IMG/VR virus record: IMGVR_UViG_2568526722_000002
Coordinates: 1-54,562 of that record
Strand: one strand, 5' to 3'
Source of the DNA: a virus
Lineage: Duplodnaviria > Heunggongvirae > Uroviricota > Caudoviricetes
DNA: 54,562 bases
Shown here: piece after piece, positions 1-54,562 of the stretch
Position numbering within the stretch: the stretch's first letter is position 1
Layout of the letters: each line of letters begins with the position of its first letter
Made by a program: the position numbers and the translations under genes
Notes under the pieces: generated by a model
What the model saw: the letters and a program-made list of their open reading frames with translations, nothing else
What the model was told of the DNA's origin: nothing
Databases searched by the model: none

Positions 1-771
1 TCAATAAGTACCCTTCTTATTAGGATTCACACTAAATTTCCGTAAAGCATTCCCCGACTTAAGCACTTTTGAAGCCTGCTCATTAGCTGAGGCTGTGAAG
101 GTGCTCTCACCATTTTTAACGCTAACGCTCTTAGAGCACGTTACACGGGCTTTTAGCGCTTCATCTGATAACTCACTTGCCGAATAGCTAAAAAGCTCTT
201 TACAGGTCAGCATAGGGCTTCCAAGATTCGTTGTAGTGTTCCCTGTATTCTTTTTACTGGTAGCACCACCATCATTTGTGGTAGCCGTTTTGCCAGTGGC
301 TGCTGAAATATCAGTTTGCCCTACGATTGAACGAAACTCTACACCTTGGAAGGTCATCTGAATACGAAGACCATTAGCAATGGTATGCTCTTTACTCGCT
401 TTAAACTGAGTAATGATACTATCAGTGATAGATATTCCATCTTTACAAACAATAGTGATGATTTGCTTCTGGTCTCGCCATTGTTCAACCGTAGAAATAA
501 AGGTTTCTACAAGTTGCCCCTGTCTGGTTAATAGAACTGAACCCGTCGAATCAACCACTACAACACCGCTAATAGAGATGGTCTTAGGTGCTCTCTGAAC
601 ATTATCAGTGATAGTTTGCCCCGATTGCATAGCCTGAGTTGTCACCATCATCGGTGAGTCATAGTCCATCTGTTCAGTAGCTGTTAAGGCAAGAAAAGAT
701 TCTACATTATCTCGAAGATGAAAATAGATACCATCTTTACCTGAGTATCTAATTTGCTTTGTGTCAAACAT
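1..771 (-). CDS. phage tail-associated protein encoded just downstream of the tape-measure-like gene (function unresolved)
   Basis: Complete 256-aa ORF with its stop at bases 1-3. Same strand as, and immediately 3' of, the TMP-like gene. I can name no diagnostic motif. Confidence 0.5.
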
Positions 772-944
772 TGTTGTTATTCCTATTCTGTTAAGCGTGA
801 GCTACGTGAAATCTAATTTTTGATGTTGGTATCTGTTCAGAAGAAATCACGTAGCATTCGACTATTCATAGTTGAATCGTCATACTAGATAAAGATTAAT
901 AGATTGCCATGTGTGGCAATAAATATTAGTAGTTCTAACATTGT

Positions 945-3011
945 TTATTCCTCTGGGTAAGCTGAGCTAATCAAGGTATCTTCCTGCATACGATTAATAT
1001 GTGATGTTGTCCTTTCATCAATAACTTTCCCATCAAGTACCGTCTGAGTTGTGATATTGATTGTCTGAGGCTGAATATTTACTGACGGCTTGATAAGCTT
1101 TAAATCTTGTGTGAATGTTTCCACTCGACCTTTCAGATTATTTAATGCTTCAGGTGAAAACTGTGGAACATCTTTTGATTTGCCCTGAACCATAGCCCAT
1201 AAAACAGTGGCTAAAGAGTTCATGTCACCAGTTAATGCTTGGTCTGTGGGTTCCACCTTTGACCTTACAACTTTATCAATTGGATTATCTGACTTACTCA
1301 TCTGACGTTCATAGAACGGTTTGACAATGGCATTAATCACATCAGTTGCCATACCGATAATCACTACTTTGGTAATTGCATCAGCTACAGATAATTTTCC
1401 TTTACCACCTTCAACACTACCGGAACGTGAATTAATTCTTCCTGCTGCTGTATTTGCTACATTTCCAAGCGTGGAAATAGCCCTAATTAAGTTCCAGATA
1501 CCACCTACAGCACCAATACCAGACCTTACAGCGACAATACCAGCAAGTCCCTTTAATGCACTTAACAGGCCATTTGCGATACCATCAGCTACAGCTTTTT
1601 GAGTGTCATTTAATTCTCTGTAAGCAAGGGTCACTCTGTCAAAGAATCCCTGCACTCGGTAGCTAATCGTGGTTAAATCATCAATACCGTTTGACATGCT
1701 TTTCATCAAGTCGCCAAAATGTTCACCAAGATTTTTAGCTTGACCACCCAGTGAATTAAGTAAATTAGTCAGTGACCTTGTAAAGTCTGTTAAACCTTCC
1801 TGTGAACCATCGAACATTAAGGCCAGATTATTATTCCATGAATTACTTAAGCGGCCTAACTGCGTCTGAGTAGAGTTAATAATCTTTTCCCATCCACCAG
1901 CTTTATCAATCATCCTTCCCATTTCAGCGGATACTTTAGGGAGAACATCTTTAGAAAGAACCTTACCGTCTTTCATGGCCTTGTCTAATTCTTCTGTAGT
2001 CATCCCAAGGCTTCTGGCAAATAACTGGAAAGCACCTGCCATTCTGTCACCTAATTGACCACGTAGCTCTTCAGCCTGAATCTTCCCTTTAGAAGCCATC
2101 TGCTCGAAAGCTTTCAGAATCCCGTTAATTTCATCAGTACTTAAACCCATTAATCTGGATGTGCCAATCACATTAGAAAATAGGGATTCTTTCTGGTCTG
2201 TATTCATATCACCAGCACCAGCGGAAAACTTAGCAAAACTGCTTAATGTTTCAATCTGGTCTACACCTGTATTATTAGCAAGATTCTTAACGAAGTCTGT
2301 AGCTCGTTTAGCGCCTTCATCGCCTAATACAAATTGTGCCGCTCGTTGTGATGCTTCTTTTTTCAGACCAACCTCCATAATCTTCCTATAAGCTTCTAAG
2401 GCTGTCTGAAAACTATAAATGGCTGTACCTGCTTTGATTGCACTTGTAGCTAATACATCTAAACCATTTGAAGCATTTTCACTGTGATTGTTTTTGCTGG
2501 TGGTCTTATTAAACTTAGAAAGTGTTTCACGTAGATTTTGATTTAACTTTGCTAACTCACGATTAAAAGCTTCGTTCCCAAGTGTCTTGGATTTACCGCT
2601 TAAGCTGTAATACTGGCTTCTAAAATACTTCTCAAGTAGAGGATTAAAGTCACGAAGCTTGCTCATATTCACGCTATGCGCTGCTGTGATTGCTCTGTTT
2701 CCGCTAATTCGTGGCTGTCTTGGCTGTCTAAGTGGCTTTAAAGTATCCTCAATTTCAGTTTTAATCTTAAACGCTTTAGTGTTTTTAAGACGCTGCTCAA
2801 TCTTGGAAACAGTCTTATCGACATTTCTTTCCATGACCTTGAGAGAATCATTTAAAGGCGTAGGGTTAACTCTGAATGCCTTATTTAGTCGTTTCTCAAT
2901 TCTTGATGCGATTTGCATCGTTTGTTTCTCGGCTTTTTCCAAGCCTTTTAAAACTTTCTGAGAGTTAAAACTTAACTCAATCAGAAAATCATCAACTTTA
3001 AACTGTGCCAT
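945..3011 (-). CDS. tail tape-measure-like protein
   Basis: 688-aa, largely helical ORF. Its core segment ...ELRGQLGDRMAGAFQLFARSLGMTTEELDKAMKDGKV... is typical of tape-measure proteins. The C-terminal third is Gly/Ala-rich and hydrophobic. Confidence 0.75.
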   Translation of the reverse strand: MAQFKVDDFLIELSFNSQKVLKGLEKAEKQTMQIASRIEKRLNKAFRVNPTPLNDSLKVMERNVDKTVSKIEQRLKNTKAFKIKTEIEDTLKPLRQPRQPRISGNRAITAAHSVNMSKLRDFNPLLEKYFRSQYYSLSGKSKTLGNEAFNRELAKLNQNLRETLSKFNKTTSKNNHSENASNGLDVLATSAIKAGTAIYSFQTALEAYRKIMEVGLKKEASQRAAQFVLGDEGAKRATDFVKNLANNTGVDQIETLSSFAKFSAGAGDMNTDQKESLFSNVIGTSRLMGLSTDEINGILKAFEQMASKGKIQAEELRGQLGDRMAGAFQLFARSLGMTTEELDKAMKDGKVLSKDVLPKVSAEMGRMIDKAGGWEKIINSTQTQLGRLSNSWNNNLALMFDGSQEGLTDFTRSLTNLLNSLGGQAKNLGEHFGDLMKSMSNGIDDLTTISYRVQGFFDRVTLAYRELNDTQKAVADGIANGLLSALKGLAGIVAVRSGIGAVGGIWNLIRAISTLGNVANTAAGRINSRSGSVEGGKGKLSVADAITKVVIIGMATDVINAIVKPFYERQMSKSDNPIDKVVRSKVEPTDQALTGDMNSLATVLWAMVQGKSKDVPQFSPEALNNLKGRVETFTQDLKLIKPSVNIQPQTINITTQTVLDGKVIDERTTSHINRMQEDTLISSAYPEE

Positions 3012-3136
3012 TGTTCATATTTCACCTCATAGACTTCGGATAGAAGACTATCTCATATACAAAAAAGGGAGAAACTACCGATATCACTCGATAATCTCTC
3101 CCGTTGATTTTTACCCAACCAATTCTATTAGAAGCT

Positions 3137-3346
3137 TTAATGGTAAACGTAAGAATACATCCCATCATCACCTAAAATCTGTGCGTCACATGGTAATTTA
3201 TCCAAGCACCATGAAGGAATCTTACGTACCTTTGGTTTGTGTGAGGTGATAACTCGACGTTGATTTCCAGTTCGTAGCTTTGGTTTGGTTTGTAACTTTA
3301 AGTTTTCACAAACAGACCGAATAGTCTCTAAACGTTCTTCAAACAT
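3137..3346 (-). CDS. hypothetical small basic protein
   Basis: 69-aa ORF with GAGGTG Shine-Dalgarno upstream of the ATG. Confidence 0.5.
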   Translation of the reverse strand: MFEERLETIRSVCENLKLQTKPKLRTGNQRRVITSHKPKVRKIPSWCLDKLPCDAQILGDDGMYSYVYH

Positions 3347-3368
3347 TAATCACCTCACATATGCATAA

Positions 3369-4073
3369 TTAAATAACCTTACTAAATTCTCGTGGAACAC
3401 TCAAAAAGTCATTGAAGCTACTAATCTGTGCAAGCTCTTGTTTGTATTCCTTAGCGATTTTTTGATGGTCACGAATCAAATTAGCCAGAGTTGATTTCAC
3501 CAAATTAATCTCGGTTTCTCTTACCTTCATCAGTCGCTTTCTAGCCATTTCTTCAAGCTCAGCTTGTGATTTATCAGAAATAATTAAAGTCAGTTTATGT
3601 GGCGCTCTGACAGCTCTTTCTGTACGAACAACTCTTTGGCCTTCTGGTAAATCTGCAATCACTTTACCAATTTCTGAATGGTCATATCCCCAACCGTCAC
3701 GGTCTAGTCTTGTATAATAATCGTAGGTGTTTGTCTGAAGCTCCATCAAAATAGCCATTTCGTCAACTTCATTTTCAAGTTTGGACTGAAGTTTTTCGTA
3801 AACACGATTCATAGCTTTTTGAGAGTCTCGAAGGTCTTTGAAATATTTGCGTTGCAGCTTCAGTTTCAAATCAAGCTCACATTCCTCATTCATCGAAAAA
3901 TCAATTTCAACTCTTGGAATCTCAAATGGTTCTGGTGGAATATATGGACCTTTATTTACTTCGTGTGATTCCCGCCAAGCTCTATCAAAAGATTCACGCA
4001 AAGTTAATTCGTGAATATCAAGTGCACTTGGTCGGCTTTCAATAATCATTTCATTTTCATCACGGATAGCCAT
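3369..4073 (-). CDS. hypothetical coiled-coil protein
   Basis: 234-aa ORF with GAGGAAAGG SD and charged heptad-like sequence. Confidence 0.6.
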   Translation of the reverse strand: MAIRDENEMIIESRPSALDIHELTLRESFDRAWRESHEVNKGPYIPPEPFEIPRVEIDFSMNEECELDLKLKLQRKYFKDLRDSQKAMNRVYEKLQSKLENEVDEMAILMELQTNTYDYYTRLDRDGWGYDHSEIGKVIADLPEGQRVVRTERAVRAPHKLTLIISDKSQAELEEMARKRLMKVRETEINLVKSTLANLIRDHQKIAKEYKQELAQISSFNDFLSVPREFSKVI

Positions 4074-4521
4074 TAATACCTTTCCTCTTCTAAGATAATT
4101 TATGTTTCAGTTTTTAAAAAGCACACCTGACAGCCTGCGAACTTAGAAGAGACTTAAAAGGCGTTTGCCAAGTATGCTTTTTAAAAGCTGAAAAAAGCCC
4201 TAAACATAGGTGATTCGGATATTCATGGAATCATCCTCATCTGTGAAGGGCTTTGGAGGTTTGCTTATAACGTTAACGAAGTTTCAGGAAAAACTTTCTT
4301 TAAAAGCTCTGTTTAAAACTCTTAAAGAAAACGCCCTAACTCATGATTAGGGCAAAGCTGTAAGGGTTCAATAATGAATGATTAAGCACTTTTTGAGATG
4401 ACCTCTCAGACTAAACTGAAAGGCCATGACGAAAAGCATTGCACCTTTCCAACTCAGAATATCCATCCATCGGATTATTGAAAATATGATTTTAGGAAAA
4501 ATTGCTCTTCCTATATATACA

Positions 4522-4550
4522 ATTATGTCATGCTTAAGATTATTTGTCAA
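4522..4550 (-). promoter_or_regulatory. sigma70-type promoter (TTGACA-17-CATAAT)
   Basis: Minus-strand read: TTGACA aataatcttaagcatga CATAAT. It lies ~450 nt upstream of the next start codon at 4073. Confidence 0.55.
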
Positions 4551-4574
4551 CAGCTTTTTAACAGATTGGTAACA

Positions 4575-4652
4575 TCAATTTTTATTTACCGCGTTGCCCA
4601 CCCAGCAACCAACAAATAAACCTAAAGCTGTCCAAGCAATTATTAAGCCCAT
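4575..4652 (-). CDS. 25-aa hydrophobic micro-protein, translationally coupled (TAATG) to the upstream gene
   Basis: MGLIIAWTALGLFVGCWVGNAVNKN. Its ATG overlaps the TAA of ORF 4652-4975. It is below the ORF-track length cut-off. Confidence 0.35.
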   Translation of the reverse strand: MGLIIAWTALGLFVGCWVGNAVNKN

Positions 4653-4975
4653 TAATGCACCACCTTCGAATCCGTAACCAAAACATTGTCAGCGTACAAA
4701 ATTACTATAGCCGCCTTGAGATATTTTTCAGGGCTAACGCTGTATCGGTTAGTTTCCTCAATAATAAGGCGCTTCATGTTTGAGTCGGTAACGGGAAACA
4801 TAAAACGTGGGTCACCAGTTTCAATTTCCTGAATAAAATCTTCAATTGTTTCTGAGTTATCAGCCATTAGCTTTAACAGCCTGTCAAAGTCAATGCTAAT
4901 ACCTGCATCAGTGAAGCTTTGCACCATCATAGCAGTGTCGGTATCAATAAAAATTTGTAATGGGTAACTGTTCAT
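4652..4975 (-). CDS. hypothetical protein
   Basis: 107-aa ORF with AAGGAG SD (ggtgaaaaaggagattttaagaaATG). Confidence 0.6.
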   Translation of the reverse strand: MNSYPLQIFIDTDTAMMVQSFTDAGISIDFDRLLKLMADNSETIEDFIQEIETGDPRFMFPVTDSNMKRLIIEETNRYSVSPEKYLKAAIVILYADNVLVTDSKVVH

Positions 4976-4997
4976 TTCTTAAAATCTCCTTTTTCAC

Positions 4998-5119
4998 CAG
5001 ACCTCCTCAATCGCTCTGTAACGAGCTAAACAGTCTTTTTCAGGGGTAGCCTGTACAGTGGTATTACCCACCCTAAAATAGGGTAGTTTTTTGCGTTAGA
5101 ATGCGATTGAGAGCGTCTG
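4998..5119. repeat. structured repeat element, copy A
   Basis: 5' arm CAGACCTCCTCAATCGC (4998-5014) pairs with 3' arm GCGATTGAGAGCGTCTG (5103-5119). Conserved inner flanks surround a variable hairpin-rich core. A second copy lies at 6653-6751. Confidence 0.7.
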
Positions 5120-5132
5120 AGAAGCTGTTTTT

Positions 5133-5420
5133 CTAATTTCTCTTAAAGTCTCGGACTTGCATAAGATTTTTTGGTCTGGTATCGGCTCTGTTACCATTTC
5201 GATGGATAATTTGCTTATTGGATTGATAGCCATGATAAAGGAACCAGACAACATATTTCACGTAGAAAGTGTATCGGCCTATATTAAATGTTTTGTTGCC
5301 GTAGTCGTCGGTATTTATCGTGACCGACTCTCCATCAGACCAGCACAGGGAATCACTGGATTCATCATAGATAAGGTGTTCTGTAAAATATCGTCTAACA
5401 TCTTCATGCCAAGGTTTCAT
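5133..5420 (-). CDS. HNH_3-like (homing-endonuclease-like) small protein, degenerate motif
   Basis: ...YVVWFLYHGYQSNKQIIHRNGNRADTRPKNL... parallels [29 protein letters not shown] of the HNH gene at 47704-48207. Confidence 0.5.
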   Translation of the reverse strand: MKPWHEDVRRYFTEHLIYDESSDSLCWSDGESVTINTDDYGNKTFNIGRYTFYVKYVVWFLYHGYQSNKQIIHRNGNRADTRPKNLMQVRDFKRN

Positions 5421-5632
5421 AAAACCTCCTCACCCCAATAACCTAATTCAATCTTGTGACGCTCAAACCATTCCGGTTTAACTGCTGTTTTCAGTGCTTC
5501 ATTTGGGCCAATGGCTTTAATGAAAATATCTTTTGAGTTATGGATGTCACCGAATCCGTTTCCTTCAATCAGGAGGTCGGAGATGTAGCGAATCATTTTA
5601 TCTGTGTGGTATTCAAAGGTAACGCATAGCAT
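5417..5632 (-). CDS. hypothetical protein
   Basis: 71-aa ORF whose start and stop overlap its neighbours (ATGA-type coupling). Confidence 0.5.
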   Translation of the reverse strand: MLCVTFEYHTDKMIRYISDLLIEGNGFGDIHNSKDIFIKAIGPNEALKTAVKPEWFERHKIELGYWGEEVL

Positions 5633-5913
5633 TAAACCTCCATCGCTAATTTGTGAATTTTGATACTCATTAGACGGGAAATATCAATTTTAAAGTTGTT
5701 AAGTCCCTTCAAAGTATCTAAAGCGTCCTGAGTAATTCGGATGTGTTTACGACCTTTAGAGACTGGATATTTCAGTAAATCCGACTCAGTGACCTCTTTA
5801 GCAATCGCAAGTTGCATAATAGTTTGATGAGGCAGGCTAGTTGTCTGTTTAATTCGGGTAAGCTCGTTAAAAGCTTCCTCTGAAATACGGGTTAATGTGT
5901 GTCTGCTTTTCAT
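5632..5913 (-). CDS. putative DNA-binding protein (two RHH-like half repeats)
   Basis: Start chosen at MKSRH, preceded by a GGAGG SD. Two similar segments are present: TRISEEAFNEL and IRITQDALDTL. Confidence 0.45.
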   Translation of the reverse strand: MKSRHTLTRISEEAFNELTRIKQTTSLPHQTIMQLAIAKEVTESDLLKYPVSKGRKHIRITQDALDTLKGLNNFKIDISRLMSIKIHKLAMEV

Positions 5914-5914
5914 T

Positions 5915-6466
5915 TTAAAATTCCTCCAAAATATACGGGTCAAACTCAAAGTCTGGTTCACTGGTCGTAAGGCTAATATTGCCCACTTCCACATGATGAT
6001 TGATTGTCTCGATAACTTTATTGCAAATGGTGGCTAAGTTAGCGCAATATTTATCGCTTGGTAGCTCATGGCTTAATCGGGTCGCTTGACGCTGAAGACA
6101 ATTTGTTATTGTGCTTGAGCTAATTTTGTCAATATTTCGTAATAGATAGAAAACTTTCCGGTGATAATTATCCCTTCCAAGACTGCGACAAGTACCGATA
6201 ATTATATCTTCAATTTTTGATGGTAATTGCTCGTAAGAATCAAAGCTCATCAGGAAAGTCTTTAAAGTGTTCTCTTTTTCTTTGCGTGTTGGCATGTGTC
6301 TTACCCGTGGCGTAATGCTACGAATGACCGCTTCAATGTTTCTACGTTCGGATTTGGTAAAGGCTGGGACTTCGTAGCTGGTGGGGGTGTCTGTGTAGCT
6401 GTAACCGTTGTGTCTGTTGCGTCTCTTGGATTCTTCAAGAAACTTTTGAAATTCTCTGTCGTTCAT
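5915..6466 (-). CDS. hypothetical early protein
   Basis: 183-aa ORF, the first gene downstream of the strong minus-strand promoter at 6518-6546. Confidence 0.6.
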   Translation of the reverse strand: MNDREFQKFLEESKRRNRHNGYSYTDTPTSYEVPAFTKSERRNIEAVIRSITPRVRHMPTRKEKENTLKTFLMSFDSYEQLPSKIEDIIIGTCRSLGRDNYHRKVFYLLRNIDKISSSTITNCLQRQATRLSHELPSDKYCANLATICNKVIETINHHVEVGNISLTTSEPDFEFDPYILEEF

Positions 6467-6517
6467 TCATATTCTGACCCTCATAAGATGTTATTATTCT
6501 GTTAACTCATATATACA

Positions 6518-6546
6518 ATACTAGCAGTTTCAAAGACTAATGTCAA
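6518..6546 (-). promoter_or_regulatory. sigma70 promoter TTGACA-17-TAGTAT driving the 6466->4652 operon
   Basis: Minus-strand read: TTGACA ttagtctttgaaactgc TAGTAT. Confidence 0.65.
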
Positions 6547-6553
6547 GTATTTT

Positions 6554-6583
6554 TTAACATTTTATTAACATTTGTGGTATAAT
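6554..6583 (+). promoter_or_regulatory. divergent sigma70 promoter TTAACA-18-TATAAT with TGn extended -10
   Basis: ttaaca ttttattaacatttgtgg tataat. It sits back-to-back with the minus-strand promoter. Confidence 0.6.
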
Positions 6584-6652
6584 GGTCCTATGGGGAGAGT
6601 AAAATATAAAGGCGTGGCCATGTATTTGGTCACATGGTTATTGCATTGCACA

Positions 6653-6751
6653 CAGACCTCTTCAATCGCCCTGTAACGAGTTAAACGACCTCTTCAGGTC
6701 AACTCATAAGGTCAGGTACTTTTTGTGTCAGAATGCGATTGAGAGCGTCTT
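6653..6751. repeat. structured repeat element, copy B
   Basis: CAGACCTCTTCAATCGC ... GCGATTGAGAGCGTCTT, with the same conserved flanks as copy A and a different core hairpin (gacctcttcaggtc). Confidence 0.7.
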
Positions 6752-6764
6752 ACAAGGAAATTTA

Positions 6765-6953
6765 ATGGTAAATCTCCCTCCTGAGCTGGGGTCACCTGAT
6801 GTATGGGCTGGTGGAGGTATTGGACTTATTGCAGGTCTGCTGCTTCGCTATTTCATCGTCAGAGTGTTTATCGTGTTCAGATTGTTTGGTCGTGAATGGT
6901 CGTTTGACCTCAAGGACAGAGGCCGTGAAGACAATCACACAGAACCCCGCTAA
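6765..6953 (+). CDS. possible 62-aa single-pass membrane protein
   Basis: MVNLPPELGSPDVWAGGGIGLIAGLLLRYFIVRVFIVF..., with an AAGGA SD 8 nt upstream. It competes with overlapping ORFs on both strands. Confidence 0.3.
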   Translation: MVNLPPELGSPDVWAGGGIGLIAGLLLRYFIVRVFIVFRLFGREWSFDLKDRGREDNHTEPR

Positions 6954-7066
6954 ACTCCCTCCAAAACCCCCTGTACGAGATGGTATAGGGGTATCTTTAG
7001 CATTTTGTGCTATCCATGAAAAAATAACTTGACAGAACCGGAAAGCTGTATCTATCAAGTATTCAC

Positions 7067-7251
7067 CCTTCTAACAGTAATTTCTAAAAGTTCTTATTTT
7101 TCAATAAGTTGTAATTAGCCATATATAGAGAACTGACAAGTCTCTTCACAGACAACTCTGCAACCTTAACAGTAACTTCTAAAAATGCTTATTTTTCAAC
7201 GAGTTGTAATCACCCAATATATAAGGCTGTCCAGCACCTTCACAGAGAAAC
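7067..7251. repeat. two ~90-bp tandem direct repeats (period ~96 bp)
   Basis: Each unit reads ccttNtaacagtaaYttctaaaa..ttatttttcaaYRagttgtaat..atatataRRg..cttcacaga. A condensed third copy lies at ~9313-9345. Confidence 0.7.
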
Positions 7252-7957
7252 TTCAGAGGTCTTCTTAATCAATCCACTAAGCGGGAGAGAGCGATAACCC
7301 CAGAGAGGGAAGCTCCCTTCTTAATCGGCCTCCTAACCAGTCTTTACAAACCTTGTTCAAGGTAATCACAATAGATTTTTCTTCCCTCGTTCTTCGTGTT
7401 CCTCGGTTTGCCTATTGAGACTTGAAAGACCTCTGTAACTTCCCTCTTAGACAGGGAAGAATAATATTGGTGACACAAGCGAAGCGCCCCTCTAAAAAGA
7501 TTTTTTAGCTATTTTGTTTAAAAACACATCAAACGATACATTTTATTGATTTAGGTCAAAGACAAAAGCATTGACAAAATGGTAAGATTGTTCACATGAC
7601 CTTACTTAACAGACTTTTAAGAGGCTTTGAAACGACCTACTTAACAAGGTCACTACATCTGGTCTTATCGTTCCCTGTCTTCTTGGTAGTTCTGTTAAGT
7701 ATCTTTTCAGGTATCTCTTACAGTCACTGTTAAGATGATACTCTCCCTTCGGGTTATATCGTATCTCTTCCCCCGTTAAACACTCCTTCCTAACAACTTC
7801 ATAGTTATCTGTCAAGTACCTTTGAAGATTCTATCAAGACCTCTAAATCTGACCTGATATAGATGCTGTGAAGGCATGTTCTCTAGGTCTGTGTAGCTTA
7901 CTTAGCGGGAAAAGAGGATATGGTGACCATAGGGGAACCCCTCCTGTTAAAAGTTTC

Positions 7958-7985
7958 TTGATGTTATCATCACAATATGTATAAT
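7958..7985 (+). promoter_or_regulatory. sigma70 promoter TTGATG-16-TATAAT
   Basis: ttgatg ttatcatcacaatatg tataat. Confidence 0.6.
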
Positions 7986-7991
7986 CACCAA

Positions 7992-8152
7992 CTGTACAGA
8001 CACCTTAACGGTTTCTCTACACCTCACTATGGCTAGGTAGGGTATGGTTTAGCTTGGTACGGCTAGGTTAGGTCTGGTTTGGTTAGGTATGGGTGGATTG
8101 TCGTAGCCACGTTAAAAATCGACTTATAGGGACTCTTTCGGGAGTCCTTTTT
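7992..8152 (+). ncRNA. candidate ~160-nt small RNA with GG-dinucleotide repeat body
   Basis: Bounded by the promoter at 7958-7985 and an intrinsic terminator at 8130-8152. No ORF longer than 5 codons. 8031-8096 carries 13 GG/GGG tracts in two ~30-nt units (ggctaggt...). Confidence 0.45.
8130..8152 (+). terminator. intrinsic terminator
   Basis: GGACTC tttcgg GAGTCC followed by TTTTT. Confidence 0.7.
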
Positions 8153-8260
8153 AGTTTGTATAAAATCTGTACAGTAACTTTTCAGAGTCTGAAAATTTTT
8201 ATAAAAAATGACTAGCCCTCTTTGAATCTCATCTTCCCCGAATCTTCGAAAATATCTGTC

Positions 8261-8273
8261 TAGTTGATTCGGT
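8261..8273. repeat. left 13-bp inverted repeat flanking the recombinase cassette
   Basis: TAGTTGATTCGGT is the exact reverse complement of 9119-9131 (ACCGAATCAACTA). Confidence 0.8.
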
Positions 8274-8381
8274 AGAATCTACCTCATGATGTATACCTGC
8301 TAAGTACCCGTCACACCAGCTATGTGACCCCCTTTGCAAAAAAGCCAAATATCAGCTACATCCATGTAACTATTCGGTAAC

Positions 8382-8930
8382 TTATTTAGCAAGTCTGTAA
8401 TAAGTTGCTTTAGAGATTCCTAATTCTTCCTGAATCTGCAACCTCGTTTTACCTTGTGAAATAAGCGTCTGTACAGCCTCTGAAGAAGCTTTTACAGGCC
8501 TCCCCATATGTACCCCTTCAGCTTTAGCACGTTCAATACCAGCCTTTCTACGTTCACTGATAAGGTCTTTTTCAAGGTCAGCTAAACCAGCCATCATAGT
8601 AAGCATTGCTCTACCGATTGGTGTTAATAAGTCGAAACCTTCACGCAAAGAAACAACTCTCACACCTTTAGTCTGTAGTGCCTCCACGTTAGAGAGCACA
8701 TCAACGGTATTACGCCCTAAACGGTCAATAGCTACCACAACTAACGTATCGTCACACCTTACATAGTTCATCATGTCTCTAAAACCATCTCTGCTGGTGG
8801 CCTTTGTAGCTCCTGAGACAGCCTCATCAATAAACCATTTATCGACCTTGTGAACCTTCTCTATCTGTAGTTTCTGGTTGTCTACAGTCTGGTCTTGTGT
8901 TGATACCCTGCAATAACCAATCACCGCCAT
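8382..8930 (-). CDS. small serine recombinase (resolvase/invertase family)
   Basis: MAVIGYCRVSTQDQ... (catalytic Ser motif), ...VVVAIDRLGRN..., and a C-terminal HTH (LGISKATYYRLAK). 182 aa, with AAGGGGGA SD. Confidence 0.9.
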   Translation of the reverse strand: MAVIGYCRVSTQDQTVDNQKLQIEKVHKVDKWFIDEAVSGATKATSRDGFRDMMNYVRCDDTLVVVAIDRLGRNTVDVLSNVEALQTKGVRVVSLREGFDLLTPIGRAMLTMMAGLADLEKDLISERRKAGIERAKAEGVHMGRPVKASSEAVQTLISQGKTRLQIQEELGISKATYYRLAK

Positions 8931-8944
8931 ACATCCCCCTTAGA

Positions 8945-9069
8945 AGTCTCAAAAGTTGGTCTCATAAGTTTAGCTGTCTCACAATCCAAAAACAACCTTT
9001 TGAGACACTTGGAAGGTGCATTCTACCGTTACGTTGAAAGTGTCTCAAAAGGAAGTCCTTTTAAGACTG
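8945..9069. promoter_or_regulatory. res-like cluster of six GTCTCAAAAG-type motifs upstream of the recombinase gene
   Basis: Motifs start at 8945(+), 8957(+), 8974(+), 8997(-), 9041(+) and 9058(-). They form inverted pairs such as TGTCTCA..N..TGAGACA and GTCTCAAAAGGaagtCCTTTTAAGAC. Confidence 0.55.
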
Positions 9070-9118
9070 GTTATGAAGGAGCTATGAGGTTGATTAGGGG
9101 TTGGTACAAGCCCAACTA

Positions 9119-9131
9119 ACCGAATCAACTA
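9119..9131. repeat. right 13-bp inverted repeat flanking the recombinase cassette
   Basis: ACCGAATCAACTA. Related ACCGAATAG copies lie at 8368-8378 (-) and 9479-9491 (+). Confidence 0.8.
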
Positions 9132-9494
9132 TGAAGATTTTAGGAGGGTAACTATAACCATCACTTCCTAACTTTCACATAGCTGATTGTTATCTCTTGC
9201 AACTGTAACGTATGGTGACCAAACATCTATATAGCGTTATATGCTCCTGTATATAGCACTTTTCTAGGAGTCGAGAGAGGGACGACTAACACGATACAGT
9301 TTACCCTGAAAAGAGACTTCACAGATTCTTTATATATTTCAATAAGTTATGATAAAAAGGGACTATACCGATACTGCATAGAATCTGTGTAGAATTGCAT
9401 AGATAGCGCATAAATACACCGTTAAATTGCATAGTCATTCACCTGTTTATGTCCTGTTATTAACAGGTTTCTTAGAAAACCGAATAGACTTCAT

Positions 9495-9505
9495 TCAAGG
9501 GTCAT
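9495..9505 (-). pseudogene. tonB: tonB, first 11 nt only (ATGACCCTTGA), truncated by the AT-rich block
   Basis: Minus-strand ...ctactgaaatgattatgacttcaATGACCCTTGA matches the E. coli tonB leader and start as I remember it. The sequence then diverges (aatgaag versus tttacct). Confidence 0.6.
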
Positions 9506-9585
9506 TGAAGTCATAATCATTTCAGTAGAAAAACCAGGTCTCGATTTTAAATGCAAATAGCAATCATATTCAATAAGGCAAGACG
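9506..9585 (-). promoter_or_regulatory. tonB promoter / Fur-box region (divergent from yciI)
   Basis: The reverse complement reads gaatatgattgctatttgcatttaaaatcgagacctggtttttctactgaaatgattatgacttca, recalled as the tonB upstream region. Confidence 0.45.
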
Positions 9586-9728
9586 ATCAGGATCAGTGAA
9601 AATGTCATTTTTGGCGTAATTACCCTTACTTTATGCATGGCCTTAACAAAGACATCATCTTTCCGTTGCAGATCTTCGCCCTTTCAAATAACGTACTTTA
9701 CAACTTTCCCGAACAAGGAGTTGTGCCC

Positions 9729-10025
9729 GTGTTGTATGTTATTTACGCTCAAGACAAAGCTGATAGCCTCGAAAAACGCCTTTCCGTTCGTCCGGCACAT
9801 TTAGCACGTTTACAGTTACTGCATGATGAAGGTCGTTTGTTGACAGCTGGTCCAATGCCAGCGGTAGACAGTAACGATCCAGGGGCTGCGGGATTTACTG
9901 GCTCAACCGTTATTGCTGAATTTGAATCGCTGGAAGCAGCTCAGGCCTGGGCCGATGCTGACCCGTACGTAGCGGCAGGAGTCTATGAACACGTTTCAGT
10001 GAAACCATTTAAGAAAGTGTTCTAA
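9729..10025 (+). CDS. yciI: YciI-family protein
   Basis: From a GTG start: [98 protein letters not shown]. This matches E. coli YciI (98 aa) from memory. Confidence 0.9.
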
Positions 10026-10089
10026 TTTATTAGAAATTTGCACTTAAATCAAAAAGTTACGGACAATTCAACCACCAATCAATAAATTA

Positions 10090-10135
10090 AAGGGCACATT
10101 AAAGTACACAATATTTGTGCCCTTCTCTGTTTCTT
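10090..10135 (+). terminator. putative yciI terminator hairpin
   Basis: AAGGGCACA ...17 nt... TGTGCCCTT followed by the T-rich ctctgtttctttc. Confidence 0.5.
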
Positions 10136-10143
10136 TCCCGTTA

Positions 10144-10692
10144 TCAGCTAGCTGGAAACTTTTTATACAGAGTTGAGAGCCCTACTCCATACGTTTTTGA
10201 TACGCTTTGTCGTGATTCACCGGTTGCCATCCGCTCCCCCATTTCCCGCCATTGCTCATCCGTGAACTTAGGCCTGCGACCACCAACTCGCCATTTTGCC
10301 CTGGCTACGGCCAGCCCTGCTAAGGTACGTTCGCTATTAAGATCAGATTCATATTGTGCTGCGGAAAGGATGTTACGAAAGTTATAGCGGCCGCTGGCTG
10401 TTTTGAGATCCACGCCATCGGTAATACTGCGGAAGTTGATACCCTTTTCCTGTAACTGCTGGAACATCAACAGCGCATGCAGAACGTTGCGGCCTATCCT
10501 GTCCAGCTTCCAGACCACCAGTTCATCCCCCGGCTGCATAGTGGCGATCAGCCGTTTTAGAACCGGCCGATTCGATTTCCTCCCGCTGGCATGCTCTTCA
10601 AAAATTTTCTCACAACCCGCTGACTTGAGCGCCGTTAGTTGCAATTCAGTGTCCTGGTGGTTTGTTGATACTCGGGCATAACCGTAAATCAT
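10144..10692 (-). CDS. DNA invertase (Pin/Gin/Hin/Cin family serine recombinase)
   Basis: MIYGYARVSTNHQDTELQ..., VVWKLDRIGRN, INFRSITDG, and a C-terminal ...GLSTLYKKFPAS that resembles Pin ...LSTLYKKHPA. Confidence 0.9.
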   Translation of the reverse strand: MIYGYARVSTNHQDTELQLTALKSAGCEKIFEEHASGRKSNRPVLKRLIATMQPGDELVVWKLDRIGRNVLHALLMFQQLQEKGINFRSITDGVDLKTASGRYNFRNILSAAQYESDLNSERTLAGLAVARAKWRVGGRRPKFTDEQWREMGERMATGESRQSVSKTYGVGLSTLYKKFPAS

Positions 10693-10751
10693 GAGTGCTT
10701 CTCCTGTTGTAAAAACAGGAGAAGAGGCGAAATATCACCTGATTCAGAAAA

Positions 10752-10777
10752 ATATTTGAAAGGTTGGTTTGGGAGAA
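10752..10777. other. orphan invertase crossover site (gix/pix/cix-like)
   Basis: The reverse complement TTCTCCCAAACCAACCTTTCAAATAT follows the TTC..AAACC..GGTTT.. pattern of Gin/Pin/Cin sites. It sits at the start of the tail-fibre tip fragment. No partner site is present in the window. Confidence 0.55.
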
Positions 10778-10896
10778 GCGGCAAAACGGGATGTGGGAAC
10801 AGGGGAAAATCAGATACCGGATATGGCTTTTTTTGCCAGTGGTGATGGATGGATGAAATTACCCAACGGTAAAATCCTGCAATATGGTCGAGGTGC
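10769..10896 (+). pseudogene. tail-fibre variable-tip fragment (both ends missing)
   Basis: ...[30 protein letters not shown] is typical of invertible tail-fibre C-terminal segments. The frame runs straight into yecD sequence at ~10897. Confidence 0.6.
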
Positions 10897-11120
10897 GGTT
10901 ACGCCGCCGAGGTATCGATACAATTGTGTTATGTGGGATCTCGACCAATATCGGTGTTGAATCCACCGCCCGCAATGCCTGGGAACTTGGCTTTAATCTG
11001 GTGATTGCCGAAGACGCCTGTAGTGCCGCCAGCGCCGAGCAACACAATAACAGCATTAATCATATCTACCCGCGCATCGCCCGTGTGCGTAGCGTGGAAG
11101 AGATCCTTCACGCGTTATGA
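10897..11120 (+). pseudogene. yecD: yecD (isochorismatase-family) 3' fragment
   Basis: [72 protein letters not shown] matches the C-terminus of E. coli YecD from memory. The N-terminal ~115 codons are absent. Confidence 0.75.
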
Positions 11121-11212
11121 TTTACATCGGTCTGCCGCAATGGTCGCATCCTAAATGGGTGCGGTTGGGGATCACCAGCCTTGAAGAGTATGCCCGCCAC
11201 TTTAACTGCGTG
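11117..11212 (+). pseudogene. yecE: yecE 5' fragment, interrupted by the prophage
   Basis: [32 protein letters not shown], then divergence (TR-stop). The ATGA overlap with the yecD stop matches the chromosomal arrangement. Confidence 0.75.
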
Positions 11213-11383
11213 ACGCGGTAAATTTAAAAATCGACAAATATCGTCCAGGAGCGCCATTTTTAATGGCTGGAGATAGCATCCAATATACGTTGTTTGCAAT
11301 GTTTGGCGAAATTCAATGATTTCTCATGCCCCACCCATGCCCCAAGACGCCTGACACGCGAAATCTTCCACAAATTACTGCAA

Positions 11384-11701
11384 CTAAACAACCGCGTTAT
11401 CTTGGCGAACATCGCAGATAGTAAACGTCACGACCCCGATGACAGTGACATCGTCCAGGGCCTCACCTTCAATCGCTTCGCCGTCTTCAGTAATCAGCGA
11501 ACGCCCTCTCAACGTGGCAAGTTCGGTCCCGCCGCCGTGCTGGATAAGAACCTGGCTTCCCTGCTTTGGCTTCAGGGAGATATCCAGCACAACATAACCG
11601 CCATCCCTTTCGAAAACGCGGGTGTTCGGCCCGACATTGCATATCGAGTTAACGGACAGTCGCTGCTCGACGTAGTCGGACGCCGGTGAAGGAAATCCCA
11701 T
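11384..11701 (-). CDS. UmuD'-like / S24 C-terminal-domain-like protein lacking the Ser-Lys dyad
   Basis: Starts MGFPSPASDYVEQRLSVN (compare UmuD' GFPSPAADYVEQRIDLN). The positions equivalent to SGDSM and the catalytic K read ERDGG and ELATL. Its ATG overlaps the upstream TAA (TAATG). Confidence 0.6.
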   Translation of the reverse strand: MGFPSPASDYVEQRLSVNSICNVGPNTRVFERDGGYVVLDISLKPKQGSQVLIQHGGGTELATLRGRSLITEDGEAIEGEALDDVTVIGVVTFTICDVRQDNAVV

Positions 11702-11940
11702 TACAGAACCCTCCCCATGTTGGCCATCATCCACAAACGGTTTTCGCTATGGTCGGTGGTTTTGTCGACAAAGTACGTCTGCTCTCTAGATATCCACGCA
11801 TTAGCCTCTGAGTCGGTAAAGTGCAGCCCACGCCGGCGCAGCGCTGACACAAAATCCTTTGTGTGCAGGTACTGGTAGCCTTTGGAGTTGCGCAATACCG
11901 ACTCGCGGAATGCCTGATTGATGTCTGACTGACGGTGCAT
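11701..11940 (-). CDS. 79-aa SOS-controlled protein (candidate antirepressor)
   Basis: MHRQSDINQAF..., with GGAGGCA SD. A LexA box lies 18 nt upstream of the start. Confidence 0.55.
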   Translation of the reverse strand: MHRQSDINQAFRESVLRNSKGYQYLHTKDFVSALRRRGLHFTDSEANAWISREQTYFVDKTTDHSENRLWMMANMGRVL

Positions 11941-11957
11941 GATCTGCCTCCGATTGA

Positions 11958-11977
11958 TACTGTTTTTATATACAGCA
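11958..11977. promoter_or_regulatory. LexA (SOS) box
   Basis: TACTGTTTTTATATACAGCA fits CTGT-N8-ACAG. Confidence 0.8.
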
Positions 11978-12075
11978 GTTTCATCAAAGAGTCGGATCAA
12001 TACTTGATGATGACTTTGTTTTATCTTCCGGTAGCCTCTTAAATTGCTTTTCACACAAATAATTGATATCAATAC

Positions 12076-12315
12076 ATGTTTTATCCAAGACACTCCGCCA
12101 CCAAAATGAGTACAAAAAGTGACACTCTTGTTCGCAGAATACTACGTAAATCCGATGGCCTGGGCCTCAAGCTCAGCAAGCCTGGGATCGACTACGAGGT
12201 CCTACAGTCACATGGATGGACTGAAATTTCAGATGGCACTAACACGATAATGGTGGAGCTTACTGATGGTGGTAAGTTGCAATTCTTCTTATGCGTCAAA
12301 CATCTGAGAGCATAG
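12076..12315 (+). CDS. hypothetical protein (weak call)
   Basis: 79-aa ORF divergent from the SOS-box operon. No clear SD. Confidence 0.3.
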   Translation: MFYPRHSATKMSTKSDTLVRRILRKSDGLGLKLSKPGIDYEVLQSHGWTEISDGTNTIMVELTDGGKLQFFLCVKHLRA

Positions 12316-12319
12316 ACCT

Positions 12320-13075
12320 TTATTGCATCGCCAGTAAAAATTGAGAGACAGATATTTTTTCAGCAGAAGTTAAAGAGCCGTTCATTAGCAATGTTGACTT
12401 AATATACTTGCTGGATGTTTCTACGTTGTTATCCACCTTTCTACCCATCAGTACGTTATTTGTGCCAGCAACCCTTGTCCCTGGCAGGGTTGATGTCGCT
12501 GACACCAGTGTGGAGGTCGCGGCGTTGAAAATATCGATTGCCACCACTCCCTGATTAACAGTGGCCACAAAAGCAAATAGACTTCCTGCAGCTATCGATG
12601 AAGGAAAATCAGCATAAGCATACACAGCAGACTGCCCGGTATTTTGAGCTACACAGAACAATCGCCCGGTGGTGTCAAAGCCTATAGAAAAGCCACTGGC
12701 CGTAGAGCCGCTTCCTGCATAATCCGCAATCATATGAGAGTTCAGTCCAGCTGCGGCATTCCTTTTTACCACTCCGCAAATGGTAACACTAAGTGTTGCT
12801 TTCTTCCTTGTATCCAGATAGTTACTAGGATTAACGGTAATAAACCCGCCAGTGTTATTCACTGTCCCGTTAATCACCGCCGGGTTATTTTGATCGTATG
12901 AGTCGTAAGTAATATCTGTTACCGGGTCCCCGAAATAGAACCCGGCATACGGTGTTGCCCCTGTGGTTGGCAGACCAATAAACCAGTTCGAAACATCAAA
13001 ATCAGAAAGAGTTTTCATCCCTGTTATCACAGGAAGAACTGCATCAATATAAATGGCGGAAATAGGCATTATCAA
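12320..13075 (-). CDS. LamG/concanavalin-like beta-sandwich protein, probable receptor-binding accessory
   Basis: 251 aa. The pattern ...FAFVATVNQGVVAIDIFN...LMGRKVDNN...LLMNGSLTSAEKISV resembles Laminin_G_3 domains. It has an ATGA overlap with the tailspike gene. Confidence 0.5.
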   Translation of the reverse strand: MIMPISAIYIDAVLPVITGMKTLSDFDVSNWFIGLPTTGATPYAGFYFGDPVTDITYDSYDQNNPAVINGTVNNTGGFITVNPSNYLDTRKKATLSVTICGVVKRNAAAGLNSHMIADYAGSGSTASGFSIGFDTTGRLFCVAQNTGQSAVYAYADFPSSIAAGSLFAFVATVNQGVVAIDIFNAATSTLVSATSTLPGTRVAGTNNVLMGRKVDNNVETSSKYIKSTLLMNGSLTSAEKISVSQFLLAMQ

Positions 13076-14916
13076 CCCCCGATAAAAAATTCTTTTTTAA
13101 TTGCTCTCGTCAGTACATACGCGCCAAGAGGACTTAGATGGAGGCCGTCAGCCCATGCCCCCCCAACACTGTTATAAACCTTTGGAAATAGTTGATACCC
13201 ACTAATAAAATTAACATTTTGCTCTACAGCTATTTCCCTCATTGTTTTATCGTACTCTGACAATGCTGGCGTACCTGTAGCGTTGCATTGCGCGGGTGAC
13301 ATTAGGCAGATGCAAATATCTGGCGTTGCACTACGGTATTTCGAGATAATCTCAACTATTCCTGACTTGTACTCAGCGACACCCTGGCTCAGTCTGAAGT
13401 CATTTGTCCCGAGAATAATAAACAGCAGATCAATGTCCAGATATTGCGCTACTGGCTGTATCCATAATGAAAAGTTGAAATAATCGCTCGCTATAGATGC
13501 TCCGTTGCCCATCCTTGATACGGTAAGCCCAGATGCAATAGAGTTATTTTTACCGTACATTCCAAGGATAGAAACAACACCGGTACCGGTACTTTGGATC
13601 GTCACCGTATGTGCGGTCGCGCTAAGTCCGCTGAAATCATATTTCTTGGCAGTTCCTGTATTCCCTCCCGTGATTGTTACGGGTGTATTACTGTCGATGG
13701 TGATAGTGAACGTTCCAGACCCGTCATAATAAAATACTGATAGATTTGTTACGGTCACGCCGGTCCAGACGAGAGAACCAACAGTGTTGTTGTTATAGTA
13801 CCCGTTTCCATCAGGCCCGCAGCCATATGGCGGAATGTTCGTGTTATTGCTCCCACCATCATATTTTGTAAAGTTGGTGGCTGTAACGGGTGATATCCCG
13901 GACATGACACCATCAGTTCTGTCTGAGCAACTGATCCACCCAGGGTCTTTGTATGTTCCACCAAGGATATTAATTAAAGACTGAGGAATGGTGTTTTTCT
14001 CTGTCCACGAATCGCCGGTAAAAGCAATGTTTAGGCTGGTAGACTGGCCAGCAAAAATACGGCTATTTTTGAAAAGGAACTTGTACTGATCTCCTTCGAT
14101 GAAGGAACGTACCGCATTAACTTCCCCACCAGACACCAGGTTTTTGACATATTCCTGCAATACCGGGCCAAGACCTGGAGCATCGAATAGCCCACCATTA
14201 AACCAAGCATATACGTTCCCTTGTTGGTCATATAAAAAAGGAAAGTAATAAGGTGAAAAGTCTCCTTGCGGTATAAACTTCTGGGCCCATTCGTTTGGAA
14301 TTTCAGAAACAACCTGTGTAACATTTGGCCCCAGTCCGGCCACATCAAATTTGCCGCCATCAAACCATGCTGGCACCATACTATTCCTGTCAAAGAAGGC
14401 CGGGAAATAACCAGGCCTGTATTCACCTGGGACGAGGCGCTCATTAATTTTATCATCAACGGTCTTGGTTGATGGCATTTGGCGCCCAGTAGGCTCCAGA
14501 GTCCCTCCGTTATTAATGACTTCAATTGCCAGCGAGCTATCATCAGGACTGCGATAATACGTGGCGCTTCCTGTCGGAATATTAGCAATATCTGCCTGTG
14601 CATCAGCAAGCGTCATGTATTGCTTGCTCAGAGGGATCAGGTTTTGGCGGGCTTCATCAATAACAGCGTCGGTAGCAGCTGCCATTTTTTTAGTAGCCCC
14701 AATTATCGTATCCCGGGCGTTACCAAAACGATCTATAAAAGTATCGCTTTCGCTGTTCAGGAAATCATCGTACGCCAGGGCGTTATCATTCAGATCCTTC
14801 ATGCTATTTGAAGGTCTTGGATTGCCGGTATTATATCTTTTGTCCATACCTGTTCCTGTCTTCATCTTTTCAATGAAGCAATTAAGATTGACGACCCGCC
14901 CCTTCAGGGCTAACAT
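13072..14916 (-). CDS. tailspike / tail fibre with C-terminal SGNH (GDSL) esterase domain
   Basis: SGNH blocks are present: FTGDSWTE, FIILGTNDF and ADGLHLSPLG. The N-terminus ...YNTGNPRPSNSMKDLNDNALAYDDFLNS is typical of fibre/spike adaptors. The true start may be the internal Met at 14865 or 14847. Confidence 0.75.
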   Translation of the reverse strand: MLALKGRVVNLNCFIEKMKTGTGMDKRYNTGNPRPSNSMKDLNDNALAYDDFLNSESDTFIDRFGNARDTIIGATKKMAAATDAVIDEARQNLIPLSKQYMTLADAQADIANIPTGSATYYRSPDDSSLAIEVINNGGTLEPTGRQMPSTKTVDDKINERLVPGEYRPGYFPAFFDRNSMVPAWFDGGKFDVAGLGPNVTQVVSEIPNEWAQKFIPQGDFSPYYFPFLYDQQGNVYAWFNGGLFDAPGLGPVLQEYVKNLVSGGEVNAVRSFIEGDQYKFLFKNSRIFAGQSTSLNIAFTGDSWTEKNTIPQSLINILGGTYKDPGWISCSDRTDGVMSGISPVTATNFTKYDGGSNNTNIPPYGCGPDGNGYYNNNTVGSLVWTGVTVTNLSVFYYDGSGTFTITIDSNTPVTITGGNTGTAKKYDFSGLSATAHTVTIQSTGTGVVSILGMYGKNNSIASGLTVSRMGNGASIASDYFNFSLWIQPVAQYLDIDLLFIILGTNDFRLSQGVAEYKSGIVEIISKYRSATPDICICLMSPAQCNATGTPALSEYDKTMREIAVEQNVNFISGYQLFPKVYNSVGGAWADGLHLSPLGAYVLTRAIKKEFFIGG

Positions 14917-14924
14917 CGCCTTAC

Positions 14925-15212
14925 GTGTTTAAACGGTTAAGTAAGAGAATGATTTTAATAAATAAATACACTCCTCCAACGCAGGAAGATTTAGCCAGAC
15001 TGAAATCCGCAATAAACTACTCCGGAAACCAAATGGCAGGGCTCGCAGGTGTAGCCAGCGATAGCCAATGGCGGAAATACACTGGCGGAGAGAGCCCCAG
15101 GGTAATGTCAAGACACATACTGTTTTATATTGCAGCTCAGCTTGTTCTGTCTGATGAGCAACTTAACAATGTAATAAATAAAATGCGCGATATTGGCGCG
15201 GAGATAAAATAA
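14925..15212 (+). CDS. XRE-type HTH protein
   Basis: ...LARLKSAINYSGNQMAGLAGVASDSQWRKYTGGESP.... Its stop overlaps the acyltransferase start (TAATG). The start is uncertain (GTG 14925 or ATG 14949). Confidence 0.55.
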   Translation: MFKRLSKRMILINKYTPPTQEDLARLKSAINYSGNQMAGLAGVASDSQWRKYTGGESPRVMSRHILFYIAAQLVLSDEQLNNVINKMRDIGAEIK

Positions 15213-16303
15213 TGCTTGGCCTAATAAGGTTTTTTTTGGCATCGTGCGTCATTGCTTTTCACTTAACGGCTCGCATACCTGCACTTGGCAACTTTGCAGT
15301 GAATTGCTTCTATGTTATCAGTGGTTTTTTAATAACATACATTTTGCATGAAACATACAAGTTCAACTTCTCTATGTTTTGGAAAAATAGAATACTGAGG
15401 TTATTCCCGGCATATATATTTTTTCTCGTCATGGGCTTTCTTATTATAAAATTAATTCCATCCGCAAAGGAATTCCACTCAAACTGGACAGGCAATTTCT
15501 TACCTGGAGATTTATTAGGAAACCTCTTAATCTTCCCCTGGGCTTTCCTTTCTGATAATGCTGTAGCAAATCCATTCGGTGCCTTTTCATCCATTTATCA
15601 CTTTGCTATTGATGGTAATAGATTCAGAATAGTCACATCATCATGGTCAGTGGGTGTTGAGATAACATGTTATTTTTTATTGTGGCTTTTCATAGCCCGA
15701 AATAAATTTACAGCCATTACGTCGATTCTGCTTTCACTGCTTTATCATGCTTACGTATATGTAGTACACCATTCTTTTGATATGGCGTATTTCCCATTCC
15801 TTGCTGCAACACTTCCTTTTAGCATGGGTTCTCTGGGTTATTTTGCCCATAGAAAGTTCAAAGCTATGTATCTTTCTCCACACAAAGCTTTTTTAATAAC
15901 ATTTATTTGCATCGGGATTTTTATTACCAATTGGTATTTATATACAATTAATGCATTAGGTCAGTACAACATAATACTTTACTACACCAATAATGTAATA
16001 GCATTGTTTACAACCCTGGTATTATTAAAAATAAAGACAAACATACATCTTGAGAAAATACTCAAGTGGTTTGGTGACCTGGCCTATCCAATTTTTCTTT
16101 GTCAATATTTTGGTGGATTTCTAGCATGGCTTGCTATTGGTGGTGAAAATCGTGGCTTATCCATCTTTTTATTAGGCTACCCAATATCAATTGCACTTGG
16201 GATCGTTTGTGTAATATTAATAGACAAGCCACTAATTAAAATTAGAGCAAAAATAAGGGCGGACGCTCAAAGCAAAAATAATCAGGAAAACTCTTCAAGG
16301 TAA
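15212..16303 (+). CDS. acyltransferase family 3 integral membrane protein (O-antigen O-acetyltransferase-like, Oac/OafA type)
   Basis: 363 aa and multi-pass hydrophobic. N-terminal ...FFLASCVIAFHL... carries the conserved His. The gene is very AT-rich relative to its flanks. Confidence 0.8.
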   Translation: MLGLIRFFLASCVIAFHLTARIPALGNFAVNCFYVISGFLITYILHETYKFNFSMFWKNRILRLFPAYIFFLVMGFLIIKLIPSAKEFHSNWTGNFLPGDLLGNLLIFPWAFLSDNAVANPFGAFSSIYHFAIDGNRFRIVTSSWSVGVEITCYFLLWLFIARNKFTAITSILLSLLYHAYVYVVHHSFDMAYFPFLAATLPFSMGSLGYFAHRKFKAMYLSPHKAFLITFICIGIFITNWYLYTINALGQYNIILYYTNNVIALFTTLVLLKIKTNIHLEKILKWFGDLAYPIFLCQYFGGFLAWLAIGGENRGLSIFLLGYPISIALGIVCVILIDKPLIKIRAKIRADAQSKNNQENSSR

Positions 16304-17067
16304 ACTAAACCATTCGCTCCTTTTCCTGATGAATAGTTACCATTCCCCCCGGCACCACCTGAGCCGGGGAAACCGCCATCATCGCCAGAACTACCGAAGT
16401 GGCCATTGCCACCCGTTGATGAAAATGCAGATCCTCCAGCCCCGCCAATAAAAGCATCAGAACCATAATACAGACCACCTTGAGATATTCCGCCAGTAAT
16501 ATTTAAAATGTTCCCGCCACTTCCGATACCTCCAGCAGGAACTGTAGCCCCGCCACCACTCCCTCCAGTAGCTGAGATTAAACTCCCGAACCTTGTATCA
16601 CCACCATTCCCACCTTTAGACGAGACACCAGCAGCAACAGCACTGCCACCAGTACCTATCGTCACAGATATAGTTTCGTTATCAGAAATATTAAATAACC
16701 CTTCCGAAAATCCACCAGCACAACCTCCAGATGCGCCCACACTAACTGGAGCATTCTGGCCACCTCCCCCCGCTCCCCAAACTTTCACCCGCACTCTTTT
16801 CGTCCCTTTAGTTGGAGTGTAAGTCCCTGACTTAGTAAAGGTGACAATATTAAGCAGGCGACCGCCACCAATCGCTTTAAGAACCTGTGAATCATCATCA
16901 GGATCAAGCTCAAGCCCCGCGCCCTCAACAACGTTTACCAGCTCACGCTGAAAGGTATTCATCATCTCAGCATTAATTATTGTCGGTGAAATACCATTAG
17001 CGACATTACCATTAGTGTATTCACCATTAGCATCAGCGGTGTCAGTTGTACTGCCAACTTTTCTCAT
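16282..17067 (-). CDS. tail fibre protein with glycine-rich C-terminal domain
   Basis: N-terminus ...TNGNVANGISPTIINAEMMNTFQRELVNVVEGAGLELDPDDDSQVLKAI, followed by GGxGG-rich repeats. Its 3' end overlaps the acyltransferase 3' end by 22 bp (convergent). Confidence 0.75.
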   Translation of the reverse strand: MRKVGSTTDTADANGEYTNGNVANGISPTIINAEMMNTFQRELVNVVEGAGLELDPDDDSQVLKAIGGGRLLNIVTFTKSGTYTPTKGTKRVRVKVWGAGGGGQNAPVSVGASGGCAGGFSEGLFNISDNETISVTIGTGGSAVAAGVSSKGGNGGDTRFGSLISATGGSGGGATVPAGGIGSGGNILNITGGISQGGLYYGSDAFIGGAGGSAFSSTGGNGHFGSSGDDGGFPGSGGAGGNGNYSSGKGANGLVYLEEFS

Positions 17068-17093
17068 ATAAACCTTCTTTTTAAATGTCTGAA

Positions 17094-17768
17094 TTAAACG
17101 TAACCAGAAGCGATATCAAATATTTTGGCAAACTCAGGCGTGACTTCGTAAACCCCCTCATCGTTAAAACCGAAATAGATATAGCCGAATTTGACCAGGG
17201 TGTATGAGGGGGCGAGGGCATTAATCCGGCATTCAAGCTGACGATTACCCCAGGAACGTAATGGATCGCCACAATAACTCAGACCTGCACGGGCATAAGT
17301 TATCGTTGTGTCTTCCGCCTCTACCAGCCAGACAAATGGCCAGTCATCCCCATTTAGCCCGTCACCACATACCGATAAGCCAGCACGCGCCTGCCGGTAT
17401 TCCTTAATCGAAATCGTATAACCCATTGCTGCGGCAATACTGATGAAATAGCTCTTTGACTGCCCGCCGGTACTGATGAGTTTCGATACAATGGCAGACT
17501 GACGCTTCGCAATCGTATCCACTTCGCCAATCGAGCAATCATCAGGTAAGCCGAGTGTTTTTTCCCACTCGGTGAGCATAATCGTCGCAGTTTTTGGAAA
17601 GGCACCGCGCAGCAATGCAAGTGCGTCGTTATCACTACGCTGGAAACTGGCCGCAATGGCCCGCAGCACAGCAGCCTGAACAGCTTTTGGATCCCGTGTC
17701 CACGCTCGGCCGGTGGGGATAAGCGCCTGCAGTGCCTTCTGATAATCGTCTGTTGAGAAAAGGCTCAT
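17094..17768 (-). CDS. Mu gp48-like tail protein (DUF2313 family)
   Basis: ...YQKALQALIPTGRAWTRDP... motif, and position after baseplate J. Confidence 0.75.
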   Translation of the reverse strand: MSLFSTDDYQKALQALIPTGRAWTRDPKAVQAAVLRAIAASFQRSDNDALALLRGAFPKTATIMLTEWEKTLGLPDDCSIGEVDTIAKRQSAIVSKLISTGGQSKSYFISIAAAMGYTISIKEYRQARAGLSVCGDGLNGDDWPFVWLVEAEDTTITYARAGLSYCGDPLRSWGNRQLECRINALAPSYTLVKFGYIYFGFNDEGVYEVTPEFAKIFDIASGYV

Positions 17769-18913
17769 GTGTAGTTCACCTCGCCACGAACAGCCAGCTC
17801 CCCAACTCCCGGCTCAATATTCGCAGAAGGCGACACAAGGATATAACCTGAAGTACCGGCAACATCCCCTATCGCGCGGTTGAGATCTGAAAGGTAAATT
17901 TTCCCTGTGCCGAGCGGGTTAGCAGATTCAAACAATACCCCGTCAATCGCATCAGCAATGGCCGCAGTCGTTGCGCTGTCGGCATCAGATATCCCGCTTA
18001 TTTCAAAATCGATAACGCGTTCGATGGGAGAGCAGACATAGTTAAGGGAGGTAACCGGCGCAAGCGGATACATATAATCGGCAACTCTCCCCTGATCCCC
18101 GGTGGCTTTTACAGCCCCCCACTCTTCCAGTTGAGAGACACCGTCAGTTCCTGCAGGGAATCCATGATTGGTTTTATCATCGCCGTCGCACATGATGTAA
18201 ATCACCACGGTACCCGGCCCCATCCCCCGGCGCCGTATCCATGCCCTGGTGATCCCCGACACGGATAAAGCCCAGCTTTTATAATCAGTGTCACTCCCGC
18301 CCTGCGGGGGATTCTGATACGCCAGCAGACCACGTAATCGGAAATCCTCTTCACTTTCAATGTTGGCGCCGCCGGTGGCGGGCTCAATCAGCGTAACCGA
18401 GCTGTCTATGCCGGGGGCATTAGCATCCAGTGTAAGAATGGTGCCAGCATCGGCATTTCCGGAAGCGCCTCCTCCTGTCACATCGTCTGTGATATCCGGC
18501 AAAACCGCTGTTACAGCAACCGACGCACTGCCAGCAGTGTTTATCGTTATGGCATCATCGGTTGTGTACTGGTAACCATCATCACGGTTTAACACCGCCC
18601 CTTTTGACAGTGTTTTCCCCGGCGTTCCGGTAACGGTCGCCGCCGGAGAGCGTGCTGCCGTTGCGGCTTTTCGGTAAATCTGCTTTAGCGCCATCCATCC
18701 GGCAAGCCACTCATCGGTAGAGGTGAAAGGCGTGCTCTGACGGGCAATATAATCCAGGTAGGCGTAGTGCAGATGGGCCATGCCCGCATCCATATCAGCG
18801 AGCACCTTAAGGTTGCCAAACCGTAACAACGCGCCAACACTTTCAAGCTCTGCCTGCATAAACTGGCGATTCTCCTGCCGGAGCTCGCTCAGTGTTTTCC
18901 GCTTAAATGGCAT
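17765..18913 (-). CDS. baseplate J-like protein (Mu gp47)
   Basis: 382 aa, with synteny gp45-gp46-gp47-gp48. Confidence 0.8.
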   Translation of the reverse strand: MPFKRKTLSELRQENRQFMQAELESVGALLRFGNLKVLADMDAGMAHLHYAYLDYIARQSTPFTSTDEWLAGWMALKQIYRKAATAARSPAATVTGTPGKTLSKGAVLNRDDGYQYTTDDAITINTAGSASVAVTAVLPDITDDVTGGGASGNADAGTILTLDANAPGIDSSVTLIEPATGGANIESEEDFRLRGLLAYQNPPQGGSDTDYKSWALSVSGITRAWIRRRGMGPGTVVIYIMCDGDDKTNHGFPAGTDGVSQLEEWGAVKATGDQGRVADYMYPLAPVTSLNYVCSPIERVIDFEISGISDADSATTAAIADAIDGVLFESANPLGTGKIYLSDLNRAIGDVAGTSGYILVSPSANIEPGVGELAVRGEVNYT

Positions 18914-19352
18914 TATTCAGTTGCTCCCATAGCCAGAAGAATTTGAACTCCTGCCAGTCCCCCGTCGGCGGCAAATACCGGATGATGAGGTTCAGCCTGT
19001 TCGGGAAAACAATCTCTGACTGAGCCTCTATCGCTGCTGCAATACCATCCGACTTCATCCAGGCCAGAGCCTCTTCGGCGTAATCTTCAGCTCTCATCGC
19101 CACTTCGCGCGTCAGTTTTTCACGCCGCAGTAGCCACAGCCTTGAGCCAATATTCCGGTCGTTGTCCAGATCCCCCCACCAGCCGCGGCGGTCAGTTCCT
19201 TCATAATCATCATCAGCGCGCGCCAGTCCGTCAGTAAACAAACTGATAATAATGGCCGTGTGCATATCATTCTCAGATGCCAGTACGCCGTTACCGGTTT
19301 GCCAGTCAGCATGAATGGCATCCACATCCCAGAATGAGGAAATATCACTCAT
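18903..19352 (-). CDS. Mu gp46-like baseplate protein
   Basis: 149 aa, called from synteny. Confidence 0.7.
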   Translation of the reverse strand: MSDISSFWDVDAIHADWQTGNGVLASENDMHTAIIISLFTDGLARADDDYEGTDRRGWWGDLDNDRNIGSRLWLLRREKLTREVAMRAEDYAEEALAWMKSDGIAAAIEAQSEIVFPNRLNLIIRYLPPTGDWQEFKFFWLWEQLNNAI

Positions 19353-19930
19353 ACCTGACTCTCTGTTTTTTCGCTTGTGATCGTGCTATCGCCGGACTGA
19401 ACTTCTTTAACGTCATGGTCATGATCGTTGTGAGCATCCCGCAGCGCTTTGAGCGTTGAATTGTTCGTCTCGCAGTTATCGATGATGTCACCCGTCACCA
19501 GGAGTTTGGGGGTAACCAGCTTTACCTGTTCCGTTGCCGTCGCGGTGATGTTTCGGGCATTGTTGATCTCTACATCTTTGCCTTTCGCATCAATGAAAAT
19601 TCCCGCCTCAGTCAGATGAATATTCATCCCCTGCTGGTTATAGACCACGGTTTCGCCTGGCTTAAGCCCGGTATGCCGGTAGCTTTGATGGTTAGAGGCA
19701 ATGACGACGGGACTGGAGCGGTCCCCGCCGAGAAAGGCAATAACCACATCCGATCCCGCCGGCAACCCCGATGAAAAACCAAAATCAGAGAGCCGTGGGG
19801 CGCTGGCCACTTCCAGCGGAGTCTGGTACTGGATTTCCTGCACAACCCCGCTATCTTTCTGCGTGGTAATACGGCCAATGCCCAGCATGCCGGCGATGCG
19901 CGTGGTCGATTTCTTTAAATTTTGATTCAT
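19349..19930 (-). CDS. baseplate assembly protein V / central spike (Mu gp45-like)
   Basis: 193 aa. Has N-terminal ...IGRITTQKDSGVVQEIQYQT... and a C-terminal His-rich tip (HNDHDHD). Confidence 0.75.
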   Translation of the reverse strand: MNQNLKKSTTRIAGMLGIGRITTQKDSGVVQEIQYQTPLEVASAPRLSDFGFSSGLPAGSDVVIAFLGGDRSSPVVIASNHQSYRHTGLKPGETVVYNQQGMNIHLTEAGIFIDAKGKDVEINNARNITATATEQVKLVTPKLLVTGDIIDNCETNNSTLKALRDAHNDHDHDVKEVQSGDSTITSEKTESQV

Positions 19931-21012
19931 TGGTTTAGTCCGGGTATTTGCTGGTAGAAAGCATAAGGCTGGACAGCGAAAGCCTCCGGGGGCATCAGAT
20001 AAAGGCGCGCATGGGTGCCGTCACTGTCTCTGATATAAGTCACCTCTGCGATAAGCAATTCGGTGTCAGGCAGCTGCAGACTCGGGATGTTGACCGGGAT
20101 AAGCGTATTCGGCTCCCATAATTTCCCGGATTTATCGCGCCAGGAATCAATCGTCACCGTTAACTGACGGGAACGGCCGTATCGGCGGTTCATCTCCCAG
20201 TCAATCGCTCGCTGAGCCTGTTGTGAAGCCATCAGTGTACTTTCAACAATAATGATCCGTTTTCGGTAACGCATACTGGCCGCCTCAGGATCGCGGGCCG
20301 TCGCCAGCGTCACCGAATCATAAGCCGTATCTGGCGAGAATCCTGCAATCGGCGAAATGCTCATCGATACGCCGACGTAATCAGAAAAGCGGTCAGCCAT
20401 CGAACGGCGGTAATAAGCCTGTTCGATATTTACCCCTTCTGCGATACCGCTGGCCGCGCGCTTTGTCCCCACCCGGGTCAGAAATAAGTTACCGTCAGGC
20501 TGATCGTAATAAAGCAATGCCGACCAGCGGGAGACACGATCAAGTATTTCCTGTGGCGATTCCCCCCAGTTCAGGGAAAATTGCGGAACTTTCACCAGAT
20601 CATCAACGTCTGTACTTACGCCAATGTTGTAATGGGATGCGAGGCGGGAGGCAATATCAAGCGCATTACTGTTATTGATGACGTTATTTGGCCATTCAGC
20701 AGAGCAATCAACGAGATCTGCGCACTTACTGCGGCCTGAGGCTCTGACTTCATGGCGCGAACGGGAAATAGCAGGCGACCAGTCATCAACATACCCCGTC
20801 ACTACCAGGTCGTTACCAAGCTTTACCTGACAAGGCATCCCTTCCTTTACCAGCTGCTTCTGGTCACTTCCCGGAAAATAATCCATCAGTCCCAGGTCAA
20901 AATCGGAGGGAAAACGCTCAATGCCACGGGTCACCCGCACAGAGTCCCATCCTTCAATGATTTTTCCGCCCACTGTCAGGGAGACAATATCCTGATCATT
21001 ATCCGTACTCAT
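19927..21012 (-). CDS. baseplate hub protein (Mu gp44 / P2 gpD-like)
   Basis: 361 aa, positioned after the DNA circulation protein. Confidence 0.75.
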   Translation of the reverse strand: MSTDNDQDIVSLTVGGKIIEGWDSVRVTRGIERFPSDFDLGLMDYFPGSDQKQLVKEGMPCQVKLGNDLVVTGYVDDWSPAISRSRHEVRASGRSKCADLVDCSAEWPNNVINNSNALDIASRLASHYNIGVSTDVDDLVKVPQFSLNWGESPQEILDRVSRWSALLYYDQPDGNLFLTRVGTKRAASGIAEGVNIEQAYYRRSMADRFSDYVGVSMSISPIAGFSPDTAYDSVTLATARDPEAASMRYRKRIIIVESTLMASQQAQRAIDWEMNRRYGRSRQLTVTIDSWRDKSGKLWEPNTLIPVNIPSLQLPDTELLIAEVTYIRDSDGTHARLYLMPPEAFAVQPYAFYQQIPGLNQ

Positions 21013-22409
21013 TGTCTCAACACCTTCATCGTCGTCGGCATAAATGCCGGATGCGGTACGCTGGCCTCCTGTATCAGTTCATTTGCCCGCGAGGCATCCT
21101 GATACAGGCGGTTGGCCAGTACCAGGGCAGGAACCGGCACCGCAGTATTGATTTGCATCAACTCACTCAGTCCGGATGAAGTCTGAGCCATGGTATTCAG
21201 AAAAGCGGTTCTCACGTCCATCAATGCCGTATAAAGATCATCATCGCCACGGTCGCCCGCCAGTAGTAACGCGGTATCCAGTTGCCCGGCCACGCGTTGA
21301 GTGATTTCTTCGGCCTCATTACGACTGGTTGGGTTGTAATCTGCAGCAGCATCCGTCATGGCTCCGGTACATAGCACTACGATCAGCGTGTTCATGGTGC
21401 CAGCCAGTTGCTGGCTGCTTTCGGAACGCTGGTATCCGGTACTGGTTGAAGCCGCCAGTTTTTCAAATGCGGCAATTTTGTCACTCACGCTACCGGCGCT
21501 GGACAGAATGCGATTAATCACATCGGCAACGCCCTGAACAAATTCCTCGACCGATACAGATTCATTCAGTGCAGCCGTTGTATCGAGCACAGCCTGGCGA
21601 TCCATCACCGCCCGGGCGGTAACCTGTTCAGACAATGCCTGATGGTCTTCTGAGTCATCGGCATCACGATTGCCGTTAATACCCGAAGAGCTCCCGCCTA
21701 CGGTCCCCTTGCTGTACCGCCCGTAACGATTATTCCCGAAAGTAGAATCCAGCACGTTACTGACGTTTGTTACCTCACTGATGGTGTTATCCACCATATT
21801 GGTCCAGAACGTCACGGTTCCCCTGATGGTCTGAATCCCCTGCGACACACCGCGGATCTCGCTTTTAATTCTCGCGAGGGTACTGGCAACCGTCGTACTA
21901 ACCAGCTTCAGATAGTTGGTGCCAACGGTATCCCCCGCGGCGGCACTGTCGGTAACGGCAAAGACCTTTAACCCCGACTCAATGACCATCAGGGTAAATT
22001 CAAACGAACGGCCGTTGTCGGCGGAACCGGAAAGCCTTAAACCATTCTCAGGTATGGAAACGGTCATCTCCCCCAGCGTGGGGTGAATGAGCGTACCACT
22101 CCCCTTAGCTTCACACGCATTGATCAATGACTGGCGCTGAGAAATAACGTCGCCACCGCCGTATACCAGACTGTTCTGGACGATAAAGCCACGGATAATA
22201 AATCGCCGTGTCCCGCGCCCCATATCCTCAATCCAGGCGGTATCACGGTATGGATATTCATGAACCGCCTGCCGCCGGCCATGACTGCCTTCCTCATTCA
22301 CCACAGCAAAAGGCACGCCCCGGAACGAGCCGGGACGTAGCTGGCTCAACCAGTCCTCACTACCACCGCCCCTCATCAGAGAAGTTATTGCATCCTGGAT
22401 AATTGCCAT
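21009..22409 (-). CDS. DNA circulation protein (Mu gpN/gp43-like)
   Basis: N-terminus ...LRPGSFRGVPFAVVNEEGSHGRRQAVHEYPYRD... is characteristic of the family. Confidence 0.8.
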   Translation of the reverse strand: MAIIQDAITSLMRGGGSEDWLSQLRPGSFRGVPFAVVNEEGSHGRRQAVHEYPYRDTAWIEDMGRGTRRFIIRGFIVQNSLVYGGGDVISQRQSLINACEAKGSGTLIHPTLGEMTVSIPENGLRLSGSADNGRSFEFTLMVIESGLKVFAVTDSAAAGDTVGTNYLKLVSTTVASTLARIKSEIRGVSQGIQTIRGTVTFWTNMVDNTISEVTNVSNVLDSTFGNNRYGRYSKGTVGGSSSGINGNRDADDSEDHQALSEQVTARAVMDRQAVLDTTAALNESVSVEEFVQGVADVINRILSSAGSVSDKIAAFEKLAASTSTGYQRSESSQQLAGTMNTLIVVLCTGAMTDAAADYNPTSRNEAEEITQRVAGQLDTALLLAGDRGDDDLYTALMDVRTAFLNTMAQTSSGLSELMQINTAVPVPALVLANRLYQDASRANELIQEASVPHPAFMPTTMKVLRQ

Positions 22410-22423
22410 CAGGCCTCCTGAAT

Positions 22424-22447
22424 TAAAAAACCGCCAGGGTGGCGGTT
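22424..22447 (-). terminator. intrinsic terminator-like hairpin between the tape-measure and circulation genes
   Basis: Minus-strand read: AACCGCC accct GGCGGTT followed by TTTTTTAA. Confidence 0.5.
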
Positions 22448-22455
22448 TAATAGGG

Positions 22456-24309
22456 TTAGTAATTCATGGCGGTTGTTATTCTGCCGTTATCCTCGACGTT
22501 ATAGGTTTTCTTCTCCCCCTTATCATTGACCAGGGTGATTTCCAGCTTCATTTTCTGATCGGCCATCGCCTCTTTGAGGGACCGGGTCAGGTTTTCACTG
22601 ACAGTGTCTCTCCCATTACCGGAAGCTGTCAGGATTGAGGAACTGTCAAACTTGTCCGGTTGCGGTACGAGGATGTTCTCTCTCTGCTGGCTGAGCACTC
22701 GGCTGTCACGAAGACCAGACCAGCGCGGATCACTGATAGCCGTCTGAATTGCCGCCCGTATCTCATCTTCAGAATATGGCTGCGCCCCATTCTCATGCTG
22801 AATCATGGCCGCCATGACTGACTTCAGCACCTCCGGGTTATGCAGATCCACCCGCTGCTGGGGTTGAATACCTGTCGCGGCCGATACTGAATTGATATAG
22901 GACTGCGTATCATTTTCCGAGCGTGGCGCATAAGTGTGGATCATGCTGTTCAGCGTGTTATTCCCACGATCGCCATATAACATCAGTTGCCGGGCCATTG
23001 CCGCCAGCCCGTCGCTGCTGTTGTCATAAGTGACGAAACCACGATTCACCCCGGTCGCATTAGGCGCTATCCGGAGATTGCCGGGGTTATTATTTCTCAG
23101 GCCCAGTGCCTGGTTAGATGGCTGGCTGTAATTCACTTCTCTGCGTGGAACTGCTGCACCTGCTGGCAGGATGACAGACAAATCATTTCGGAGTTGTTCA
23201 GCTCTGTCCCCGGCGCCATATTGCGCGTCGTAGCGTTTACGGACGGCATCAGTCATAAAGCCGGCATCCACCGCTCCGCGCTCGCGCCGGGAAAGGGTGT
23301 TATACAGCGCCTTATCACCCTGAATGCGGCGTAGCTTCCCGGCATCCTTGCTACTGATAAACCCCAGCGCATGCGACAGCCCGGTGAAATCGCCATTCGT
23401 GAACAAGTCGGTCACTCCTTCAAGGCCGTCTTTCACCGAACCATCGGAAAGCAATCCCTTAAACAGAGAGTTTTTCGAACGGTTTTTCAGCCCATCCCAT
23501 GCAGCGCCCAGCTCATTCATGGAGCCGTTAACCTCGGACAATTGCCGGTTAAGTTCCGGATCAACCGTCAGGCCAAGTTCATCAGATTTAGCCAGCAATG
23601 CTTTCATCCGTACGCCTTCACGCATCAGCGCCAGCATTTCCGGCGTCAACCCGAGGGCATCGGAAACTGATTTCTGCTGGTCCGGTCGCAGACTCGGGAA
23701 AACGCGTGCTATCGACTCCAGCGTTCTCAGCGTATCAACGGATCCATCGTTGTTTTTCTGGATCTGAACGCCAATCTGTGACAATGCGCCGAGCACCTGG
23801 CTGTTGGCACCACTGGCGGCCTCCTTCAGGCTTTTAGCCATCCCCTCGATGGAGGAATTTGCACTGTCGCCATCAGCACCCAGTATCCGCATGGCACCGG
23901 ACAGGCGGGAAAAATCGTCCACTCGCATACCCGCATTTTTCGCGGCGACATCGAGGTTATAGGCTTCCCTTGAAGCCTCATGGAAACCGTAGGCAATCTG
24001 TTTTAGCCCATATCCCGCCGCTCCAACAACCCCCAGTGATGCCAGCTTACCGGAGAGCTCACCGACCATCTTCAGCGGTGGTACCATGTCCCCGATGTAC
24101 TGAACATTATCACGGGCATTTTTGGACAGATTTTCGAAGCGGGAAATAAAGCCGTTCAGTCCATCGAGGGTCTCCTGCCCTCCTAACTGGAGTCCCTCTT
24201 TGGTTTTATCCAGCTTTGGTTCCAGATCACGGATAGCCTCATTGATACGCTCAATGGCTTCCGTCGCCTGGTCGCTGGCCACCAGCTCAAAGTCGAAAGA
24301 ATTACTCAT
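22456..24309 (-). CDS. tail tape measure protein (Mu gp42-like)
   Basis: 617 aa, located after the chaperone pair. A C-terminal conserved LGLRNNNPGNLR segment is present. Confidence 0.8.
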   Translation of the reverse strand: MSNSFDFELVASDQATEAIERINEAIRDLEPKLDKTKEGLQLGGQETLDGLNGFISRFENLSKNARDNVQYIGDMVPPLKMVGELSGKLASLGVVGAAGYGLKQIAYGFHEASREAYNLDVAAKNAGMRVDDFSRLSGAMRILGADGDSANSSIEGMAKSLKEAASGANSQVLGALSQIGVQIQKNNDGSVDTLRTLESIARVFPSLRPDQQKSVSDALGLTPEMLALMREGVRMKALLAKSDELGLTVDPELNRQLSEVNGSMNELGAAWDGLKNRSKNSLFKGLLSDGSVKDGLEGVTDLFTNGDFTGLSHALGFISSKDAGKLRRIQGDKALYNTLSRRERGAVDAGFMTDAVRKRYDAQYGAGDRAEQLRNDLSVILPAGAAVPRREVNYSQPSNQALGLRNNNPGNLRIAPNATGVNRGFVTYDNSSDGLAAMARQLMLYGDRGNNTLNSMIHTYAPRSENDTQSYINSVSAATGIQPQQRVDLHNPEVLKSVMAAMIQHENGAQPYSEDEIRAAIQTAISDPRWSGLRDSRVLSQQRENILVPQPDKFDSSSILTASGNGRDTVSENLTRSLKEAMADQKMKLEITLVNDKGEKKTYNVEDNGRITTAMNY

Positions 24310-24729
24310 CGGGTTCGGGATTCCTGAGTTTATTGATACGGGAGGCCTGCGATACCCACCACTTCAGACGGGCATAGGTCATGCCCCATGCCCTGTCTTC
24401 TGTCCAGCGGAAATAAAATGTGACGTCAGCGGCCGTTTCCTGCCAGGCGGTCAGGGCTTCCAGGTCAAAAAACCGAGCAAAAACTCCTCGCATTTTCGGA
24501 AGTCGATAAAATCCATCGGCTGAAGCACACTTTCCCGCGTATCCGTGACCAGCGAGATCAGCAGGCGCATCGCCGCCAGTGAAGTGGACGATGCCTGCTT
24601 TTCGTAGAACTGCTCTGCCTGGCTGAGCGTCGGCGCCTTCAGCTCCAGTTGCTCATAGCGTGTTTTTTGCGCCTCATCGACCAGAGGCTTGATGAGGGGA
24701 ATGACTTTGGTGCGTTCAAGTTCTGCCAT
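24302..24729 (-). CDS. tail assembly chaperone, -1 frameshift extension product (GT-like)
   Basis: Slippery T_TTT_TTG in the zero frame (plus-strand 24466-24472). The -1 frame continues FFDLEALTAWQ... to a stop at 24302. Confidence 0.75.
24451..24729 (-). CDS. tail assembly chaperone (G-like, Mu gp41 family)
   Basis: 92 aa, between the tube and tape-measure genes. Confidence 0.8.
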   Translation of the reverse strand: MAELERTKVIPLIKPLVDEAQKTRYEQLELKAPTLSQAEQFYEKQASSTSLAAMRLLISLVTDTRESVLQPMDFIDFRKCEEFLLGFLTWKP

Positions 24730-24730
24730 C

Positions 24731-25102
24731 TTAGTTCTCCGTTACGTCCCGGCCTTCCCAGCGAACATCAAACACTGCATCTTCGCTTTCCACTTCCTGA
24801 ACGTTCACCGTCCATAGCGCGCGACCGATAATAGTCTTTCCGTTCGCCAGTTCGGCGATCACGTTGACGTTCGTCTGTTTGTTAAAACCCAGTACGTTGG
24901 TACCGCCGCTGTCGCGAAGACGGGCAGAAATATACGGGGCAACCGGCTTTTCTTTGTAGCCATGCACACCGTCCATGCCTGTCAGTGTGGTACGGTTAAC
25001 AGTGGAGGTCTGATACTTGAATGAGCCCTCCACCATAACGGTCACCCCGTTTACGGTGACATAAGCGGTACCTGCCAGGCGATTAGTGGTATCTCCAGCC
25101 AT
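24731..25102 (-). CDS. tail tube protein (Mu gpM-like)
   Basis: 123 aa, immediately after the sheath gene. Confidence 0.8.
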   Translation of the reverse strand: MAGDTTNRLAGTAYVTVNGVTVMVEGSFKYQTSTVNRTTLTGMDGVHGYKEKPVAPYISARLRDSGGTNVLGFNKQTNVNVIAELANGKTIIGRALWTVNVQEVESEDAVFDVRWEGRDVTEN

Positions 25103-25105
25103 GTT

Positions 25106-26617
25106 TTATGCTCCTGTTGATTCAGCCTGCAGGCGAAACTGGTTAAGCAGCGCGAAGATGCGCAACTGGTTCATAAGCGTTCCCGGCCACAACACATCGA
25201 CGCGGTTCGGATTTGTTTTGTTCTGCTCCACGATAATGTTTCTGGCGAAGGCCTCAGCGTCCTGCGCGTAGCCGTTAAAGACCAGCGTCTGGTATTCCGC
25301 GATCTGATCGGCTCTGATGATGTTTGGCGTCACAATCGCCGCCCCCGGCGCAAAACGCGTGCCATCCGCGGCCAGCTTCATGCGACCAAATTTACTGGTC
25401 ACTGCAGTGCGGAGATATCGTGTGACAAACATCAGGCTGAAGAGCGTTTCCACCTGCAGGTAACTGTCGTCTTCGTCGCCATAGCTGTTTTTCTGGTAGG
25501 TGGTAATCAGGTTTTCAATCATCACCGTCCCGTCATCACCCACGGTGTAAGTGGAGATGCCGCTGTACAGCAGGTTATTGCGCTCTGTCAGTTCAAAGCG
25601 ATCCGCCAGGTCCGGTGCCAGCACGCCATAAACAGGCAGACTTTGTAGCGGGCGTCCGGGGTCATTACGCAGGCTGGGTGCAGCGGCCCCTGTCAGTGCC
25701 GCCGCCCAGATATAACGCGGTGATGGTGAGCGGTACACGCCAAGCAGTGACTCATGCTGGTTATTACGGGTTTCCCCTTTGGTGCCAAGCTCGGCGTAAG
25801 TGCCGTTGGTGGTGGTGAATGCGTGGCCATAAAGCTGTTTATCCCATGCCCAGCGGCCGGTTGCATCGTTCAGAAATTCTCTGATGGCATCCAGTGATGC
25901 GGTGTCATCATAAGGGTTGATGACAAAATCAAAGGTCTTATCCTGCAGGTTGCCAAGGGCATCAACAAAATCCGGCGCGCCGGCGCCGCCGGTCATGCCC
26001 GTGATGGTGAGTGTCAGGCCCGCGGGCGTCACCTCACCACCCTGAACACCGAGATAATTCAGCCTGATATCAATACCATTGCCCAGCAACCCGGCATTTT
26101 TGGCCGTCAGTGTCACGGTATCCGTTGCATCGGCTTTTACAGCAGCTGTCACCGGCAGTTCCGTTTTGCGGGTAATCGCCGCGACCAGCGCAGTGGCAAT
26201 CTGAGCCGGAGTGTCAGTCGCCAGTACGGTCAGTTGTACGCGAACGCCAGCAATATAAAGAGAGATAACGCCGGTTTCTGCCGCCTGTGTGGCAACCTTG
26301 ATACTGCCAGTTGCCACTGCCATCGAATCCGCATCATCAGCCAGCGGAAGGATCCAGACCTCCGCAGCAGTATCGTTTTTTTGATACGCCGTCATCATGC
26401 CATGCAGCATTGATCCTTTTCCGGTGAGCTCACCCACCGCATTGGGAGAGGAGACTTTTACCGGGATTTTTTCCTGTGCAGAGCCTGATGCCAGCATCTG
26501 ACCAATCAACAGCGTTCGTTGTGTAGCCGTCGCCGTGTTGGCCATGGAGTTATCAAACTCCACATAAAAAAGCGGCACACGTAAATTGCCGGGAACTCGC
26601 GAAAATGGAACGGTCAT
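25106..26617 (-). CDS. contractile tail sheath protein (Mu gpL-like)
   Basis: 503 aa, with N-terminus MTVPFSRVPGNLRVPLFYVEFDNS. Confidence 0.85.
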   Translation of the reverse strand: MTVPFSRVPGNLRVPLFYVEFDNSMANTATATQRTLLIGQMLASGSAQEKIPVKVSSPNAVGELTGKGSMLHGMMTAYQKNDTAAEVWILPLADDADSMAVATGSIKVATQAAETGVISLYIAGVRVQLTVLATDTPAQIATALVAAITRKTELPVTAAVKADATDTVTLTAKNAGLLGNGIDIRLNYLGVQGGEVTPAGLTLTITGMTGGAGAPDFVDALGNLQDKTFDFVINPYDDTASLDAIREFLNDATGRWAWDKQLYGHAFTTTNGTYAELGTKGETRNNQHESLLGVYRSPSPRYIWAAALTGAAAPSLRNDPGRPLQSLPVYGVLAPDLADRFELTERNNLLYSGISTYTVGDDGTVMIENLITTYQKNSYGDEDDSYLQVETLFSLMFVTRYLRTAVTSKFGRMKLAADGTRFAPGAAIVTPNIIRADQIAEYQTLVFNGYAQDAEAFARNIIVEQNKTNPNRVDVLWPGTLMNQLRIFALLNQFRLQAESTGA

Positions 26618-26799
26618 TTAATTACGCCCTCTTTTTTTACGGCGTTTTTAACGCCCTTTTCCGGTACCAGACTGACGTCACCATCCTTCAGGCGGCGACG
26701 CCAGAACGTATTATCAGGTACCTCCGCGCCATCTTTGGGCAAAGGCTCCCCCCTGACAGGGCAGCGAACGCTGAGCCCGTCCTTCGGTTTTACAAACAT
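26614..26799 (-). CDS. small protein, Mu gp38 / DUF2635-like
   Basis: 61 aa, immediately upstream of the sheath gene. Confidence 0.6.
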   Translation of the reverse strand: MFVKPKDGLSVRCPVRGEPLPKDGAEVPDNTFWRRRLKDGDVSLVPEKGVKNAVKKEGVIK

Positions 26800-26801
26800 G
26801 A

Positions 26802-27347
26802 TTACTCCTGAAGGTCTATTTTTACGCCCGGCTGCGGCGTACCGTCCGGCATGTCGATGGTGATGTCGATCCCCGCCAGCGGCACCGTATCGACCGGATA
26901 AAAGTCTTCCGGTCCCTGATAGTGCTCAATATCAATTTCGATAAGCAGCTGGCCCATATGCGCTTCACCATCCGCATCAACATCAATCGTCGAGCGGACC
27001 TCCGCATATTTCTGGATGTTCCGGGTTAACTCGTAGCTGTTAATCACCGCCCTTTCTACCTGTTCCCGGAGCTCTTCCAGCGCAACCTCCGCGCGCATGG
27101 CGCCATCATCAGTGGTTTCACTGTCGTACTCCTGAACCCGGCCAGTAATGCGAACGGTGGTCAAAGAGGTAAAGGCCGGGACATTTCTCCCCTGCGCCTT
27201 TTTGTGATCAAATGGCGTCTGAACAAGCAACGCTGGGTACAGGTCCGGCGAAGTTGCCCAGTCACGCGGGGAATACACACGATCGGCGGCAGCCGTTTTA
27301 TCTTTCAGCGCGGCCACGACCATGTGTCGTATTGCGGAAGCATTCAT
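26802..27347 (-). CDS. neck / tail-completion protein
   Basis: 181 aa, called from synteny. Confidence 0.55.
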   Translation of the reverse strand: MNASAIRHMVVAALKDKTAAADRVYSPRDWATSPDLYPALLVQTPFDHKKAQGRNVPAFTSLTTVRITGRVQEYDSETTDDGAMRAEVALEELREQVERAVINSYELTRNIQKYAEVRSTIDVDADGEAHMGQLLIEIDIEHYQGPEDFYPVDTVPLAGIDITIDMPDGTPQPGVKIDLQE

Positions 27348-27703
27348 CGGGTTTTCGCCACATTGAGAACAAGACGTGAGCCGCCATGGCTGTCCGGTTC
27401 GACGTTGGACACAACAAATAACTGATTGATGATCTGACCTCCGACCGTTTTGATAAACACACGGTCAGATACGGCAGGTTGCGGTTTACCCAACTGACGA
27501 AATTCAGCATCGCGCACCCCAAGCATTGGGCTGGAGGTGTTAATTTCTGAATCACCATCAAGATTTTCTGCAACCTGCGCATAGCCACGGTCAAAAATAC
27601 CGTTAATCGTAAAAGGAGTACCGTTGCGGGGACGGTACTCATGCTCATCGCCAAACACGCCATGGAGCGGACTCAGAAGATGTAAATCCCAGTCCACGCC
27701 CAT
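27344..27703 (-). CDS. head-tail joining protein
   Basis: 119 aa. The ...FGDEHEYRP..GTPFTINGIFD......VVSNVEPDSHGGSRLVL pattern matches the head-tail joining family. Confidence 0.6.
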   Translation of the reverse strand: MGVDWDLHLLSPLHGVFGDEHEYRPRNGTPFTINGIFDRGYAQVAENLDGDSEINTSSPMLGVRDAEFRQLGKPQPAVSDRVFIKTVGGQIINQLFVVSNVEPDSHGGSRLVLNVAKTR

Positions 27704-27707
27704 ATGC

Positions 27708-28085
27708 TCACTCCGTTGTTATTTTCACACCACGCGCAGCAGATAACGCGCGCTGTCGCAGAGCATGGACATCGGCAATTACACCTGCGGCCAGCAGACG
27801 CTCGGCATCCTTACCGGAGACCGGAATTAGGGAGTTTTCCCGGTAAACCTCACCGTCATGGCGAATGCAGTTCCCTTTCAGGACCACAAACTCAGGTTCC
27901 GCTACTTCCTGAAAATCTTCTTCATCGTCATCCTGATCATCAGATGAATCGCCGTCTTTTTCGTCATACTGATGCGTCATCTGAACGCTGCCGCCGGCAT
28001 TCAGGTCGTCGATATTCAGGGCGTCTTCGGTGGCGCCTTCAGCATTCAGATCATCGACCTGCTCGGTTTTAGAGATTTTTGCCAT
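27708..28085 (-). CDS. hypothetical acidic head-associated protein
   Basis: 125 aa with a D/E-rich centre, downstream of the major capsid gene. Confidence 0.5.
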   Translation of the reverse strand: MAKISKTEQVDDLNAEGATEDALNIDDLNAGGSVQMTHQYDEKDGDSSDDQDDDEEDFQEVAEPEFVVLKGNCIRHDGEVYRENSLIPVSGKDAERLLAAGVIADVHALRQRALSAARGVKITTE

Positions 28086-28086
28086 A

Positions 28087-29136
28087 TCAGACCACCGTCG
28101 CGCAGAGGGATGCGTTTACCCGGCTCGGAATAACCAGCGGGGAGGATTGCATCAGGATAAGACGCTGGGCCGGATCTTCTTTCACCCAGGATTTTGGCGC
28201 ATAGGCCAGGGGACCGTAGTTAAATGCCGGGTCCAGGATAACGCCAAAAGCGCGGGTACCCATCAGATCAGCGCCAGACATAATAACGGCGCCGTCGGGG
28301 ATCATCGGCTTCTCGACATTATCAAGTGGGTCAATAAACCAGTCGTTATATAACCAGAGGTCAAAGTTACCCCAGCGACCTTTATAAATAGCGCCCTTCA
28401 TCGCCTGTGGACCAGCATTAATCTGGTTACCAAACGGGCTCAGCGCCGGGAACGTGATGGCGTTATCTTTGATGGTGGTGTCCAGTCGGAAAGCACGCCA
28501 TGACTTGCTTGTGAACACCAGATCTGTCGCGACGGAACCGGATTCTTTCAGGAAAAGCGTCTGCCAGATTTCAATATCATCAGAGGGCTGGGTATTAGTG
28601 GCACCCGCGGCAACCGTCAACGGCCACTTATCTGAACCACTCAGAGTGATAGTCAAATCCGGAGAGCGCCCGAAATCCACCACTTTGGTTTCATAGCCTT
28701 CCCCGGCAACCGTGACGGTACCGGACACCAGCGCGCTGGCCGCCATCCATTCCAGCCGACGGTTGATCATGTCAATCTGATCAGTCATCTCAAACTGCAG
28801 GTTCAACATTTCGCGTTCTGCGGCGGTATATTCACCGCCAATACGCTCACCAATCTGGCGGCGGATAGGTTTACGCAGGTCCGGCGCCCGCTTGTCTTTG
28901 ATGTACGCCGGTTTGAACGTATTGGTCTGGTATTTACGGGACTCGACCAGCTTACCTTCCACCAGCGGGGAGACGAATGGCGCCATACGACGTAGGCCGA
29001 CATCCACGTCAATCGCTACTTCTTCGGTCTCATAAGTCACGACGTTCGGGAAGAAGCGATCAAGCAGCCAGTTCTGACTGGTTTTCAGGTTAGGAACGAC
29101 CTGCGCCAGCACACTGGTATCATAAATATTTTCCAT
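28087..29136 (-). CDS. major capsid protein, lambda gpE-like
   Basis: 349 aa with N-terminus MENIYDTSVLAQVVPNLKTSQNWLLDRFFPN... Preceded by a D-like decoration gene. Confidence 0.85.
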   Translation of the reverse strand: MENIYDTSVLAQVVPNLKTSQNWLLDRFFPNVVTYETEEVAIDVDVGLRRMAPFVSPLVEGKLVESRKYQTNTFKPAYIKDKRAPDLRKPIRRQIGERIGGEYTAAEREMLNLQFEMTDQIDMINRRLEWMAASALVSGTVTVAGEGYETKVVDFGRSPDLTITLSGSDKWPLTVAAGATNTQPSDDIEIWQTLFLKESGSVATDLVFTSKSWRAFRLDTTIKDNAITFPALSPFGNQINAGPQAMKGAIYKGRWGNFDLWLYNDWFIDPLDNVEKPMIPDGAVIMSGADLMGTRAFGVILDPAFNYGPLAYAPKSWVKEDPAQRLILMQSSPLVIPSRVNASLCATVV

Positions 29137-29234
29137 ATTCAGTCTCTTGATAATGCCAGCTAGACGCTGGCATAAATTTTAAATAGGTCAGCGCCTGCCG
29201 GTTAAAGCATTCGCCAGGATAAATGAGGGATAAA

Positions 29235-29642
29235 TCAGGAGGTGGTTAAAGGTGCCTGGGCGCTGTCTTTCAGGAAGATGGCCAGCGGACGTAGTGCTGT
29301 TTTCAGTTCCGGCGCAGTCCAGGAATCGTCAAAAATAATATGATTCTGGTTGAACTCGCCCATCAGGTACAGGCCGCCGGACTGATCGCCATGGGTGGAA
29401 GCGTCAACATCATCAACCAGAATGGCCGCTGGCGTCTCGCTACCATCCGTTGCGGTTTTCACACTGGCTGTATATTTGCCACTGGCGGTGATCATGCCAA
29501 GCACAGTGCCACGCTTATACACACCGCCGGTGATCGTGCCGGTGTCAGTGACCAGTTGCAGCGTACCGGCAATTAACTGATCCGGCACAAACACTGAACT
29601 CTTCATGCCAGGTGCAAAGGCATTCTGACCAAATTGATCCAT
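29235..29642 (-). CDS. head decoration protein, lambda gpD-like
   Basis: 135 aa, positioned between scaffold and capsid genes. Confidence 0.7.
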   Translation of the reverse strand: MDQFGQNAFAPGMKSSVFVPDQLIAGTLQLVTDTGTITGGVYKRGTVLGMITASGKYTASVKTATDGSETPAAILVDDVDASTHGDQSGGLYLMGEFNQNHIIFDDSWTAPELKTALRPLAIFLKDSAQAPLTTS

Positions 29643-30232
29643 TATTTCTCTCCTTTAATGGAGTTGTAGAGGCCGGTCATCTGGTTTACCAGTGCCGATT
29701 TACCGTTCTCTTTCTTGCCGCCATCCGGATTCAGACGGACATCATGGCTTTCCTGCATGCGCTGATCGAGAGAGCGCCCGCGCGTTGCCTTTGGTTGCAA
29801 GGCTGGCGCCGTGGATGCCAGAACATCGATAGCGGCGGCAGAGCTCATCCCGGTATTGAATGCGAGTGAAGCGGCCAGTGACGGATTCGCCGCAGCGTGC
29901 TTACTGCCGAAGATACGGGCGCAACGTTTACGCTCGGCGGCGCGGGCATTTTTCACCGCTTTGCTTTCTTTGCGGTCATCGTCGCCGTCATCTTCGGAAT
30001 CGTCATCGTCTTCAGCCGCATCCGGGTCGTCACCGTCATCTTCAGCGTCATCATCACGATCGTCGTTTTCCGCGTCATCTTCGCGTTCATCGTCCCCGGC
30101 ATCATCTTCGCGCTCATCCTCTTCCGCGCGACGGCCTTTCGCTTTTTTGGCCTTTTTGTCCTCTTCCTCTTCGGAAGCAGTCGCGCCACGGCCAATAAGA
30201 TGAGCAAAACTAAAAGTCTTTTTCTTCGCCAT
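29642..30232 (-). CDS. hyper-acidic scaffolding-like protein
   Basis: Start at MAKKKTF, with an AGGAG SD 2 nt after the protease stop. Carries a ~70-residue D/E tract. Confidence 0.6.
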   Translation of the reverse strand: MAKKKTFSFAHLIGRGATASEEEEDKKAKKAKGRRAEEDEREDDAGDDEREDDAENDDRDDDAEDDGDDPDAAEDDDDSEDDGDDDRKESKAVKNARAAERKRCARIFGSKHAAANPSLAASLAFNTGMSSAAAIDVLASTAPALQPKATRGRSLDQRMQESHDVRLNPDGGKKENGKSALVNQMTGLYNSIKGEK

Positions 30233-30233
30233 T

Positions 30234-31100
30234 TCAGGCTCCTGTTTTTTCAAGTAAGTTTCTGAACGCAGCATCAGGAGGACACACCTCATCAGCCAGT
30301 CCAAGTTCCACACCATCAGCAGCCATAAAACAGGCAGCCTGAGTACTTTTGATAACCTTTGCGCTAATCCCCCGATTTCTGGCGACGGTATTCACAAACA
30401 ATTCGCCCATGGTGTTGATGTCCTGCTGAATAGCCGCCAGCGCTTCATCTGACAGCTCTCTCAGCGGTGCCCCCTCAGCCTTACGGGAACCGTAGGTGAT
30501 GATGGTGACTTTGAGGCCGTCATCTTTTATCCGCTGGGTCCAGTCAAGGTGCATAGTGATCACACCAACTGAACCCACACCACCGGTTCGGGGAACAGAA
30601 ATCCGGTCCGCCGCACTGGCAATCGCATAGGCGGCGGAATAGGCGCTTTCCGTCAGAATGGCATGGATGGGCTTTTTCCCGCGGGCGCCATAAATGACAT
30701 CGACCAGATCGAAACATCCGGCGACCTCGCCTCCTGGCGAATCAATATCCAGGCAGATCCCTGTAATATCGGGGTCTTCCATCGCAGTCAGGAAGGCCTG
30801 GCGAATGCCGTCATAGCCTGTCATGCCACTGTATGGGCGCAGGCTACCCAGCTTCTGCACCAGGGTCCCACATATCGGAATGACAGCGACGCCCAACACA
30901 TTGTCATAACCCGGGTCGCTACGGGATTCCCGCCCCCGGTTATCATCGTATCCATACCAGTCATCATCCATGGCAAGAGAGGATTCGATTTTACTGATGC
31001 CAAACCGGTCCATAACGGATGCCATGATGACTTCAGCTTTACTTGGGTGCAGCGCCAGCGGTGTATTAAAAAGGCGCTGGGCCAGATGAGGTAGATTCAC
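30234..31100 (-). CDS. head maturation protease, S49 (SppA/ClpP-like, lambda gpC family)
   Basis: 288 aa. ...IDSPGGEVAG... and ...ESAYSAAYAIASAADRI... are typical of S49 peptidases. Confidence 0.85.
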   Translation of the reverse strand: MNLPHLAQRLFNTPLALHPSKAEVIMASVMDRFGISKIESSLAMDDDWYGYDDNRGRESRSDPGYDNVLGVAVIPICGTLVQKLGSLRPYSGMTGYDGIRQAFLTAMEDPDITGICLDIDSPGGEVAGCFDLVDVIYGARGKKPIHAILTESAYSAAYAIASAADRISVPRTGGVGSVGVITMHLDWTQRIKDDGLKVTIITYGSRKAEGAPLRELSDEALAAIQQDINTMGELFVNTVARNRGISAKVIKSTQAACFMAADGVELGLADEVCPPDAAFRNLLEKTGA

Positions 31101-32731
31101 TTTTCCTCCGGATCGGTAATTGTCTGGCTGGCGAACTGGTCCGCCTGCGCCCAGCTAGGTAATGGAAGTCCGCGCTTCAGGCAGGACTCAATTTCCCGCT
31201 GGCGCTGATCAAGTATCTCTTCCCAGTCCTCACCCACGTTTTCACCCACTTCAATTTCGAGAGTGGAAAGGCCCGCATCGAGGCCGAGGATGGCGCCTTT
31301 TTTCTCTGCCACCGGATCAACCCATCCTCGTCCCGGCCCCATCCAGCGCGCACGTGAATACGCTGCCCGGGCCTCAACAAAATCGGGGGCATTCGACGGA
31401 AGAGGCAAATCCTCATTATCGTGGACCTCTTCAACAAAGGCTGTCAGCACAGGCTGCGCGGTACCCATGGAAAAATCATCGCGCCGGCGGGTGAGTGTTT
31501 TCCATGCCTCGAGCAAGGAGGAGCGTGCAGAGCTGTAATTCACATCAGACCAGTCCTGTGTAACCTGCTGCGGAGATAACCCCGTGCCGGAAGAGAAATT
31601 ACGCAGAACTGCAGACTCGAAAACCTCAAAGTTGCTGTACGGACGGGCTGCATTGACCGTTGTTATTTTCTCGCCGGGGTACAGAATTGGCATGCGGGCG
31701 CCATTCTGCAGCGTTAAACGACGATCATTATGAAATTCAGCCCGGCCGTCCTGATATGCCCCTAACCCTTCCTCGAAGTTTTCCCCCAGCGCGGACTGGA
31801 TCATTTCGGGATCGTATGGAGACTCAATATACGCGGCGAAGATAGCATTCAGAATTGCTGCTTCCAGCTCGCTCTGGTCGTACTTCACCAGCATCTTCAG
31901 ACGTTGCACCACTGGAGTCAGAATGCCATTCCCCCGATGCTGAGCTCCACGCTCATGGTCAAAGTCGTGCACAACGTGCGGGCGCCCCCAGTCGGTTTCC
32001 CGCGGTATCCTCCGCCATGTCATCGTTTTGGCGCCACTCCACCAGTCACCGATATGTGCTTCACGTATGTGATAAGCCACAGGTGCGCCGTCAGCATCAA
32101 TTTCAACGCCGCCGCGAATATTGGGCATATCAAAATTCTGCTGTGGGTTGCTGAGTCTGTCGGGATCAACAACCTGCACCGTCGTGGCATAACGCCCCTT
32201 ACCTGGTCCAAGGCGATCGGTGCGATACTGGAGCACCATCAGGGCGTCGCCATCTATCAGCTTGTGGCGAAAAGCCAGGCGCAACATTTGTGGAACGGTT
32301 AGCTTGCGCTCAACGTCACAATAACGGCCTGTGTCGTATGCCCAGGTTCTCCAGTGGGAGGCGAGTGCTTTTCCGTACTCTTCCGCCCATACTGCGTCAA
32401 AACTTTTATTGCCTGTCATCATCCGTAATACACGATAGTCAGGCTTCATGATCGGACGGAAATTGGCGCCGACCGCATTATCAAGCAGGCGAGTTATGGC
32501 ACCATTGGCCCATCCATCATTTCGGACCAGATCCCGCGCACGGGAAACTATACGGTCACGGTAGATATTAATTTCGTTATCCGGTGACCATAGTGCGGGC
32601 TGCCAGTTCGCCAGTTGATCGCTGAAGGAATCCGCGGCGTCATATGGCACCCGGCTACCGCCCGTCAACATGCTGGGTTTTGGTGCCTGATAAGGTCTCC
32701 CGTCAGGACCAAGGATTTGCACTTTATTCAT
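31097..32731 (-). CDS. portal protein, lambda gpB family
   Basis: 544 aa, after the gpW-like gene and terminase. Confidence 0.85.
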   Translation of the reverse strand: MNKVQILGPDGRPYQAPKPSMLTGGSRVPYDAADSFSDQLANWQPALWSPDNEINIYRDRIVSRARDLVRNDGWANGAITRLLDNAVGANFRPIMKPDYRVLRMMTGNKSFDAVWAEEYGKALASHWRTWAYDTGRYCDVERKLTVPQMLRLAFRHKLIDGDALMVLQYRTDRLGPGKGRYATTVQVVDPDRLSNPQQNFDMPNIRGGVEIDADGAPVAYHIREAHIGDWWSGAKTMTWRRIPRETDWGRPHVVHDFDHERGAQHRGNGILTPVVQRLKMLVKYDQSELEAAILNAIFAAYIESPYDPEMIQSALGENFEEGLGAYQDGRAEFHNDRRLTLQNGARMPILYPGEKITTVNAARPYSNFEVFESAVLRNFSSGTGLSPQQVTQDWSDVNYSSARSSLLEAWKTLTRRRDDFSMGTAQPVLTAFVEEVHDNEDLPLPSNAPDFVEARAAYSRARWMGPGRGWVDPVAEKKGAILGLDAGLSTLEIEVGENVGEDWEEILDQRQREIESCLKRGLPLPSWAQADQFASQTITDPEEK

Positions 32732-32994
32732 CAGAATCTGAACCTCACTGGCTTCCGTGGCCGGGCGACAATTCCCAGTTGCGCCTGCAGCAACTGAATC
32801 AGCGCCAGCAGGTCGGCGAGAGAGCTTTGCTGATAGGAGACAGAGCGCGTCCCATCACCCTGCGTATAGGAGAATGAGACGCCACGGCTGCCGGTAGTCA
32901 GGTCGATATAAGCCTGCTGCGCTTTCTGCAGAGCGTCTCTGAGCTGCTCATCAGTCATCCCACCAGCAAGTAAGCTCGTGTTTCGGTTAAACAT
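32731..32994 (-). CDS. head-to-tail joining protein gpW-like
   Basis: 87 aa, between terminase and portal. Confidence 0.7.
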   Translation of the reverse strand: MFNRNTSLLAGGMTDEQLRDALQKAQQAYIDLTTGSRGVSFSYTQGDGTRSVSYQQSSLADLLALIQLLQAQLGIVARPRKPVRFRF

Positions 32995-33002
32995 GGTTTT
33001 CC

Positions 33003-35135
33003 TTATTGCGGCAGGAGTTTAGAAATGTTCTTACGCTTAACAGGAGCCATAGCCTCATCCACGATGGCACCCGGTAATTCGTAATTGATTTTTTCTTCTG
33101 GCTCGGCTGGCGCCGGCAGGAACTTATCGGGATCGGCCTGAAGGTTAGCGGCCCGAACATTGAGTTTTAATCCCATATGTTTCAGCCCACACAACGCGGC
33201 ATAGCTGTAAACGAGGCAGTCGAGTGCTTCGTTCGCCCGTCCGGGGATAGGCTCCCAGACACTGAATCGCTGTCCGGCCACCACTTTGTAAACCAGTCGC
33301 TCAGCCAGTAGCTGGTTGAAATATCCGAGGTCACGATCATCCGGGAAGTGCATATAGCCCGCACCGGCAGTACCTAAAGCTGGCGGTTCAAGATGCAGAC
33401 GACCACGGATAACATCTTTCGCAGAGTTCACGCCAAGTATAATTGGCCTGAAGCTGGCTTTACTTTTCGATGTCGGTCGCTTGGTTGGCCAGACGGGGTT
33501 GCGTTTCCCACCCTGCGCAGATTCGCCCTTGATAGCCCAGACGCGGCGCCCAAGGCGATCTTTGCAGAACTCATAAACCTTTTGCGTGTGGTGACCGCCG
33601 GAGTCCATACATGCAGCCAGAATATTCAGCCCTCGCCCGTCGCCGCGCCGCCATATCTGTTTCAGGTACGCATCGAGGCGCTTCCACGGTTCCTCAGTCT
33701 CCAGATCGCCATAAATGACGTCATGCGCAACTGACCACGATTCCTCGTCCCGTCCCCAGCCAGTGATCGTGATTTCGAATCGGTCATCCTGGGTATCGAC
33801 GCCCGCAGTTAACAATGCCACGCCATCAGGAACGACGGCCGGGAAGACTTCACGGCGCGCCAGCAGGACATCAACCGGGAGCTGTTTCCCGTGGTTAGGT
33901 CGGTGCGGCAACCCCATCTGGGTGTTCCACCAGGCCTGTTCCTTATCCGGATCCCCTTTCGCATCGAGGTATTTCTTTGCAATGTCCGACGGCTTGTCTT
34001 TCTGCCAGGGACTAAACAGCTTTGACGCCTGGTACCCGGCGTGGTGATTATCCAGCGCCTCGGCCCCACAGTCCGGGCAAATCGCCCGGTATACGGCATG
34101 CCGTTCCGACTCCGACCAGCGCCAGACAGTATCAACACTCCCCTCATCGCCTTCATGCCATTTCTGGTCGTATTCCATTAATGGAGAATGGCGGGAACCG
34201 CAGCATTCAAACGGTTTGGTCTGATGCCAGCGGATTGTCTGTAATGCCCGCAGGCGCTCACCTTCCGACCAGCCAGCGCCACAACATTCACAATGGATCA
34301 TGGCCGCTTTGGTCAGGTGCTTATCGCCTTCTTTCGGCCATTGAACATGTTTGAAGAAATCAAGGAACTGTCGATGCCCGCAGTGGGGGCAAACTACAGA
34401 GGCCCGCCGCTGATCAGAATCTTCGTAACTGTCAGCAATCCGGCTTTCGTCCTCAACAGTCGGTGAACAAGCCCGCACTGAAAGCCAGTTAAGGCCAAAT
34501 GTGGCGGTTCGTTCTTCCGCCAGAGCAATGGGATCACCTTCACGTGTAATCGGATATTTATCCACCTCATCCGCCAGCAGAACACGGATAGGACGGCGCG
34601 CAAGGTTATCTGGACTACCGGCACCGGCCAGCGCCAGAAATCCGCCCGTGAAAGCTTTATACAGAATGGTTTCTTTCGAACTCTTCTGCTTTGAGTCACC
34701 GATAATGTTACGCAAGACAGGCGTTACGCGAACCAACGGGCTGATGCGTTCTTTGGAAAACTGCTCGGCAGCCTCTTCCTTCGGCTGCAGTAGCAGAATC
34801 GGGCATGGATCGAGGTGCGCGAAATAACCAAACAGGTTTTCCAGCAGCGCGGTTTTCATTAACTGGGTACAGCACATCACGGTAATAATGTGGACGCCCG
34901 ATTCCGTCGCGGCGAGCATCGGCCCGCGGGCAATCTCAACCGTTGATGTTTCCCAGTTCCCGGAGGTGCTGCCAGCTTCTTTCGCCAGCTTCCGGTAGTC
35001 ATCGGCCCATTGCGGGACGCTGATGCGTGGCGGCGGTGTCCATCCCTTACGGACACTCAGTTGAAGACGCTCAATCTTCCGCTGGGTTAAACTCTGGTTC
35101 TCCGAGGACTGAGATATGTTTGTGGACATGTTCAA
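33003..35135 (-). CDS. terminase large subunit, lambda gpA family
   Basis: 710 aa. Contains a Walker-type ATPase region and a C-x-x-C zinc segment (VCPHCGHRQ). Confidence 0.9.
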   Translation of the reverse strand: MNMSTNISQSSENQSLTQRKIERLQLSVRKGWTPPPRISVPQWADDYRKLAKEAGSTSGNWETSTVEIARGPMLAATESGVHIITVMCCTQLMKTALLENLFGYFAHLDPCPILLLQPKEEAAEQFSKERISPLVRVTPVLRNIIGDSKQKSSKETILYKAFTGGFLALAGAGSPDNLARRPIRVLLADEVDKYPITREGDPIALAEERTATFGLNWLSVRACSPTVEDESRIADSYEDSDQRRASVVCPHCGHRQFLDFFKHVQWPKEGDKHLTKAAMIHCECCGAGWSEGERLRALQTIRWHQTKPFECCGSRHSPLMEYDQKWHEGDEGSVDTVWRWSESERHAVYRAICPDCGAEALDNHHAGYQASKLFSPWQKDKPSDIAKKYLDAKGDPDKEQAWWNTQMGLPHRPNHGKQLPVDVLLARREVFPAVVPDGVALLTAGVDTQDDRFEITITGWGRDEESWSVAHDVIYGDLETEEPWKRLDAYLKQIWRRGDGRGLNILAACMDSGGHHTQKVYEFCKDRLGRRVWAIKGESAQGGKRNPVWPTKRPTSKSKASFRPIILGVNSAKDVIRGRLHLEPPALGTAGAGYMHFPDDRDLGYFNQLLAERLVYKVVAGQRFSVWEPIPGRANEALDCLVYSYAALCGLKHMGLKLNVRAANLQADPDKFLPAPAEPEEKINYELPGAIVDEAMAPVKRKNISKLLPQ

Positions 35136-35634
35136 TCAGCACCTCTGTCATCCTGTCCGCCGGCACATTCAGATCGGCAGCCATCAATGGTGCCACGCGT
35201 GAAGGCCAGTTAAGCCATGCATCACGCTGCTGGCGAAAGGCGTTAAACAGAACCTCCTCGGCGATGGCCAATTCAATTGTCTGGCCGCTGTCTTTTTCAT
35301 ACTGGAGCTTTGCCTGCAGGGCCATATAATTTTCACGGATCCGCGCGGCCTCTTCCCTGGAAAGGTCAGCACCTTCTGTAAGCATTATCTGGCGAACGGT
35401 TTCATCAATTTCATCGTCGCCATCATTCCGGGGGTCTGAGGCTTTTTTCTTCTTCGCGTTTGATGCCCGCGGATCTTTTCCATCGCGGTTTTTCTTCAAC
35501 GCCGCATCGCTGGCTTCAACATCTATCAGGTCACCGTCCATAACGATAAACCGACCGGCTTTAATCCAGCGGCCAATGGTCTTGCGGTCAACGCCTGAAT
35601 GTTGTGCGTACTGACTCTGGTTCATCGTGGTCAT
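35071..35634 (-). CDS. terminase small subunit, Nu1-like (N-terminal HTH)
   Basis: MTTMNQSQYAQHSGVDRKTIGRWIKAG.... Overlaps the large-subunit start. Confidence 0.8.
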   Translation of the reverse strand: MTTMNQSQYAQHSGVDRKTIGRWIKAGRFIVMDGDLIDVEASDAALKKNRDGKDPRASNAKKKKASDPRNDGDDEIDETVRQIMLTEGADLSREEAARIRENYMALQAKLQYEKDSGQTIELAIAEEVLFNAFRQQRDAWLNWPSRVAPLMAADLNVPADRMTEVLIEHVHKHISVLGEPEFNPAED

Positions 35635-35782
35635 GGGACATTACCTGGGACATTTTTAGGGATGGGACATTTACCTGGGACATTTTTGCAATGTCCCACA
35701 TGAATGTCCCACTGGAATAAATGGAATAATCCGTGCTGGCTCTGGCGTGGCTGGCGATCCCTTGGGGTGGGACATGGGACAC
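35633..35782. repeat. array of eight GGGACAT motifs (six direct, two inverted) at or upstream of the small-terminase start: putative terminase-binding (cosB/pac-like) region
   Basis: Direct copies at 35635, 35647, 35664, 35677, 35769 and 35776. Inverted copies at 35691 and 35704. Includes a two-fold tandem GGGACATT(T)ACCTGGGACATTTTT. Confidence 0.6.
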
Positions 35783-35872
35783 AAAATAAAAGTTTGTAGC
35801 TAGGAAAACACTGCGGTGCGCAATGCCCGTGCCTTACAAAAGGCTCAGGAAGGACCCAAAACCCCTGGGGGG

Positions 35873-36526
35873 CTATCTGGCCGAGCTGATCGCCTCAGCA
35901 ATCGCCTGGTGCAGCGCTGAGGGTAACAATGCGTTGGCCATGGTGTTTGCCCTGTCCATATAGCCGAGCGTTGGTTTGACTGGAAGCGAGTCTCCAAACC
36001 GAATGAGCAATTTTGGTGCAGGTTGCTTAATCTTGTCTCTGCGCGTGCCGTTCGGAGAACGTTTTGCCCGTTTCTTCCCTTTTTTGGTTTTCGGCTTTTT
36101 TCTCTGCCACACGGCATTCACGCCACCAACGTCACCAATAAATACGTTTGGCTTTGCTTTGAGCTGAGAGAGCTTATTACGCGGCAGGTTGCCGTATTTA
36201 TTAAGCTTTATGTCTTTCGGGTTAAGCAAAGCACTACCATTAAGCTTGTGCTCTCCGCCGAACTCGAAGGGTTCAAGGTAACCAGCAGCAGTATCACGAA
36301 CAAACACCTTCGCACGAAGGCTGTTTTTCCTGGCACCAACTGACCCAACCGATTTAACTGTAAAAGGTGTTGGATTATCCAGATTCCGCTCAAATGCTGT
36401 TTTTTGGGCCGCTTCTATCTGGCGAACCACTTTAGTCATAGCCTGGGCAGTCGCAAACGGTATTTGCTTCTGCAGCTGTCTTAACTGACTGGAAAGGTCC
36501 TTAAGCGTTGCCATATCATTGACCAC
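35873..36526 (-). CDS. hypothetical protein with a basic KKPKTKKGKKRAKR patch
   Basis: 217-aa ORF between the lysis cassette and the cos-like region. The start could be 36526 or 36514. Confidence 0.55.
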   Translation of the reverse strand: MVNDMATLKDLSSQLRQLQKQIPFATAQAMTKVVRQIEAAQKTAFERNLDNPTPFTVKSVGSVGARKNSLRAKVFVRDTAAGYLEPFEFGGEHKLNGSALLNPKDIKLNKYGNLPRNKLSQLKAKPNVFIGDVGGVNAVWQRKKPKTKKGKKRAKRSPNGTRRDKIKQPAPKLLIRFGDSLPVKPTLGYMDRANTMANALLPSALHQAIAEAISSAR

Positions 36527-36570
36527 CTAGTTACAGTAATTAAGATCAGTTTGCTCATAAAGTTGACAAT

Positions 36571-36592
36571 AAAAAACCGCCCGTAGGCGGTT
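36571..36592 (-). terminator. intrinsic terminator
   Basis: Minus-strand read: AACCGCC tacg GGCGGTT followed by TTTTTT. The stem overlaps the stop codon of the 36591-36995 gene. Confidence 0.75.
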
Positions 36593-36995
36593 AGTCGAAC
36601 ATTTTATCAAGTTGCTTAGCTAGAGCTCGGTTAAACAGCTCCTTCGAAACTGTCATCAGCGTGCCCATACTGGCATCTTTGAATCCGGTTTTTAATGTTG
36701 CCCAAACCTCTTTGTTACGGAGAGCATCCAAGAAGTCATGCCCCATCGCGGTCAATCGCAAGGGCATTACAGCCCAGTGAGTCATTCCGTCTAAAGACTG
36801 AATAGCACCAAAGCCGGGCTCCCCATCACTCCTGATAATCAGCCCTCTATCCTCAAGCAAACGCATATGAAACACAAATGTGTCAGTTTCACAATTGAAC
36901 CCTAAATCCTTTAATCGAATAATATCGGTATCAGGTGAATCCGATGCCTCGAAAGCCTCGAGCAAACCTTTAAGGTATTCTTGATCTATTTGCAT
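36591..36995 (-). CDS. DUF2513-like winged-helix protein
   Basis: 134 aa. MQIDQEYLKGLLEAFEAS... matches the general DUF2513 pattern as I recall it. Confidence 0.5.
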   Translation of the reverse strand: MQIDQEYLKGLLEAFEASDSPDTDIIRLKDLGFNCETDTFVFHMRLLEDRGLIIRSDGEPGFGAIQSLDGMTHWAVMPLRLTAMGHDFLDALRNKEVWATLKTGFKDASMGTLMTVSKELFNRALAKQLDKMFD

Positions 36996-37027
36996 AACCC
37001 CTCCGTATGTAAAAGGTTAATTTAACA

Positions 37028-37498
37028 TCAATTTAAGCACTGCTCTTTGATGTATTCCTGCAAATATCCAACCTGTTTCGTCACTGTGACGATTCGCTCT
37101 CTGAGGGTGAAATAATCCCGTTCAGCGGAGTCAGTAAGTCGGGGGCCGGTAACATCGCCCAGGCCGCCGGTGCTGGTCGTTCCGTTCGCGGGACAGTTTG
37201 CGTTGAGCTGCAGCCGCTTACGGCCAGCAATGACATCGCTATGCAGACGCTCAATGGTTTCTTTCGCATCAGCCAGTTCTCCGGTGTATTTGGCATCCAG
37301 TGCAGCGACATCACGCTGGCGGGTCTGCATGTCTTTAATGGTGGCGGTCGCCAGGAGGAGTTTCTCAGTGGCCTTATCGCGCTGGTCTCTGTAAGTGATG
37401 GCGTTGTCGCGGTAGTGGTTCACGAAGAAAGCCAGTGCGCCGATTAACGCCAGCACCAGCAACTGCAGCCAGTAACGCTTAACCAGTGCGCTAATCAT
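37028..37498 (-). CDS. rz: i-spanin (Rz-like)
   Basis: 156 aa with an N-terminal TM segment and coiled coil. An embedded lipoprotein ORF is present. Confidence 0.8.
37081..37269 (-). CDS. rz1: o-spanin (Rz1-like lipoprotein) embedded in the +1 frame
   Basis: [22 protein letters not shown]... contains a lipobox (AVSGC) and a Pro-rich mature part. Confidence 0.75.
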
Positions 37499-37935
37499 GA
37501 CAGGAACAGAGCTCGCTCTGCCTCCCGCCGACGTGTCAGCCCATTCAGCACCTTCCCACCAGCTTTATTCCAGCGCAGGAACTCATCGGCTGCACCAGCG
37601 TAATCTCCGGCGTTGAGTTTTCGCAGGAGAGTCGATGTCGACAATGACCGCGCACCGAGGTTATACGTGAACGACACCAGGGCATCGAATTGCCCCTGAG
37701 TCAGGCCAACTTTAACCAGTCGTGACACGTCACTTTCGTAACTGACCATTCCTGTCTTCAGCAGGCGTTCTGCCGTTTCCTGCTTAATTGTCATCCCGGC
37801 ACGGATTGGTTTCCCGTCGACGGGCTGAGTCCAGCCATAACCGATCGTCCAAACGCCGACGCTGTCCTGATAGGCAGTGAGCTTGCAACCTTCGAACTCT
37901 TTGATCAGGGCAATGCCTTTATCACTGGTTTGCAT
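37495..37935 (-). CDS. endolysin, GH24 lysozyme
   Basis: ...[30 protein letters not shown]... (catalytic E-D-T pattern). Confidence 0.9.
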
Positions 37936-38239
37936 TCTTCATCCCCGTCAAGCGTTCCCAGAAATAGGTCAGAGCCACTGAACCCATCGCCCCGCTAATG
38001 CCGGACGTGACAAGGATCATGTGAAAACTCAACCCACTCTCCACGCTTATCAACCCGCCAATCAAACCGGTAAAGCCGGAGACAGCGATCTGTGCCAGCG
38101 CGTTTATCCAGCTCCATGTCGCTTTATTCTGCTTTACGTCGATCAGGTAGCGAACTAAACCGCCCCAGCATGCAATGCCGAGCAGGACTAACCAGGACAG
38201 GCCTACAATTTTGTGGTCGTCATTCATACGCTTTGCCAT
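37922..38239 (-). CDS. holin
   Basis: Start at MAKRMNDDHK with GGAGGTG SD. 105 aa with multiple TM segments. The longer ORF-track version runs through the two terminators. Confidence 0.75.
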   Translation of the reverse strand: MAKRMNDDHKIVGLSWLVLLGIACWGGLVRYLIDVKQNKATWSWINALAQIAVSGFTGLIGGLISVESGLSFHMILVTSGISGAMGSVALTYFWERLTGMKNANQ

Positions 38240-38314
38240 ATCACCTCCGAAGGAACGGGGTGCTGTTTGTGTAGAGTGGAAGGATGCCAGGAAACAACGA
38301 CCGGACATCGCAAA

Positions 38315-38338
38315 TAAAAAAGCCAGCGACAGGCTGGC
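38315..38338 (-). terminator. intrinsic terminator (late leader, distal)
   Basis: Minus-strand read: GCCAGC ctgtc GCTGGC followed by TTTTTTATTTGC. Confidence 0.7.
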
Positions 38339-38414
38339 AATGTGAGGGTAAGGCAATGTCGGCTCTCTGGCCGAAGGGTCCCAGGTAGTGGGTTCTGTGT
38401 GCTGCGTACCGCAA

Positions 38415-38442
38415 ATAAAAAAGCCCCGCACGATGGCGAGGC
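38415..38442 (-). terminator. intrinsic terminator (tR'-like, proximal to Q)
   Basis: Minus-strand read: GCCTCGC catcgt GCGGGGC followed by TTTTTTATTTGC (one G-U pair). Confidence 0.7.
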
Positions 38443-38508
38443 TCTTAATTCTTTGTCGACCTACGAAGCTATGGCGACGATATCAGATTTACATGAAATA
38501 TATGCGTT

Positions 38509-39198
38509 TCAATCCAGTTTTGCAAGACTTGAGTCTAAATTTGTCGCCTTTTGTTGTGAACGTGATCGCGTAACCTGCAATAAAGCCCCGCTATCCAGTC
38601 GCAGGAAGATGCTGCGCATCTCAACCCAGCGGTCAGTAAAGGTCTCTGACCAGTTTTTTGGCGTTACGCCAACCAGCGACGCCAGCGCCTGATATTCGTA
38701 CGTCTCACGCCCTGCCAGCTCTGCTTTCACGTCCTGAGCCGCGAGCCAGACAAGCTTCTTCAGGCGCTCCATCGTTTTGCCGGCCACCTTCTTCGCGCCG
38801 AGCTGCTCCCGGAACTCTGCCCACGCCCATTGAGTGATTTCCACCTGATAGCACCAGCGCACGTTCTCGCTATAGTTCCATAGCAGCCACGCTTTCTGGT
38901 GTTCTTCGAGTGACATCAGTGCGCGGCGCCACGATGCGCTGGAGTATTCAACCGGCTGCACCAGGGGAATATGCGAACCCTTGGTATGCGACTGCTTGCC
39001 CGGTATTGGCGGGTTATCCAGCGTAATCATTTCCCCGGTCACTTCATCCAGCACTCGAGGCTTTTTACGTTTAAACGTTCCCGTATCGAACTGCGCGTTT
39101 TCAAGCCACGCCATCAACTGCCCTTTCGTCGCACCACTTAAATCGGCGGTGGCCACCATCAACTGCTGGCGCACGTATTCGAGAAATTGAGTATTCAT
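38509..39198 (-). CDS. late antiterminator Q-like protein
   Basis: 229 aa from MNTQFLEYV. Position is upstream of tandem terminators and the lysis genes. The family assignment is from memory of Q proteins of 21/82-type phages. Confidence 0.65.
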   Translation of the reverse strand: MNTQFLEYVRQQLMVATADLSGATKGQLMAWLENAQFDTGTFKRKKPRVLDEVTGEMITLDNPPIPGKQSHTKGSHIPLVQPVEYSSASWRRALMSLEEHQKAWLLWNYSENVRWCYQVEITQWAWAEFREQLGAKKVAGKTMERLKKLVWLAAQDVKAELAGRETYEYQALASLVGVTPKNWSETFTDRWVEMRSIFLRLDSGALLQVTRSRSQQKATNLDSSLAKLD

Positions 39199-39328
39199 AC
39201 TGCACCGCCTATGGTTTTGATGTAGTTCTTCAGTATTCGGTAATCCGTCAGCACAGAGCCCGGAAAGTGGTATAAGCGCAATCGTTGCCAACGAACGCGG
39301 AGGTGATCGGCAAAATAGGATTCGAATG

Positions 39329-39940
39329 TCATGCTGCCTCCTGCTTTTTCAGCGCGCGCAGGTCAGCCAGCGCGGTCAGTCTGATTTCCTTCAGTTCTTC
39401 AATAGTCCAACGATGCGGAGCGTTATTGTTCTCGAGCGCTAGTACCAGCTCTTCGCCATAACGTTCCACCAGCGCGGCTCGGTATGCTTCGATATTCCCG
39501 GATTTGTAGACGTTGCAGACATCACACTGAAGATGGATGTTGAAGCGAGTGAAGCGCAGATGCCCAGCGGCTGCCGTAGTCCGATAATGGCCAGCATGCC
39601 AGGCGAACGCCGTTTTAGTTCCGCAGGAAATACAGCCCCGCCCCTCCGCCAACTCCGTCTCGCGGCAAATGTCATTTACGGCACGCTGCGTCAGGTCAAT
39701 CCAGTGCTTCAGCGGCTTAACTGCAGCTTTACGCTGGCGCCAGGCTGCACGTTCTTTCTTCTCAGTGGCGCGCTGCTTGGCAGACTCTTTGCGTTGTGCA
39801 GCCTCCCGGGCTTTTCTGGTCTGCTCTTTCCCGACGGCGCTGGCGCACTCATAACCGCAGACGGTCTGCGTGTCGCGTACTGGATTGAACCACTGGCGGC
39901 ATTCCTTGTTGGCGCACTTCCGGCGCGGTAACTTAGCCAT
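39329..39940 (-). CDS. ninG: NinG/Rap-like recombination endonuclease
   Basis: MAKLPRRKCANKECRQWF...CISCG...HAGHY...CNVYKSGN. The Cys/His pattern and size are typical of NinG. Confidence 0.8.
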   Translation of the reverse strand: MAKLPRRKCANKECRQWFNPVRDTQTVCGYECASAVGKEQTRKAREAAQRKESAKQRATEKKERAAWRQRKAAVKPLKHWIDLTQRAVNDICRETELAEGRGCISCGTKTAFAWHAGHYRTTAAAGHLRFTRFNIHLQCDVCNVYKSGNIEAYRAALVERYGEELVLALENNNAPHRWTIEELKEIRLTALADLRALKKQEAA

Positions 39941-39942
39941 AA

Positions 39943-40152
39943 TCACCCCCAGACCTTTTGTCGAAAGGTTCTTGGTGTACGCGCCGGATGCTCGCATTCA
40001 GGCAATTTTGCGCTGATAGTCCAGGTGATGTTGTCGCGATTCAGGCTACGTTCTACCGTGGCGCCACGACGACGGTAACTGGCCACCAGCTCGTCGGCCT
40101 GATCGGTTGTGCATTCGTGATGGTGGAACCAGGAATATTTCATCGCCATCAC
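39943..40152 (-). CDS. hypothetical Nin-region protein
   Basis: 69-aa ORF tightly packed between its neighbours. Confidence 0.45.
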   Translation of the reverse strand: MMAMKYSWFHHHECTTDQADELVASYRRRGATVERSLNRDNITWTISAKLPECEHPARTPRTFRQKVWG

Positions 40153-40748
40153 CCCGCAAAGCTCATGAGCTGCGATGCGGCGTTTTCCGCTTCACGCTGG
40201 TCCTTGAATGCCCGGGACAATACCCAGCGCCACAGAACATCGAGCGCGGCTTTGTACAGCTGCTGGAACTCGGTTTCGTCCATGTTGGCAAAGGCAATGC
40301 TGCGGGGGTGTTTGCGAAGGGTGCCGTCGGGAAGCTGTATGGCGTCGTAGTGGCCAGACTCGATGATCACCCATGCACGATATGCGTCATAGGATTTGCA
40401 GATGCTGATACTACCGGCGCGCTTATCGGCGATGCGGTCCAGATATTGCTCAGCAGCATCCAGGAGTGCTGCTTCACTTCCCGCGAATGAGGCAAGGAAC
40501 TTGGCATAGCCGGTTACCAGCTTGCGTTCGTTGGAGGAGATTGCCCCGCCGGTGGGTTCCCAGTATTCGAAACCGAGATTGAGTAACGCGAAGAAACGAC
40601 GGTGAAAGGCCGGGTTGCGTACCTGCCGGAACTCAGCCACCAGTACGGAGCCGAGTTTGATTTTTGATTGCAGTAAATCACTGGTCTCCGGCGTAGCGGG
40701 GATCAGGATTCCTGAGGAATGCTTGATGAGTTGTAGTTCGTGCGCCAT
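40149..40748 (-). CDS. DUF1367-like Nin-region protein
   Basis: 199 aa. ...FRQVRNPAFHRRFFALLNLGFEYWEP... pattern. Confidence 0.6.
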   Translation of the reverse strand: MAHELQLIKHSSGILIPATPETSDLLQSKIKLGSVLVAEFRQVRNPAFHRRFFALLNLGFEYWEPTGGAISSNERKLVTGYAKFLASFAGSEAALLDAAEQYLDRIADKRAGSISICKSYDAYRAWVIIESGHYDAIQLPDGTLRKHPRSIAFANMDETEFQQLYKAALDVLWRWVLSRAFKDQREAENAASQLMSFAG

Positions 40749-40782
40749 GGTTTCTCTCCGTGGCGCAGTAGGTTACGGTTGT

Positions 40783-41031
40783 TCAGACCGTTGATTTCAT
40801 ATTATCAGAAGGTGGGGTTACCCGGTAGCCGAGACGGTGAATAAACTGCATAAAACCATTAGGAGTAAAGACCTCTTCATCATCCAGCAAAGGCCGCATA
40901 GAAACCATGCCATTGACGCGATAAATTAGATGCCTGCCCGATGAAGGAAAGCTAAACACCACGCAGCCGTCAGACCTTCTTACAATGTCATACCAGTTGT
41001 CTTCTGACGTTTGCAAAGCTGAATCACTCAC
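40783..41031 (-). CDS. 82-aa protein downstream of the dinI-like gene (candidate antirepressor)
   Basis: GTG start with GGGAGA SD. Same transcription unit as the SOS-box dinI-like gene. Confidence 0.5.
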   Translation of the reverse strand: MSDSALQTSEDNWYDIVRRSDGCVVFSFPSSGRHLIYRVNGMVSMRPLLDDEEVFTPNGFMQFIHRLGYRVTPPSDNMKSTV

Positions 41032-41148
41032 ATTTATGTTCTCCCTTCGAGCGACTAACAGACGCGATTAAAGATTGTCGGCAGCAGCATCAGAGGGTTA
41101 CGCAAATTGCGGTATTCTGAAAAATGCGCGCCAGCCTTAAGCGCAATT

Positions 41149-41382
41149 CTAATAAAACCAGTCGTCAGCGCTTTCCCAGGTATCCTGGAGGATTGATTCA
41201 ATTTTCTTTTTATCGTCCTTGTCACCACCAAAAACACTTAACCCATCGGCCCCGGCACGGCGGATTGTGAGCCTGCAATTGTCATAGTGATCATTCAGGC
41301 GCTTAAGCAGTTCTTTCTCCAATGCTGGTACTGCGCCTTTAGGAAGTTCTTTCATGCGATCAATGGTTAATTCAACTTTCAT
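41149..41382 (-). CDS. DinI-like protein
   Basis: MKVELTIDRMKELPKGAVPALEKELLKRL...KKKIESILQDTWESADDWFY parallels E. coli DinI (...RISEILQETWESADDWF). Confidence 0.85.
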   Translation of the reverse strand: MKVELTIDRMKELPKGAVPALEKELLKRLNDHYDNCRLTIRRAGADGLSVFGGDKDDKKKIESILQDTWESADDWFY

Positions 41383-41400
41383 AATGGCCCCCATTGCATG

Positions 41401-41420
41401 TACTGTGTTTTTATACAGTA
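41401..41420. promoter_or_regulatory. LexA (SOS) box
   Basis: TACTGTGTTTTTATACAGTA has perfect CTGT-N8-ACAG ends. It lies 19 nt upstream of the dinI-like start. Confidence 0.85.
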
Positions 41421-41525
41421 TACCTATGCGCGGAAATGATCAACGTTTTAAGAGCACAAATTGTTAATTTTCTGTCAGTAGTAAAAAAAGAAAACCCGCC
41501 GTAGCGGGTTGAATTAGCGATGTTT

Positions 41526-41600
41526 TATTACGCCGCTATTTGTTTCTGCTGACAAAGCTCCTGTAGGTTAGCCCTAACCAGCGCCTCAGCGAGCTGATGA
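41526..41600 (-). pseudogene. DNA methyltransferase 3'-end remnant, copy 1
   Basis: Minus frame reads ...MLSNHQLAEALVRANLQELCQQKQIAA-stop. About 85% identical over 62 bp to 42119-42183. Confidence 0.5.
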
Positions 41601-41779
41601 TTGGACAGCATTAACGCAATGGGTAATAGAAACCACAGAATGCACGAAATGGCGGTGGTATTCGCCATCTGTGACAGGTTGAATATTGCTCGAATTGTAT
41701 TGTTTGCACTTTAACGTTTCTGTTGTAGTGCCGGATGCATGCCACCGTATGTTCAGGACGATGGCATGCATATTATGGA

Positions 41780-42016
41780 TTACGATTTATCCATTCCCAG
41801 GGGATTAGGGTGAATTCCACTTACATGCCAGAACGCATGCTCTCTATTCAACTGATTTCCCTTTGGTATCAGGAAGCCATACGTCCCAGATTTAAAAGTG
41901 GCATGAGCGCAGATTAGACTTTCTCCTTCAAAGCTATACTCAGTCCCTTCAGGGATTAGAGAGTCAGTCTTGATCAGGTGAACAGTTCCGTTGATAGGGA
42001 TCATGTAATGGTGCAT
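41780..42016 (-). CDS. hypothetical 78-aa moron protein
   Basis: Strong GAGGAG SD. Lies between the two methylase-remnant repeats and is followed by a 10-bp-stem hairpin (ATGCATGCCA/TGGCATGCAT, 41735-41771). Confidence 0.55.
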   Translation of the reverse strand: MHHYMIPINGTVHLIKTDSLIPEGTEYSFEGESLICAHATFKSGTYGFLIPKGNQLNREHAFWHVSGIHPNPLGMDKS

Positions 42017-42120
42017 TTTAGGCTCCTCGTGTTGTGAAGAGCCTAATTATATCAGGTTTGAATCTACGTCATTGAAGTAGCAGGATTTGTTACACCATGT
42101 TCTGAAACTCGGACATTAAG

Positions 42121-42290
42121 CTGCGATCTCTTTCTGCTGACAAAGCTCCGGTAAATTAGCCCTCACCAGTGCCTCGGCGAATGGCGGCGGAACTGCGTTG
42201 CCACAACGCGCAACCTGCTTGTCCTTCGCGTACTTCTGCCCCCGATAGTCCTGATCGATGATGTACCACTCCGGGAAGCCCTGCCAGTTT
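42121..42290 (-). pseudogene. DNA methyltransferase C-terminal fragment, copy 2
   Basis: Minus frame reads ...NWQGFPEWYIIDQDYRGQKYAKDKQVARCGNAVPPPFAEALVRANLPELCQQKEIAA-stop, with a stop just upstream and no N-terminal catalytic part. The ORF-track 42156-42539 is a different frame through the same DNA. Confidence 0.6.
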
Positions 42291-42357
42291 GGCGTTGTTC
42301 AACCCTGGGTTGTTGCGCAGGGCTGCCAGCACCTGCTCACGGATTGTTATGTTCATG

Positions 42358-43047
42358 TCACACCATCCCGTTCGACTTGTTGCGGTTGTACTTGGCCAGC
42401 AGCAGCTGGATCGGCGTCGGCCCTTGCTCGGCAGCTGGTGCGGCAATAGCCCGGCGTACCGGCGGCACTGGCTTACCCTCGGTGACGCGCCTTTCCCACA
42501 TGTCCAGCAGATCGCCTGCCTCGCGTGCCAGTTCACCATGCGTTAACTGGCGCTCGGTGCTGCGGTGGCGCAATTCTACGCAAATGTGGTACATGACCGG
42601 CTGCGACCATGGAAATTGCTCGCTGGAGATGAATTCGAACGAGCGGTTACGCCAGTCCCAGTATTCGGCGATCACCTGGTCAACGTTGACGCCCAGCGCG
42701 CCGCCGCTCTGCTTGCACCAGGCGACGAACTGGCCCGGCGACGGCAGGAATGGGCGCTCCTGGCGGCGGGCAATGCGCATGCCGGCATCGACCTGAGCCA
42801 TGGTGTGGATCCCGTTCTCCTGAAACGCCAGCAGCCACTGACGGCGGAATTCGTTCAGGTCTTCCTGGGTGCGGAAGTTCGCCATGCTGGCCGGGAACGC
42901 GGCGCGCAGCTCGTTGAACAGCTTGTTGAATACCTGCGCCACCTGCTCGACCGGCGCGCACTCCTGGTACTGCTCTGGCAGGTTATGGGCCATGCGGCTC
43001 ATCTGCTCGCGGTCGTGGTTACGCATCTGCTCTGCAAGAGATTTCAT
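42358..43047 (-). CDS. replication protein P-like (helicase loader)
   Basis: 229 aa with an ATGA overlap with the O-like gene. The sequence is lambda-P-like as I recall it. Confidence 0.75.
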   Translation of the reverse strand: MKSLAEQMRNHDREQMSRMAHNLPEQYQECAPVEQVAQVFNKLFNELRAAFPASMANFRTQEDLNEFRRQWLLAFQENGIHTMAQVDAGMRIARRQERPFLPSPGQFVAWCKQSGGALGVNVDQVIAEYWDWRNRSFEFISSEQFPWSQPVMYHICVELRHRSTERQLTHGELAREAGDLLDMWERRVTEGKPVPPVRRAIAAPAAEQGPTPIQLLLAKYNRNKSNGMV

Positions 43048-43952
43048 CGGATCACCCCATAGGCCCAGTCAGTGTTGTTGAAGTCCAGATCTGGCTTGAC
43101 AGCGCGCTGCTCACCTCCGGCGTTACGCTGCATTGTCAGCTTGTCCCACTGCTTACGCAGGCTTTCGGGACTCAGGATGTTGGTCTGCCAGAAGTGGTGT
43201 TTGCTAGCCCAGTCATACAGCGCGCAGATGTCCTGGTGCGACCGGTTGTCTATCTGGCGCATCAGGCGAACAGTGTTAGACCAGGAGGTCATGTCCGGGG
43301 CTTTGCAGGTTGGGTTAATCAGCTTCACCCTGGAGGAAATCCACTTAGCTGTCTCGAGGTCTTCAGCAGAGCCCCACTTCGCACCGGATGGTGTGTAGAC
43401 CGCAGCTTCAGGATGAGTTGATAAAAATTTCTTCAGACGTGCGTCAGAGGATTCGTCAGAATTCTCGGACGAAGATCTTTTAATACTGTTCTTGTTCTTG
43501 TATTGGGTGTCTACCGTTTTCGGGAAGGTTATTCCTGATTTCGGGAAGGATTTTCCCGTTTTCGGGAATTTTCTTCCCGTTTCCGGTTTGTCTAAAATCC
43601 ATGCTGAAAGGTCAGTGTTTACACCGACGATTTTCATCATGCCCTGCTTCTGTGAAAAGATGATTTTGCGTTCTGCGAGAGACTTAAGCGCGTCCGATAC
43701 ATGCGTATCGCTCAGGCCCGTAAGCTCGGCAATAACCGTATTTGTCACGCGGTCCTGTTTCTTGTTCCAGCCGTAGGTAAGCCAGATCACCGCCTCAAAA
43801 CATTGCCATTCCCGGCCTGACAGTCTCAGGCGAGGCTTAAGCTGTTGGATCTCGTTAGCGACCTTGGTATACCCGTTCGACAGGTCGGCCATACGACCTC
43901 CCGGTTGTTCGGTTTTATTTGGGAAATTGATTATTTCAGCGGTGTTTGACAT
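43044..43952 (-). CDS. replication initiator O-like protein
   Basis: Start chosen at MSNTAEII with GGAGA SD. The N-terminal ...LSGREWQCFEAVIWLTYGWNKK... matches the replication-O N-terminal domain pattern. Iterons lie within the gene. Confidence 0.8.
   Translation of the reverse strand: MSNTAEIINFPNKTEQPGGRMADLSNGYTKVANEIQQLKPRLRLSGREWQCFEAVIWLTYGWNKKQDRVTNTVIAELTGLSDTHVSDALKSLAERKIIFSQKQGMMKIVGVNTDLSAWILDKPETGRKFPKTGKSFPKSGITFPKTVDTQYKNKNSIKRSSSENSDESSDARLKKFLSTHPEAAVYTPSGAKWGSAEDLETAKWISSRVKLINPTCKAPDMTSWSNTVRLMRQIDNRSHQDICALYDWASKHHFWQTNILSPESLRKQWDKLTMQRNAGGEQRAVKPDLDFNNTDWAYGVIR
43515..43595. promoter_or_regulatory. origin of replication iterons inside the O-like gene
   Basis: Four units spaced ~21 bp apart. 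Three have dyad symmetry: CGGGAA-N5-TTCC(C/T)G at 43521, 43542 and 43563. Confidence 0.7.
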
Positions 43953-44036
43953 ACTGTTCTCCGCAATTACGCACTGTTTTTGCACCTGAAAGCCGTTGGT
44001 GTTCGAGCACCGCGGCTTTCGCCATTTTTGAACCGG

Positions 44037-44576
44037 TCATATAGCCCCCAGCATAATCTGCACCATTTCCATCAACGGACCGGTTAACCCAGGGTCAACG
44101 CGATACATCTCCACGATCCCCTCGCTCAACTCTTTCAGCTTCTGATGACGTGGCGCATCCATTGCGACAGCAATCTTCGCTTCGCTGGTTTCCTTCTCCA
44201 GCCTTGCCAGACGAGCCATTACGTTGTCTTCTGGTAGCAGACGATTGCGGTATTCAATCGGCAGGACAGCGAGGATTGCCGGCGTCAGCTGGCGGACGTT
44301 CTCGCGGTACCGTTCGCTGTTGAAATGGTTATCCAGGAAGCGGAACAGCTTCTGCCGGGCACGGCTGTGATCTGCCGGAAAGTCGATACCTTCGCCACCT
44401 ATCCGGTGCCACTCTTCAACGATCAGGGCCGTTACAACGTCCTGCCCGGCTACTGCTGACCAGGCGCGAACAGCATCACGGAGGGCACCACAACTGACGC
44501 CCGGTTTTGGTTGAGCGCGATTTATCAGCGCTGCTGAAATGAACCCGTTACTCTGTTGATACGTAAGTGATTGCAT
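44037..44576 (-). CDS. CII-position regulatory protein (YdaT-like)
   Basis: 179 aa, immediately downstream of the cro-like gene. The family call is tentative. Confidence 0.5.
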   Translation of the reverse strand: MQSLTYQQSNGFISAALINRAQPKPGVSCGALRDAVRAWSAVAGQDVVTALIVEEWHRIGGEGIDFPADHSRARQKLFRFLDNHFNSERYRENVRQLTPAILAVLPIEYRNRLLPEDNVMARLARLEKETSEAKIAVAMDAPRHQKLKELSEGIVEMYRVDPGLTGPLMEMVQIMLGAI

Positions 44577-44587
44577 AGTTACATTCC

Positions 44588-44806
44588 TTACTTTGGTAAA
44601 CCGTCACTTGGGTTTGGATAGAGATCAGGGCGCAGCTCGTGTGGAGTTACGCCGGTAGCCGCGTAGATTTGAAGGACCCGATCAGCAGGCACCACGCCCT
44701 GGTACCGGTTTTTCCAGCGGCTGACCGACATCGGCTTGATGCCCAGCATGGTTGCGAGATTTGTTGCAGTGCCAGCGGACTTAATGGCTTTCGTTAACCC
44801 GTTCAT
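44588..44806 (-). CDS. Cro-like HTH protein (YdaS/Cro family)
   Basis: Start at MNGLTKAIKSAGTATNLATMLGIKPMSVSRWK with GGAGA SD. Divergent from the repressor across the operators. Confidence 0.75.
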   Translation of the reverse strand: MNGLTKAIKSAGTATNLATMLGIKPMSVSRWKNRYQGVVPADRVLQIYAATGVTPHELRPDLYPNPSDGLPK

Positions 44807-44834
44807 CGTTGTCTCCGATTTGAATACAATCAAA

Positions 44835-44900
44835 TTAAGCCTGAGGCTTAATTTATTGTCAAGCCTGAGGCGAATTTTCAAGTTTAAGCAAAAGGCTTAT
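44835..44900. promoter_or_regulatory. right operator region: three 17-bp operators plus the PR/PRM region
   Basis: TTAAGCCTGAGGCTTAA (44835-44851, perfect palindrome), TCAAGCCTGAGGCGAAT (44859-44875) and TTAAGCAAAAGGCTTAT (44884-44900). Minus-strand TTGACA at 44862-44857. Confidence 0.75.
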
Positions 44901-44910
44901 TCTTCTAACC

Positions 44911-45297
44911 ATGAAAGAGAAAACCGTACTTAATCCGATACTTGTCGAACGCCTTTCAGAGCTGAACGGGCGCGGTATGACCAAATCCGATATGGCCAGG
45001 GTTGCTGGGGTAACCCCGCAGTCTGTGAACGGCTGGTTTAAAAAAGGCGTGATCAGCAAGAAATCAGCTCTCGCTGTCGCTGACGCAGCTGGCGTGTCTG
45101 TGCCTTGGTTACTCGGTGAGGATGTCGGCGAGAAGGACGGACTTAAGCCGGACGAACAGCGCCTGCTTGAGCTCTACCGCCAGCTGCCAGAAGAAGAGCA
45201 ACAGAACATGCTCCGCATCTTTTCGATACGTCTTAAGGAACTGGATGAGCTGTATGAGAAGTACATGAAGGGGCGGATTCGCTCGCAGGGGGACTGA
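44911..45297 (+). CDS. CI-like repressor, HTH_XRE, without an S24 autocleavage domain
   Basis: 128 aa. ...MTKSDMARVAGVTPQSVNGWFKKGVISKKSALAVADAAGVSVPWLL.... It has a short helical C-terminus and no Ala-Gly / Ser...Lys signature. Confidence 0.8.
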   Translation: MKEKTVLNPILVERLSELNGRGMTKSDMARVAGVTPQSVNGWFKKGVISKKSALAVADAAGVSVPWLLGEDVGEKDGLKPDEQRLLELYRQLPEEEQQNMLRIFSIRLKELDELYEKYMKGRIRSQGD

Positions 45298-45437
45298 ATC
45301 GCTTTAGGTTTGTCCTGAATTTTTAGTTCCCATGAGACAATGATGTCTTTACTGGGGGGTGATTCCGCCATTTATGTTAGATTGAAAAAACTATCAATTT
45401 AATTAATATTTATCACTACTACACGGGATGTTTTGCA

Positions 45438-46742
45438 ATGACAGCTGAGATTGTTGTAATAAATAATACTGGAATCGCCCTTGCTGCTGACTCTGCAGTC
45501 ACCACAGAGCATAATAGATTAGTAAAAATAAATAATAGTGCGGAAAAACTATTCGAACTATCTAAACACCATCCCGTGGGGATCATGATTTATAATAATG
45601 CGACACTGGGTGGCGCACCGTGGGAACTTATAATTAAATCCTATAGAAAACAATTGGGGAAAACTAGTTTCCCTACCATTAAAGAATATGTTAATGACTT
45701 TGTAAAATTCATCAATGGTAACTCAGACCTTATAACAAATGAAATGAGAGAGGCTTGCGTTATAAACCTTGTTGTTGATAACCTCAAAGGTTTGATGAGA
45801 TACATTAATGATAATAATGTAGTAAACTATTTAACAATGAACCCCGCCGTTGAACTCGACAATGTTATTTTTCAAAACATAGTTAAGCAAGCCTTTGATT
45901 TAGAGATAGGAATCTTAAGGAATAATCTCTTTTTCGAAGGGTTTGATACAGAAGAGTTTAATGATGCTTTAGCATATATACAAGATTTAATATCGCCATA
46001 CATTTCATCAATTATTGTTCTTGATAACTGTGAAAATATACAGCAAGAGCTTATGGAAAAAGTCATATTATATTCCACTTGTTTAATTTTCAAAGTCCAT
46101 GCTAGTCGTACATATTCAGGGATTGTTATAACAGGTTATGGAGAGGAAGAATATTACCCTTCCATTTGCACTCTTCATATCTACGGCATTTTTAAAAACA
46201 AATTGATGATCCATAATATTGATGATAAATCCCATAATGAGGTAACCAATATGGGGTTTGTTATACCATTTGCTCAAGAAGATGAAGTAGTAACTTTCAT
46301 TGATGGGTGCAACCCTAACATCATTAATTTTAACAGAACTCTTACAGAGGAAGTTTTTGATCGGCTTAATCATTATGTTTCTAGCAATATTTTCCCTGCA
46401 ATGAACAATGGAGTACTAGCCAATCACTTCTCCAGTGAAATTGAGGAACTCAAAAACGTACTTTTACAAGATCACGATACTAAACTTGAAAGCTATATTG
46501 TTAATAACCATACAAATAAAATGATATCGATGTTGCAATCACTTGGGAAGGCAGATCTTGCGTATATGGCCGAATCATTAGTGAACATCACTGCATTCAA
46601 AAGAAAAGTATCACATGATTATGAAACTGTCGGTGGGCCTGTTGATGTCGCTGTGATATCAAAAGTTGATGGATTTGTTTGGGTAAATCGTAAACACTAC
46701 TTCCCTAAAGAGCTAAACTCTAACTACTTTAATCGTCAATAA
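45438..46742 (+). CDS. proteasome-beta/HslV-like Ntn-hydrolase homologue with large insertions (434 aa)
   Basis: N-terminus M-TAEIVVINNTGIALAADSAVT...SAEKLFEL and C-terminus ETVGGPVDVAVISKVDGFVWV mirror 20S beta TTTVGI..AVIMATERRVT...GKKLFQI and [21 protein letters not shown]. The gene is AT-rich. Confidence 0.6.
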   Translation: MTAEIVVINNTGIALAADSAVTTEHNRLVKINNSAEKLFELSKHHPVGIMIYNNATLGGAPWELIIKSYRKQLGKTSFPTIKEYVNDFVKFINGNSDLITNEMREACVINLVVDNLKGLMRYINDNNVVNYLTMNPAVELDNVIFQNIVKQAFDLEIGILRNNLFFEGFDTEEFNDALAYIQDLISPYISSIIVLDNCENIQQELMEKVILYSTCLIFKVHASRTYSGIVITGYGEEEYYPSICTLHIYGIFKNKLMIHNIDDKSHNEVTNMGFVIPFAQEDEVVTFIDGCNPNIINFNRTLTEEVFDRLNHYVSSNIFPAMNNGVLANHFSSEIEELKNVLLQDHDTKLESYIVNNHTNKMISMLQSLGKADLAYMAESLVNITAFKRKVSHDYETVGGPVDVAVISKVDGFVWVNRKHYFPKELNSNYFNRQ

Positions 46743-46759
46743 CACATAAGGAGATATTA

Positions 46760-46864
46760 ATGTCTATAAAGCAAGCTCTCAATAACGCTTATAAAATCAT
46801 TGTAAATCAAAAATTTGGTAATAAAGAACAGCAGCACTCGCCGAAAGGATTTAACCAGCAGTAA
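46760..46864 (+). CDS. 34-aa micro-protein co-transcribed with the Ntn-hydrolase-like gene
   Basis: MSIKQALNNAYKIIVNQKFGNKEQQHSPKGFNQQ. An AAGGAG SD lies 7 nt upstream. It ends 3 nt before the terminator and is below the ORF-track cut-off. Confidence 0.45.
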   Translation: MSIKQALNNAYKIIVNQKFGNKEQQHSPKGFNQQ

Positions 46865-46866
46865 TG

Positions 46867-46896
46867 AAAAAACCCGGCCACAGCGCCGGGTTTTTT
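46867..46896 (+). terminator. intrinsic (bidirectional-looking) terminator
   Basis: AAAAAA CCCGGC cacagc GCCGGG TTTTTT. Confidence 0.8.
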
Positions 46897-46942
46897 ACAC
46901 CCTCACCCACCATCTCAGCCGCCAACACCCAGCCACGAAGTC

Positions 46943-46975
46943 CCCGATCTCGACCTTAGCGTCGGGATTTTTTTT
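46943..46975 (+). terminator. second terminator-like hairpin with T8
   Basis: CCCGA ..14 nt.. TCGGG a TTTTTTTT. Confidence 0.4.
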
Positions 46976-47000
46976 GCCTGCAATTCGGTGAACATCACGA

Positions 47001-47067
47001 TTAAGCCTGAAACTTACAATCACATTTCGCCTGGAGCTTGACATGATTTAAGTCTCAGGCTTAATAT
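47001..47067 (+). promoter_or_regulatory. left operators plus PL promoter
   Basis: TTAAGCCTGAAACTTAC (47001-47017) and TTAAGTCTCAGGCTTAA (47048-47064). Promoter is TTGACA (47038-47043)-18-TAATAT (47062-47067), with the operator in the spacer. Confidence 0.7.
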
Positions 47068-47318
47068 GCAATCACCAAGACGCACCACGAACCACCCAGG
47101 CATGGAGCCCACGAAGAAGCCGTCCGGGGCATACGAAGACCGGAATGAGGTGGTGAGATTAACGCGCAGTAGGTTTGAAACGTTCCGCCAGCCTGGCGAC
47201 AAGGGCAAAGCACAGAGTGAGCTTCGCGGTGGTGAATTGCAGAGTTAAAACGCTCAACCGTGAAGATCAGCGCCGCGGCACCACCAGCGAAGTTCACTCA
47301 GAAAAACTGGAGAACATC

Positions 47319-47525
47319 ATGGTTCATCAGCACTACGGTACACAGACAGTAAACCGCGGCGCAGTTCAGCCGGGGATGCTCGTCAAACACAAAGACTCAA
47401 CCTGGACGGCATCAGCTAACGCTCGCGGACGTTTGTATCTGCATCGCGGCGTAGAAATGACTTACACCAAGGATTTGCTGGTTGAAGTTTATCTGAACGG
47501 TCTGGGGCATGGACTCAGCCACTAG
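47319..47525 (+). CDS. hypothetical early-left protein (possibly longer, from TTG 47175)
   Basis: MVHQHYGTQTVNRG... with GGAGAA SD. The upstream in-frame extension is Arg/Lys-rich. Confidence 0.4.
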   Translation: MVHQHYGTQTVNRGAVQPGMLVKHKDSTWTASANARGRLYLHRGVEMTYTKDLLVEVYLNGLGHGLSH

Positions 47526-47536
47526 CGGAGGATGTC

Positions 47537-47698
47537 ATGTTAGACAAGAAATGCGGATATTGCGGCAAGCCGGTTAAAACGGAGGAAGTAATCAAGAGCA
47601 CCCTTCTCTATCGCAACGGCTCACAGCTGGCGCGCAAAGAAAAAGAGTATTGCTCCAAACGTTGCGCTTCGCACGACCAGATGGCTCACGAAGGCTAA
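47537..47698 (+). CDS. 53-aa zinc-ribbon protein
   Basis: [13 protein letters not shown]...[10 protein letters not shown] (CxxC...CxxxC), with GGAGGA SD. It is below the ORF-track cut-off. Confidence 0.5.
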
Positions 47699-47703
47699 CG
47701 GTG

Positions 47704-48207
47704 ATGAATATGCGAGAAAAATTATCACTGGCACGACTGAAGGAATTGCTCAGCTACTCGCCTGAAACAGGAGCATTCACATGGCTCAAAAATCGCGGAC
47801 GGATAACCGCAGGTGATTTTGCTGGAAATTTAGATACGCGCGGCTATGTACGAATCATCATCGATGGAAAGAAATACAGAGCACACCGCTTGGCCTGGCT
47901 TTATACACACGGAAAATGGCCTTAAGACCAGATTGACCATGTGAATGGAAATTGCTCTGACAACAGGCTGGAGAATCTCCGCGAGGCTACTTGCTCACAG
48001 AATAACTTCAATAAACCGCTTCAGAAAAATAATACGAGCGGAGTGAAAGGAGTTTATTGGCACAAAGGGAAACAACGCTGGACAGCCATGTGCCGAGTTA
48101 ATGGCAAAAGATTCACGGTAGGAACTTTTATTGAATTAGAAAAGGCTGCGGAAGCAATACGCGACTTCCGCAAAGCGAATCATGGTTCATTTGCCAGGAA
48201 TTCATAA
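47704..48207 (+). pseudogene. HNH_3 + AP2-type homing endonuclease interrupted by one in-frame TAA (47923-47925)
   Basis: ...[42 protein letters not shown]...GVKGVYWHKGKQRWTAMCRVNGKRFTVGTF. ORFs 47650-47925 and 47941-48207 are in the same frame. Confidence 0.75.
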
Positions 48208-48338
48208 CCCAGCGCAATGCTGAAAGGCTCCGGTGGTACCGACCAAAGTTACACCGGAAACAACATTAAAACCAAAGTTAACCCAATGGGCGCTATCAAT
48301 GGTCCGGGGATTCTAACACCCAAAAATGAGGATCTCAC

Positions 48339-51300
48339 ATGGAATTCTTTAATGTGGTTAAAGCCACTCAGAAATCCGGAAAGCAAGATGCAGTGGTCTG
48401 GTTCACTGCTAAAACCGAGGCTCGCGCCAATCTGATGCTGGATGTTGCGCTGGAAGATGCAGGTATCGAAACAGGTCGGGGTAAGGACTACGCCAAACCG
48501 ATTCGCACTGATTTCCCAGTTGTCGACGGCCTGCCGAAAGAAGGTGAAGTTGATTTTACCTGGTGTGATCGCTACGAGCTTCAGGACGATGGGCGCACCT
48601 GGCTGCCAAAAGCCGCTGGTGTGTCTACTGGTTCCGTTGACGCCCCCTACACACCTACTCCGACCGTAATCGTTGAAGATGCGACTGCGTCCGAAATTGT
48701 CCCGGTTGAAAACCGTACTCCAGCGGTCCGCTTTGCCGTCCATCTGATGAACGATAAATACCAAACCCACGTCACTAAAGAGCAGCAGTTGGCTGCCAGC
48801 GAAATGTCACTGGATGAAGGCAATACATATCTCCATAGCCTGCTTGTGGCAAGGAACGATGTGCCCGCGACCGCCAAACTCAGCCTGAATGCTGAGTGGA
48901 AAATGATTCGGGCGGTTAAGGACATTTTCACACCAGACGAAGAGCACGAACCAAGATTGATCGCTGCATTCATGTCTGACTGGGTGAACACCGATGCCGG
49001 TGACCGCAATCAACTGGTAGAAGACTGGCGCAGTGGTAAGTTGCAGTTGCTCAAAACTGAAACCAGCAACGCTGCTGACGTTACAACGGGTCAAGATCTC
49101 ACTGTTGAGGACGGTATCCAGACCGACGAGAACGGCCGGGCAGAAGGTGGCGTCGTTGATGGTGAAGTCGATACCGAAGAGCAATCCCAGCAGACACAGC
49201 AACCGAACCTGATCGTTGTTGCCACCCTGCCATTCCGCCAGCGCGTACTGGCTCAGTTCATCGGTGATGGTGAATATCTCTATCACATCGACGCAGGGCA
49301 GAAAAATGAGATTGTCCGCCTTGAGATGGACACCGATGACGCGTACGTCCAGAACCTGCTGCTGGCAGCTGAGAATGTGGAAGCATTCAAAAAAGCCATT
49401 GAGCACGATATTCATAAAGTCGTGAATGCCGTTAAGAAAGTCTTCCCTGTCGATGGAAAAATCCCTGAACTCGCAACCTTAATCCAGTTTTTGAAATTGT
49501 GGTTCGCTACAGATCACATCGACCGCGGTATCTTCGTTCGCGAATGGGCCGCCGGTAATCGCATCAGTAGTGTGCAGCGTACTGATTCCGGCACTAATGC
49601 CGACGGCGGTTACGTCACTGACCGTGGACCTGACGCACACCACACACTGGACACTCTCGATTTAGAGATTGCGTGTGCCCTTCTGCCTATGGACTTCAAC
49701 CACTTCGAGATCCCGGGCAGCATTCTTCGTCGCGCTAAAGAAATCGTGACCAAAAAAGAAGAACCATGGAAATCATGGAGCAACATCCTGCGCAATCAGC
49801 CAGGCGTTCTGGGTGTTAACCGCACGGCTATTTTTAACCTGGTACGTATCGCACCGGAAAATATTCATTTAACTCCTGTCGCTCACCTGGAATTTGTTAA
49901 CCAGACCATGACAGCCGCGTTCAATTCCGCGGTCGAGTTATTGCCGTTGCATGAGGCTGAACCCGCAGCACAGGAAATTCCCCAACCTGAAGGTAAGGAG
50001 TCTCCGCGCAAATCCTTCTGCACTCACGAAGAGAACCTGCAACGCGTGCGTGAAGAAGGAGCACGCCGCCGCGCAGAGGAAGCGGCAGCACAACCGCAGA
50101 AAGTCGAACAAGAACTGGTTAAAAATGTCGGCAACGGAATATTCGACGTTACGGCTTTGCTGCAGAACTCAGCAACTCATGGCACGAAAAAGGCTACGGA
50201 GACCACCAGCAATGTGCAGGTTCAAGAAACTGTCAGTGATGAAAAACAAGCTGGTGATGAAGTACAGCCAGGCGAAAGCAGTCTGGAGTCTGGTGAAGAG
50301 TCAGATACCAGCCAGAAGGACGATGTAAACCAGAATACGGATTCTGTCGCCAAAAATAGCGATTCTGTAAGCCAAACCGAACCAGTTGCAGCACAAACCG
50401 AGCCAGAAGCGCAATCTGACGAACCGGCTGTTGTTTATCCCGCTTATTTCGAGCCAGGCCGCTATGAAGGGCTGCCAAACGAGGTTTACCACGCCGCCAA
50501 CGGCATCAGCTCAACCCAGGTGAAAGATGCGCGCGTTTCGCTGATGTACTTCAATGCGCGCCACGTAGAGAAAACCATCGTCAAAGAGCGCTCAGCGGTG
50601 CTGGACATGGGCAACTTGGTGCATGCGCTGGCGTTGCAGCCTGAACTACTGGACGCAGAATTCAGCGTTGAACCGGTGATCCCTGAAGGCGCATTCACAA
50701 CGGCCGCGACCCTGCGCGCCTTTATCGATGAGCACAATGCCAGCCTGCCGGCGCTGCTGTCTGCCGACGACATCAAGGTGTTACTGGAAGAGTACAACGC
50801 CACCCTGCCGCCGCAGGTTCCGCTTGGCGCTAACCTGGAAGAAACGGCACAGAACTATATGGCGCTGCCAGCTGACTTCCAGCGTATTGATGGTGACCAG
50901 AAGCAGACGGCGACGGCAATGAAGGCATGCATTAAAGAGTACAACGCCACCCTGCCGCCGCCGGTTAAAACCAGCGGCAGCCGTGACGCGCTGCTGGAGC
51001 AGTTGGCAATCATCAACCCTGACCTTGTGGCTCAGGAAGCACAGAAACCGGCACCACTGAAAGTGTCCGGTACCAAAGCAGACATGATCCAGGCCGTGAA
51101 GGCAGTCAAACCAGATGCCGTATTTGCCGACGAACTGCTGGATGCCTGGCGCGATAACCCGGAAGGAAAAGTGCTGGTCACCCGCCAGCAGCTGAGCACC
51201 GCGCTGAATATTCAAAAAGCGCTTCTGGCACACCCGACCGCCGGCATGCTGCTGACCCACCCTAGCCGAGCCGTTGAGGTGAGCTACTTTGGTTTTGACG

Positions 51301-51728
51301 AGGAGACGGGCTTGGAAGTTCGTGTGCGCCCTGACCTTGAGATCGACCTGGATGGCGTGCGTATAGGTGCAGACCTGAAAACCATCAGCATGTGGAATGT
51401 TAAGCAGGAAAGCCTGCGCGCCAGGCTACACCGGGAAATTATTGAACGTGATTATCACCTGAGCGCGGCTATGTACTGCGAAACCGCAGCGCTGGATCAG
51501 TTCTTCTGGATTTTCGTCAACAAAGACGAGAACTACCACTGGATCGCCATCATCGAGGCATCCGCTGAACTACTGGAGCTGGGTATGCTCGAGTACCGCA
51601 AAGCGATGCGCAATATCGCAACCGGATTCGACACAGGTGAATGGCCAGCGCCAATCACTGCTGACTACACCGACGAACTGAACGACTTCGACCTGCGCCG
51701 CCTTGAAGCGCTGCGTACTCAGGCATAA
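48339..51728 (+). CDS. recE: exodeoxyribonuclease VIII (RecE-like), 1129 aa
   Basis: [24 protein letters not shown] and [36 protein letters not shown] parallel Rac RecE segments recalled from memory. The C-terminus is PD-(D/E)XK-like (...VRPDLEID...GADLKT...). Confidence 0.8.
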   Translation: [1129 protein letters not shown]

Positions 51729-51733
51729 GGGGA

Positions 51734-52852
51734 ATGATGATGGAAAACACGAATATCGTAACCGCTGAACAGCAGACTCCAAACACGATCTCAGCCAGCA
51801 ATGCCATTTTCAACGTGCAGGCTTTAACCCAGCTTCAGTCTGTCGCCGGGTTGATGGCACAGGCAGCCGTAACGGTGCCTGAGCACCTCCGCGGCAATCC
51901 GGCAGACTGCATGGCCATCATCATGCAGGCGATGCAGTGGGGTATGAACCCTTACGCCGTGGCGCAAAAGACGCACCTGGTTAACGGTGTCCTGGGATAC
52001 GAAGCGCAACTGGTTAATGCGGTGATCTCCAGCTCAAACGCCATCGTTGGCCGCTTTCACTATGAGTACGAGGGCGACTGGTCGAAATGTGCCAGCAGCC
52101 GCGAGATAACCGTTAAAAAGCCTGCGAAAGGTGGCGGGACGTACGACAAGAAAGAAATGGTACGCGGTTGGGAAAGTGCTGATGAACAAGGACTGTCGGT
52201 ACGGGTAGGTGCCGTTATTCGCGGTGAAAGTGATATCACCTGGGGAGAGCCTGTTTTCCTCTCCAGCGTAATCACACGTAATTCTCCACTTTGGGTATCA
52301 AACCCGAAACAGCAGATCGCTTATCTGGCACTCAAATACTGGGCGCGCCTGTATTGCCCTGCAGTTGTTCTTGGTGTGTACACCCCTGATGAGATTGAAC
52401 AGCGCACAGAAAAAGAGATCAACCCAACGCCGCAACGCGTTAGCCTGGCTGATATCTCAGGTGACACCGTCACAACCACGCAAAGCGCACAGGAATCGTC
52501 GGTAAATGTCGACTCTCTTGCCGATGATTTCCGCGAACGCATCGAATCTGCTCAGGACGTGGATAGCGCCAAATCGCTGCGTGCCGACATTGAAACGGCG
52601 AAAGCTACGCTGGGATCCGCACTATTCACCGAGCTGAAAAACAAAGCCGTAAAGCGTTATTACCTAGTGGATGCACGCAACAAGGTTGAGGAGGCTATTA
52701 AATCCCTGCCCCAGCCCGACGAGCCGCATGCAGCCGAACGGTTCGCTGAAGCCGAGCGCATGCTTGCATCTTCAAAGCGTCACTTAGGCGATGAACTGCA
52801 CGATCAATTCAGCATCACCCTGGCGGATATGAAACCGGAATACGTGGCCTGA
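51734..52852 (+). CDS. single-strand annealing protein (RecT/Red-beta superfamily)
   Basis: 372 aa directly after recE. ...DCMAIIMQAMQWGMNPYAVAQKTHLVNGVLGYEAQLV... fits the family pattern. Confidence 0.65.
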   Translation: MMMENTNIVTAEQQTPNTISASNAIFNVQALTQLQSVAGLMAQAAVTVPEHLRGNPADCMAIIMQAMQWGMNPYAVAQKTHLVNGVLGYEAQLVNAVISSSNAIVGRFHYEYEGDWSKCASSREITVKKPAKGGGTYDKKEMVRGWESADEQGLSVRVGAVIRGESDITWGEPVFLSSVITRNSPLWVSNPKQQIAYLALKYWARLYCPAVVLGVYTPDEIEQRTEKEINPTPQRVSLADISGDTVTTTQSAQESSVNVDSLADDFRERIESAQDVDSAKSLRADIETAKATLGSALFTELKNKAVKRYYLVDARNKVEEAIKSLPQPDEPHAAERFAEAERMLASSKRHLGDELHDQFSITLADMKPEYVA

Positions 52853-52890
52853 CGAGACCGGGAGGGGTAACCCTCCCTCAAGGAGATTAT

Positions 52891-53133
52891 ATGCGACTGA
52901 TCAATCGAGGAAGTAAGCAATCACCTTTAGCTCGCCAAGCATGCGACATCGCGCTGGCAGCTCACTTGCAAACATATGGCGACTATGGGCGAAGCAAGAT
53001 GAAAGAGACTTATACGGTGAAGGTTGAAGGCGTGAAAGTCTGGGTGGAGGTGGTGAACCGAAAGGCGAGCTACGTGGCCACAGCGATGACCGGCATGCGC
53101 CGTCTCCGCTCCCTGCCCGGGCAGGTTGGTTGA
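52891..53133 (+). CDS. hypothetical protein
   Basis: 80 aa with AAGGAG SD. Confidence 0.5.
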   Translation: MRLINRGSKQSPLARQACDIALAAHLQTYGDYGRSKMKETYTVKVEGVKVWVEVVNRKASYVATAMTGMRRLRSLPGQVG

Positions 53134-53174
53134 AAAAGATTTTGAATGGCCCGAACGGGCAACTGGAGAGAGCT

Positions 53175-53372
53175 ATGGATGATATTTTGGTAACGTCAGA
53201 CCTGACCAGTCGCTACAAAATTTCACGCAAAACCCTTTGGTCATGGCAAAGTGCAGACACAATGCCTCGGGGCTTCGTATGCCCGTTCCCACCCCCTGAC
53301 TGGCCCGGCAACCCTAACCGCTGGCGCTCTGAGTCAATCAAAGAGTGGGAGGATAAAAAGAAGATAAATTAA
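53175..53372 (+). CDS. xis: excisionase / AlpA-type HTH protein
   Basis: Start at [25 protein letters not shown] with GGAGAG SD. Adjacent to the integrase, with overlapping stops. Confidence 0.6.
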
Positions 53373-54562
53373 CTGAAGGGCTCTCCGATGATCTCTTCAA
53401 GATGGCTCTGCCAAACGCGGAGCCAGTGTTTCTGATCATCGATATAGTCATGAAGGTTGTAATGCGCCATAACCCCCACCATCTGATGCCCGAGCAGCTT
53501 TTCAATTACGTGCGGCGGGCAACCTAACTCAGAGAGATTTGTGGCTATCGTCCGCCTCATATCATGAAGCGACCACTCTGCCATACCTGTTCCATTCCAA
53601 ATAGAACGGGCGTAATTGGATGCCACAGGTGAATGAACGGGCGAATCTTTGATCCCGCCATCAATTTTACGTTGTGAAGTCACCAGGTGATTGGTGTTTA
53701 TTTTCTTGAGGTGATTTCTGACCAGGTTAACGGCGGCGTCTGAGAGTCCCCTTCTAATATGTACCCGAGTTTTATAACTGCCCGCAGGCACGACCCACTC
53801 ATTATCATCCAATCGAAACCATGATCTCTCACTAAGTCGAATCTCAGCCGTACGGCATCCGGTAAGCATAATAAATTTCACCAGGAAAACGGACTCTATC
53901 GACATATGGCTTTTCAACCACTGATAGATTTTGCGCAGATCGTCATCGTCCATCCTGCGAGTTCTCTTTTTAGGCTTTTGCCCGACATCAGATGGCAGTA
54001 ATCCCTCGAGTGGGTTTGAGGCGATCACACTTCTGTTAACGCAGAACCTAAACGCCCGTTTGCACAGCGAAAGCATGTAATGAGCCATCACCCTGCTTTC
54101 TATAGAATCGAAGACGTTGATCCAGTGCATTTTCGCTGTGTTATCGACTTTGACATTCTTCATCGGTTCGGCGATATGTTTCTCAAACACCTGGCGATAG
54201 TAATCGACTTTAACTAGCCCGTTAGCGATACAGTGCCTTTCAATCCAGTAATTGAACGCTTCGGCAACGGACATCGCTTCCTGTCGGGTCTGCTTATCCA
54301 GCTTCACCTGCTCTCGCGGATCCAGTCCCTCAGTTAACCAGTTTCTGAATTGTTGGCGACGCTCTCTTGCCTGGGTGATACTCATTGCAGGATAATCACC
54401 AACATTGAGTTTTACCGCTTTACCGGCCCAGCGATACCGATAGAAAAATGATATTTTTCCGGCCTGGCTGATTCTGGCGTTGAGCCCGTGCGAATCAGAA
54501 ATAATCTCGATATCATCTCTTTTCTTGCCGAGCGCCTTCCTGAGCTTTGTGTCGGTGATCAT
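53369..54562 (-). CDS. int: tyrosine integrase (P4-type with N-terminal arm-binding domain)
   Basis: 397 aa. N-terminal ...[33 protein letters not shown].... C-terminal ...TGCRTAEI...HDMRRT...LGH..VGVMAHY (R..H-x-x-R..Y). Its ATG is the last codon of the window. Confidence 0.9.

Follow-up and report, generated by a model that had tools for sequence, protein, structure and literature searches.

A palindromic module present twice in a SpLE2-like island shares its 3' arm with plasmid cer-type Xer sites

The first ~10 kb of the window (the whole 54,562-nucleotide stretch of DNA that was analysed) form a SpLE2-like serine-recombinase island. It contains two copies of a hairpin-prone element, copy A at positions 4998-5119 and copy B at 6653-6751. 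Both were noticed in a first-pass annotation, and reading of the sequence together with pairwise alignment confirms that they have the same orientation. The question is whether these elements act as RNA, spread as mobile palindromes or serve as sites on the DNA. A and B are paralogues of one discrete palindromic DNA module. Rather than a new RNA gene, it most probably represents an accessory element for recombination at the DNA level, or a relic of such an element.

The copies share a 34-nt 5' arm CAGACCTCYTCAATCGCYCTGTAACGAGYTAAAC (4998-5031 in A, 6653-6686 in B) and a 3' arm TTTTTGYGTYAGAATGCGATTGAGAGCGTCT of ~31-37 nt (5093-5122 in A, 6725-6754 in B). Pairwise alignment recovers both common segments as annotated and carries the likeness 6 nt further on the right, through GTCT[G/T]A[G/C]AAG, so that it ends at 5124 in A and at 6756 in B. 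With up to three mismatches allowed, each arm is confined to A and B in the 54.5-kb window (none expected in 100 shuffles), and a repeat search of the window recovers the 3' arm as family D9. The arms form an interrupted closing stem, as annotated; its proposed geometry of 17 bp (5+9 around a 3-nt loop) is better replaced by 5 + 3 + 8 = 16 bp with two single-nucleotide bulges. In copy A the stem is extended by an inner TAACG/CGTTA helix, and in copy B the outermost C is unpaired (C.T). Copy A folds with -46.3 kcal/mol (z = -5.7 on the plus strand and -5.0 on the minus strand against shuffles) and copy B with -33.2 kcal/mol (z = -3.8 and -4.3, respectively).

The cores of the two copies do differ. 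The core of A (5032-5087) is variable, with three alleles and one metagenome variant in which the core is inverted. The small hairpin ccaccctaaaatagggtag, listed earlier as a feature of this core, is confined to a minority allele; in most homologues the sequence is ...AAATAAGATAG or ...AAATAAGGTAG, and the hairpin is gone. An intrinsic terminator inside A (ACCCTAAAATAGGGT plus a T run) was dropped, as its hairpin is lost in the commonest alleles. The core of B (6687-6719) consists of the GACCTCTTCAGGTC hairpin and related sequence, and is partly similar to the core of a module in tRNA-Gly/thrW islands. Thus the general anatomy, a discrete module with a conserved closing stem and a swapped interior, stands.

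The arms have a finer structure. The 3' arm of A, a motif common to plasmid cer-type sites and several phages, consists of three phased 10-bp units, GCGTTAGAAT, GCGATTGAGA and GCGTCTGAGA; the corresponding units in B are GTGTCAGAAT, GCGATTGAGA and GCGTCTTACA. The 5' arm of A is an inverted, degenerate copy of this array, with the reverse complement reading TCGTTACAGA, GCGATTGAGG, AGGTCTG. The long closing stem is thus a by-product of two arrays lying in inverted orientation relative to each other. The number of units differs among relatives (two in locus L120, four in locus L119), and such variation is the behaviour of a DNA repeat. To the right of A there is a conserved non-coding extension AGAAGCTGTTTTTCTAATTTCTCTTAAAGTCTCGGACT (5120-5157), overlapped in the window by the last nine codons of an HNH gene and kept in loci where a different gene ends before it.

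The module was collected in 126 instances from several hundred genomes and metagenomes, and in all 126 it occupies only the same two positions. The one odd flank in this collection is a sequencing-adapter artefact. About 10% of the complete E. coli genomes carry the SpLE2-like island, O157:H7 among them, and the matches in E. coli genomes track island copies. Module-bearing islands of this type were found in Escherichia, Shigella, Citrobacter and Salmonella, and SpLE2-like islands carry Felix O1-like tail genes. Some islands lack A (allele A2) and others lack B, the two being independent of each other (A1B+ 21, A2B+ 21, A1B- 13, A3B- 3). An exact 20-mer was matched in genome contigs only in E. 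albertii and, by chance, in two MAGs. Searches of viral contigs with the 183-aa protein, alone or as an alignment, of the literature by protein accession or sequence string for the module, and of half of a Felix O1-like phage genome for the motif returned nothing. No further homology was found between the island and the plasmids or other islands sharing the motif.

Copy A lies between two minus-strand genes, as annotated: a 107-aa ORF (4652-4975), whose ribosome-binding site is 8-10 nt from the left end of A, and an adjoining HNH_3 endonuclease gene (5133-5420), present in only some of the A-carrying islands. The plus-strand promoter reported upstream of B is real as a consensus match (11/12). 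It is a TG-extended TTAACA-18-TATAAT site at 6554-6583, present in all loci, that would transcribe through B. A divergent promoter-like site (6518-6546, minus strand) precedes the minus-strand operon running through A. Directly downstream of B is the small membrane-protein gene suggested earlier, a plus-strand ORF encoding 62 aa with a single membrane pass (6765-6953). A leaderless upstream ORF starting at 6590 was dropped as it is not conserved in other loci.

The strongest lead comes from plasmids. The cer site combines a 30-bp core with ~180 bp of accessory sequence, to which ArgR and PepA bind; phased A-T tracts separate the ARG box from the XerC/XerD sites, and cer also contains Pcer/Rcd (PMC5357621, PMC2831885, PMC4393325). 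Cer-like sites are borne by MOBQ4/ColE2 plasmids as well (PMC6856555). The 3' arm of the module is identical at 26-28 of 31 positions (28 for the arm of B) to the segment directly preceding the XerC arm in four plasmids, which belong to three kinds and include ColE2-type/MOBQ and IncF. The arm of B together with its right flank (6720-6780) aligns to the plasmid mrs site with a local score of 51, the maximum over shuffles being 32 (0 of 500). In the plasmids this block lies between the inverted repeat of the accessory sequence and the XerC-binding arm. It is preceded by an ARG-box-like TGCATAGTTATGCA and followed by GGTACGTACAA-GAGGAG-TTATGGTAAAT; ColE1 cer, taken for comparison, has the same layout. 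The first-pass annotation, made from the window alone, could not include this likeness of the 3' arm to plasmid cer-type sites.

The order of elements in B is the same as in the plasmids: the array, the inner part of a XerC arm (TACAA), a 7-bp spacer and a XerD-like arm TAATGGTAAAT. The arms were assessed against an 11-bp TTATG[G/T]TAAAT pattern for XerD and an 11-bp GGTGCGYAYAA-like pattern for XerC. The segment GCGTCTTACAA-GGAAATT-TAATGGTAAAT is the best Xer-core-like site in the 54.5-kb window (7/11 and 10/11); chance alone should give about 0.16 cores as good as this one per window, and the significance of the site derives from its position next to the plasmid-like block. The putative XerC-binding arm GCGTCTTACAA (6745-6755, plus strand) has 7 of 11 positions in common with the best-matching reference arm. 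It would be a remnant that retains no more than the inner TACAA and a few outer positions, and it falls about 12-13 nt short of the layout in the plasmids. The putative central region GGAAATT (6756-6762, plus strand), which is also the Shine-Dalgarno spacer of the downstream ORF, has 7 bp in B and 6 bp in the 'empty' allele described below, both within the 6-8 bp range. The putative XerD-binding arm TAATGGTAAAT (6763-6773, plus strand) matches TTATGGTAAAT of cer at 10 of 11 positions and includes the ATG at 6765. Nearly every locus with B retains this arm, although its coding role (Met-Val-Asn with the start codon) confounds this conservation. The location of B between a strong promoter and a start codon, in a 5' UTR, is odd for a recombination site.

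The similarity does not extend over the whole accessory region. Some 100 bp upstream of the putative core, where an ARG box would be expected, none was found; within 6481-6780 the closest match has 4-5 mismatches and another location. The 5' arm of B, its core and the upstream sequence align with the plasmid sites no better than shuffles do (score 14 against a shuffle mean of 15.4), and homology of the left half of B to the plasmid ARG box and inverted repeat, proposed on the basis of a MAFFT alignment, was therefore dropped. At the corresponding position ColE1 cer has a strong inverted repeat (z = -5.35), and in the ColE2-type sites an inverted repeat of 11 bp flanks a T-rich spacer of 46 nt. 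A XerD-like arm is missing from copy A. By inspection, TACAA(G/C/A) is 17 bp from TTGAGA in the plasmids and overlaps the XerC arm, and the plasmids and ColE1 have TACAA(T/G/C) at a suitable spacing; judging by this spacing, the plasmid block would carry the -35 box of a Pcer-like promoter. In cer, the Pcer -10 box overlaps the XerC arm, and an RNA of ~70 nt is made from this promoter. TTGAGA is present in both A and B, where inspection showed no acceptable -10 box at 15-18 bp.

In sum, the module and the cer-type sites of ColE1, ColE2-type and MOBQ4 plasmids share the 3' arm, the order of array, TACAA, spacer of 6-8 bp and TTATGGTAAAT-like arm, the ~10-bp phasing, and an inverted repeat enclosing a T-rich or hairpin-rich spacer just upstream. 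In contrast to these sites, the module lacks the ARG box and the -10 box of Pcer, its XerC arm is truncated, its inverted repeat is much longer (16-21 bp) and in a different register, copy B lies in the 5' UTR of a chromosomal island, and the second copy is coreless. The module resembles pSC101 psi and other Xer sites with variant accessory factors in having a putative Xer core with a 6-7-bp central region and accessory sequences that do without ArgR; no match to an ArcA box was established. With somewhat less than even confidence we propose to read B as a Xer site of the cer/psi-like type, or as the relic of such a site, and A as an orphaned copy of the accessory module that lacks a core.

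If so, the phased repeats and the inverted repeat would, on DNA, shape or bind an accessory nucleoprotein complex (PepA-type architecture). This complex would confine the host XerCD to directly repeated sites, and XerCD action would keep the excised circular island monomeric. The hairpin would, inevitably, also form in both mRNAs crossing the module. A working site in B would mean that SpLE2-like islands borrow the dimer-resolution machinery of the host via a plasmid-type accessory module, and would imply a replicating circular phase of the island, as in a phage satellite. The module also offers a definite sequence with which to approach the XerC-proximal part of the cer accessory sequences, which is poorly defined.

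Among the islands lacking B, two loci (L006 and L020) have empty sites, and the B-less leader of six others (L017-19 and L021-23) is of a different kind. The absent segment corresponds to 6656-6756, give or take the AG microhomology, and its boundary is exactly at the base of the stem. The empty allele reads ATTGCACACAG-GAAATT-TAATGGTAAAT, a 28-bp dif-like sequence in which the indel boundary is the junction of the XerC arm and the central region. Since the homology to plasmid sites crosses the right boundary, the occupied state looks ancestral, and the empty sites look like deletions of the palindrome; deletion at B is more likely than insertion. A strong palindrome may be lost precisely by slippage at the stem base, which would explain the 'empty' alleles. 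Should the module prove to be only a palindromic relic, it would still be a clean example of hairpin-prone DNA that was duplicated and then precisely lost at the stem base.

A cis-acting RNA, the first function suggested for these elements, would serve RNase III processing, 5' stabilisation or the control of translation, through an irregular helix of more than 20 bp in the mRNA of the minus-strand operon (A) and in the plus-strand leader transcribed from the 6554-6583 promoter (B). The positions fit: both copies lie directly 5' of a ribosome-binding site and end 3-10 nt upstream of the Shine-Dalgarno box of the next gene, and as the arms are nearly palindromic, each mRNA has the same 'sense' arm ahead of the gene. 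Both copies fold strongly on either strand. The Citrobacter allele A3 keeps the closing stem in another register (GCTCTGTA/TACAGAGC plus AACAG/CTGTT, z = -3.4 and -3.9). Substitutions in the stem of B mostly yield G.U pairs on the transcribed strand (26 cells against 6 A.C cells), and there is one double change from U-A to C-G. However, the G.U excess is driven by one polymorphism, the count by positions being 5 against 4. The covariation check proposed earlier was negative: among 36 distinct B sequences two pairs have double changes, with a score of 0.063 against 0.060 for shuffled alignments. As many as 115 of 500 shuffles reach this score, and between 115 and 189 of 500 do so over the covariation measures used; the variants of A are too uniform for this comparison. 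Rfam contains no matching family at gathering score, nor any relevant one at E<=5 in 4300-8400. Moreover, the arms are conserved as sequence and not merely as pairs, the conserved unit also occurs as a DNA repeat of variable number and, in T5-like phages, as a single unfolded array (z = -0.3), and there are islands without A or without B. The sites R of T7 cut by RNase III and the 5'-UTR stabilisers are similar in being long, irregular, repeated intergenic helices 5' of ribosome-binding sites; the module, known from its sequence alone, differs from them in being conserved in sequence rather than in structure, with no covariation. We consider an RNA function of the module rather unlikely.

The array itself has a wider distribution. 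It occurs without any Xer core in T5-like phages, T1-like phages, jumbo phages, KVP40 and other islands, and thus has a life independent of Xer. The module could then be a protein-binding or promoter array common to many mobile elements, its 10-bp units being a recognition array for a host factor (FIS, PepA or a protein of the response-regulator type, for instance) and/or the upstream half of a Pcer-like promoter, and the two inverted arrays of the island an operator for the divergent transcription units. The motif GCGTTAGAATGCGWTTGAGAGCGTYT.AGRGCTAT is a single-copy sequence of each genome that has it and lies invariably in unannotated DNA; it was found in T5-like and T1-like phages, Asteriusvirus and Seoulvirus jumbo phages, KVP40 and capsid-encoding islands, and overall in 1344 of 5426 E. 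coli genomes; the number of units varies. Inspection shows TTGAGA followed at 17 bp by TAGAGT or TAGAAT in T5-like phages and by TACAA(G/C/A) at the XerC arm in plasmids, the latter read as the position of Pcer. On the other hand, the lack of a usable -10 box at 15-18 bp from TTGAGA in either copy speaks against a promoter, no convincing fit to the consensus of ArcA, CpxR, PhoP, OmpR, FIS, IHF, LexA or Lrp was seen by eye, and no copy of the motif was seen in the core genome. We regard such an array, independent of Xer, as improbable.

A broader proposal, which we consider unlikely, is that the phased array (about GCGTTAGAAT GCGWTTGAGA GCGTYTNAGA GCTAT) is a previously unrecognised cross-element DNA signal with one host-factor reader, which may be an architectural protein of the PepA or FIS type or a response regulator. 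The array may have been recruited independently by cer-type plasmid sites, SpLE2-like islands and capsid-encoding islands, and in islands may form inverted pairs making up a palindrome; the module in the island would in that case sense this factor or act as an operator linked to it. The most exotic form of the proposal would make the module a hairpin unit of ~100 nt moving by XerC-type single-strand exchange. A ~35-nt block of the module is also conserved in the first-step-transfer region of T5 and in several other virulent phage lineages, and its explanation could extend to non-coding DNA in many mobile elements.

The possibility of a miniature inverted-repeat element was also raised by the first-pass annotation. 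More generally, the module could be a selfish or passively spread palindrome without function for the island, a hairpin-forming cassette that spread from site to site and from one mobile element to another through template switching at hairpins, single-strand integration of the Xer type or co-conversion with the adjacent HNH homing endonuclease. Indeed, its termini are inverted repeats (CAGACCTCYTCAATCGC and GCGATTGAGAGCGTCT[G/T]), empty B sites do exist, presence and absence are delimited at the stem base, and the homology between A and B stops at the same boundaries. Copy A is ~98% conserved in loci whose flanking genes are 31-100% identical, including those where flanking proteins drop to 31-64% identity, and the maximum of conservation is near the HNH gene. 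Unrelated capsid-encoding islands contain a full module of related sequence (5' arm 22/31), and one A allele has an inverted core. However, only two fixed sites are occupied in the 126 instances, there is no transposase, the junctions of B show no target-site duplication (only the 2-nt AG microhomology), copy A persists in islands without the HNH gene, and the plasmid-like homology across the boundary of B points to deletion rather than to the insertion of a mobile element. ERIC/IRU, REP/BIME and MITEs are likewise imperfect palindromes of ~100-127 bp in intergenic transcribed DNA with presence/absence polymorphism; unlike them, the module is not dispersed over the chromosome, occupies two fixed sites and has no sequence similarity to them. 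It also resembles attP(+) of CTX-phi-type IMEX and integron attC in being a discrete hairpin unit with conserved arms and a variable interior, whose junction coincides with the XerC cleavage position. Unlike attP(+), its stem does not rebuild the XerC and XerD arms, and in contrast to both it has only ~100 nt and no cargo, and the evidence favours deletion over integration. An attC assignment was rejected: inspection showed only a partial core resemblance (CTGTAAC ... GTTAGAA) and no R''/R' GTTRRRY core, there is no IntI, and the recombinases of the island are serine enzymes. On balance, a functionless spreading palindrome seems quite unlikely.

It is highly improbable that A and B are a trans-antisense pair, similar to a type I toxin-antitoxin system, regulating the small membrane protein: between the minus-strand RNA across A and the plus-strand leader containing B there would be 34 + 31 nt of complementarity, so that the arms could pair in trans, and a small hydrophobic ORF with a long leader is at hand, but A and B occur independently across islands and both arms are locked in very stable intramolecular stems. 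The retron-like RNA suggested earlier is rejected, as no ORF of the island has a reverse transcriptase domain and Rfam gave no match.

Several further resemblances of the arms were considered and set aside. The segment GCUCUGUAACGA matches rrn boxA at 10 of 12 positions by inspection; a nut/boxA role was dropped because A would be transcribed in the wrong sense and the orientation of the phage motifs is inconsistent. For TAGAAT and GTCTGA, promoter readings with sigma-70, sigma-E or sigma-54 were dropped, as no consistent partner hexamer was seen. Mimicry of CRISPR repeats was dismissed too, the likeness between GTTTTAGAGCTAT and the SpCas9 repeat and that between CUUAGAAU and the I-F handle being regarded as coincidental. 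The published consensus of T5 nick sites, R/GCGCRGG (PMC3517423), does not match the motif. In T5-like phages the motif match lies near 7.9% of the genome.

The module occurs twice in the window in the same orientation, as copy A at positions 4998-5119 and copy B at 6653-6751, according to both sequence reading and pairwise alignment. The copies share 34 nt at the 5' end and 31-37 nt at the 3' end and have unrelated cores, in agreement with the first-pass annotation. The termini are paired as it had described, but the closing stem is formed by 5 + 3 + 8 bp interrupted by two bulges of one nucleotide each, not by 5 + 9 bp around a 3-nt loop. The stem of A has a further inner helix TAACG/CGTTA. 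With up to three mismatches allowed, each arm is found at only two places in the window, with zero expected. The 3' arm is an array of three phased 10-bp units, GCGTTAGAAT-GCGATTGAGA-GCGTCTGAGA, and the 5' arm is a degenerate inverted copy of these units.

About 120 related loci were gathered from E. coli genomes, viral contigs, metagenomes and assemblies, and 126 module instances were extracted. All 126 are in two flank contexts only: context A is upstream of the ribosome-binding site of the 107-aa gene (4652-4975, minus strand), and context B is upstream of that of the 62-aa membrane ORF (6765-6953, plus strand). Copy A is ~98% conserved despite very different neighbours and is still present in loci lacking the HNH gene. 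Its alleles are the window type, a core variant, an inverted-core variant, the divergent Citrobacter allele A3, which keeps the closing stem in a different register, and A2, an unrelated spacer rich in hairpins. The inverted-core allele, from one metagenome locus among L032-L107, has GGGGGATGTAATACCACTGCACAGACCACCCC where other loci have GGGGTAGCCTGTACAGTGGTATTACCCACCC, with unaltered arms, and is a hairpin-loop inversion. In two loci, L006 and L020, copy B is missing with both edges of the gap exactly at the stem base (the junction reads ...GCATTGCACACAG/GAAATTTAATGGTAAAT), and a further leader type also lacks it. A and B occur independently of each other: the combinations A1B+, A2B+, A1B- and A3B- were seen 21, 21, 13 and 3 times, respectively, in a sample partly biased to pattern-bearing loci.

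A BLAST search with the 3' arm produced near-identical matches in unrelated mobile elements, each single-copy and in unannotated DNA. When the version from T5-like phages was used as the query, 1344 of 5426 E. coli genomes matched, small plasmids and capsid-encoding islands among them. The matching small plasmids encode a ColE2-type Replicase (PF03090) and a MobQ relaxase. Their block immediately precedes GGTACGTACAA-GAGGAG-TTATGGTAAAT and comes after TGCATAGTTATGCA; the same arrangement surrounds the block of an IncF plasmid. Judging by these flanking sequences, the plasmid block is part of a cer-type multimer-resolution site. This agrees with the cer-like sites carried by MOBQ4/ColE2 plasmids (PMC6856555). 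In cer, a 30-bp XerC/XerD core is accompanied by ~180 bp of accessory DNA to which ArgR and PepA bind; the stretch separating the ARG box from the core has phased A-T tracts, and Pcer, the promoter of Rcd, is inside the site (PMC5357621, PMC2831885, PMC4393325). ColE1 cer shares the layout of the small-plasmid sites and has a strong inverted repeat at the same position (z -5.35).

The array of B is followed by a candidate Xer core: a putative XerC arm GCGTCTTACAA (6745-6755, 7/11), a putative central region GGAAATT (6756-6762) and a putative XerD arm TAATGGTAAAT (6763-6773, 10/11). With these values, 6745-6773 is the top Xer-core-like site of the entire window. The alignment of 6720-6780 with a plasmid site scores 51, compared to a shuffle maximum of 32, and the XerD part alone was equalled or exceeded in 3 of 500 shuffles. 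The plasmid homology extends across the right boundary of the B indel, and thus the occupied allele looks ancestral, whereas the "empty" alleles look like precise losses of the palindrome, presumably by slippage at the hairpin base, a well-known loss route. Unlike cer, B has neither an ARG box at the expected distance nor the -10 box of Pcer, and its XerC arm is ~12-13 nt short compared to the plasmid sites. Copy A, again unlike cer, has no Xer core, and the left half of the module has no significant similarity to plasmid sites. The XerD-like 11-mer of B codes for Met-Val-Asn. All these points were counted against membership among cer-type sites.

The most economical reading, which we propose tentatively and at somewhat less than even chances, is that the module would be a cer-type accessory element acting at the DNA level and drawn out into a long palindrome. 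B would then be the Xer site of the island or a relic of one, A an orphan paralogue of the accessory module, and the RNA hairpin a by-product rather than the purpose.

A rather unlikely alternative is that the module serves as an RNA hairpin placed upstream of a ribosome-binding site, as both contexts are. Folding of A and B is far stronger than that of shuffles on both strands (z from -3.8 to -5.7). Stem variants on the transcribed strand include 26 G.U cells versus 6 A.C cells, mainly due to one polymorphism. However, the searches suggested by the first-pass annotation did not bear out a structured RNA: no Rfam family matches the module, and the 36 distinct sequences of B contain two double changes and have a covariation score of 0.063 versus 0.060 in shuffled sequences, neither being above the shuffles. 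The consensus fold of the same sequences has 98.7% of cells paired, versus 98.6% in the shuffled control. Given the lack of an Rfam match, the covariation level and the origin of the G.U excess, we regard an RNA structure of the module as no more than possible. Passive spreading of the palindrome is improbable; the precise absences of B speak for it, the confinement of the instances to two contexts against it.

The 30-40-nt phased motif of the 3' arm, GCGTTAGAATGCGWTTGAGAGCGTYT.AGRGCTAT (5093-5122 in the window), occurs once per phage genome. It is carried by T5-like, T1-like, Asteriusvirus (jumbo; 24/24 identity) and Seoulvirus (jumbo) phages and by KVP40; in the comparison loci it is at 2501-2530 in L109, 1501-1524 in L112, 1201-1227 in L113, 1201-1218 in L114, and 1201-1224 in L115 and L116. 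In T5-like phages the match is in the terminal repeat: the pre-early terminator directly precedes it, and the region with LexA-box-like and DnaA-box sequences that Davison described (10.1101/866236) follows it. Of the loose ends, the broad presence of this motif in virulent phages interests us most. The capsid-encoding islands adjoin tRNA-Gly and thrW and contain tandem units GCGTTTTAGA, four in L119 and two in L120. These otherwise unrelated islands have a full module homologue (5900-6045 and 5900-6030, respectively; 22/31 identical positions in the 5' arm), preceded by ~2 kb of unannotated DNA and followed, after ~130 nt, by a strong TTGACA promoter. An Xer-independent protein-binding or promoter array is a doubtful explanation of the module, and an antisense function in trans is very improbable.

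The first ~10,000 nt of the window form an island of low GC content (~39%). Homologous 11-13-kb elements of E. coli occupy either the tonB-yciI interval or a site in yecE (DUF72); the yecE insertion of O157:H7 is, by size and site, presumably SpLE2. The gene order is a large serine recombinase, a Dit-like protein, a tape-measure protein, unknown proteins, an HNH_3 endonuclease (in some variants only), divergent promoters, the 62-aa ORF, a long non-coding stretch and a Hin-type invertase. A 3-kb region is found in 525 of 5426 complete E. coli genomes. The island is strongly mosaic, with identities across related loci of 42-99% for the tape-measure protein, 31-100% for the 107-aa protein and 59-100% for the 183-aa protein. 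Its phage resemblance is limited to the Dit-like (1-771, 66-70% identity) and tape-measure (945-3011, ~32%) genes, both similar to virulent Felix O1-like phages (Ounavirinae), and it contains no capsid or terminase gene. These traits, along with the large serine recombinase and the use of two sites for integration, give it the look of a satellite-like or tail-interfering element that is so far undescribed.

The block 5120-5157, which includes the last nine codons of the HNH_3 gene (5133-5420), is also conserved in islands without this gene, where it is non-coding; the situation is consistent with insertion of the gene at a mosaic boundary. The 107-aa and 234-aa genes are 580 nt apart, and their gap contains, on the minus strand (4325-4550), a near-consensus promoter TTGACA-17-CATAAT with a TG element (4550-4522) and a terminator-like hairpin (4354-4332), which would yield a small RNA of ~190 nt. 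A 28-nt inverted repeat is nearby (4105-4193).

Inverted repeats with ACCGAATCAAC-type half-sites (8251-8273 and 9119-9141) surround the Hin-type invertase gene (8382-8930); the observation also covers 9095-9140. In other islands the leader contains the block TAGGGGTTGGTACAAGCCCAACTAACCGAATCAACTATG or a 24-bp hix-like palindrome GTTTATTCGATAAACCGAATCAAC directly downstream of promoter P, the plus-strand promoter-like site at 6554-6583 in the window. This suggests an invertible switch altering what promoter P transcribes. In the ~1.4-kb stretch 6954-8381 no ORF exceeds ~45 aa, and RefSeq relatives are unannotated there too; the stretch contains a 50-nt direct repeat twice (7072-7121 and 7167-7216), with a third, partial copy at 9333-9353. 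The Hfq-binding sRNA isrJ (RF01393; 68.7 bits) is matched over its full length within the neighbouring higher-GC prophage (38420-38493, minus strand).

Follow-up and report, generated by a model that had tools for sequence, protein, structure and literature searches.

Probable orphan vrRNA gene on a satellite of Felix O1-like phages, with a predicted target in rival satellites

Positions 7958–8154 of a 54,562-nucleotide stretch of DNA (IMG/VR virus record IMGVR_UViG_2568526722_000002; the whole stretch is referred to here as the window) very probably constitute an orphan type II vrRNA gene of the SUSP1 clade, carried by a phage satellite that would use the Vipr protein of its helper against rival satellites. 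The feature itself is real and well-defined; a first-pass annotation of the window had spotted it correctly but had mis-parsed and mis-interpreted it. The architecture, homology, covariation, absence of vipr and vap, hypervariability of the guide dinucleotides and target match described below are results of this analysis; Vipr binding, the base-skipping rule and silencing are taken from two preprints.

Introduction

VIPR (Viral Interference Programmable Repeat) is the subject of two 2026 preprints from the Doudna laboratory (10.64898/2026.04.26.720920 and 10.64898/2026.04.26.720927). Both describe vrRNAs as consisting of 9–16 YNNGG repeats and a 3′ tail, which forms a pseudoknot in the SUSP1 clade, with each GGY bound by one protomer of Vipr (an ancestral RAMP protein); in the Vipr–vrRNA structures the GGY bases are flipped out and held by the protein (10.64898/2026.04.26.720927). 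The NN dinucleotides pair with DNA in such a way that every third target base is skipped and GGY stays unpaired, forming what is described for SUSP1 VIPR as a gapped R-loop, and bound targets are transcriptionally silenced, with no PAM and with either strand targetable (both preprints). Mature SUSP1 vrRNAs are ∼100 nt in length, and small RNA sequencing and pull-down are presented for SUSP1 and P. fulva vrRNAs (10.64898/2026.04.26.720920). In the SUSP1 clade, 18 of the 20 guides with identifiable targets match a satellite that has tape-measure and hub homologues, and vrRNAs on satellites are already reported (10.64898/2026.04.26.720920). VIPR is proposed to be older than CRISPR.

The vrRNA class, including the satellite-borne case, is therefore already known from the 2026 preprints. 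The 12 repeats, GGY/NN pattern, pseudoknot, linked 195-aa protein and satellite that we describe were derived independently, and all match published VIPR. Literature searches for a satellite or a small RNA of Felix O1 returned nothing relevant, and the repeats go unmentioned in the paper on the Felix O1 genome.

Results

A stand-alone non-coding RNA gene

The unit and its immediate flanks comprise the following features.

7958–7985, + strand: predicted sigma-70-type promoter, TTGATG-16-TATAAT (scan, with an equivalent in 16/16 homologues)
7986–8030, + strand: 5′ leader of the primary transcript (alignment)
7992–7999, unstranded: CTGTACAG palindrome at the predicted start site (invariant in 16 homologues)
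8031–8090, + strand: guide region, 12 in-phase GGYNN repeats (sequence, period-5 scan, unit statistics)
8091–8125, + strand: conserved 3′ tail, H-type pseudoknot (covariation over 13 distinct tails)
8128–8154, + strand: intrinsic terminator, AGGGACUC-UUUC-GGGAGUCCUU stem-loop and U-tract (scan)
8167–8174, unstranded: second CTGTACAG palindrome, directly 3′ of the terminator (invariant in 16 homologues)

The promoter and the terminator proposed in the first-pass annotation were both recovered by our scans. TTGATG-16-TATAAT agrees with the consensus at 10 of 12 positions; since promoter-like sites are no commoner in the region than in shuffled sequence (9 found versus 7.3 expected), its support comes from conservation and not from the scan. 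Alignment of 16 diverged homologues from E. coli chromosomes (70–100% identity) revealed a −35/−10 pair in every one of them, in either of two forms (TTGAYG-16-TATAAT or TTGACA-17-TAAGAT). Promoter activity is predicted, with a transcription start near position 7992. Both transcript ends are likewise predictions. The 5′ leader is kept within satellite subgroups and swapped between them, and is probably cut from the mature RNA, given the ∼100 nt length of mature SUSP1 vrRNAs (10.64898/2026.04.26.720920).

The terminator hairpin (8128–8149) has a 9-bp stem and a 4-nt loop and is followed by T5. It is present in 16/16 satellite homologues, where substitutions in the stem keep the pairing, G-U pairs included. 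None of the phage copies of the module has a terminator of its own, and these continue straight through to the following module or to vipr; the presence of a terminator marks the satellite copy as a stand-alone transcript. The earlier statement that no ORF in the unit exceeds 5 codons holds for ORFs starting with ATG. A 40-aa ORF starting with GTG (8093–8215) crosses the terminator and was judged not credible, and no credible ORF was found in 7060–8380. The description of the unit as a stand-alone, promoter-to-terminator gene for a non-coding RNA with functional GG tracts is supported. The invariant CTGTACAG palindromes that flank it might delimit a guide cassette that can be exchanged or regulated.

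The guide region is a period-5 array

The body of the RNA (8031–8096) had been read as two units of ∼30 nt. It is actually a strict, in-phase array of 12 pentanucleotides (GGCTA GGTAG GGTAT GGTTT AGCTT GGTAC GGCTA GGTTA GGTCT GGTTT GGTTA GGTAT), with conserved GGY and hypervariable NN, of which one unit (AGCTT, at 8051–8055) is degenerate and lacks the first G. The NN code of the guide is TA AG AT TT TT AC TA TA CT TT TA AT, and the array runs directly into the conserved tail, which starts with GGGTGG; the invariant block is GGGTGGATTGTCGTAGCCACGTTAAAAATCGAC. Tandem Repeats Finder (TRF) picks up no more than a weak array of period 15, an illustration of how the 5-nt register gets missed.

A scan of both strands for GT at a period of 5 (at least 8 of 10 matches) identified exactly one locus in the 54.5-kb window; in the 88.5-kb genome of phage wV8 the same scan returned nothing beyond the four vrRNA modules, which it listed as five rows with some overlap. 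This specificity is far above chance. Base composition was tallied over 45 distinct modules (524 units): G accounts for 79% at position 1 and 99% at position 2, T for 93% and C for 7% at position 3, and any base can occur at positions 4 and 5. The units were gathered by requiring GT at positions 2–3, so that the percentages at those two positions are partly set by selection of the units. The number of repeats in the 45 modules ranges from 5 to 19 with a mode of 12 (9–12 in the satellite copies); one single-unit module is a probable artefact of the unit-walking script.

Comparison of the window's guide with that of another satellite (L003) shows 15 differences at 24 NN positions, as against 5 at 36 GGY positions and 2 at 241 flanking positions. 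Turnover of NN that is so much faster than that of the flanks suggests selection on specificity, not drift. Rfam has no family at the locus, either at gathering thresholds or at E ≤ 10. A single-sequence fold in which the repeats pair with one another via G-U was discarded, as it is no more stable than those of shuffled sequences (z = −1.6).

The 3′ tail forms a covarying pseudoknot

Stem 1 of the predicted pseudoknot pairs 8093–8096 (GUGG) with 8107–8110 (CCAC), stem 2 pairs 8100–8103 (GUCG) with 8120–8123 (CGAC), and an A-rich loop occupies 8111–8119. The tail is 35 nt long; in a gap-free alignment of 13 distinct tails, 95.4% of cells are paired, versus 29–42% when the partners are slid. Compensatory changes are found in 9 of the 10 pairs, and none of 500 shuffles reached the observed values. 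Variants of stem 1 include GUGG/CCAC, AAGG/CCUU and GUAG/CUAC, and those of stem 2 include GUCG/CGAC, GGUAG/CUACC, GGCAG/CUGCC, AGUCUC/GAGACU and AAUCG/CGAUU. The window's tail is one compensated pair apart from that of SUSP1 vrRNA1 and otherwise equal to it. The covariation of the pseudoknot, together with the retention of G-U pairs in the terminator, indicates selection at the level of RNA.

Homologous modules in helper phages lie beside the gene for Vipr

The first-pass annotation had proposed a homology search of the repeat. A blastn search with 7930–8165 found the same module in Felixounavirus and Suspvirus phages, with matches in 108 phage records; all are Ounavirinae-type (Felix O1-like) genomes of 83–91 kb with two exceptions, a Salmonella phage record of 41.6 kb and a Citrobacter phage of 183 kb in which the match is short. 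The tail pattern also occurs in 15 IMG/VR contigs, most of them 86–94 kb in length. Felixounavirus and Suspvirus genomes carry 1–4 copies of the module beside a 195-aa gene. In ULIM3, wV8, Mushroom and SUSP1 the modules are located 3′ of the DNA ligase gene and after a TTGACA-17-TATACT promoter. The 195-aa gene is accompanied by one for a 146-aa protein; one or two modules precede this pair and two to three follow it.

An exact scan of IMG/VR for nine GGTNN units returned more than 120 contigs, about half of which are microsatellites. The remaining 64 loci have complex NN content and often form long tandem arrays directly upstream of genes. Clustering of the ORFs from these 64 unrelated viral loci and from wV8 produced one family that is present in 48 of the 64 loci, whose members have a median length of 195 aa and include gp95, the neighbor of the modules in wV8. 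No Pfam domain was found in gp95; it matches PDB entry 36pp, ‘SUSP1 Vipr protein’, with an E value of 6e-128, as well as phrog_4652 (function unassigned there). By this homology, the predicted partner of the vrRNA is Vipr, the RAMP protein encoded beside the homologous RNAs in the helper phages.

Ideas that we had considered before VIPR came into view were dropped once the 195-aa protein matched ‘SUSP1 Vipr’. They comprised a site for a TRAP-like ring protein, a portal or dodecamer binder, an anti-Shine–Dalgarno/30S sponge, a tRNA CCA-end binder, an R-loop origin and a ToxI-like antitoxin. A search of genome contigs with the pattern GGTNNGGTNNGGTATGGRWRG proved unspecific, with at least 120 chance matches and a period-5 array in none of them.

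The carrier is a satellite that lacks vipr and vap

The first ∼9.5 kb of the window is the satellite described in the VIPR preprints, an ∼11-kb satellite of Felix O1-like phages (Felixounavirus, Suspvirus) that is integrated beside yciI. The G+C content from position 1 to ∼9500 is ∼39%, versus ∼54% for the chromosome. Three of its genes are relevant here.

1–771, − strand: Dit-like baseplate hub protein, 256 aa (Pfam Dit_like, phrog_3721)
945–3011, − strand: tape measure protein, 688 aa (Pfam TMP_3, phrog_4036)
8382–8930, − strand: small serine recombinase of the resolvase/invertase type, adjoining the vrRNA gene (Pfam Resolvase and HTH_7)

The hub protein is 66% identical to wV8 gp74 and the tape measure protein 28% identical to wV8 gp73; the corresponding identities between satellite and SUSP1, as given in one preprint, are 72% for the hub and 26% for the tape measure (10.64898/2026.04.26.720920). 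The tape measure protein marks the element as a VIPR-targeted satellite. The small serine recombinase is a variable cassette that is missing from three related satellites (L007, L010 and L011). The satellite part of the window also encodes an HNH endonuclease; Pfam and PHROGs assigned no function to five small satellite ORFs or to a 234-aa ORF at 3369–4073, and revealed no recognizable replication genes in the satellite. The segment at 8167–8354 resembles a long non-coding region of Felixounaviruses, and this match begins at the second CTGTACAG palindrome.

In E. coli the element is found at tonB/yciI, at wrbA/ymdF or beside yecN, and the E. coli copies have a gene for a large serine recombinase at the start of the element, a part that lies outside the window. 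Among 5426 complete E. coli genomes, 547 have matches to a 2.3-kb region around the vrRNA gene, 91 of which cover at least 80% of the query; the vrRNA gene proper has matches in 153 of the 5426. One carrier, E. coli O55:H7 TB182A, has the vrRNA gene without any difference and is 98% identical in the 2.3-kb region. A tblastn search of the 54.5-kb window and of 16 satellite loci revealed neither vipr nor vap (best E > 4), and there is accordingly no adjacent vipr (RAMP) or vap gene beside the window's array. The vrRNA is an orphan for that reason: the absence of these genes in cis makes it an orphan member of the vrRNAs and does not exclude it from them, as the preprint reports satellite vrRNAs.

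Guides encoded by phages match this satellite in turn, in its homologues of tape-measure and hub genes, as is characteristic of the satellite targeted by SUSP1 and Felix O1 VIPR. Phage guides match satellites at 85–92% of NN positions, versus 60–79% on 45 kb of control chromosome. One phage guide (L079) has a predicted target at 1381–1410 in the tape measure gene (17/20), where the skipped bases fall at codon wobble positions, and another (L139) has one at 262–297 in the hub gene (19/24). In each case, none of 2000 permuted guides scored as well.

The satellite guide matches a conserved site in rival satellites

To decode the guide we applied the 1-nt-skip rule (xNNxNN...), giving the query nTAnAGnATnTTnTTnACnTAnTAnCTnTTnTAnAT, and searched ∼226 kb of satellite DNA, the complete wV8 genome and fragments of ∼20 other phages. 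The best scores were 21/24 in L488 and L489, 20/24 in L007, L011, L490 and L491, and 19/24 in L010; all of these top matches fall at one homologous non-coding site in rival satellites. In L489 the predicted target is ATACAGTGTGTTTTTAACATAATAGCTGTTTTACGC, at 1620–1655. Permuted versions of the window's guide had a mean score of 17.1 and a maximum of 20, with 20 reached by 2 of 1000. Other skip rules performed less well: skips of 0 and 2 gave 17–18, and a skip of 3 gave only a trivial match to the guide's own gene.

The guide of a sister satellite (L004, from O111:H- strain 11128) differs in one unit, and the difference is toward the target. It scores 21/24 in L007 and L011, a value that none of 1000 permuted guides reached, and 22/24 on the L489 site as read off by comparing the sequences, not by computation.

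Within the DNA searched, the guide thus has a natural target that matches at least 80% of NN positions (83–88%) under the 1-nt-skip rule. A self-target is absent, since the best match inside the window scores only 17/24. The match is imperfect, with the tail-proximal unit matching at no site, and the AT-rich composition of the guide raises the background. A scan of viral contigs with the AT-rich core of the target gave only chance matches among the matches listed.

The target sits in a segment of ∼450 nt that replaces the recombinase cassette in those rival satellites. Sequence similar to a 231-nt stretch bearing the target is found in 289 of the 5426 E. coli genomes and is absent from the window's satellite. 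No promoter-like site overlaps the predicted non-coding target in the rival satellite.

Discussion

We propose that transcription from the satellite's sigma-70 promoter would yield a primary transcript of ∼165 nt, comprising the leader, 12 GGYNN repeats, the pseudoknot tail and the terminator, which would then be trimmed at its 5′ and 3′ ends. Infection by a helper would supply the ∼195-aa Vipr (RAMP) protein, needed in trans because the satellite encodes none, and Vipr would coat the repeats with one protomer per GGY. The 12 NN dinucleotides would thereby be offered to double-stranded DNA under the 1-nt-skip rule, leading to a gapped R-loop and a block to transcription, with the decoded guide directing the complex to the non-coding site that is conserved in rival members of its satellite family. 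The satellite would probably be turning its helper's weapon on competitors for that same helper; we infer both the use of helper Vipr and the effect on the rival, and consider this use against competitors probable because the decoded guide matches a conserved site in rival satellites and not its own element.

Several observations fit this explanation less comfortably. One repeat, AGCTT, is without its first G; the predicted target lies in non-coding DNA, clear of any promoter-like site; the target match is 83–88%, its tail-proximal unit is never paired and the AT-rich guide raises the background; and the promoter, the transcript ends and the loading by helper Vipr in trans are predictions.

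The RNA could instead serve as an anti-VIPR decoy, soaking up Vipr (∼12 protomers per RNA) or forming non-productive filaments, so that the helper's anti-satellite complexes would be diluted and the NN content would be of little matter. Such a decoy would explain why a strong promoter and a Vipr-compatible tail are kept although vipr is absent, and it would not lack a motive, because phage guides match the tape-measure and hub genes of this satellite and match other satellites at 85–92% of NN positions. We nevertheless regard it as unlikely as the sole function: rival satellites carry a conserved target whose match to the guide has statistical support and which the sister guide fits even better, and NN turnover far above that of the flanks suggests selection on specificity. 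The decoy and guide roles are not mutually exclusive and could coexist. It is conceivable, if improbable, that the locus is a dual counter-weapon that hijacks helper Vipr against rivals and, as a high-copy decoy, starves the helper's own anti-satellite vrRNAs; if so, it would represent an RNA-only ‘anti-VIPR’, analogous to RNA anti-CRISPRs. A guide aimed at a gene of the helper phage or the host, for instance to retune helper expression in the satellite's favor, appears distinctly unlikely. Neither a PAM nor a particular strand is required by VIPR, and the phage search covered one complete genome (wV8) and fragments of ∼20, which leaves room for such a target; but the best phage scores (17–18/24) are within what permuted guides achieve (17.1 on average, 20 at most), the window's 45 kb of host DNA gives no more than 17/24, and the top matches are all at one homologous satellite site.

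That the locus functions as DNA, either as a replication origin (via an R-loop from a G-rich transcript) or as a packaging site copied from the helper, is very improbable. The satellite has no recognizable replication genes, the RNA-like strand is G-rich and C-poor, and the adjacent 8167–8354 resembles a helper non-coding region, all of which would suit such an element. An ori or pac site, named in the first-pass annotation among the results that would overturn an RNA gene, was not found; the pseudoknot covariation and the terminator changes that preserve G-U pairs point to selection on RNA, and up to four modules per phage genome, arranged around vipr and vap, would be an unexpected layout for origins.

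The functions that had been suggested for the RNA itself, namely a G-quadruplex, a multi-site sponge for Hfq, ProQ or CsrA, or an antisense RNA whose GGTTAGG pairs with CCTAACC words, now appear barely tenable. The window copy does have 13 GG tracts with 3-nt spacers that could in principle form two-tier quadruplexes, and the region has no Rfam family match. Yet 21% of homologous units have A or U in place of the first G, while the pyrimidine at position 3, which a quadruplex would place in a ‘loop’, is invariant (∼100%); a first G that varies beside a fixed pyrimidine is the signature of recognition by a protein, and in the published structures GGY is indeed held by protein. A CsrB/RsmZ-type sponge would present GGA, the CsrA motif, and here the conserved triplet is GGY, the 5-nt spacing precludes hairpins and Rfam is silent at E ≤ 10. 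The arrays are instead genomically linked to a dedicated partner, Vipr, which is encoded beside the homologous RNAs in helper phages and whose structure bound to such RNA has been determined. CCTAAC words are present at 7332 and 9167 but occur at chance frequency (15 in the window versus 18.5 expected), and GGY is unpaired in vrRNAs. The fold predicted for the entire RNA also counts against these functions, its stability being no greater than that of shuffled sequences (z = −1.6).

If the orphan vrRNA reading is correct, the window would hold a natural and most stripped-down form of VIPR, a newly reported mode of RNA-guided DNA recognition: a phage parasite that carries the guide RNA gene alone and relies on the phage's protein. 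Conflict would run both ways at one locus, with phage guides directed at the satellite's tail genes and the satellite's guide directed at a rival satellite. There is also a lesson for annotation: where a GGYNN array of period 5 leads into a short pseudoknot, a vrRNA should be called. Such RNAs currently go unannotated because Rfam 15 has no model for them.

Comparison with known systems

The window's gene resembles the vrRNAs of the SUSP1 clade (type II) in its 12 GGYNN repeats, its hypervariable NN and its near-identical pseudoknot tail, and shares with SUSP1-clade VIPR the same satellite family, a predicted target under the 1-nt-skip rule (here in a related satellite) and the absence of a self-target. 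It differs from the phage vrRNAs of that clade, which form tandem sets within a vipr-vap operon, either in its leader or in its 3′ region, in having no vipr or vap in cis, in having its own promoter and intrinsic terminator, and in its presumed dependence on helper Vipr in trans.

With class 1 CRISPR (crRNA and Cas7), VIPR shares RNA-guided recognition of DNA, a RAMP protein that polymerizes on the guide RNA, a thumb domain that periodically interrupts pairing, and a conserved handle that caps a variable guide. VIPR has a period of 5 nt with 2 pairing bases, versus 6 nt with 5 pairing bases in class 1 CRISPR; its target skips one base in three, it is encoded by phages or satellites, and it has no CRISPR array, adaptation module or PAM. 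Orphan or ‘mini’ CRISPR arrays on phages and other mobile elements offer a further parallel: they carry guides without effectors, use the Cas proteins of another genome in the cell and are aimed at competing mobile elements. The RNA and protein families are different here, and the donor of the effector would be the parasitized helper virus.

The array is also reminiscent of the TRAP-binding (G/U)AG leaders of Bacillus trp genes, in which ∼11–12 triplets separated by free 2-nt spacers are each bound by one subunit. In VIPR the triplet is GGY, the RAMP protein forms a helical filament where TRAP forms an 11-mer ring, and the spacers that are inert linkers for TRAP are the functional guide.

Satellite gene content

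The low-GC interval spanning positions 1–9500 of the window is a satellite, approximately 11 kb in length, of Felix O1-like phages. Its large serine recombinase gene lies immediately to the left of the window edge, and the portion within the window encodes a Dit-like hub protein, a tape measure protein (688 amino acids, versus 742 in the helper), an HNH endonuclease, a small serine recombinase and several further ORFs. None of the satellite's genes encodes a capsid, terminase or replication protein.

The satellite family is a mosaic. The cargo upstream of the vrRNA (the GGYNN-repeat guide RNA of the VIPR system) or of the target segment varies among relatives (L005 882–1550, L488 1–508 and L490 591–1115), with examples including a DNA N6-adenine methyltransferase and an AP2/ERF-type protein, and IS3 and IS21 insertions are common.

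Two sites in the satellite are predicted targets of phage vrRNAs, scored by the guide dinucleotides (NN) that pair under the one-nucleotide-skip rule:

262–297: hub gene (minus strand), NN matches at 19 of 24 positions
1381–1410: tape measure gene (minus strand), NN matches at 17 of 20 positions

Within the tape measure gene target, the bases that the guide skips coincide with codon wobble positions.

Palindromes and non-coding DNA around the vrRNA gene

A pair of CTGTACAG palindromes exactly flanks the vrRNA gene:

7992–7999: first CTGTACAG palindrome
8167–8174: second CTGTACAG palindrome

Both are unchanged in all 16 satellite homologues from E. coli and are not present at the phage vrRNA loci. 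They could represent an operator, or could mark the boundaries of a guide cassette.

The non-coding DNA at 8167–8354, as well as that at 7560–7800, resembles a 1.7-kb gene-free region that separates convergent gene blocks in Felixounavirus genomes (wV8 13884–15531; JH2, L017, 2483–4179) and in which TTAACA and CTAACAAG words are abundant. This window DNA may mimic a packaging or replication signal of the helper.

Features outside the satellite

Two further features lie in the remainder of the window:

10144–10692, minus strand: second small serine recombinase ORF (182 amino acids), just past yciI (9633–10025)
38420–38493, minus strand: Rfam match to isrJ (68.7 bits, E = 1.3e-10)

G+C content climbs only gradually across 10–12 kb, and the region around the second recombinase may be another small inserted element. 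The match to isrJ, an Hfq-binding sRNA reported from a Salmonella island, bears no relation to the vrRNA finding.

GGTNN arrays in other viruses

Complex GGTNN arrays are found in unrelated viruses, on at least 64 contigs (IMG/VR loci L040–L367), frequently immediately upstream of genes. Examples are:

L324, 2604–12922
L054, 2217–3406
L042, L323, L335 and L343

Some loci carry at least 13 vrRNA-like units in tandem, or arrays of 20–80 repeats. A Vipr-family gene (product ~195 amino acids) is usually close by; searches of the sequence around each array found none at 16 of 64 loci. This picture is consistent with the seven VIPR types described in the VIPR preprints (bioRxiv 10.64898/2026.04.26.720920 and 10.64898/2026.04.26.720927).

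Follow-up and report, generated by a model that had tools for sequence, protein, structure and literature searches.

A probable serine resolvase with its own res site on a phage-related island at the start of tonB in Escherichia coli

Described small serine recombinase systems

Invertases of the Hin/Gin type need two inverted crossover sites around the segment that they invert, and their hix and gix sites are 26 bp long with a 12+2+12 geometry. Shufflons are built from several inverted crossover sites inside coding segments and depend on a tyrosine recombinase of the Rci type.

Among resolvases, the Tn3/gamma-delta systems, with a res of 114 bp, and the Res/res pair of SGI1 combine a serine recombinase of ~180 aa, carrying a C-terminal helix-turn-helix, with a res site directly upstream of its gene; this res comprises three dimer subsites, with site I distal and site III at the start codon, and a promoter lies inside it (PMC9943657, PMC12217951). 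Six residues of the Tn3 resolvase (Y6, R8, S10, D36, R68, and R71) are crucial to its catalysis (PMC2794168). On the integrative island SGI1, the resolvase/res pair has been shown experimentally to remove tandem island multimers, and the sites within res are helically phased at 4–7 turns (PMC12217951). The res of Sin consists of two dimer sites, with a head-to-tail accessory site II and a site for HU/IHF in the spacer (PMC2428073).

The tonB island and its small serine recombinase

The window (the whole stretch of DNA that was analysed, 54.5 kb) comes from the E. coli chromosome. Its first 9.5 kb, positions 1 to ~9494, form the right-hand part of an ~11-kb island with 39% G+C, a value equal to that of Felix O1 (PMC3185647). 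From 9495 rightward it continues as the usual intergenic region between tonB and yciI, which 5,423 of 5,426 complete genomes contain, and homology with island-free genomes begins at this same position. A full copy of the island lies on a 27-kb stretch of strain TB182A (L001), in the order tonB, a 506-aa large serine recombinase, a Dit-like protein, a tape-measure protein, small ORFs, an HNH endonuclease, the small recombinase, and yciI. Contig L219 of GCA_000492275.1 matches the window in gene layout and, like TB182A, carries both arms of the 13-bp inverted repeat described below. The features of the window that define the gene and the island end are:

8382..8930, minus strand: small serine recombinase, read as a resolvase, 182 aa; Pfam Resolvase and HTH_7 domains
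9479..9507, no strand: attR, the right island junction, with the attP arm ACCGAATAG at 9479-9487 and the core TCAAGGGTCATTG, shared with tonB, at 9495-9507

The original tonB ATG is located within the core TCAAGGGTCATTG, at 9505-9503 on the minus strand. At the other island end of the TB182A copy, beside the intact tonB, the same core occurs together with the inverted arm CTATTCGG. The 506-aa large serine integrase inserted the island into the first codons of tonB. The window contains no tRNA or tmRNA gene, so the attachment site of the island is not a tRNA. The junction also accounts for half of a second inverted pair that had been proposed from the letters of the sequence, with ACCGAATAG at 8368-8378 and 9479-9491. 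That pair dissolves on closer comparison: it extends over 9 bp only, its right member (9479-9487) is the integrase attachment-site arm, the true partner of this arm is CTATTCGG at the other island end, outside the window, and its left member (~8370) is not conserved in close relatives, which have T in place of C.

Parts of the island resemble Felix O1-like phages. One island protein is homologous to gp65 of Citrobacter phage Moogle (67% identical), the tape-measure protein is 30% identical to that of Moogle, and island and Felix O1-like phage share ~95 bp of non-coding DNA at 83–98% identity. The phage non-coding region was also considered as a candidate for the genome termini; the literature gives 'short terminal repeats' for Felix O1 and a headful-type TerL for Moogle, and as these statements are not decisive the candidate was set aside.

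In the 182-aa recombinase, the Pfam Resolvase domain covers residues 3–140 (3.8e-41) and HTH_7 covers residues 143–179, the catalytic domain preceding the helix-turn-helix as in resolvases and invertases. All six catalytic residues of the Tn3 resolvase are identical in the alignment to 5cy1, and they are invariant among 16 members of the recombinase family. Bit scores are 82.6 with Gin invertase, 77.1 with gamma-delta resolvase, 74 with Tn3 resolvase, and 57 with Sin, which places the protein about equally distant from Gin and from the gamma-delta/Tn3 resolvases. The NCBIfam model for IS607 gives 24.9 bits against a cut-off of 110, and the score with the Mpi invertase model lies far under its cut-off. 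A Pin-like invertase of the neighbouring prophage, encoded 1.2 kb away at 10144-10692, is 32% identical to the recombinase.

The PHROGs label for the family of this protein is 'DNA invertase'; the label and the near-equal Gin score count against reading the protein as a resolvase.

Anatomy and conservation of the res site

The gene at 8382-8930, together with the 122 bp just upstream (8946-9067), probably constitutes a serine resolvase with its own res site. Six GTCTCAAAAG-type half-sites occur within these 122 bp, upstream of the start codon, and group as follows, with a promoter-like site that overlaps the outermost of them:

9042..9067, no strand: res site I, predicted crossover site, GTCTCAAAAGGA AG TCCTTTTAAGAC (inverted half-sites, 12+2+12 bp, 26 bp in all); centre at 9054-9055; the sole such palindrome in the window
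8975..9006, no strand: res site II, two inverted half-sites, 32 bp; both half-sites conserved over 13 loci, spacers variable
8946..8968, no strand: res site III, two direct (head-to-tail) half-sites, 23 bp, 13 bp from start to start; ends 15 bp before the ATG
9020..9048, minus strand: promoter-like site of the resolvase gene, with -35 TTGAGA (9048-9043) in site I, a 17-bp spacer, and -10 TAGAAT (9025-9020)

Read in the direction of the gene, the order is site I, a 35-bp spacer, site II, a 6-bp spacer, site III, 15 bp with the ribosome-binding site, and the ATG. The sequence-only reading had counted six motifs upstream of the gene, likened them to the subsites of a res site, and described all of them as inverted pairs. 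The count and the likeness stand; the pairing is right for 9042-9067 and 8975-9006 and wrong for 8946-8968, which is a direct pair. This direct pair, xTTxTGAGAC-N3-CTTTTGAGAC, is found in all aligned loci. The assignment of half-sites to sites II and III is a reading of their spacing, and other groupings of the three half-sites that point in the same direction are possible.

The clustering of the half-sites is non-random. Against 0.56 expected, the full island copy of TB182A contains six matches to the motif when one mismatch is allowed, and four of the six fall in the resolvase cluster. The 26-bp palindrome of site I occurs once in the window, against an expectation of none. Neither the window nor the full island copy yielded a second res cluster or a second site I. 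A single crossover site with flanking accessory sites fits the need of a resolvase and not that of an invertase.

Homologues 63–70% identical to the recombinase were fetched from Klebsiella, Erwinia, Serratia, Buttiauxella, Enterobacter, Mixta, Mangrovibacter, Lonsdalea, and Biostraticola, and from one viral contig. These loci have the same six half-sites upstream of the gene, in the same order and orientation: a 26-bp site I (12+2+12), a spacer of ~35 bp, an inverted site II of ~32 bp, and a head-to-tail pair with a 13-bp offset that ends ~15 bp before the ATG. Site I measures 26 bp in the 10 of 13 aligned loci whose retrieved sequence spans it completely, and the other three agree as far as their sequence reaches. 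Column identity across the 13 loci is 90% in the half-sites versus 65% in the spacers (p = 2e-10). Site I and site II are centred 64 bp from each other, or ~6.1 helical turns, and the spacer of Lonsdalea is 12 bp shorter, giving ~5 turns, so both spacings are within the phased range of 4–7 turns (PMC12217951).

The promoter-like site matches 10 of 12 consensus positions. Its -10 element falls where the spacer between the first two subsites is best conserved, with the core AGAATGC kept in 7 of the 13 aligned loci, and we infer from these matches that 9020-9048 acts as the resolvase promoter. Sites II and III would then fall in the leader of the resolvase transcript, a layout that suggests autoregulation of the gene.

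Comparison with described systems

At the level of sequence, the features given above for Tn3/gamma-delta and SGI1 have counterparts here, from the size and C-terminal helix-turn-helix of the protein to the position of res, the order of its three predicted subsites, and the promoter-like site inside it (PMC9943657, PMC12217951). The proposed job, multimer removal on an integrative island, would also be that of SGI1 (PMC12217951). Compared to Tn3, however, site III is a direct rather than an inverted repeat, sites I and II are separated by 35 bp instead of 22 bp, the half-site GTCTCAAAAG is a sequence of its own, and the carrier is a phage-related island and not a transposon; the protein, too, resembles Tn3 resolvase no more closely than it does Gin.

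The head-to-tail accessory site beside an inverted crossover site recalls Sin and the beta recombinase (PMC2428073). Unlike Sin, this locus has three recombinase subsites, with the inverted site II between the direct-repeat site (8946-8968) and site I, no IHF-type or other architectural-protein site was identified in it, and the similarity of the protein is weaker, at 57 bits. Judged by its half-sites, the res described here appears to be a hybrid of two known designs, with the order of Tn3 and the head-to-tail accessory site of Sin.

The module resembles Hin, Gin, Cin, and Pin in protein size, in fold family, and in having a crossover site of 26 bp built from inverted half-sites of 12 bp. The difference is that only one 26-bp site exists here in 54.5 kb, that accessory subsites flank it, and that no inversion is seen in assemblies.

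Proposed function of the module

The most likely role of the module, by analogy, is autoregulated multimer resolution for the ~11-kb island, for which SGI1 provides the precedent (PMC12217951). Directly repeated copies of res would come from dimers of the excised island or from integration as a tandem array. Resolvase dimers would occupy the three subsites of each copy, the two copies would synapse via their accessory sites, and strand exchange at the centre of site I would then reduce island multimers to monomers. Bound across the promoter and the 5' leader, the resolvase would at the same time repress its own gene.

Resolvase relatives occur in other small phage-related islands with different integrases. 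A Klebsiella island next to proA carries one together with a tyrosine integrase and a capsid-like gene, and a Lonsdalea locus carries one alongside a large serine recombinase.

It is also conceivable, if unlikely, that the recombinase and its motifs have another use for the island: site-specific deletion or fusion involving a partner site that a helper phage or another replicon carries, an aid to excision, or mainly transcriptional repression. The island has no recognisable replication gene, which counts against multimer resolution, and the module adjoins attR, downstream of the displaced tonB promoter. In addition, related islands carry different small serine recombinases at the same position, in either orientation, or none, suggesting an accessory role. 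Against these points, three subsites with accessory sites are a hallmark of topologically filtered resolution (PMC2428073, PMC9943657), no second site I turned up in either the window or the full island, and the resolution of island multimers has a direct precedent (PMC12217951). We retain island multimer resolution as the preferred role of the module.

The 13-bp inverted repeats belong to dispersed hairpin units

The recombinase gene and its res site are bracketed by TAGTTGATTCGGT at 8261-8273 and by the exact reverse complement of this sequence at 9119-9131, as the sequence-only reading had reported. It was also correct that the segment between them holds the 182-aa recombinase as its only gene, to which we add a 46-aa overlapping ORF. 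The promoter-like sequences that it had pointed out just outside the repeats show no enrichment, with 5 present where 4.1 would be expected.

Perfect 13-bp inverted pairs within 2 kb are not rare: block shuffling yields 1.8 of them per window and 0.44 per island by chance, and 30% of island shuffles contain at least one. We nevertheless judge the repeat to be real because the similarity of the arms reaches ~32 bp, with a 20-bp indel allowed, and because the same unit recurs elsewhere. This unit of 30–55 bp consists of TAGTTGATTCGG, a variable hairpin loop, and AATCAACCTCATAG, its end taking the form (AATCAA)CCTCAT(A/G). The window contains three copies:

8261..8292, plus strand: left arm, a short copy of the hairpin unit (TAGTTGATTCGG-hairpin-CCTCATG), inside a block of Felix O1-like non-coding homology (8174-8354)
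9082..9133, minus strand: right arm, a long copy of the hairpin unit with a nested 21-bp hairpin at 9097-9117
4212..4240, plus strand: third copy, in an intergenic gap far from the recombinase, found by a regex scan

Further copies appear and disappear among relatives. TB182A and two other loci (L008 and L222) have an extra unit at ~6617, where the window has the corresponding empty site, and another locus (L217) has one at ~8150, just downstream of a terminator stem. In two related islands (L004 and L006), the units form inverted pairs around DNA that is free of any recombinase. The loop of the right arm is long in E. albertii, short in L008, and absent in the O111-type locus, and the nested 21-bp hairpin is present in some copies and missing from others. 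In its long form, the unit occurs in 211 E. coli genomes, at 1–3 places in each, and is always unannotated. None was found adjoining the resolvase module in the loci from other genera.

The unit is also present in phages. Citrobacter phage Moogle has it three times in a 1.6-kb non-coding region, and a scan of the first 50 kb of Moogle found none. The block around the left arm, 8174-8354, is 74–98% identical to the non-coding region of Felix O1-like phages. A scan of IMG/VR with the 14-mer ATAGTTGATTCGGT returned more than 120 unrelated contigs, as chance predicts for a collection of that size, and was uninformative.

Folding of the copies gives weak to modest stems (z -0.8 to -3.0), with a pairing register that varies from copy to copy, and for these reasons the idea of one consistent hairpin structure was dropped. 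An Rfam scan of 6400-9650 found no RNA family at E values up to 1.

We conclude that the 13-bp bracket is a coincidence of two oppositely oriented dispersed hairpin units that are gained and lost independently of the resolvase. What the units themselves are is a separate question. One possible answer, which we hold only tentatively and think more doubtful than not, is a miniature mobile or recombination-prone element common to lytic Felix O1-like phages and a family of integrative islands in E. coli that parasitise them. If they are a mobile element, they may mark a cargo slot for swapped modules such as the resolvase, or be signals for helper-phage proteins.

The closest analogue, for the arms only, is provided by the PeSL repeats of T4-type phages, which are promoter/stem-loop cassettes flanking variable modules (PMC2839356, PMC4122927). 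Both are short conserved stem-loops, repeated in phage-type non-coding DNA, that bracket segments variable among relatives. Their sequences are unrelated, however; the hairpin units occur in either orientation and with nested hairpin insertions, and a promoter role is described only for PeSL.

Inversion or movement of the bracketed segment

The arrangement had been compared to the segment inverted by Hin, with the recombinase turning over the 870-bp stretch that contains its own gene by crossover at the 13-bp repeats. We consider this highly improbable. In its favour, the two arms match exactly in inverted orientation, Gin gives a slightly better score with the protein than resolvases do, and site I has the 12+2+12 geometry of hix and gix. 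The arms, however, carry no GTCTCAAAAG half-site and no internal dyad, they are copies of a repeat that is also found at unrelated positions, and a 13-bp inverted pair is predicted by chance alone. To the Pin-like invertase nearby, the recombinase has only the 32% identity given above.

Comparison of relatives points the same way. Among the complete E. coli genomes, 157 of 5,426 contain the module (8100-9300) in its native order, and only 9 of 5,426 have the left arm beside the gene, counted with a 141-bp probe that links the left arm to the gene's 3' end and had to be covered to at least 80%; most carriers of the gene lack the left arm. It is cleanly absent from L008 (recombinase 96% identical), from E. 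albertii (L012, 98%), from the O111-type locus L212, and from L224, which encodes the identical protein. A synthetic sequence with 8274-9118 inverted is matched at 80% or more by none of the 5,426 genomes, whose assemblies record the majority orientation only. The identical protein occurs in 10 distinct genomic contexts, one of them a second integration site near rutG/ymdF, and in 10 of 10 its gene is oriented alike with respect to the rest of the island genes. The inverted versions that the sequence-only reading had suggested seeking among relatives are accordingly not seen, and its Hin-like segment finds no counterpart in these genomes.

The opposite-facing recombinase that L005 and L007 have between the same flanks was examined as a candidate inversion and rejected, as it is 37% identical and belongs to a different family with upstream motifs of its own. 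A BLAST hint that half of site I had been kept in L004, as the footprint of a crossover, led on inspection to no convincing half-site. A tblastn search of the recombinase-free islands L004 and L006 found no remnants of a recombinase.

A shufflon-like switch, another suggestion of the sequence-only reading, does not fit a recombinase of the serine type, repeats that lie in non-coding DNA, and the lack of alternative coding segments between them. Its remaining alternative, a self-contained resolvase cassette, is the one that fits. The evidence favours the very outcome that it had named as speaking against inversion, namely a plain res for dimer resolution, with the 13-bp repeats not involved.

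We give least credence of all to a tiny transposon or IS-like cassette moved by its own serine recombinase, for which the 13-bp repeats would be the ends: although terminal inverted repeats surround a single recombinase gene, and related islands hold a different recombinase or none between the same flanks, no target-site duplication lies beside the arms, the variable cargo is limited at ~8355 and ~9130-9215 and not by the left arm at 8261, the gene stays put in relatives without that arm, the match to an IS607-type serine transposase is weak, the domains are ordered as in resolvases and invertases, the alternative recombinase of L007 is too divergent (37%) to be other than a different module, and the unit 8261-9131 is absent outside these islands. 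A serine resolvase with its own res remains the reading that we prefer for the segment.

Significance

The annotation 'DNA invertase', a likely error, is here corrected to a resolvase with a clearly delimited res. The design of this res is slightly unusual, and its 26-bp site I with accessory sites could serve as an orthogonal resolution system. The resolvase finding itself changes little; the more unusual and more interesting object is the island.

A literature search found no published description of this small island family, which is apparently undescribed. Its members, each brought in by a large serine integrase, combine tail genes and non-coding DNA common to strictly lytic Felix O1-like phages with integration at the start of tonB, where they replace the promoter region, and with a hairpin repeat that is polymorphic in its presence and absence. 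If it is true that these islands are satellites of Felix O1-like phages, or defences against them, the family would bear on phage therapy and on the phages used for typing Salmonella and E. coli.

Integration of the island in tonB

The island is approximately 11 kb long with a G+C content of 39%; its right-hand 9.5 kb occupies positions 1–9494 of the window, and it is present as a full copy in Escherichia coli strain TB182A (L001, 3739 to about 14926). Its insertion point lies in the first codons of tonB, at the core TCAAGGGTCATTG (window 9495–9600; L001 3690–3830). What now lies upstream of the intact tonB ORF is island DNA, in which a Fur-box-like sequence, TTGATTATCATTT, is found. The original tonB promoter (9573–9544, minus strand) is left at the right junction, where it now faces the island interior, in the direction of res and the resolvase gene.

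To the right of yciI is a second small serine recombinase, 32% identical to the resolvase, adjoined by a short ORF:

10144–10692, minus strand, Pin/Gin-like small serine recombinase
10769–10960, plus strand, short ORF adjoining the Pin/Gin-like recombinase

This recombinase is part of the neighbouring prophage, which is higher in G+C, and we suspect that it marks a putative tail-fibre inversion module of that prophage.

Variable hairpin units and non-coding DNA

Near-identical islands differ in the presence or absence of the hairpin unit, a dispersed repeat of 30–55 bp, in at least four independent cases. These differences and the nested hairpin involve the following positions:

Window, ~6617
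Window, ~8150
Window, 8261–8292
Window, 9097–9117 (nested 21-bp hairpin)
L001 (strain TB182A), 12003–12049
L217 (a related island locus), ~3806

One insertion site is immediately downstream of a terminator stem, and the loops of some units contain a nested 21-bp hairpin. In its behaviour the hairpin unit resembles a miniature mobile palindromic element.

At 6560–6600 the plus strand carries TGGTATAAT, a strong promoter-like sequence of the extended −10 type, which faces ~1.7 kb of mostly non-coding DNA (6600–8150) bounded by the terminator at 8128–8149. This arrangement suggests that a long transcript, either non-coding or encoding small ORFs, runs counter to the island genes.

Directly left of the strong terminator-like hairpin (8128–8149), GGTTAGG/GGCTAGG-type repeats recur about every 10 bp (8028–8095). 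This array could represent iterons or intrinsically bent DNA, and it is also found in related islands (L004, 1440–1500). Two further features of the non-coding DNA surrounding the resolvase module lie at 7068–7250, 9300–9390, and 8159–8188. These are two ~85-bp tandem repeats (7068–7250; cagtaa[tc]ttctaaaa...ttcaa[tc][ag]agttgtaat...) and an inverted pair, I1, whose 30-nt blocks near 8159–8188 and 9303–9332 are 77% complementary.

Relationship to other islands and to Felix O1-like phages

A resolvase homologue, 65% identical, occurs in Klebsiella (L213–L215, around locus position 10001) within a ~12-kb island adjoining proBA. Other contents of that island include a tyrosine integrase along with a Phage_cap_E-like gene, and the resolvase/res module is thus a recurrent component of different small phage-related islands.

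We found no paper describing the ~11-kb tonB island, which lacks capsid and terminase genes as well as any recognisable gene for replication. Its products include an HNH endonuclease, a large serine integrase of 506 aa, a Dit-like protein 67% identical to gp65 of the Felix O1-like Citrobacter phage Moogle and a tape-measure protein 30% identical to its Moogle counterpart. Moreover, ~95 bp of island non-coding DNA is 83–98% identical to a non-coding region of Felix O1-like phages. The island looks like an element that either exploits lytic Felix O1-like phages as a satellite or defends against them.

Follow-up and report, generated by a model that had tools for sequence, protein, structure and literature searches.

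An integrated relative of FelixO1-like phages at the start codon of tonB in Escherichia coli

Introduction

The DNA considered here (the window) is a stretch of 54,562 nucleotides, IMG/VR virus record IMGVR_UViG_2568526722_000002, positions 1 to 54,562, assigned to the Caudoviricetes. At one point in it, AT-rich DNA meets the first codons of tonB. An earlier reading of the sequence alone (the original prediction) took this for an insertion that, if real, would abolish TonB and so confer resistance to T1, phi80 and colicins, and it likened repeated words near the junction to the end-binding sites of a recombinase or transposase. The locus thus raises the question of what was inserted, by what route, and whether the gene survived.

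We find that window positions 9375-9507 are the right end and attR of an 11,148-bp integrated mobile element, and that the junction is what serine-recombinase integration ordinarily produces. The tonB open reading frame is retained; the change is a regulatory one, in which the upstream region has been exchanged. Taken jointly, an attR formed by serine-recombinase integration and a tonB rebuilt at attL are in our judgment very probable.

The right junction

Alignment with E. coli K-12 sets the breakpoint within the fourth codon of tonB, exactly where the original prediction had joined a foreign AT-rich element to the gene, and it bears out both the intact tonB leader on the yciI side and the position of the stub. 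On the minus strand the order is native tonB leader, ATGACCCTTGA at 9505-9495, and AT-rich DNA (TCAAGGGTCAT, at 9495-9505, is the reverse complement of ATGACCCTTGA). Right of the stub, the K-12 alignment identifies the DNA as the normal tonB-yciI intergenic region, and no further part of tonB lies within the window beyond the stub. The G+C content is about 0.35-0.43 left of the junction, against about 0.47-0.54 over the host DNA to the right. The features at the junction are as follows.

9468..9494, no strand assigned: P' arm, the element-side half of the att site, TTTCTTAGAAAACCGAATAGACTTCAT
9495-9507: 13-bp att core of attR, TCAAGGGTCATTG on the plus strand and CAATGACCCTTGA in the tonB direction (minus strand), from the K-12 alignment
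9508..9573, minus strand: native tonB leader and promoter-like site, TTGAAT-18-TAAAAT at 9573-9544, from a promoter scan
9729..10025, plus strand: yciI, the host gene right of the junction, annotated as yciI in all matching genomes

The att core takes in the tonB start codon and the 8 bases beyond it, that is, the first 11 bases of tonB. Identity between the two junctions extends over 13 bp, not 11, the two bases before the ATG being common as well, and genomes without the element match an attL query only from 2 nt 5' of the ATG onward. The 13 bp are found at the opposite junction too and in a single copy in the empty K-12 site, so attP and attB would share 13 bp. The K-12 sequence is rebuilt exactly from the left part of attR and the right part of attL, as can be seen when the sites are written in the tonB direction around the 11-bp core ATGACCCTTGA (the full shared identity being 13 bp):

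attB (K-12): left flank ...GATTATGACTTCA, core ATGACCCTTGA, right flank TTTACCTCGCC...
attR (window): left flank ...GATTATGACTTCA, core ATGACCCTTGA, right flank ATGAAGTCTATTCGG...
attL: left flank ...GCCGAATAGCTACAATACA, core ATGACCCTTGA, right flank TTTACCTCGCC...

Within the P' arm, the word ACCGAATAG occupies 9479-9487. Its last eight positions, CCGAATAG at 9480-9487, form with CTATTCGG in the attL arm an inverted repeat of 8-bp arms. From these pieces we infer both the attP site and the position of the crossover: the reconstructed attP reads CCGAATAG-28 bp-CTATTCGG and is symmetric about A|C inside the core. In the att site, the outer motif on the element side is CCGAATAG. Positions 9468-9494 are absent from a sibling element, inserted in yecE, that uses another recombinase. 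We compared 24 distinct attR arms, taken from six genomes and 21 metagenome contigs; 9468-9479 are near-invariant across them, whereas the invariance of columns 9480-9505 follows from the use of that exact string as the search query.

The left junction and its recombinase

The start of the element falls outside the window. Contig L003 (GCA_000492275.1), whose tape measure protein is exactly that of the window, matches the window without a difference across 13,011 bases and reaches 9 kb further left. There it has a second copy of the core, at window coordinate -1653 (1.65 kb left of the window), followed by an intact tonB open reading frame of 239 aa, giving an element length of 11,148 bp from core to core. 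The remaining tonB and matching junction, which the original prediction proposed to look for elsewhere in the genome, are thus both at attL in L003; what it had allowed might be an assembly chimera is the attL/attR pair of a site-specific insertion. An intact tonB elsewhere is also the finding that it had itself set against the loss of TonB, and this loss is therefore refuted by the reading frame 11.1 kb away, at the opposite junction of a window-identical contig. With the tonB frame intact, resistance to T1, phi80 or colicins is not implied by the sequence. Beside attL lies one further gene:

L003 13044-14564 (outside the window), divergent from tonB: large serine recombinase, 506 aa, adjoining attL

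The recombinase has the domains Resolvase (PF00239, 63 bits), Recombinase (PF07508, 57.8 bits) and Zn_ribbon_recom (PF13408, 27.6 bits), all above the curated cut-offs. Its N-terminus contains VRTVITYLRFSS / VRTVITYLRFSSATQ, in which the motif YLRFS fits Y-x-R-x-S; the catalytic serine of this motif is assigned by analogy only. A short att site with an inverted repeat, together with a three-domain recombinase, is the att architecture of serine integrases. A comparison of the recombinase with solved structures gave no detectable sequence match. Among sequenced phages the nearest homologue is about 31% identical (YbcK-like), with none closer; IMG/VR holds no relative, and the species-representative genomes hold one only. 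A Citrobacter species has a 91%-identical recombinase and an attL junction at the start of its own tonB. The attL arm, of 90 bp, has 2 variable positions across 7 copies while the adjoining recombinase gene has a dS of 0.28, so the arm is under strong constraint.

We propose that the large serine recombinase inserts the element into a site spanning the tonB start codon. Recombination inside the 13 bp would leave a dead stub at attR, consisting of the native promoter and leader followed by MTLE-stop, and would rebuild full-length tonB at attL.

Distribution of the element

The attR junction is present in 218, and the attL junction in 225, of 5,426 complete E. coli genomes (about 4%). Window positions 1-9494 match chromosomal DNA in 570 complete E. 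coli genomes, in which the matching genes carry the annotations tape measure protein, phage baseplate protein, HNH endonuclease and recombinase family proteins. In O55:H7 TB182A, the closest genome (98% identical), about 11 kb are inserted between yciI and a tonB annotated at full length, and the 506-aa recombinase gene adjoins tonB; the architecture with a full-length annotated tonB is found in TB182A, 730V1, PEC178, UMNK88 and PS2C. The carriers are human, pig, poultry, cattle and environmental isolates, and one Citrobacter genome shares the arrangement. Among collection strains, NCTC10444, UMNK88 and FDAARGOS_1337 carry the element.

Fate and regulation of tonB

Because the core duplicated at the junctions holds the first 11 bases of tonB, the reading frame is rebuilt and the gene kept. 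Its annotation is that of a normal gene in all carriers inspected, 60 listed carriers among them. What has moved is its control region. Positions 9508-9573 are identical to the K-12 DNA upstream of tonB, but the promoter-like site there is cut off from tonB and faces into the element, on the strand of all element genes bar the recombinase. The native tonB promoter has been described as Fur-controlled. In carriers, tonB instead sits behind the 90-bp element arm that it has in common with the divergent recombinase gene, and it is presumably from this arm that tonB is expressed.

The arm itself offers one promoter-like match, against 0.9 expected by chance. Its best Fur-box-like site agrees at 13 of 19 positions (TTAAATGATAATCAATTGC) and carries a T to G change in 2 of 7 copies; matches as good as this number 26 in 63.6 kb and about 5.9 per shuffled element, so that the site is at background level and at most a speculative candidate for a Fur box. 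In-frame ATGs also lie upstream of tonB in the arm, and one gene caller extends the protein to a 251-aa TonB.

For annotation, the consequence is that a truncated tonB start beside foreign DNA mimics a knockout of a gene central to iron uptake and to the entry of phages and colicins, and should not be scored as a loss. The carriers, some 4% of E. coli genomes, are natural promoter swaps at tonB, and the swap could affect iron responses as well as susceptibility to TonB-dependent phages and colicins.

Conserved words at the right end

Three further features lie at the right end of the element body.

9306..9353, plus strand: third copy of a repeat unit, CTG..CTTCACAGA and TATaTTTCAATAAGTTaTgAT (families D2 and D3)
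9375-9381, 9396-9402 and 9428-9434, plus strand: three direct TGCWTAG words, from conservation in the arms
9453..9467, no strand assigned: 7-1-7 palindrome CCTGTTATTAACAGG, reaching the last conserved position of the element body (9467)

The TGCATAG words begin at 9375, 9396 and 9428, precisely where they had been reported, and AATTGCATAG begins at 9393 and 9425. The palindrome CCTGTTATTAACAGG is likewise real, its place being 9453-9467 and not 9445-9459, and it is accompanied by a third half-site, ACCTG(T/A)T, at 9441-9447. Over the whole window, TGCATAG occurs 8 times against 6.8 expected, 3 of the 8 falling inside 60 bp, while CCTGT-N5-ACAGG is unique, with 0.02 occurrences expected per window. 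Of the 24 arms, at least 22 have TGCWTAG at each of the three positions (the second word being TGCTTAG in 19), and at least 22 retain the palindrome's outer CCTGT/ACAGG around a variable centre. The stretches that separate these sites vary from arm to arm. Blocks placed at random were equally conserved in 85 of 20,000 trials.

The yecE sibling keeps the three words and the palindrome beside a different recombinase, and similarity to it stops at 9467. Kept in spite of another recombinase and another target, they belong to the element body and not to the att site; by this comparison they are not sites for the recombinase of the tonB element. The end-binding sites of the original prediction therefore hold for ACCGAATAG, which lies in the recombinase site as an arm of the attP inverted repeat, but not for the words and palindrome. 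Most likely, these are protein-binding regulatory cis sites at the right end of the element. A fourth copy of the word, AATTGCATGG, is in the attL arm just 5' of the recombinase start codon; a minus-strand promoter-like site (9391-9362) overlaps the first and second words; and the palindrome scores as a weak terminator-like hairpin on the plus strand. The repeat unit at 9306-9353 occurs twice more in the ORF-poor region described below, and the block is strongly conserved across the arms.

Several other candidates in this arm were considered and set aside. A small ORF (9432 to 9319) with the ribosome-binding site AGGTGA encodes 39 aa in the window's lineage only, and 10-12 aa in most copies. 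Scores for a structured RNA in the attR arm were z = 0.03 to -1.5 on both strands, and Rfam gave no credible match over 1-12000. The arm has no blastn match among 50,697 phage records, and its k-mer peak (z of about 3-4) comes from scattered 9-11-mers inside phage coding sequence. TTAACAG words from the phage left end, considered as an origin for the palindrome half-site, are not enriched in the arm. A tyrosine-integrase prophage with arm-type sites was rejected as well, there being no tyrosine integrase and the words being kept in the sibling with another recombinase and att site.

Gene content of the element

The element encodes the large recombinase, two or three tail-related genes, an HNH endonuclease and a small recombinase. 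The part of it within the window includes the following.

1..771, minus strand: Dit-like tail/baseplate protein, 256 aa (Pfam Dit_like)
945..3011, minus strand: tape measure protein, 688 aa (Pfam TMP_3)
3369..4073, minus strand: conserved 234-aa protein, specific to the element family (dN/dS 0.27)
5133..5420, minus strand: HNH endonuclease, 95 aa (Pfam HNH_3)
6467..8381, no strand assigned: ORF-poor region with patches 74-89% identical to FelixO1-like non-coding DNA
8382..8930, minus strand: small serine recombinase of resolvase/invertase type, 182 aa (Pfam Resolvase and HTH_7; PHROG DNA invertase)
8946..9067, no strand assigned: GTCTCAAAAG-type half-site array upstream of the small recombinase gene

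The half-site array holds a 12-2-12 palindrome, GTCTCAAAAGGA-AG-TCCTTTTAAGAC, at 9042-9067; it overlaps a promoter-like site (9048-9020) and is conserved in other copies. Homologues of the 234-aa protein occur in E. coli, Shigella and Citrobacter only, all annotated as hypothetical, and its predicted model (pLDDT 54) is all-helical and too poor for a fold search. PHROGs and Pfam revealed no family for capsid, portal, terminase or lysis in the element, and 5 of its 10 proteins fell into no family at all. The element has neither a transposase nor a tyrosine integrase, and its ten proteins gave no matches to defence-system models.

The genes are intact in every copy tested, with dN/dS of 0.12-0.35 and dS of 0.16-1.5, against a dS of at most 0.035 for tonB. 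The element genes are thus under purifying selection, and the combination of intact genes, low dN/dS and high dS speaks for an element that functions and moves horizontally, not for a remnant in decay.

Relationship to FelixO1-like phages

The best phage matches of the tape measure protein are FelixO1-like virulent myoviruses. With the complete genome of the Felixounavirus JLBYU28 as reference, the correspondences are these.

1-771, Dit-like protein: JLBYU28_95, the next gene after the phage tape measure; 65% amino acid identity over the full length
945-3011, tape measure: the syntenic JLBYU28 tape measure; 29% amino acid identity over the full length
1919-2111, patch of the tape measure gene: JLBYU28 59126-59318; 77% DNA identity
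7625-7676, non-coding: JLBYU28 921-971, in its ORF-poor left end; 85% DNA identity
8167-8341, non-coding: JLBYU28 499-674, in its ORF-poor left end; 74% DNA identity

The pair of tail genes is common to all variants of the element, the Citrobacter copy included. Matches to the ORF-poor region occur in 152 Felixounavirus records, and almost none of them falls under an annotated feature; when k-mers were scanned without bias, the phage window that fitted the region best was again the left end (z = 7-8). According to one report, Felixounavirus genomes are linear with direct terminal repeats (PMC11737134); the deposited JLBYU28 record has no repeat between its two ends. From these matches and the selection described above, the element is kin to virulent FelixO1-like phages, compact in form and maintained by selection.

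The element is small and integrated, has an integrase and is without autonomous lytic genes, which is the generic description of a satellite. We tentatively suggest that the element, in E. coli and Citrobacter, may be a satellite of virulent FelixO1-like phages not described before, living much as PLE does with ICP1 and with a helper dependence that we infer from gene content and kinship. Such a satellite would move by means of its large serine recombinase, would encode a tape measure and an adjoining tail/baseplate protein as its own counterparts of the helper's, and would imitate non-coding signals of the helper's genome end. Parking at the tonB start would swap upstream control and may alter sensitivity to TonB-dependent phages and colicins or iron regulation, and it would place the iron-regulated tonB promoter to read into the element's genes. 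If this proposal is right, a virulent coliphage group widely used in typing and biocontrol has a satellite, and one that is unusual for having tail genes. In PHROGs and Pfam, no matches were found to marker genes of P4-like satellites (primase, Sid, Psu, Delta), PICI/cfPICI (Stl, Ppi, TerS, capsid) or PLE (RepA, TcaP). The literature that we searched describes no satellite of FelixO1-like phages or Felixounavirus and no link of tonB to a serine-recombinase att site.

Alternative explanations

That the element is instead a decayed prophage remnant, immobile and with functionless leftovers at its ends, seems to us unlikely, although some observations favour it: its phage genes are a few tail genes with no head, terminase or lysis genes, an excised attP junction is absent from IMG/VR and from the metagenome contigs, and neither sequenced phages nor IMG/VR yielded a close relative. 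A remnant, however, would not be expected to have the same size (11-12 kb) and gene order in all copies, genes intact under the selection reported above, or conserved islands in its arms. The copies also diverge far beyond their host flanks (dS to 1.5 against at most 0.035), which argues for repeated horizontal acquisition. Presence at the same site in Citrobacter and siblings with a swapped recombinase and att module also count against immobile decay. A transposon, for which the 13-bp repeat would be a target-site duplication and the words the transposase end-binding sites of the original prediction, is extremely improbable. The element has no transposase gene; a complete large serine recombinase adjoins the junction, and 225 E. 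coli genomes share with Citrobacter one and the same insertion point. The transposon does account for a direct repeat flanking the insert, its 13 bp formally resembling such a duplication, and for short inverted words near both ends, but the words stand at one end only, bar the one copy beside the recombinase start.

Two doubts of narrower scope concern the arms. The TGCATAG words and palindrome could be chance features of AT-rich DNA, given that the window-wide count of the word equals expectation, that most copies have TGCTTAG as the second word, and that the arm gave no RNA structure signal, conserved small ORF or phage DNA match. We consider this improbable in the face of conserved islands amid variable spacers in 24 arms, which few of the random placements equalled, of sites retained by the yecE sibling, and of a palindrome pattern so rarely expected in the window. 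Still less probable is a rebuilt tonB frame that is silent, its promoter 11 kb off and the carriers TonB-deficient. A silent gene should decay, and the frame is intact in all carriers examined, which make up about 4% of complete genomes across many hosts and lineages and extend to the same site in Citrobacter. The displaced native promoter and the absence of an above-chance promoter signal in the attL arm would fit silence, yet the 90 bp 5' of tonB are almost invariant, and the yecE sibling, by contrast, just splits its target.

Comparison with known systems

The preferred reading, a serine-recombinase element that rebuilds tonB at attL, can be set beside several known arrangements. The elements phiC31, Bxb1 (in groEL1), A118 (comK) and SPbeta (spsM) also integrate by large serine recombinases, and in them the target gene is split and is restored only on excision. 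Like them, the tonB element has an integrase with resolvase, recombinase and zinc-ribbon domains and short att sites, with an imperfect inverted repeat around the crossover, a short identity between attP and attB and no need of arm-type sites; unlike them, it leaves its target rebuilt while integrated, with only the promoter displaced. Elements that integrate into a gene as a rule bring a duplicate of its end; the insertions of e14 and phage 21 in icd, made by tyrosine integrases, replace the 3' end of the gene. The tonB element resembles these in bringing a copy of the displaced gene part, so that the host gene is intact, and differs in that it replaces the 5' end with the start codon, thereby swapping the regulatory region.

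PLE of Vibrio cholerae, a small chromosomal element with a large serine recombinase and without a full set of virion genes, is a satellite of the virulent myovirus ICP1, to which it is related and on which it depends (PMC9638900, PMC7145576). The tonB element is likewise small and chromosomal, with a large serine recombinase, kinship to a virulent myovirus and partial virion genes, the helper dependence here being a conjecture. Unlike PLE, it has no detected PLE marker genes, its target is tonB, and it carries a tape measure gene and the gene that follows it, both of FelixO1-like derivation.

Closer at hand, the yecE sibling (E. coli WP9-S17-ESBL-11, L035) shares its gene order with the tonB element and is about 90% identical to it in DNA up to 9467. 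It differs in having a 507-aa serine recombinase of another kind with another att site, and an extra 277-aa gene at its right end, and it leaves yecE as two fragments. The attachment site of phi80 at yciI is a hotspot neighbouring the tonB insertion. Directly past yciI, window positions 10026-11252 are the pinL end of a phi80/mEp237-like prophage; this is a separate element with its own integrase, unrelated to the insertion at tonB. The less common trait of the tonB element within this company is that the start codon is part of its shared core: the target gene is thereby preserved, and the exchange is confined to the control region.

Flanking sequences at tonB and yciI

The attL arm, outside the window at positions 14619-14654 of L003 (a contig of GCA_000492275.1), contributes two in-frame ATGs from the element 5' of the tonB start (MANATMPNSYNT-MTLD...), which is why one gene caller extends the predicted TonB by 12 residues at its N-terminus, to 251 aa. 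On the other side of the element, the gene yciI has been reported as the integration site of phi80 (PMC5727415). Immediately 3' of the yciI stop codon, window 10026-11252 shows 97-99% identity to phi80 and to phage mEp237 at their pinL (DNA invertase) end, and thus two different mobile elements flank yciI. Matches to phi80-type phages cover only about 1.2 kb within window 10026-22000, so the phi80-like DNA there is a remnant or a mosaic.

Variants and a sibling of the element

We found a sibling element inside yecE in E. coli WP9-S17-ESBL-11 (L035 3906-16604), with the same gene order as the window element but with a large serine recombinase of its own, distinct from that of the window element, and an additional 277-aa gene at its right end. 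Because yecE is annotated there as two pseudogene fragments, the target is not restored by this sibling. The commoner variants of the element (L007 9566-11545, L005, L006 and L008) encode a Dam-type methyltransferase together with a protein of about 314 aa that has an HTH_36 domain; the window variant has in their place an HNH gene, small ORFs and an ORF-poor region, which is a module swap within the element family.

Tail genes and the ORF-poor region

The tape measure and Dit-like genes of the element (window 1-3011) show synteny with JLBYU28, a FelixO1-like virulent phage (Felixounavirus): they correspond to its tape measure gene and the next gene, with amino acid identities of 29% and 65%, respectively. 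Purifying selection was observed on these, the only two tail genes retained by the 11-kb element. In the Citrobacter sp. ANG330 copy (L004 12422-16459), an insert, which could be an insertion sequence, seems to interrupt the tape measure gene; two ORFs of this insert, 340 and 259 aa long, run on the opposite strand.

No ORF of at least 80 aa was found in the 1.9 kb of window 6467-8381, which contains a repeat:

7072-7121 and 7167-7216, direct repeat with 95-bp spacing

About 70% of this region can be aligned with its counterpart in the Citrobacter element, which is just as poor in ORFs, and patches of the window region are common to the non-coding DNA of 152 FelixO1-like phages. The region might contain a sequence that mimics a packaging, replication or promoter signal of a FelixO1-like phage.

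Sites near the small serine recombinase gene

In the E. coli PEC178 copy (L006 12331-12906), the small recombinase is a different protein of 191 aa, encoded on the opposite strand, and the arm adjoining its gene has insertions. In the window, these features are found upstream of the gene for the small serine recombinase:

8946-9067, six GTCTCAAAAG-type half-sites (8946+, 8959+, 8976+, 8998-, 9042+, 9058-)
9042-9067, 12-2-12 palindrome, part of the half-site array
9048-9020, promoter-like site TTGAGA-17-TAGAAT, overlapped by the array

In its layout, the array at 8946-9067 resembles a res or hix/gix site.

Follow-up and report, generated by a model that had tools for sequence, protein, structure and literature searches.

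A predicted LexA-controlled operon of temperate enterobacterial phages encodes a 79-aa protein and a shortened HumD-like protein that lacks the Ser/Lys dyad

Introduction

What does a prophage gain from two small SOS-controlled genes, the second of which encodes a protein that starts like processed UmuD' but has lost the residues of the S24 protease? This question is raised by a locus at one end of a prophage in a virus record (IMGVR_UViG_2568526722_000002). The window, i.e. the whole stretch of DNA that was analysed, comprises 54,562 nucleotides. A preliminary description regarded the gene pair as unusual and considered it as an antirepressor system for the repressor of the prophage, which lacks a cleavage domain. 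Phage UmuD' homologues under LexA control, such as HumD of phage P1, are known. According to our literature search, which found nothing on the present gene pair, no study has addressed the short form without the dyad or the 79-aa protein that is its constant partner. Here we ask whether the module is the induction switch of this prophage or rather acts on the SOS machinery of the host.

Results

A LexA box overlaps the predicted promoter of two coupled genes

The module lies on the minus strand and consists of the following features:

11995..12000, minus strand: -35-like hexamer TTGATC of the module promoter, from the alignment of 48 homologous loci
11977-11972, minus strand: -10-like hexamer TGCTGT, the first half of the LexA box
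11958..11977, minus strand: LexA (SOS) box TGCTGTATATAAAAACAGTA, three mismatches to the 20-mer consensus
11947..11951, minus strand: Shine-Dalgarno sequence GGAGG of ORF79, 6 nt 5' of the ATG at 11940
11701..11940, minus strand: ORF79 (79 aa, phrog_3893), ATG at 11940
11384..11701, minus strand: ORF105 (105 aa, 'mini-HumD', phrog_3469 'UmuD-like'), ATG at 11701

The near-consensus LexA box reported upstream of ORF79 is present (plus-strand version TACTGTTTTTATATACAGCA), and the window contains two LexA-box matches compared to 0.00 expected from 100 shuffles. Its position was given correctly, but the spacing between the box and the ATG at 11940 is 17 nt and not 18 nt. As also described before, the TAA of ORF79 and the ATG of ORF105 have one base in common (TAATG at 11701). 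The start of ORF105 is preceded by a GGAGG 8 nt upstream, and the two genes are predicted to be translationally coupled.

When a generic scan for sigma-70 promoters and terminators was used, no promoter was found 5' of ORF79, because the -10 hexamer of the window is the weaker TGCTGT. The module promoter was recognised only through the comparative alignment of loci. In nearly all of the 48 aligned loci, TTGATC or a near variant is located about 17 nt 5' of the TACTGT that opens the box, and the LexA box overlaps this -10-like hexamer in the conserved architecture TTGATC-N17-TACTGT. The core CTGT-N8-ACAG was found 32-41 nt 5' of the start codon in 46 of the 48 loci (consensus TACTGTATATAAAAACAGTA). 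The module is more than a chance arrangement, since the combination of box, promoter and gene pair is seen in 40-plus loci, which represent about 25 enterobacterial genera. The predicted LexA control of the ORF79-ORF105 operon is strongly supported by these alignments. No umuC is linked to the module; ORF105 is followed on its 3' side by a yecD fragment and then by the prophage end. Rfam revealed no family within 10-13 kb.

ORF105 is a shortened relative of HumD

The N-terminus of ORF105 (MGFPSPASDYVEQR) is like that of cleaved UmuD', as the preliminary description had stated. Indeed, residues 2-40 are identical to residues 25-63 of UmuD at 17 of 39 positions (44%; BLASTP, E 2e-10), and within the arm and helix (UmuD 25-41) 13 of 17 residues are identical. 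The arm motif GFPSPAxDYxEQR is invariant across the ORF105 family. The proposed loss of the catalytic dyad was likewise confirmed by MAFFT alignment: the UmuD segment that holds Ser60 (ASGDSMIDGGIS) is deleted, and the position of Lys97 is occupied by Ala, or by Leu after a two-residue shift of the alignment. Relative to HumD, 24 residues are lost in total, 11 aa as a Ser loop and 13 aa as a hairpin, and the C-terminal tail I-x-D-x-R...D..PV[IV] is common to both proteins (MAFFT).

Over its full length, ORF105 matched phrog_3469 ('UmuD-like'; E 7e-47). Its best NCBIfam match was HumD (NF051876 equivalog), with 45.1 bits under a cutoff of 120 bits, and Pfam Peptidase_S24 (PF00717) gave no match even at E<=1. 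As judged from the MAFFT and NCBIfam comparisons, ORF105 is a shortened member of the P1 HumD lineage, and the earlier comparison with HumD was apt. ORF105 stays below the HumD cutoff and does not match the Pfam S24 model, and with 24 residues lost, UmuD'-like activity is not to be assumed. With the protease loop and the general base gone, ORF105 would therefore neither cleave nor be cleaved, and would act by binding only.

An AlphaFold2 model of ORF105 had a pLDDT of 68.5 (73-87 in the core). It should be noted that confidence in the structure models is only moderate (pLDDT 68-70) and that the conserved termini are poorly modelled. In a Foldseek search of the PDB, 23 of the 24 top matches were UmuD', UmuD-RecA, LexA or CI C-terminal domains, with TM scores of 0.45-0.60, probabilities up to 1.00 and E-values of only 0.009-0.5. 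The best of them (UmuD', the UmuD-RecA complex and LexA C-terminal domains) reached TM 0.55-0.60. The model thus agrees with the S24 fold suggested before, and an S24-like beta-fold is predicted for ORF105.

ORF79 has its own conserved family

The full length of ORF79 is covered by a match to phrog_3893 (E 4e-40), a PHROG family of unknown function. The predicted structure comprises a helix, a beta-hairpin, two helices and a C-terminal tail of low confidence, and the sequence of this tail (NRLWxxxNMGRV) is highly conserved. A PDB sequence search gave nothing meaningful, and the model has no recognisable fold relatives.

Several candidate relatives were rejected. Whereas the true dinI of the window matches phrog_189, no DinI match of ORF79 was obtained in PHROGs, NCBIfam or Pfam, and the protein is not DinI/ImpC-like. 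BLASTP and hhalign were negative for both Gifsy-2 GftA and the 82-aa ORF encoded elsewhere in the window. Lxr of P1, which has 190 aa and is divergently transcribed, showed no significant similarity. PADLOC assigned neither ORF79 nor ORF105 to a defence system. In phage HK225 and in the Rahnella prophage L051, an ORF79 homologue occurs without any UmuD-like gene, and therefore ORF79 may have an independent function.

The gene pair is widespread and conserved

An MGFPSPA gene with a 1-nt overlap follows the ORF79 homologue in about 35 of 41 genomic loci. The short ORF105 form has a conserved length (104-107 aa) and differs little from genus to genus. A full-length HumD orthologue of 123-129 aa follows the ORF79 homologue in HK140 and in the genomic loci L022, L027 and L049. 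The 90%-identity clusters number hundreds for ORF79 and hundreds for ORF105, and cluster sizes in Klebsiella run to thousands. Mean column identity across the clusters is 89-90% for both proteins, and the invariant columns number 34 for ORF79 and 48 for ORF105. From this conservation we conclude that ORF79 and ORF105 are real, selected genes. The term "unusual" was an overstatement, as the pair is common in prophages of Klebsiella, Enterobacter and E. coli and PHROGs already lists a 'UmuD-like' family.

The module travels with the late/tail region of phages, and the late region of this prophage was exchanged separately from the immunity region. In HK140, HK225, Eeyore and six genomic loci, the intergenic region with the LexA box is also that of a divergently oriented dinI.

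Discussion

A proposed role in the SOS response of the lysogen

The reading that we favour, though tentatively, is that ORF79 and ORF105 form a LexA-repressed SOS accessory ('moron'-type) operon with RecA*/UmuC-UmuD as probable targets, and not an induction switch. Temperate enterobacterial phages would carry such an operon at their tail-fibre/att end. In an undamaged lysogen, LexA would occupy the box over the -10 hexamer of the TTGATC-N17-TACTGT promoter. Upon DNA damage, RecA*-induced cleavage of LexA would derepress the promoter, as the conserved architecture suggests. ORF79 and ORF105 would then be co-translated via their overlapping stop and start codons, an overlap that suggests that they act together, probably as a complex. 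ORF105 would be made in a pre-'activated' form, since removal of Met would leave GFPSPA..., identical to the N-terminus of RecA-cleaved UmuD'.

ORF105 keeps the N-terminal arm and helix specific to UmuD', the strand at the C-terminus and a tail of the HumD type. Because these UmuD'/HumD parts are retained and P1 HumD provides a precedent, the most likely targets would be UmuC, UmuD/UmuD' and the RecA filament, i.e. the SOS-mutagenesis and RecA* machinery of the host. When the prophage is induced, the operon would thereby adjust translesion synthesis or the activity of RecA*, with ORF79 as a lineage-specific partner or adaptor. The link to RecA* is favoured because a divergent dinI adjoins the module and the Phe and Pro of the RecA-touching arm are kept.

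Rather less probable is an alternative in which the dyad-less UmuD' mimic and ORF79 bind the groove of the RecA* filament like UmuD, LexA or DinI and modulate coprotease activity without UmuC, for instance by delaying cleavage of UmuD or LexA or by stabilising filaments. UmuD, LexA, lambda CI and DinI bind to common elements of the groove (PMC9926225), 8gmt, a UmuD-RecA complex, ranks among the best structures matched by the ORF105 model, and phage dinI is repeatedly linked to the module. In the cryo-EM complex, F26 and P29 of UmuD touch RecA (PMC9926225), and this arm is conserved in ORF105, where both residues are invariant. However, the MAFFT alignment does not show conservation of several other RecA-contact residues of UmuD (Y52, D91, E93 and F94), which belong to a hydrophobic pocket and an acidic patch for binding of L2 and the basic patch of RecA, and the pocket contributor F18 sits in the missing pro-peptide.

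The prophage has a separate Gifsy-type operon

The 128-aa repressor (44911-45297) has an HTH but no S24 domain in the domain search, as had been proposed. It could therefore be imagined that ORF79 is a LexA-controlled antirepressor of this non-cleavable DicA/Gifsy-type repressor, with the mini-UmuD' as an accessory like DinI in the Gifsy and 186 operons. We consider this unlikely. ORF79 is small and under predicted LexA control, and known antirepressors adjoin a RecA-filament binder, as in Tum, an antirepressor-DinI fusion, and in dinI-gfoA of Gifsy (PMC3121763). A dinI also adjoins the ORF79 homologues of HK140 and HK225. In L051, the LexA-boxed ORF79 homologue even occupies the nin-region slot directly 5' of an irsA homologue, the place of the Gifsy antirepressor. 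Nevertheless, the prophage of the window already has a Gifsy-type operon, with a second and better LexA box at 41401-41420:

41.4-40.1 kb: LexA box-dinI-82 aa-irsA operon

This operon is syntenic with dinI-gftA-irsA of Gifsy-2 (Lemire 2011, PMC3121763); IrsA is 83% identical and the repressor is homologous. Homology of the 82-aa ORF to GftA could not be shown, and it is by synteny and co-occurrence only that this ORF fits the role of the antirepressor. The nine phages with a homologue of the 128-aa repressor are also those with a homologue of the 82-aa protein; the identities of the two run broadly parallel, and none of the nine (0/9) carries ORF79. In addition, all five of the other ORF79-carrying phages or prophages (5/5) encode a CI with a Pfam Peptidase_S24 domain. 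ORF79 resembles neither GftA nor the 82-aa protein, and the module is tied to the late region, which was exchanged here without the immunity region. The presence of a separate Gifsy-type antirepressor operon indicates that the ORF79-ORF105 module is probably not the induction switch of this prophage, a role that fits the operon at 41.4-40.1 kb. The earlier suggestion of the module as antirepressor system of the 128-aa repressor is thus not upheld, and the regulatory picture is corrected: by synteny and co-occurrence, the non-cleavable repressor has its own Gifsy-type LexA-dinI-antirepressor operon.

Other readings of the S24 remnant

A bolder reading, which we regard as similarly improbable, is that ORF79 and mini-HumD represent an unrecognised class of SOS-timed effector. 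It would work by mimicry, with a protease-dead, pre-'cleaved' S24 domain and an adaptor occupying either RecA* filaments or, on S24 proteins (UmuD, LexA, a co-resident CI), the substrate or dimer sites. If true, in polylysogens the module would set the timing, or the hierarchy, of mutagenesis and prophage induction.

Still more doubtful is a dominant-negative decoy, in which the remnant heterodimerises with S24 repressors (LexA, the phage's own or a competing CI), so that these bind DNA less well or are cleaved differently. The C-terminal domains of S24 proteins serve as dimerisation modules, those of LexA and CI are structural neighbours of the ORF105 model, and most occurrences of the module are in phages whose CI repressor is of the S24 type. 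However, the signature of ORF105 (the GFPSPAxDYxEQR arm and the HumD tail) is specifically UmuD/HumD-like and not CI- or LexA-like. Finally, that ORF105 is a functionless humD pseudogene and ORF79 an unrelated hitch-hiker is highly improbable, since despite the loss of the catalytic residues and two segments and occasional frameshifted or truncated copies (L010, L008, L046), the length, the invariant columns, the start overlap and the LexA promoter are all conserved and clusters have thousands of members.

Returning to the accessory operon that we prefer, its possible impact lies in its distribution, as the genomes of Klebsiella, Enterobacter and E. coli that carry ORF79-ORF105 number in the thousands. 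Expression of the operon is predicted to coincide exactly with the SOS response to antibiotics such as quinolones. Should ORF79 and ORF105 promote or inhibit mutagenesis by Pol V, or change the activity of RecA*, the supply of mutations and prophage induction would be affected in clinically important lysogens.

Comparison with known systems

Like the module described here, the Gifsy dinI-antirepressor-irsA operon, Tum of 186 and AntC of N15 are LexA-repressed small phage genes outside the immunity region, and the Gifsy/186-type antirepressors are paired with a RecA-filament-binding protein (PMC3121763). ORF79 differs from the LexA-controlled antirepressors in that it has no sequence similarity to them (tested against GftA) and does not co-occur with non-cleavable repressors elsewhere, as there is zero overlap between the phages with homologues of the 128-aa repressor and those with ORF79.

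With host UmuD/UmuD' (umuDC, Pol V), ORF105 shares the N-terminal arm and helix, the C-terminal strand motif xGVV, the predicted S24-like fold and LexA regulation. Unlike host UmuD, it is phage-borne, has a 79-aa gene in front and no umuC downstream, and lacks the pro-peptide with the cleavage site as well as Ser60 and Lys97. A comparable gene order exists in the LexA-regulated impCAB operon of plasmids, in which the gene for a protein of about 80 aa lies directly 5' of a UmuD homologue. There, ImpC is DinI-like, in contrast to ORF79, impA encodes a full cleavable UmuD homologue, and the umuC-like impB is next.

The closest relatives are HumD of P1 (lxr-humD) and its orthologues N15 gp26, phiKO2 gp23 and HK140 gp28, which are pro-peptide-less UmuD' homologues that start with MGFPSPA like ORF105. 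HumD reportedly complements UmuD', in work ascribed to McLenigan et al. in 1999, and a note in the P1 record says the same. HumD has 129 aa with Ser and Lys at the dyad positions, and both HumD and HK140 gp28 pass the Pfam S24 threshold; ORF105 has 105 aa, two internal deletions and neither dyad residue, and does not pass. The divergent partner of humD in P1, Lxr, is unrelated to ORF79. Nevertheless, HumD and ORF105 have the same C-terminal tail and no linked umuC, P1 humD has an annotated LexA site upstream as in the ORF79-ORF105 operon, and in HK140 and the three genomic loci mentioned above the HumD orthologue stands directly behind an ORF79 homologue, just as ORF105 does in the window.

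Layout and LexA control of the module

The module is encoded on the minus strand, and its elements are arranged as follows.

12000-11995, minus strand: -35-like TTGATC, then 17 nt before the LexA box
11977-11958, minus strand: LexA box TGCTGTATATAAAAACAGTA (20-mer), 3 mismatches to the LexA consensus
11951-11947, minus strand: GGAGG upstream of ORF79, read from the sequence
11940 (ATG) to 11703-11701 (TAA), minus strand: ORF79, 79 codons, read from the sequence
11701-11699 (ATG) to 11384, minus strand: ORF105, 105 codons, sharing one base with the ORF79 stop (TAATG)

The coordinates and sequence statements of the preliminary description proved correct, except that 17 nt, not 18, lie between the box and the ORF79 ATG. 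It had also proposed that the module is controlled by LexA, and this is borne out by two observations. Matches to the LexA consensus with at most 3 mismatches occur twice in the 54.5-kb window vs. none in 100 shuffles, and a box was found in 46 of 48 upstream regions taken from genomic and phage loci (consensus TACTGTATATAAAAACAGTA). When these 48 loci were compared, TTGATC was seen at a constant distance 5' of the box, and the putative -10 of the module promoter (TACTGT) lies within the LexA operator. The comparative case for LexA control is strong. Conservation of an operator that overlaps the promoter and translational coupling of ORF79 and ORF105 are likewise shown or strongly supported by the sequence.

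ORF105 as a reduced member of the HumD lineage

ORF105 matches phrog_3469 ('UmuD-like protein') from end to end, and the protein collection contained 722 clusters of it at 90% identity, mostly from Klebsiella and E. coli, with up to 3,207 members in single clusters. Its alignment to E. coli UmuD begins at Gly25, which is residue 1 of cleaved UmuD'. In ORF105, a Gly directly follows the initiator Met. Methionine aminopeptidase removes the initiator Met before Gly, and given this general specificity ORF105 would mature to the very N-terminus that RecA-induced cleavage leaves on UmuD'.

A MAFFT alignment of ORF105, UmuD, P1 HumD, and relatives revealed two clean deletions in ORF105, one of an 11-12-residue loop bearing the Ser60 nucleophile and one of a 13-residue hairpin. 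At the position of Lys97 of UmuD, ORF105 has Ala. ORF105 keeps an N-terminal arm and helix of the UmuD type as well as the C-terminal xGVV strand, and its C-terminal tail I-x-D-x-R...D..PV[IV] is found in HumD too, but not in UmuD. The top NCBIfam match of ORF105 was the HumD family (45 bits vs. a cutoff of 120), and a Pfam S24 search gave no match. The AlphaFold2 model had a mean pLDDT of 68.5 (core 73-87), and its top PDB neighbours were UmuD', the UmuD-RecA filament complex 8gmt, and the C-terminal domains of LexA and CI (TM 0.45-0.60). On the basis of these sequence relationships and the predicted structure, ORF105 is a reduced, protease-dead branch of the HumD lineage ('mini-HumD'). Its derivation from HumD, its incapacity for protease action, and the absence of a pro-peptide to shed are shown or strongly supported by the sequence. 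The earlier description as a catalytically dead, pre-cleaved UmuD' mimic holds, and so does the analogy drawn to P1 HumD.

The ORF79 family

ORF79 is an end-to-end match to phrog_3893 (unknown function) and forms 343 clusters at 90% identity in the protein collection, again mostly from Klebsiella and E. coli. The mean column identity was 89-90% in the alignments of both ORF79 and ORF105, which are real, conserved genes. An exhaustive search returned only 82 ORF79 representatives at 50% identity, nearly all of about 79 aa and with identities down to approximately 31%, which share the pattern M-x-R-x-S-D-I..A-F...T-x-D-F...A-N-x-W-I...N-R-x-W-x-L-x-N-M-G-R-V. Sequence and structure searches yielded no fold or family assignment for ORF79, and no description of a conserved 79-aa upstream partner was found in the literature searched. 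The invariant C-terminal tail is disordered in the predicted model, which would fit a partner-binding peptide.

Homologues of ORF79 without any UmuD-like gene exist in HK225 and in a Rahnella perminowiae prophage (L051, 5944-7368); the lone homologue in the latter has 38% identity and its own LexA box. The homologue in Erwinia phage Midgardsormr38 (gp33; L060, 3001-3243) is publicly labelled 'DNA polymerase V', a label without basis beyond the adjoining UmuD-like gene. In Klebsiella phage vB_VIPKPNMC05 (L064, 1929-2653), the tail fibre gene is separated from a UmuD-like gene of 130 aa, whose 3' end resembles ORF105, by another hypothetical gene of 79 aa that differs from ORF79. This 79-aa gene may encode a partner that has diverged, or an alternative one.

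Distribution and variant loci

When one genome per species was scanned, 50 loci were recovered, of which 41 include a full-length ORF79 homologue, in about 25 enterobacterial genera. Approximately 38 of the 41 have a CTGT-N8-ACAG box 32-41 nt 5' of the start, and in about 35 there is a one-base overlap with the following gene, whose product begins MGFPSPA (usual length 104-107 aa). The locus is common, not rare: it is present in 147 of 5,426 complete E. coli genomes and abundant in Klebsiella. It usually has tail-fibre genes on one side and the att site or integrase on the other.

In coliphage HK140 and three genomic loci (L022, L027, and L049, from E. hormaechei, C. murliniae, and Salmonella), the ORF79 homologue is directly followed by a full-length HumD orthologue (123-129 aa), which in the genomic loci lies just 3' of position 6237. 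In these three orthologues, the residue at the Ser60 position is T, S, and T, and that at the Lys97 position K, K, and L, respectively; therefore, erosion of the dyad is already under way within the full-length HumD lineage.

A divergent dinI lies across the same LexA-box intergenic region in HK140 (L063, 1080-2060), HK225 (L059, 3162-3800), Eeyore (L058, 2638-3560), and six genomic loci (L022, L025, L029, L030, L036, and L045). This subgroup has a three-gene SOS cluster of DinI, the ORF79 homologue, and a HumD-like protein.

Mosaic structure of the prophage

The prophage is a mosaic. The module and the late genes lie in a stretch (10899-35263) that has 99% identity to a prophage of E. coli JNQH498, whereas the early region differs, with a junction at approximately 35263. 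The JNQH498 prophage is of the myovirus type, and its CI (236 aa) contains a Pfam Peptidase_S24 domain. From 35.3 to 54.5 kb, the early region resembles Gifsy, Rac, and HK225 (RecE/RecT, a DicA-like repressor, a YdaT-domain protein); it has a match in E. coli NCTC 13148, integrated beside kch/yciI. The left end (10004-11120) is composite: 10004-10785 is 96% identical to the HK225 DNA invertase and attP core (yciI site), and 10890-11120, between the invertase and the module, is the 3' part of bacterial yecD. This piece looks like a footprint of a late region from a yecD-integrated prophage, e.g., that of JNQH498.

A second LexA operon and the antirepressor question

The early region contains a second LexA-box operon.

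41401-41420, minus-strand operon: second LexA box TACTGTATAAAAACACAGTA (coding strand), better than that of the module and near-perfect
41394/41382-41149, minus strand: dinI homologue, behind the second LexA box
41031-40783, minus strand: 82-aa ORF, phrog_340, unknown function
40748-40149, minus strand: IrsA/DUF1367 homologue, 199 aa, 83% identical to Gifsy-2 STM1020 (irsA homologue)

A terminator-like hairpin and a TTGATC-N17-TATACT promoter precede this box. A third CTGT-N8-ACAG match (46028-46043), inside a 434-aa ORF (45438-46742) just 3' of the repressor gene, is probably due to chance, the expected number of such cores being 0.49 per window.

The gene order at 40149-41420 is that of the Gifsy-2 dinI-gftA-irsA induction operon, and the 128-aa HTH repressor of the prophage (44911-45297) is homologous to the Gifsy-2 repressor; no homology of the 82-aa protein to GftA was detectable. 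In Gifsy phages, the dinI-antirepressor-irsA operon drives induction of phages with non-cleavable repressors (Lemire et al., PMC3121763). The same nine phages (mEp237, SEN34, SW-37, PHB10, ST846-OXA48phi9.2, ST974-OXA48phi18.2, Chris1, SPN3UB, and FSL SP-016) hold homologues of both the 82-aa protein and the 128-aa repressor with broadly parallel identities, which suggests a cognate antirepressor/repressor pair. Considering synteny and co-occurrence, the 82-aa protein is likely the cognate antirepressor of the 128-aa repressor.

The module itself had been considered as a possible antirepressor for this repressor. The only observation favouring an antirepressor-like role of the ORF79 family is the location of the L051 homologue in the nin region, approximately 530 nt 5' of an irsA/DUF1367 homologue, which is the slot used for the antirepressor in Gifsy phages. 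However, the prophage already has a Gifsy-type LexA-dinI-82-aa-irsA operon, and ORF79 shows similarity to neither GftA nor the 82-aa protein. Moreover, all five other ORF79 carriers examined have an S24-domain CI (RothC, 231 aa; ST16-OXA48phi5.2, 210 aa; HK140, 238 aa; HK225, 257 aa; and JNQH498), and the phage records in which an ORF79 homologue was found, 47 in number, include none of the nine phages. With S24-domain CIs in these carriers and disjoint phage sets, the proposal is not supported for this prophage's repressor, and the module does not appear to be tied to non-cleavable repressors. The earlier interpretation is thus supported in part: a dead, pre-cleaved mimic of UmuD' under LexA control and the parallel with HumD are retained, but not the antirepressor role.

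Proposed role and relation to known systems

We propose that the SOS response would activate the operon, which would otherwise stay off in the lysogen, that ORF79 and ORF105 would act together, and that ORF105 would work by binding the partners of UmuD'/HumD. We favour a role of the pair in modulating the RecA*/Pol V axis of the host (UmuC, UmuD/UmuD', RecA filament) during induction, because P1 HumD can replace UmuD' (P1 record note), dinI is found beside the module time and again, and ORF105 keeps the arm containing UmuD F26 and P29, two residues seen to touch RecA by cryo-EM (PMC9926225). Two points argue against ORF105 being a simple RecA-groove binder: the UmuD pocket and acidic residues touching RecA (Y52, F94, D91, and E93) are not conserved in the ORF105 alignment, and F18, also part of this pocket, falls in the pro-peptide that ORF105 lacks. 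As a modulator of the RecA*/Pol V axis, this widespread gene pair, SOS-timed as judged from its sequence, would bear on mutagenesis and on induction in clinical Enterobacteriaceae.

Among known systems, the nearest is humD of P1, which is LexA-regulated and has orthologues in N15, phiKO2, and HK140. In P1, humD and lxr have an annotated LexA site in common; lxr is unrelated to ORF79. Compared to HumD, ORF105 is 24 residues shorter, has no Ser/Lys dyad, and does not reach the thresholds of the models for HumD and S24. The locus is an elaboration of a known theme, the LexA-regulated phage humD.
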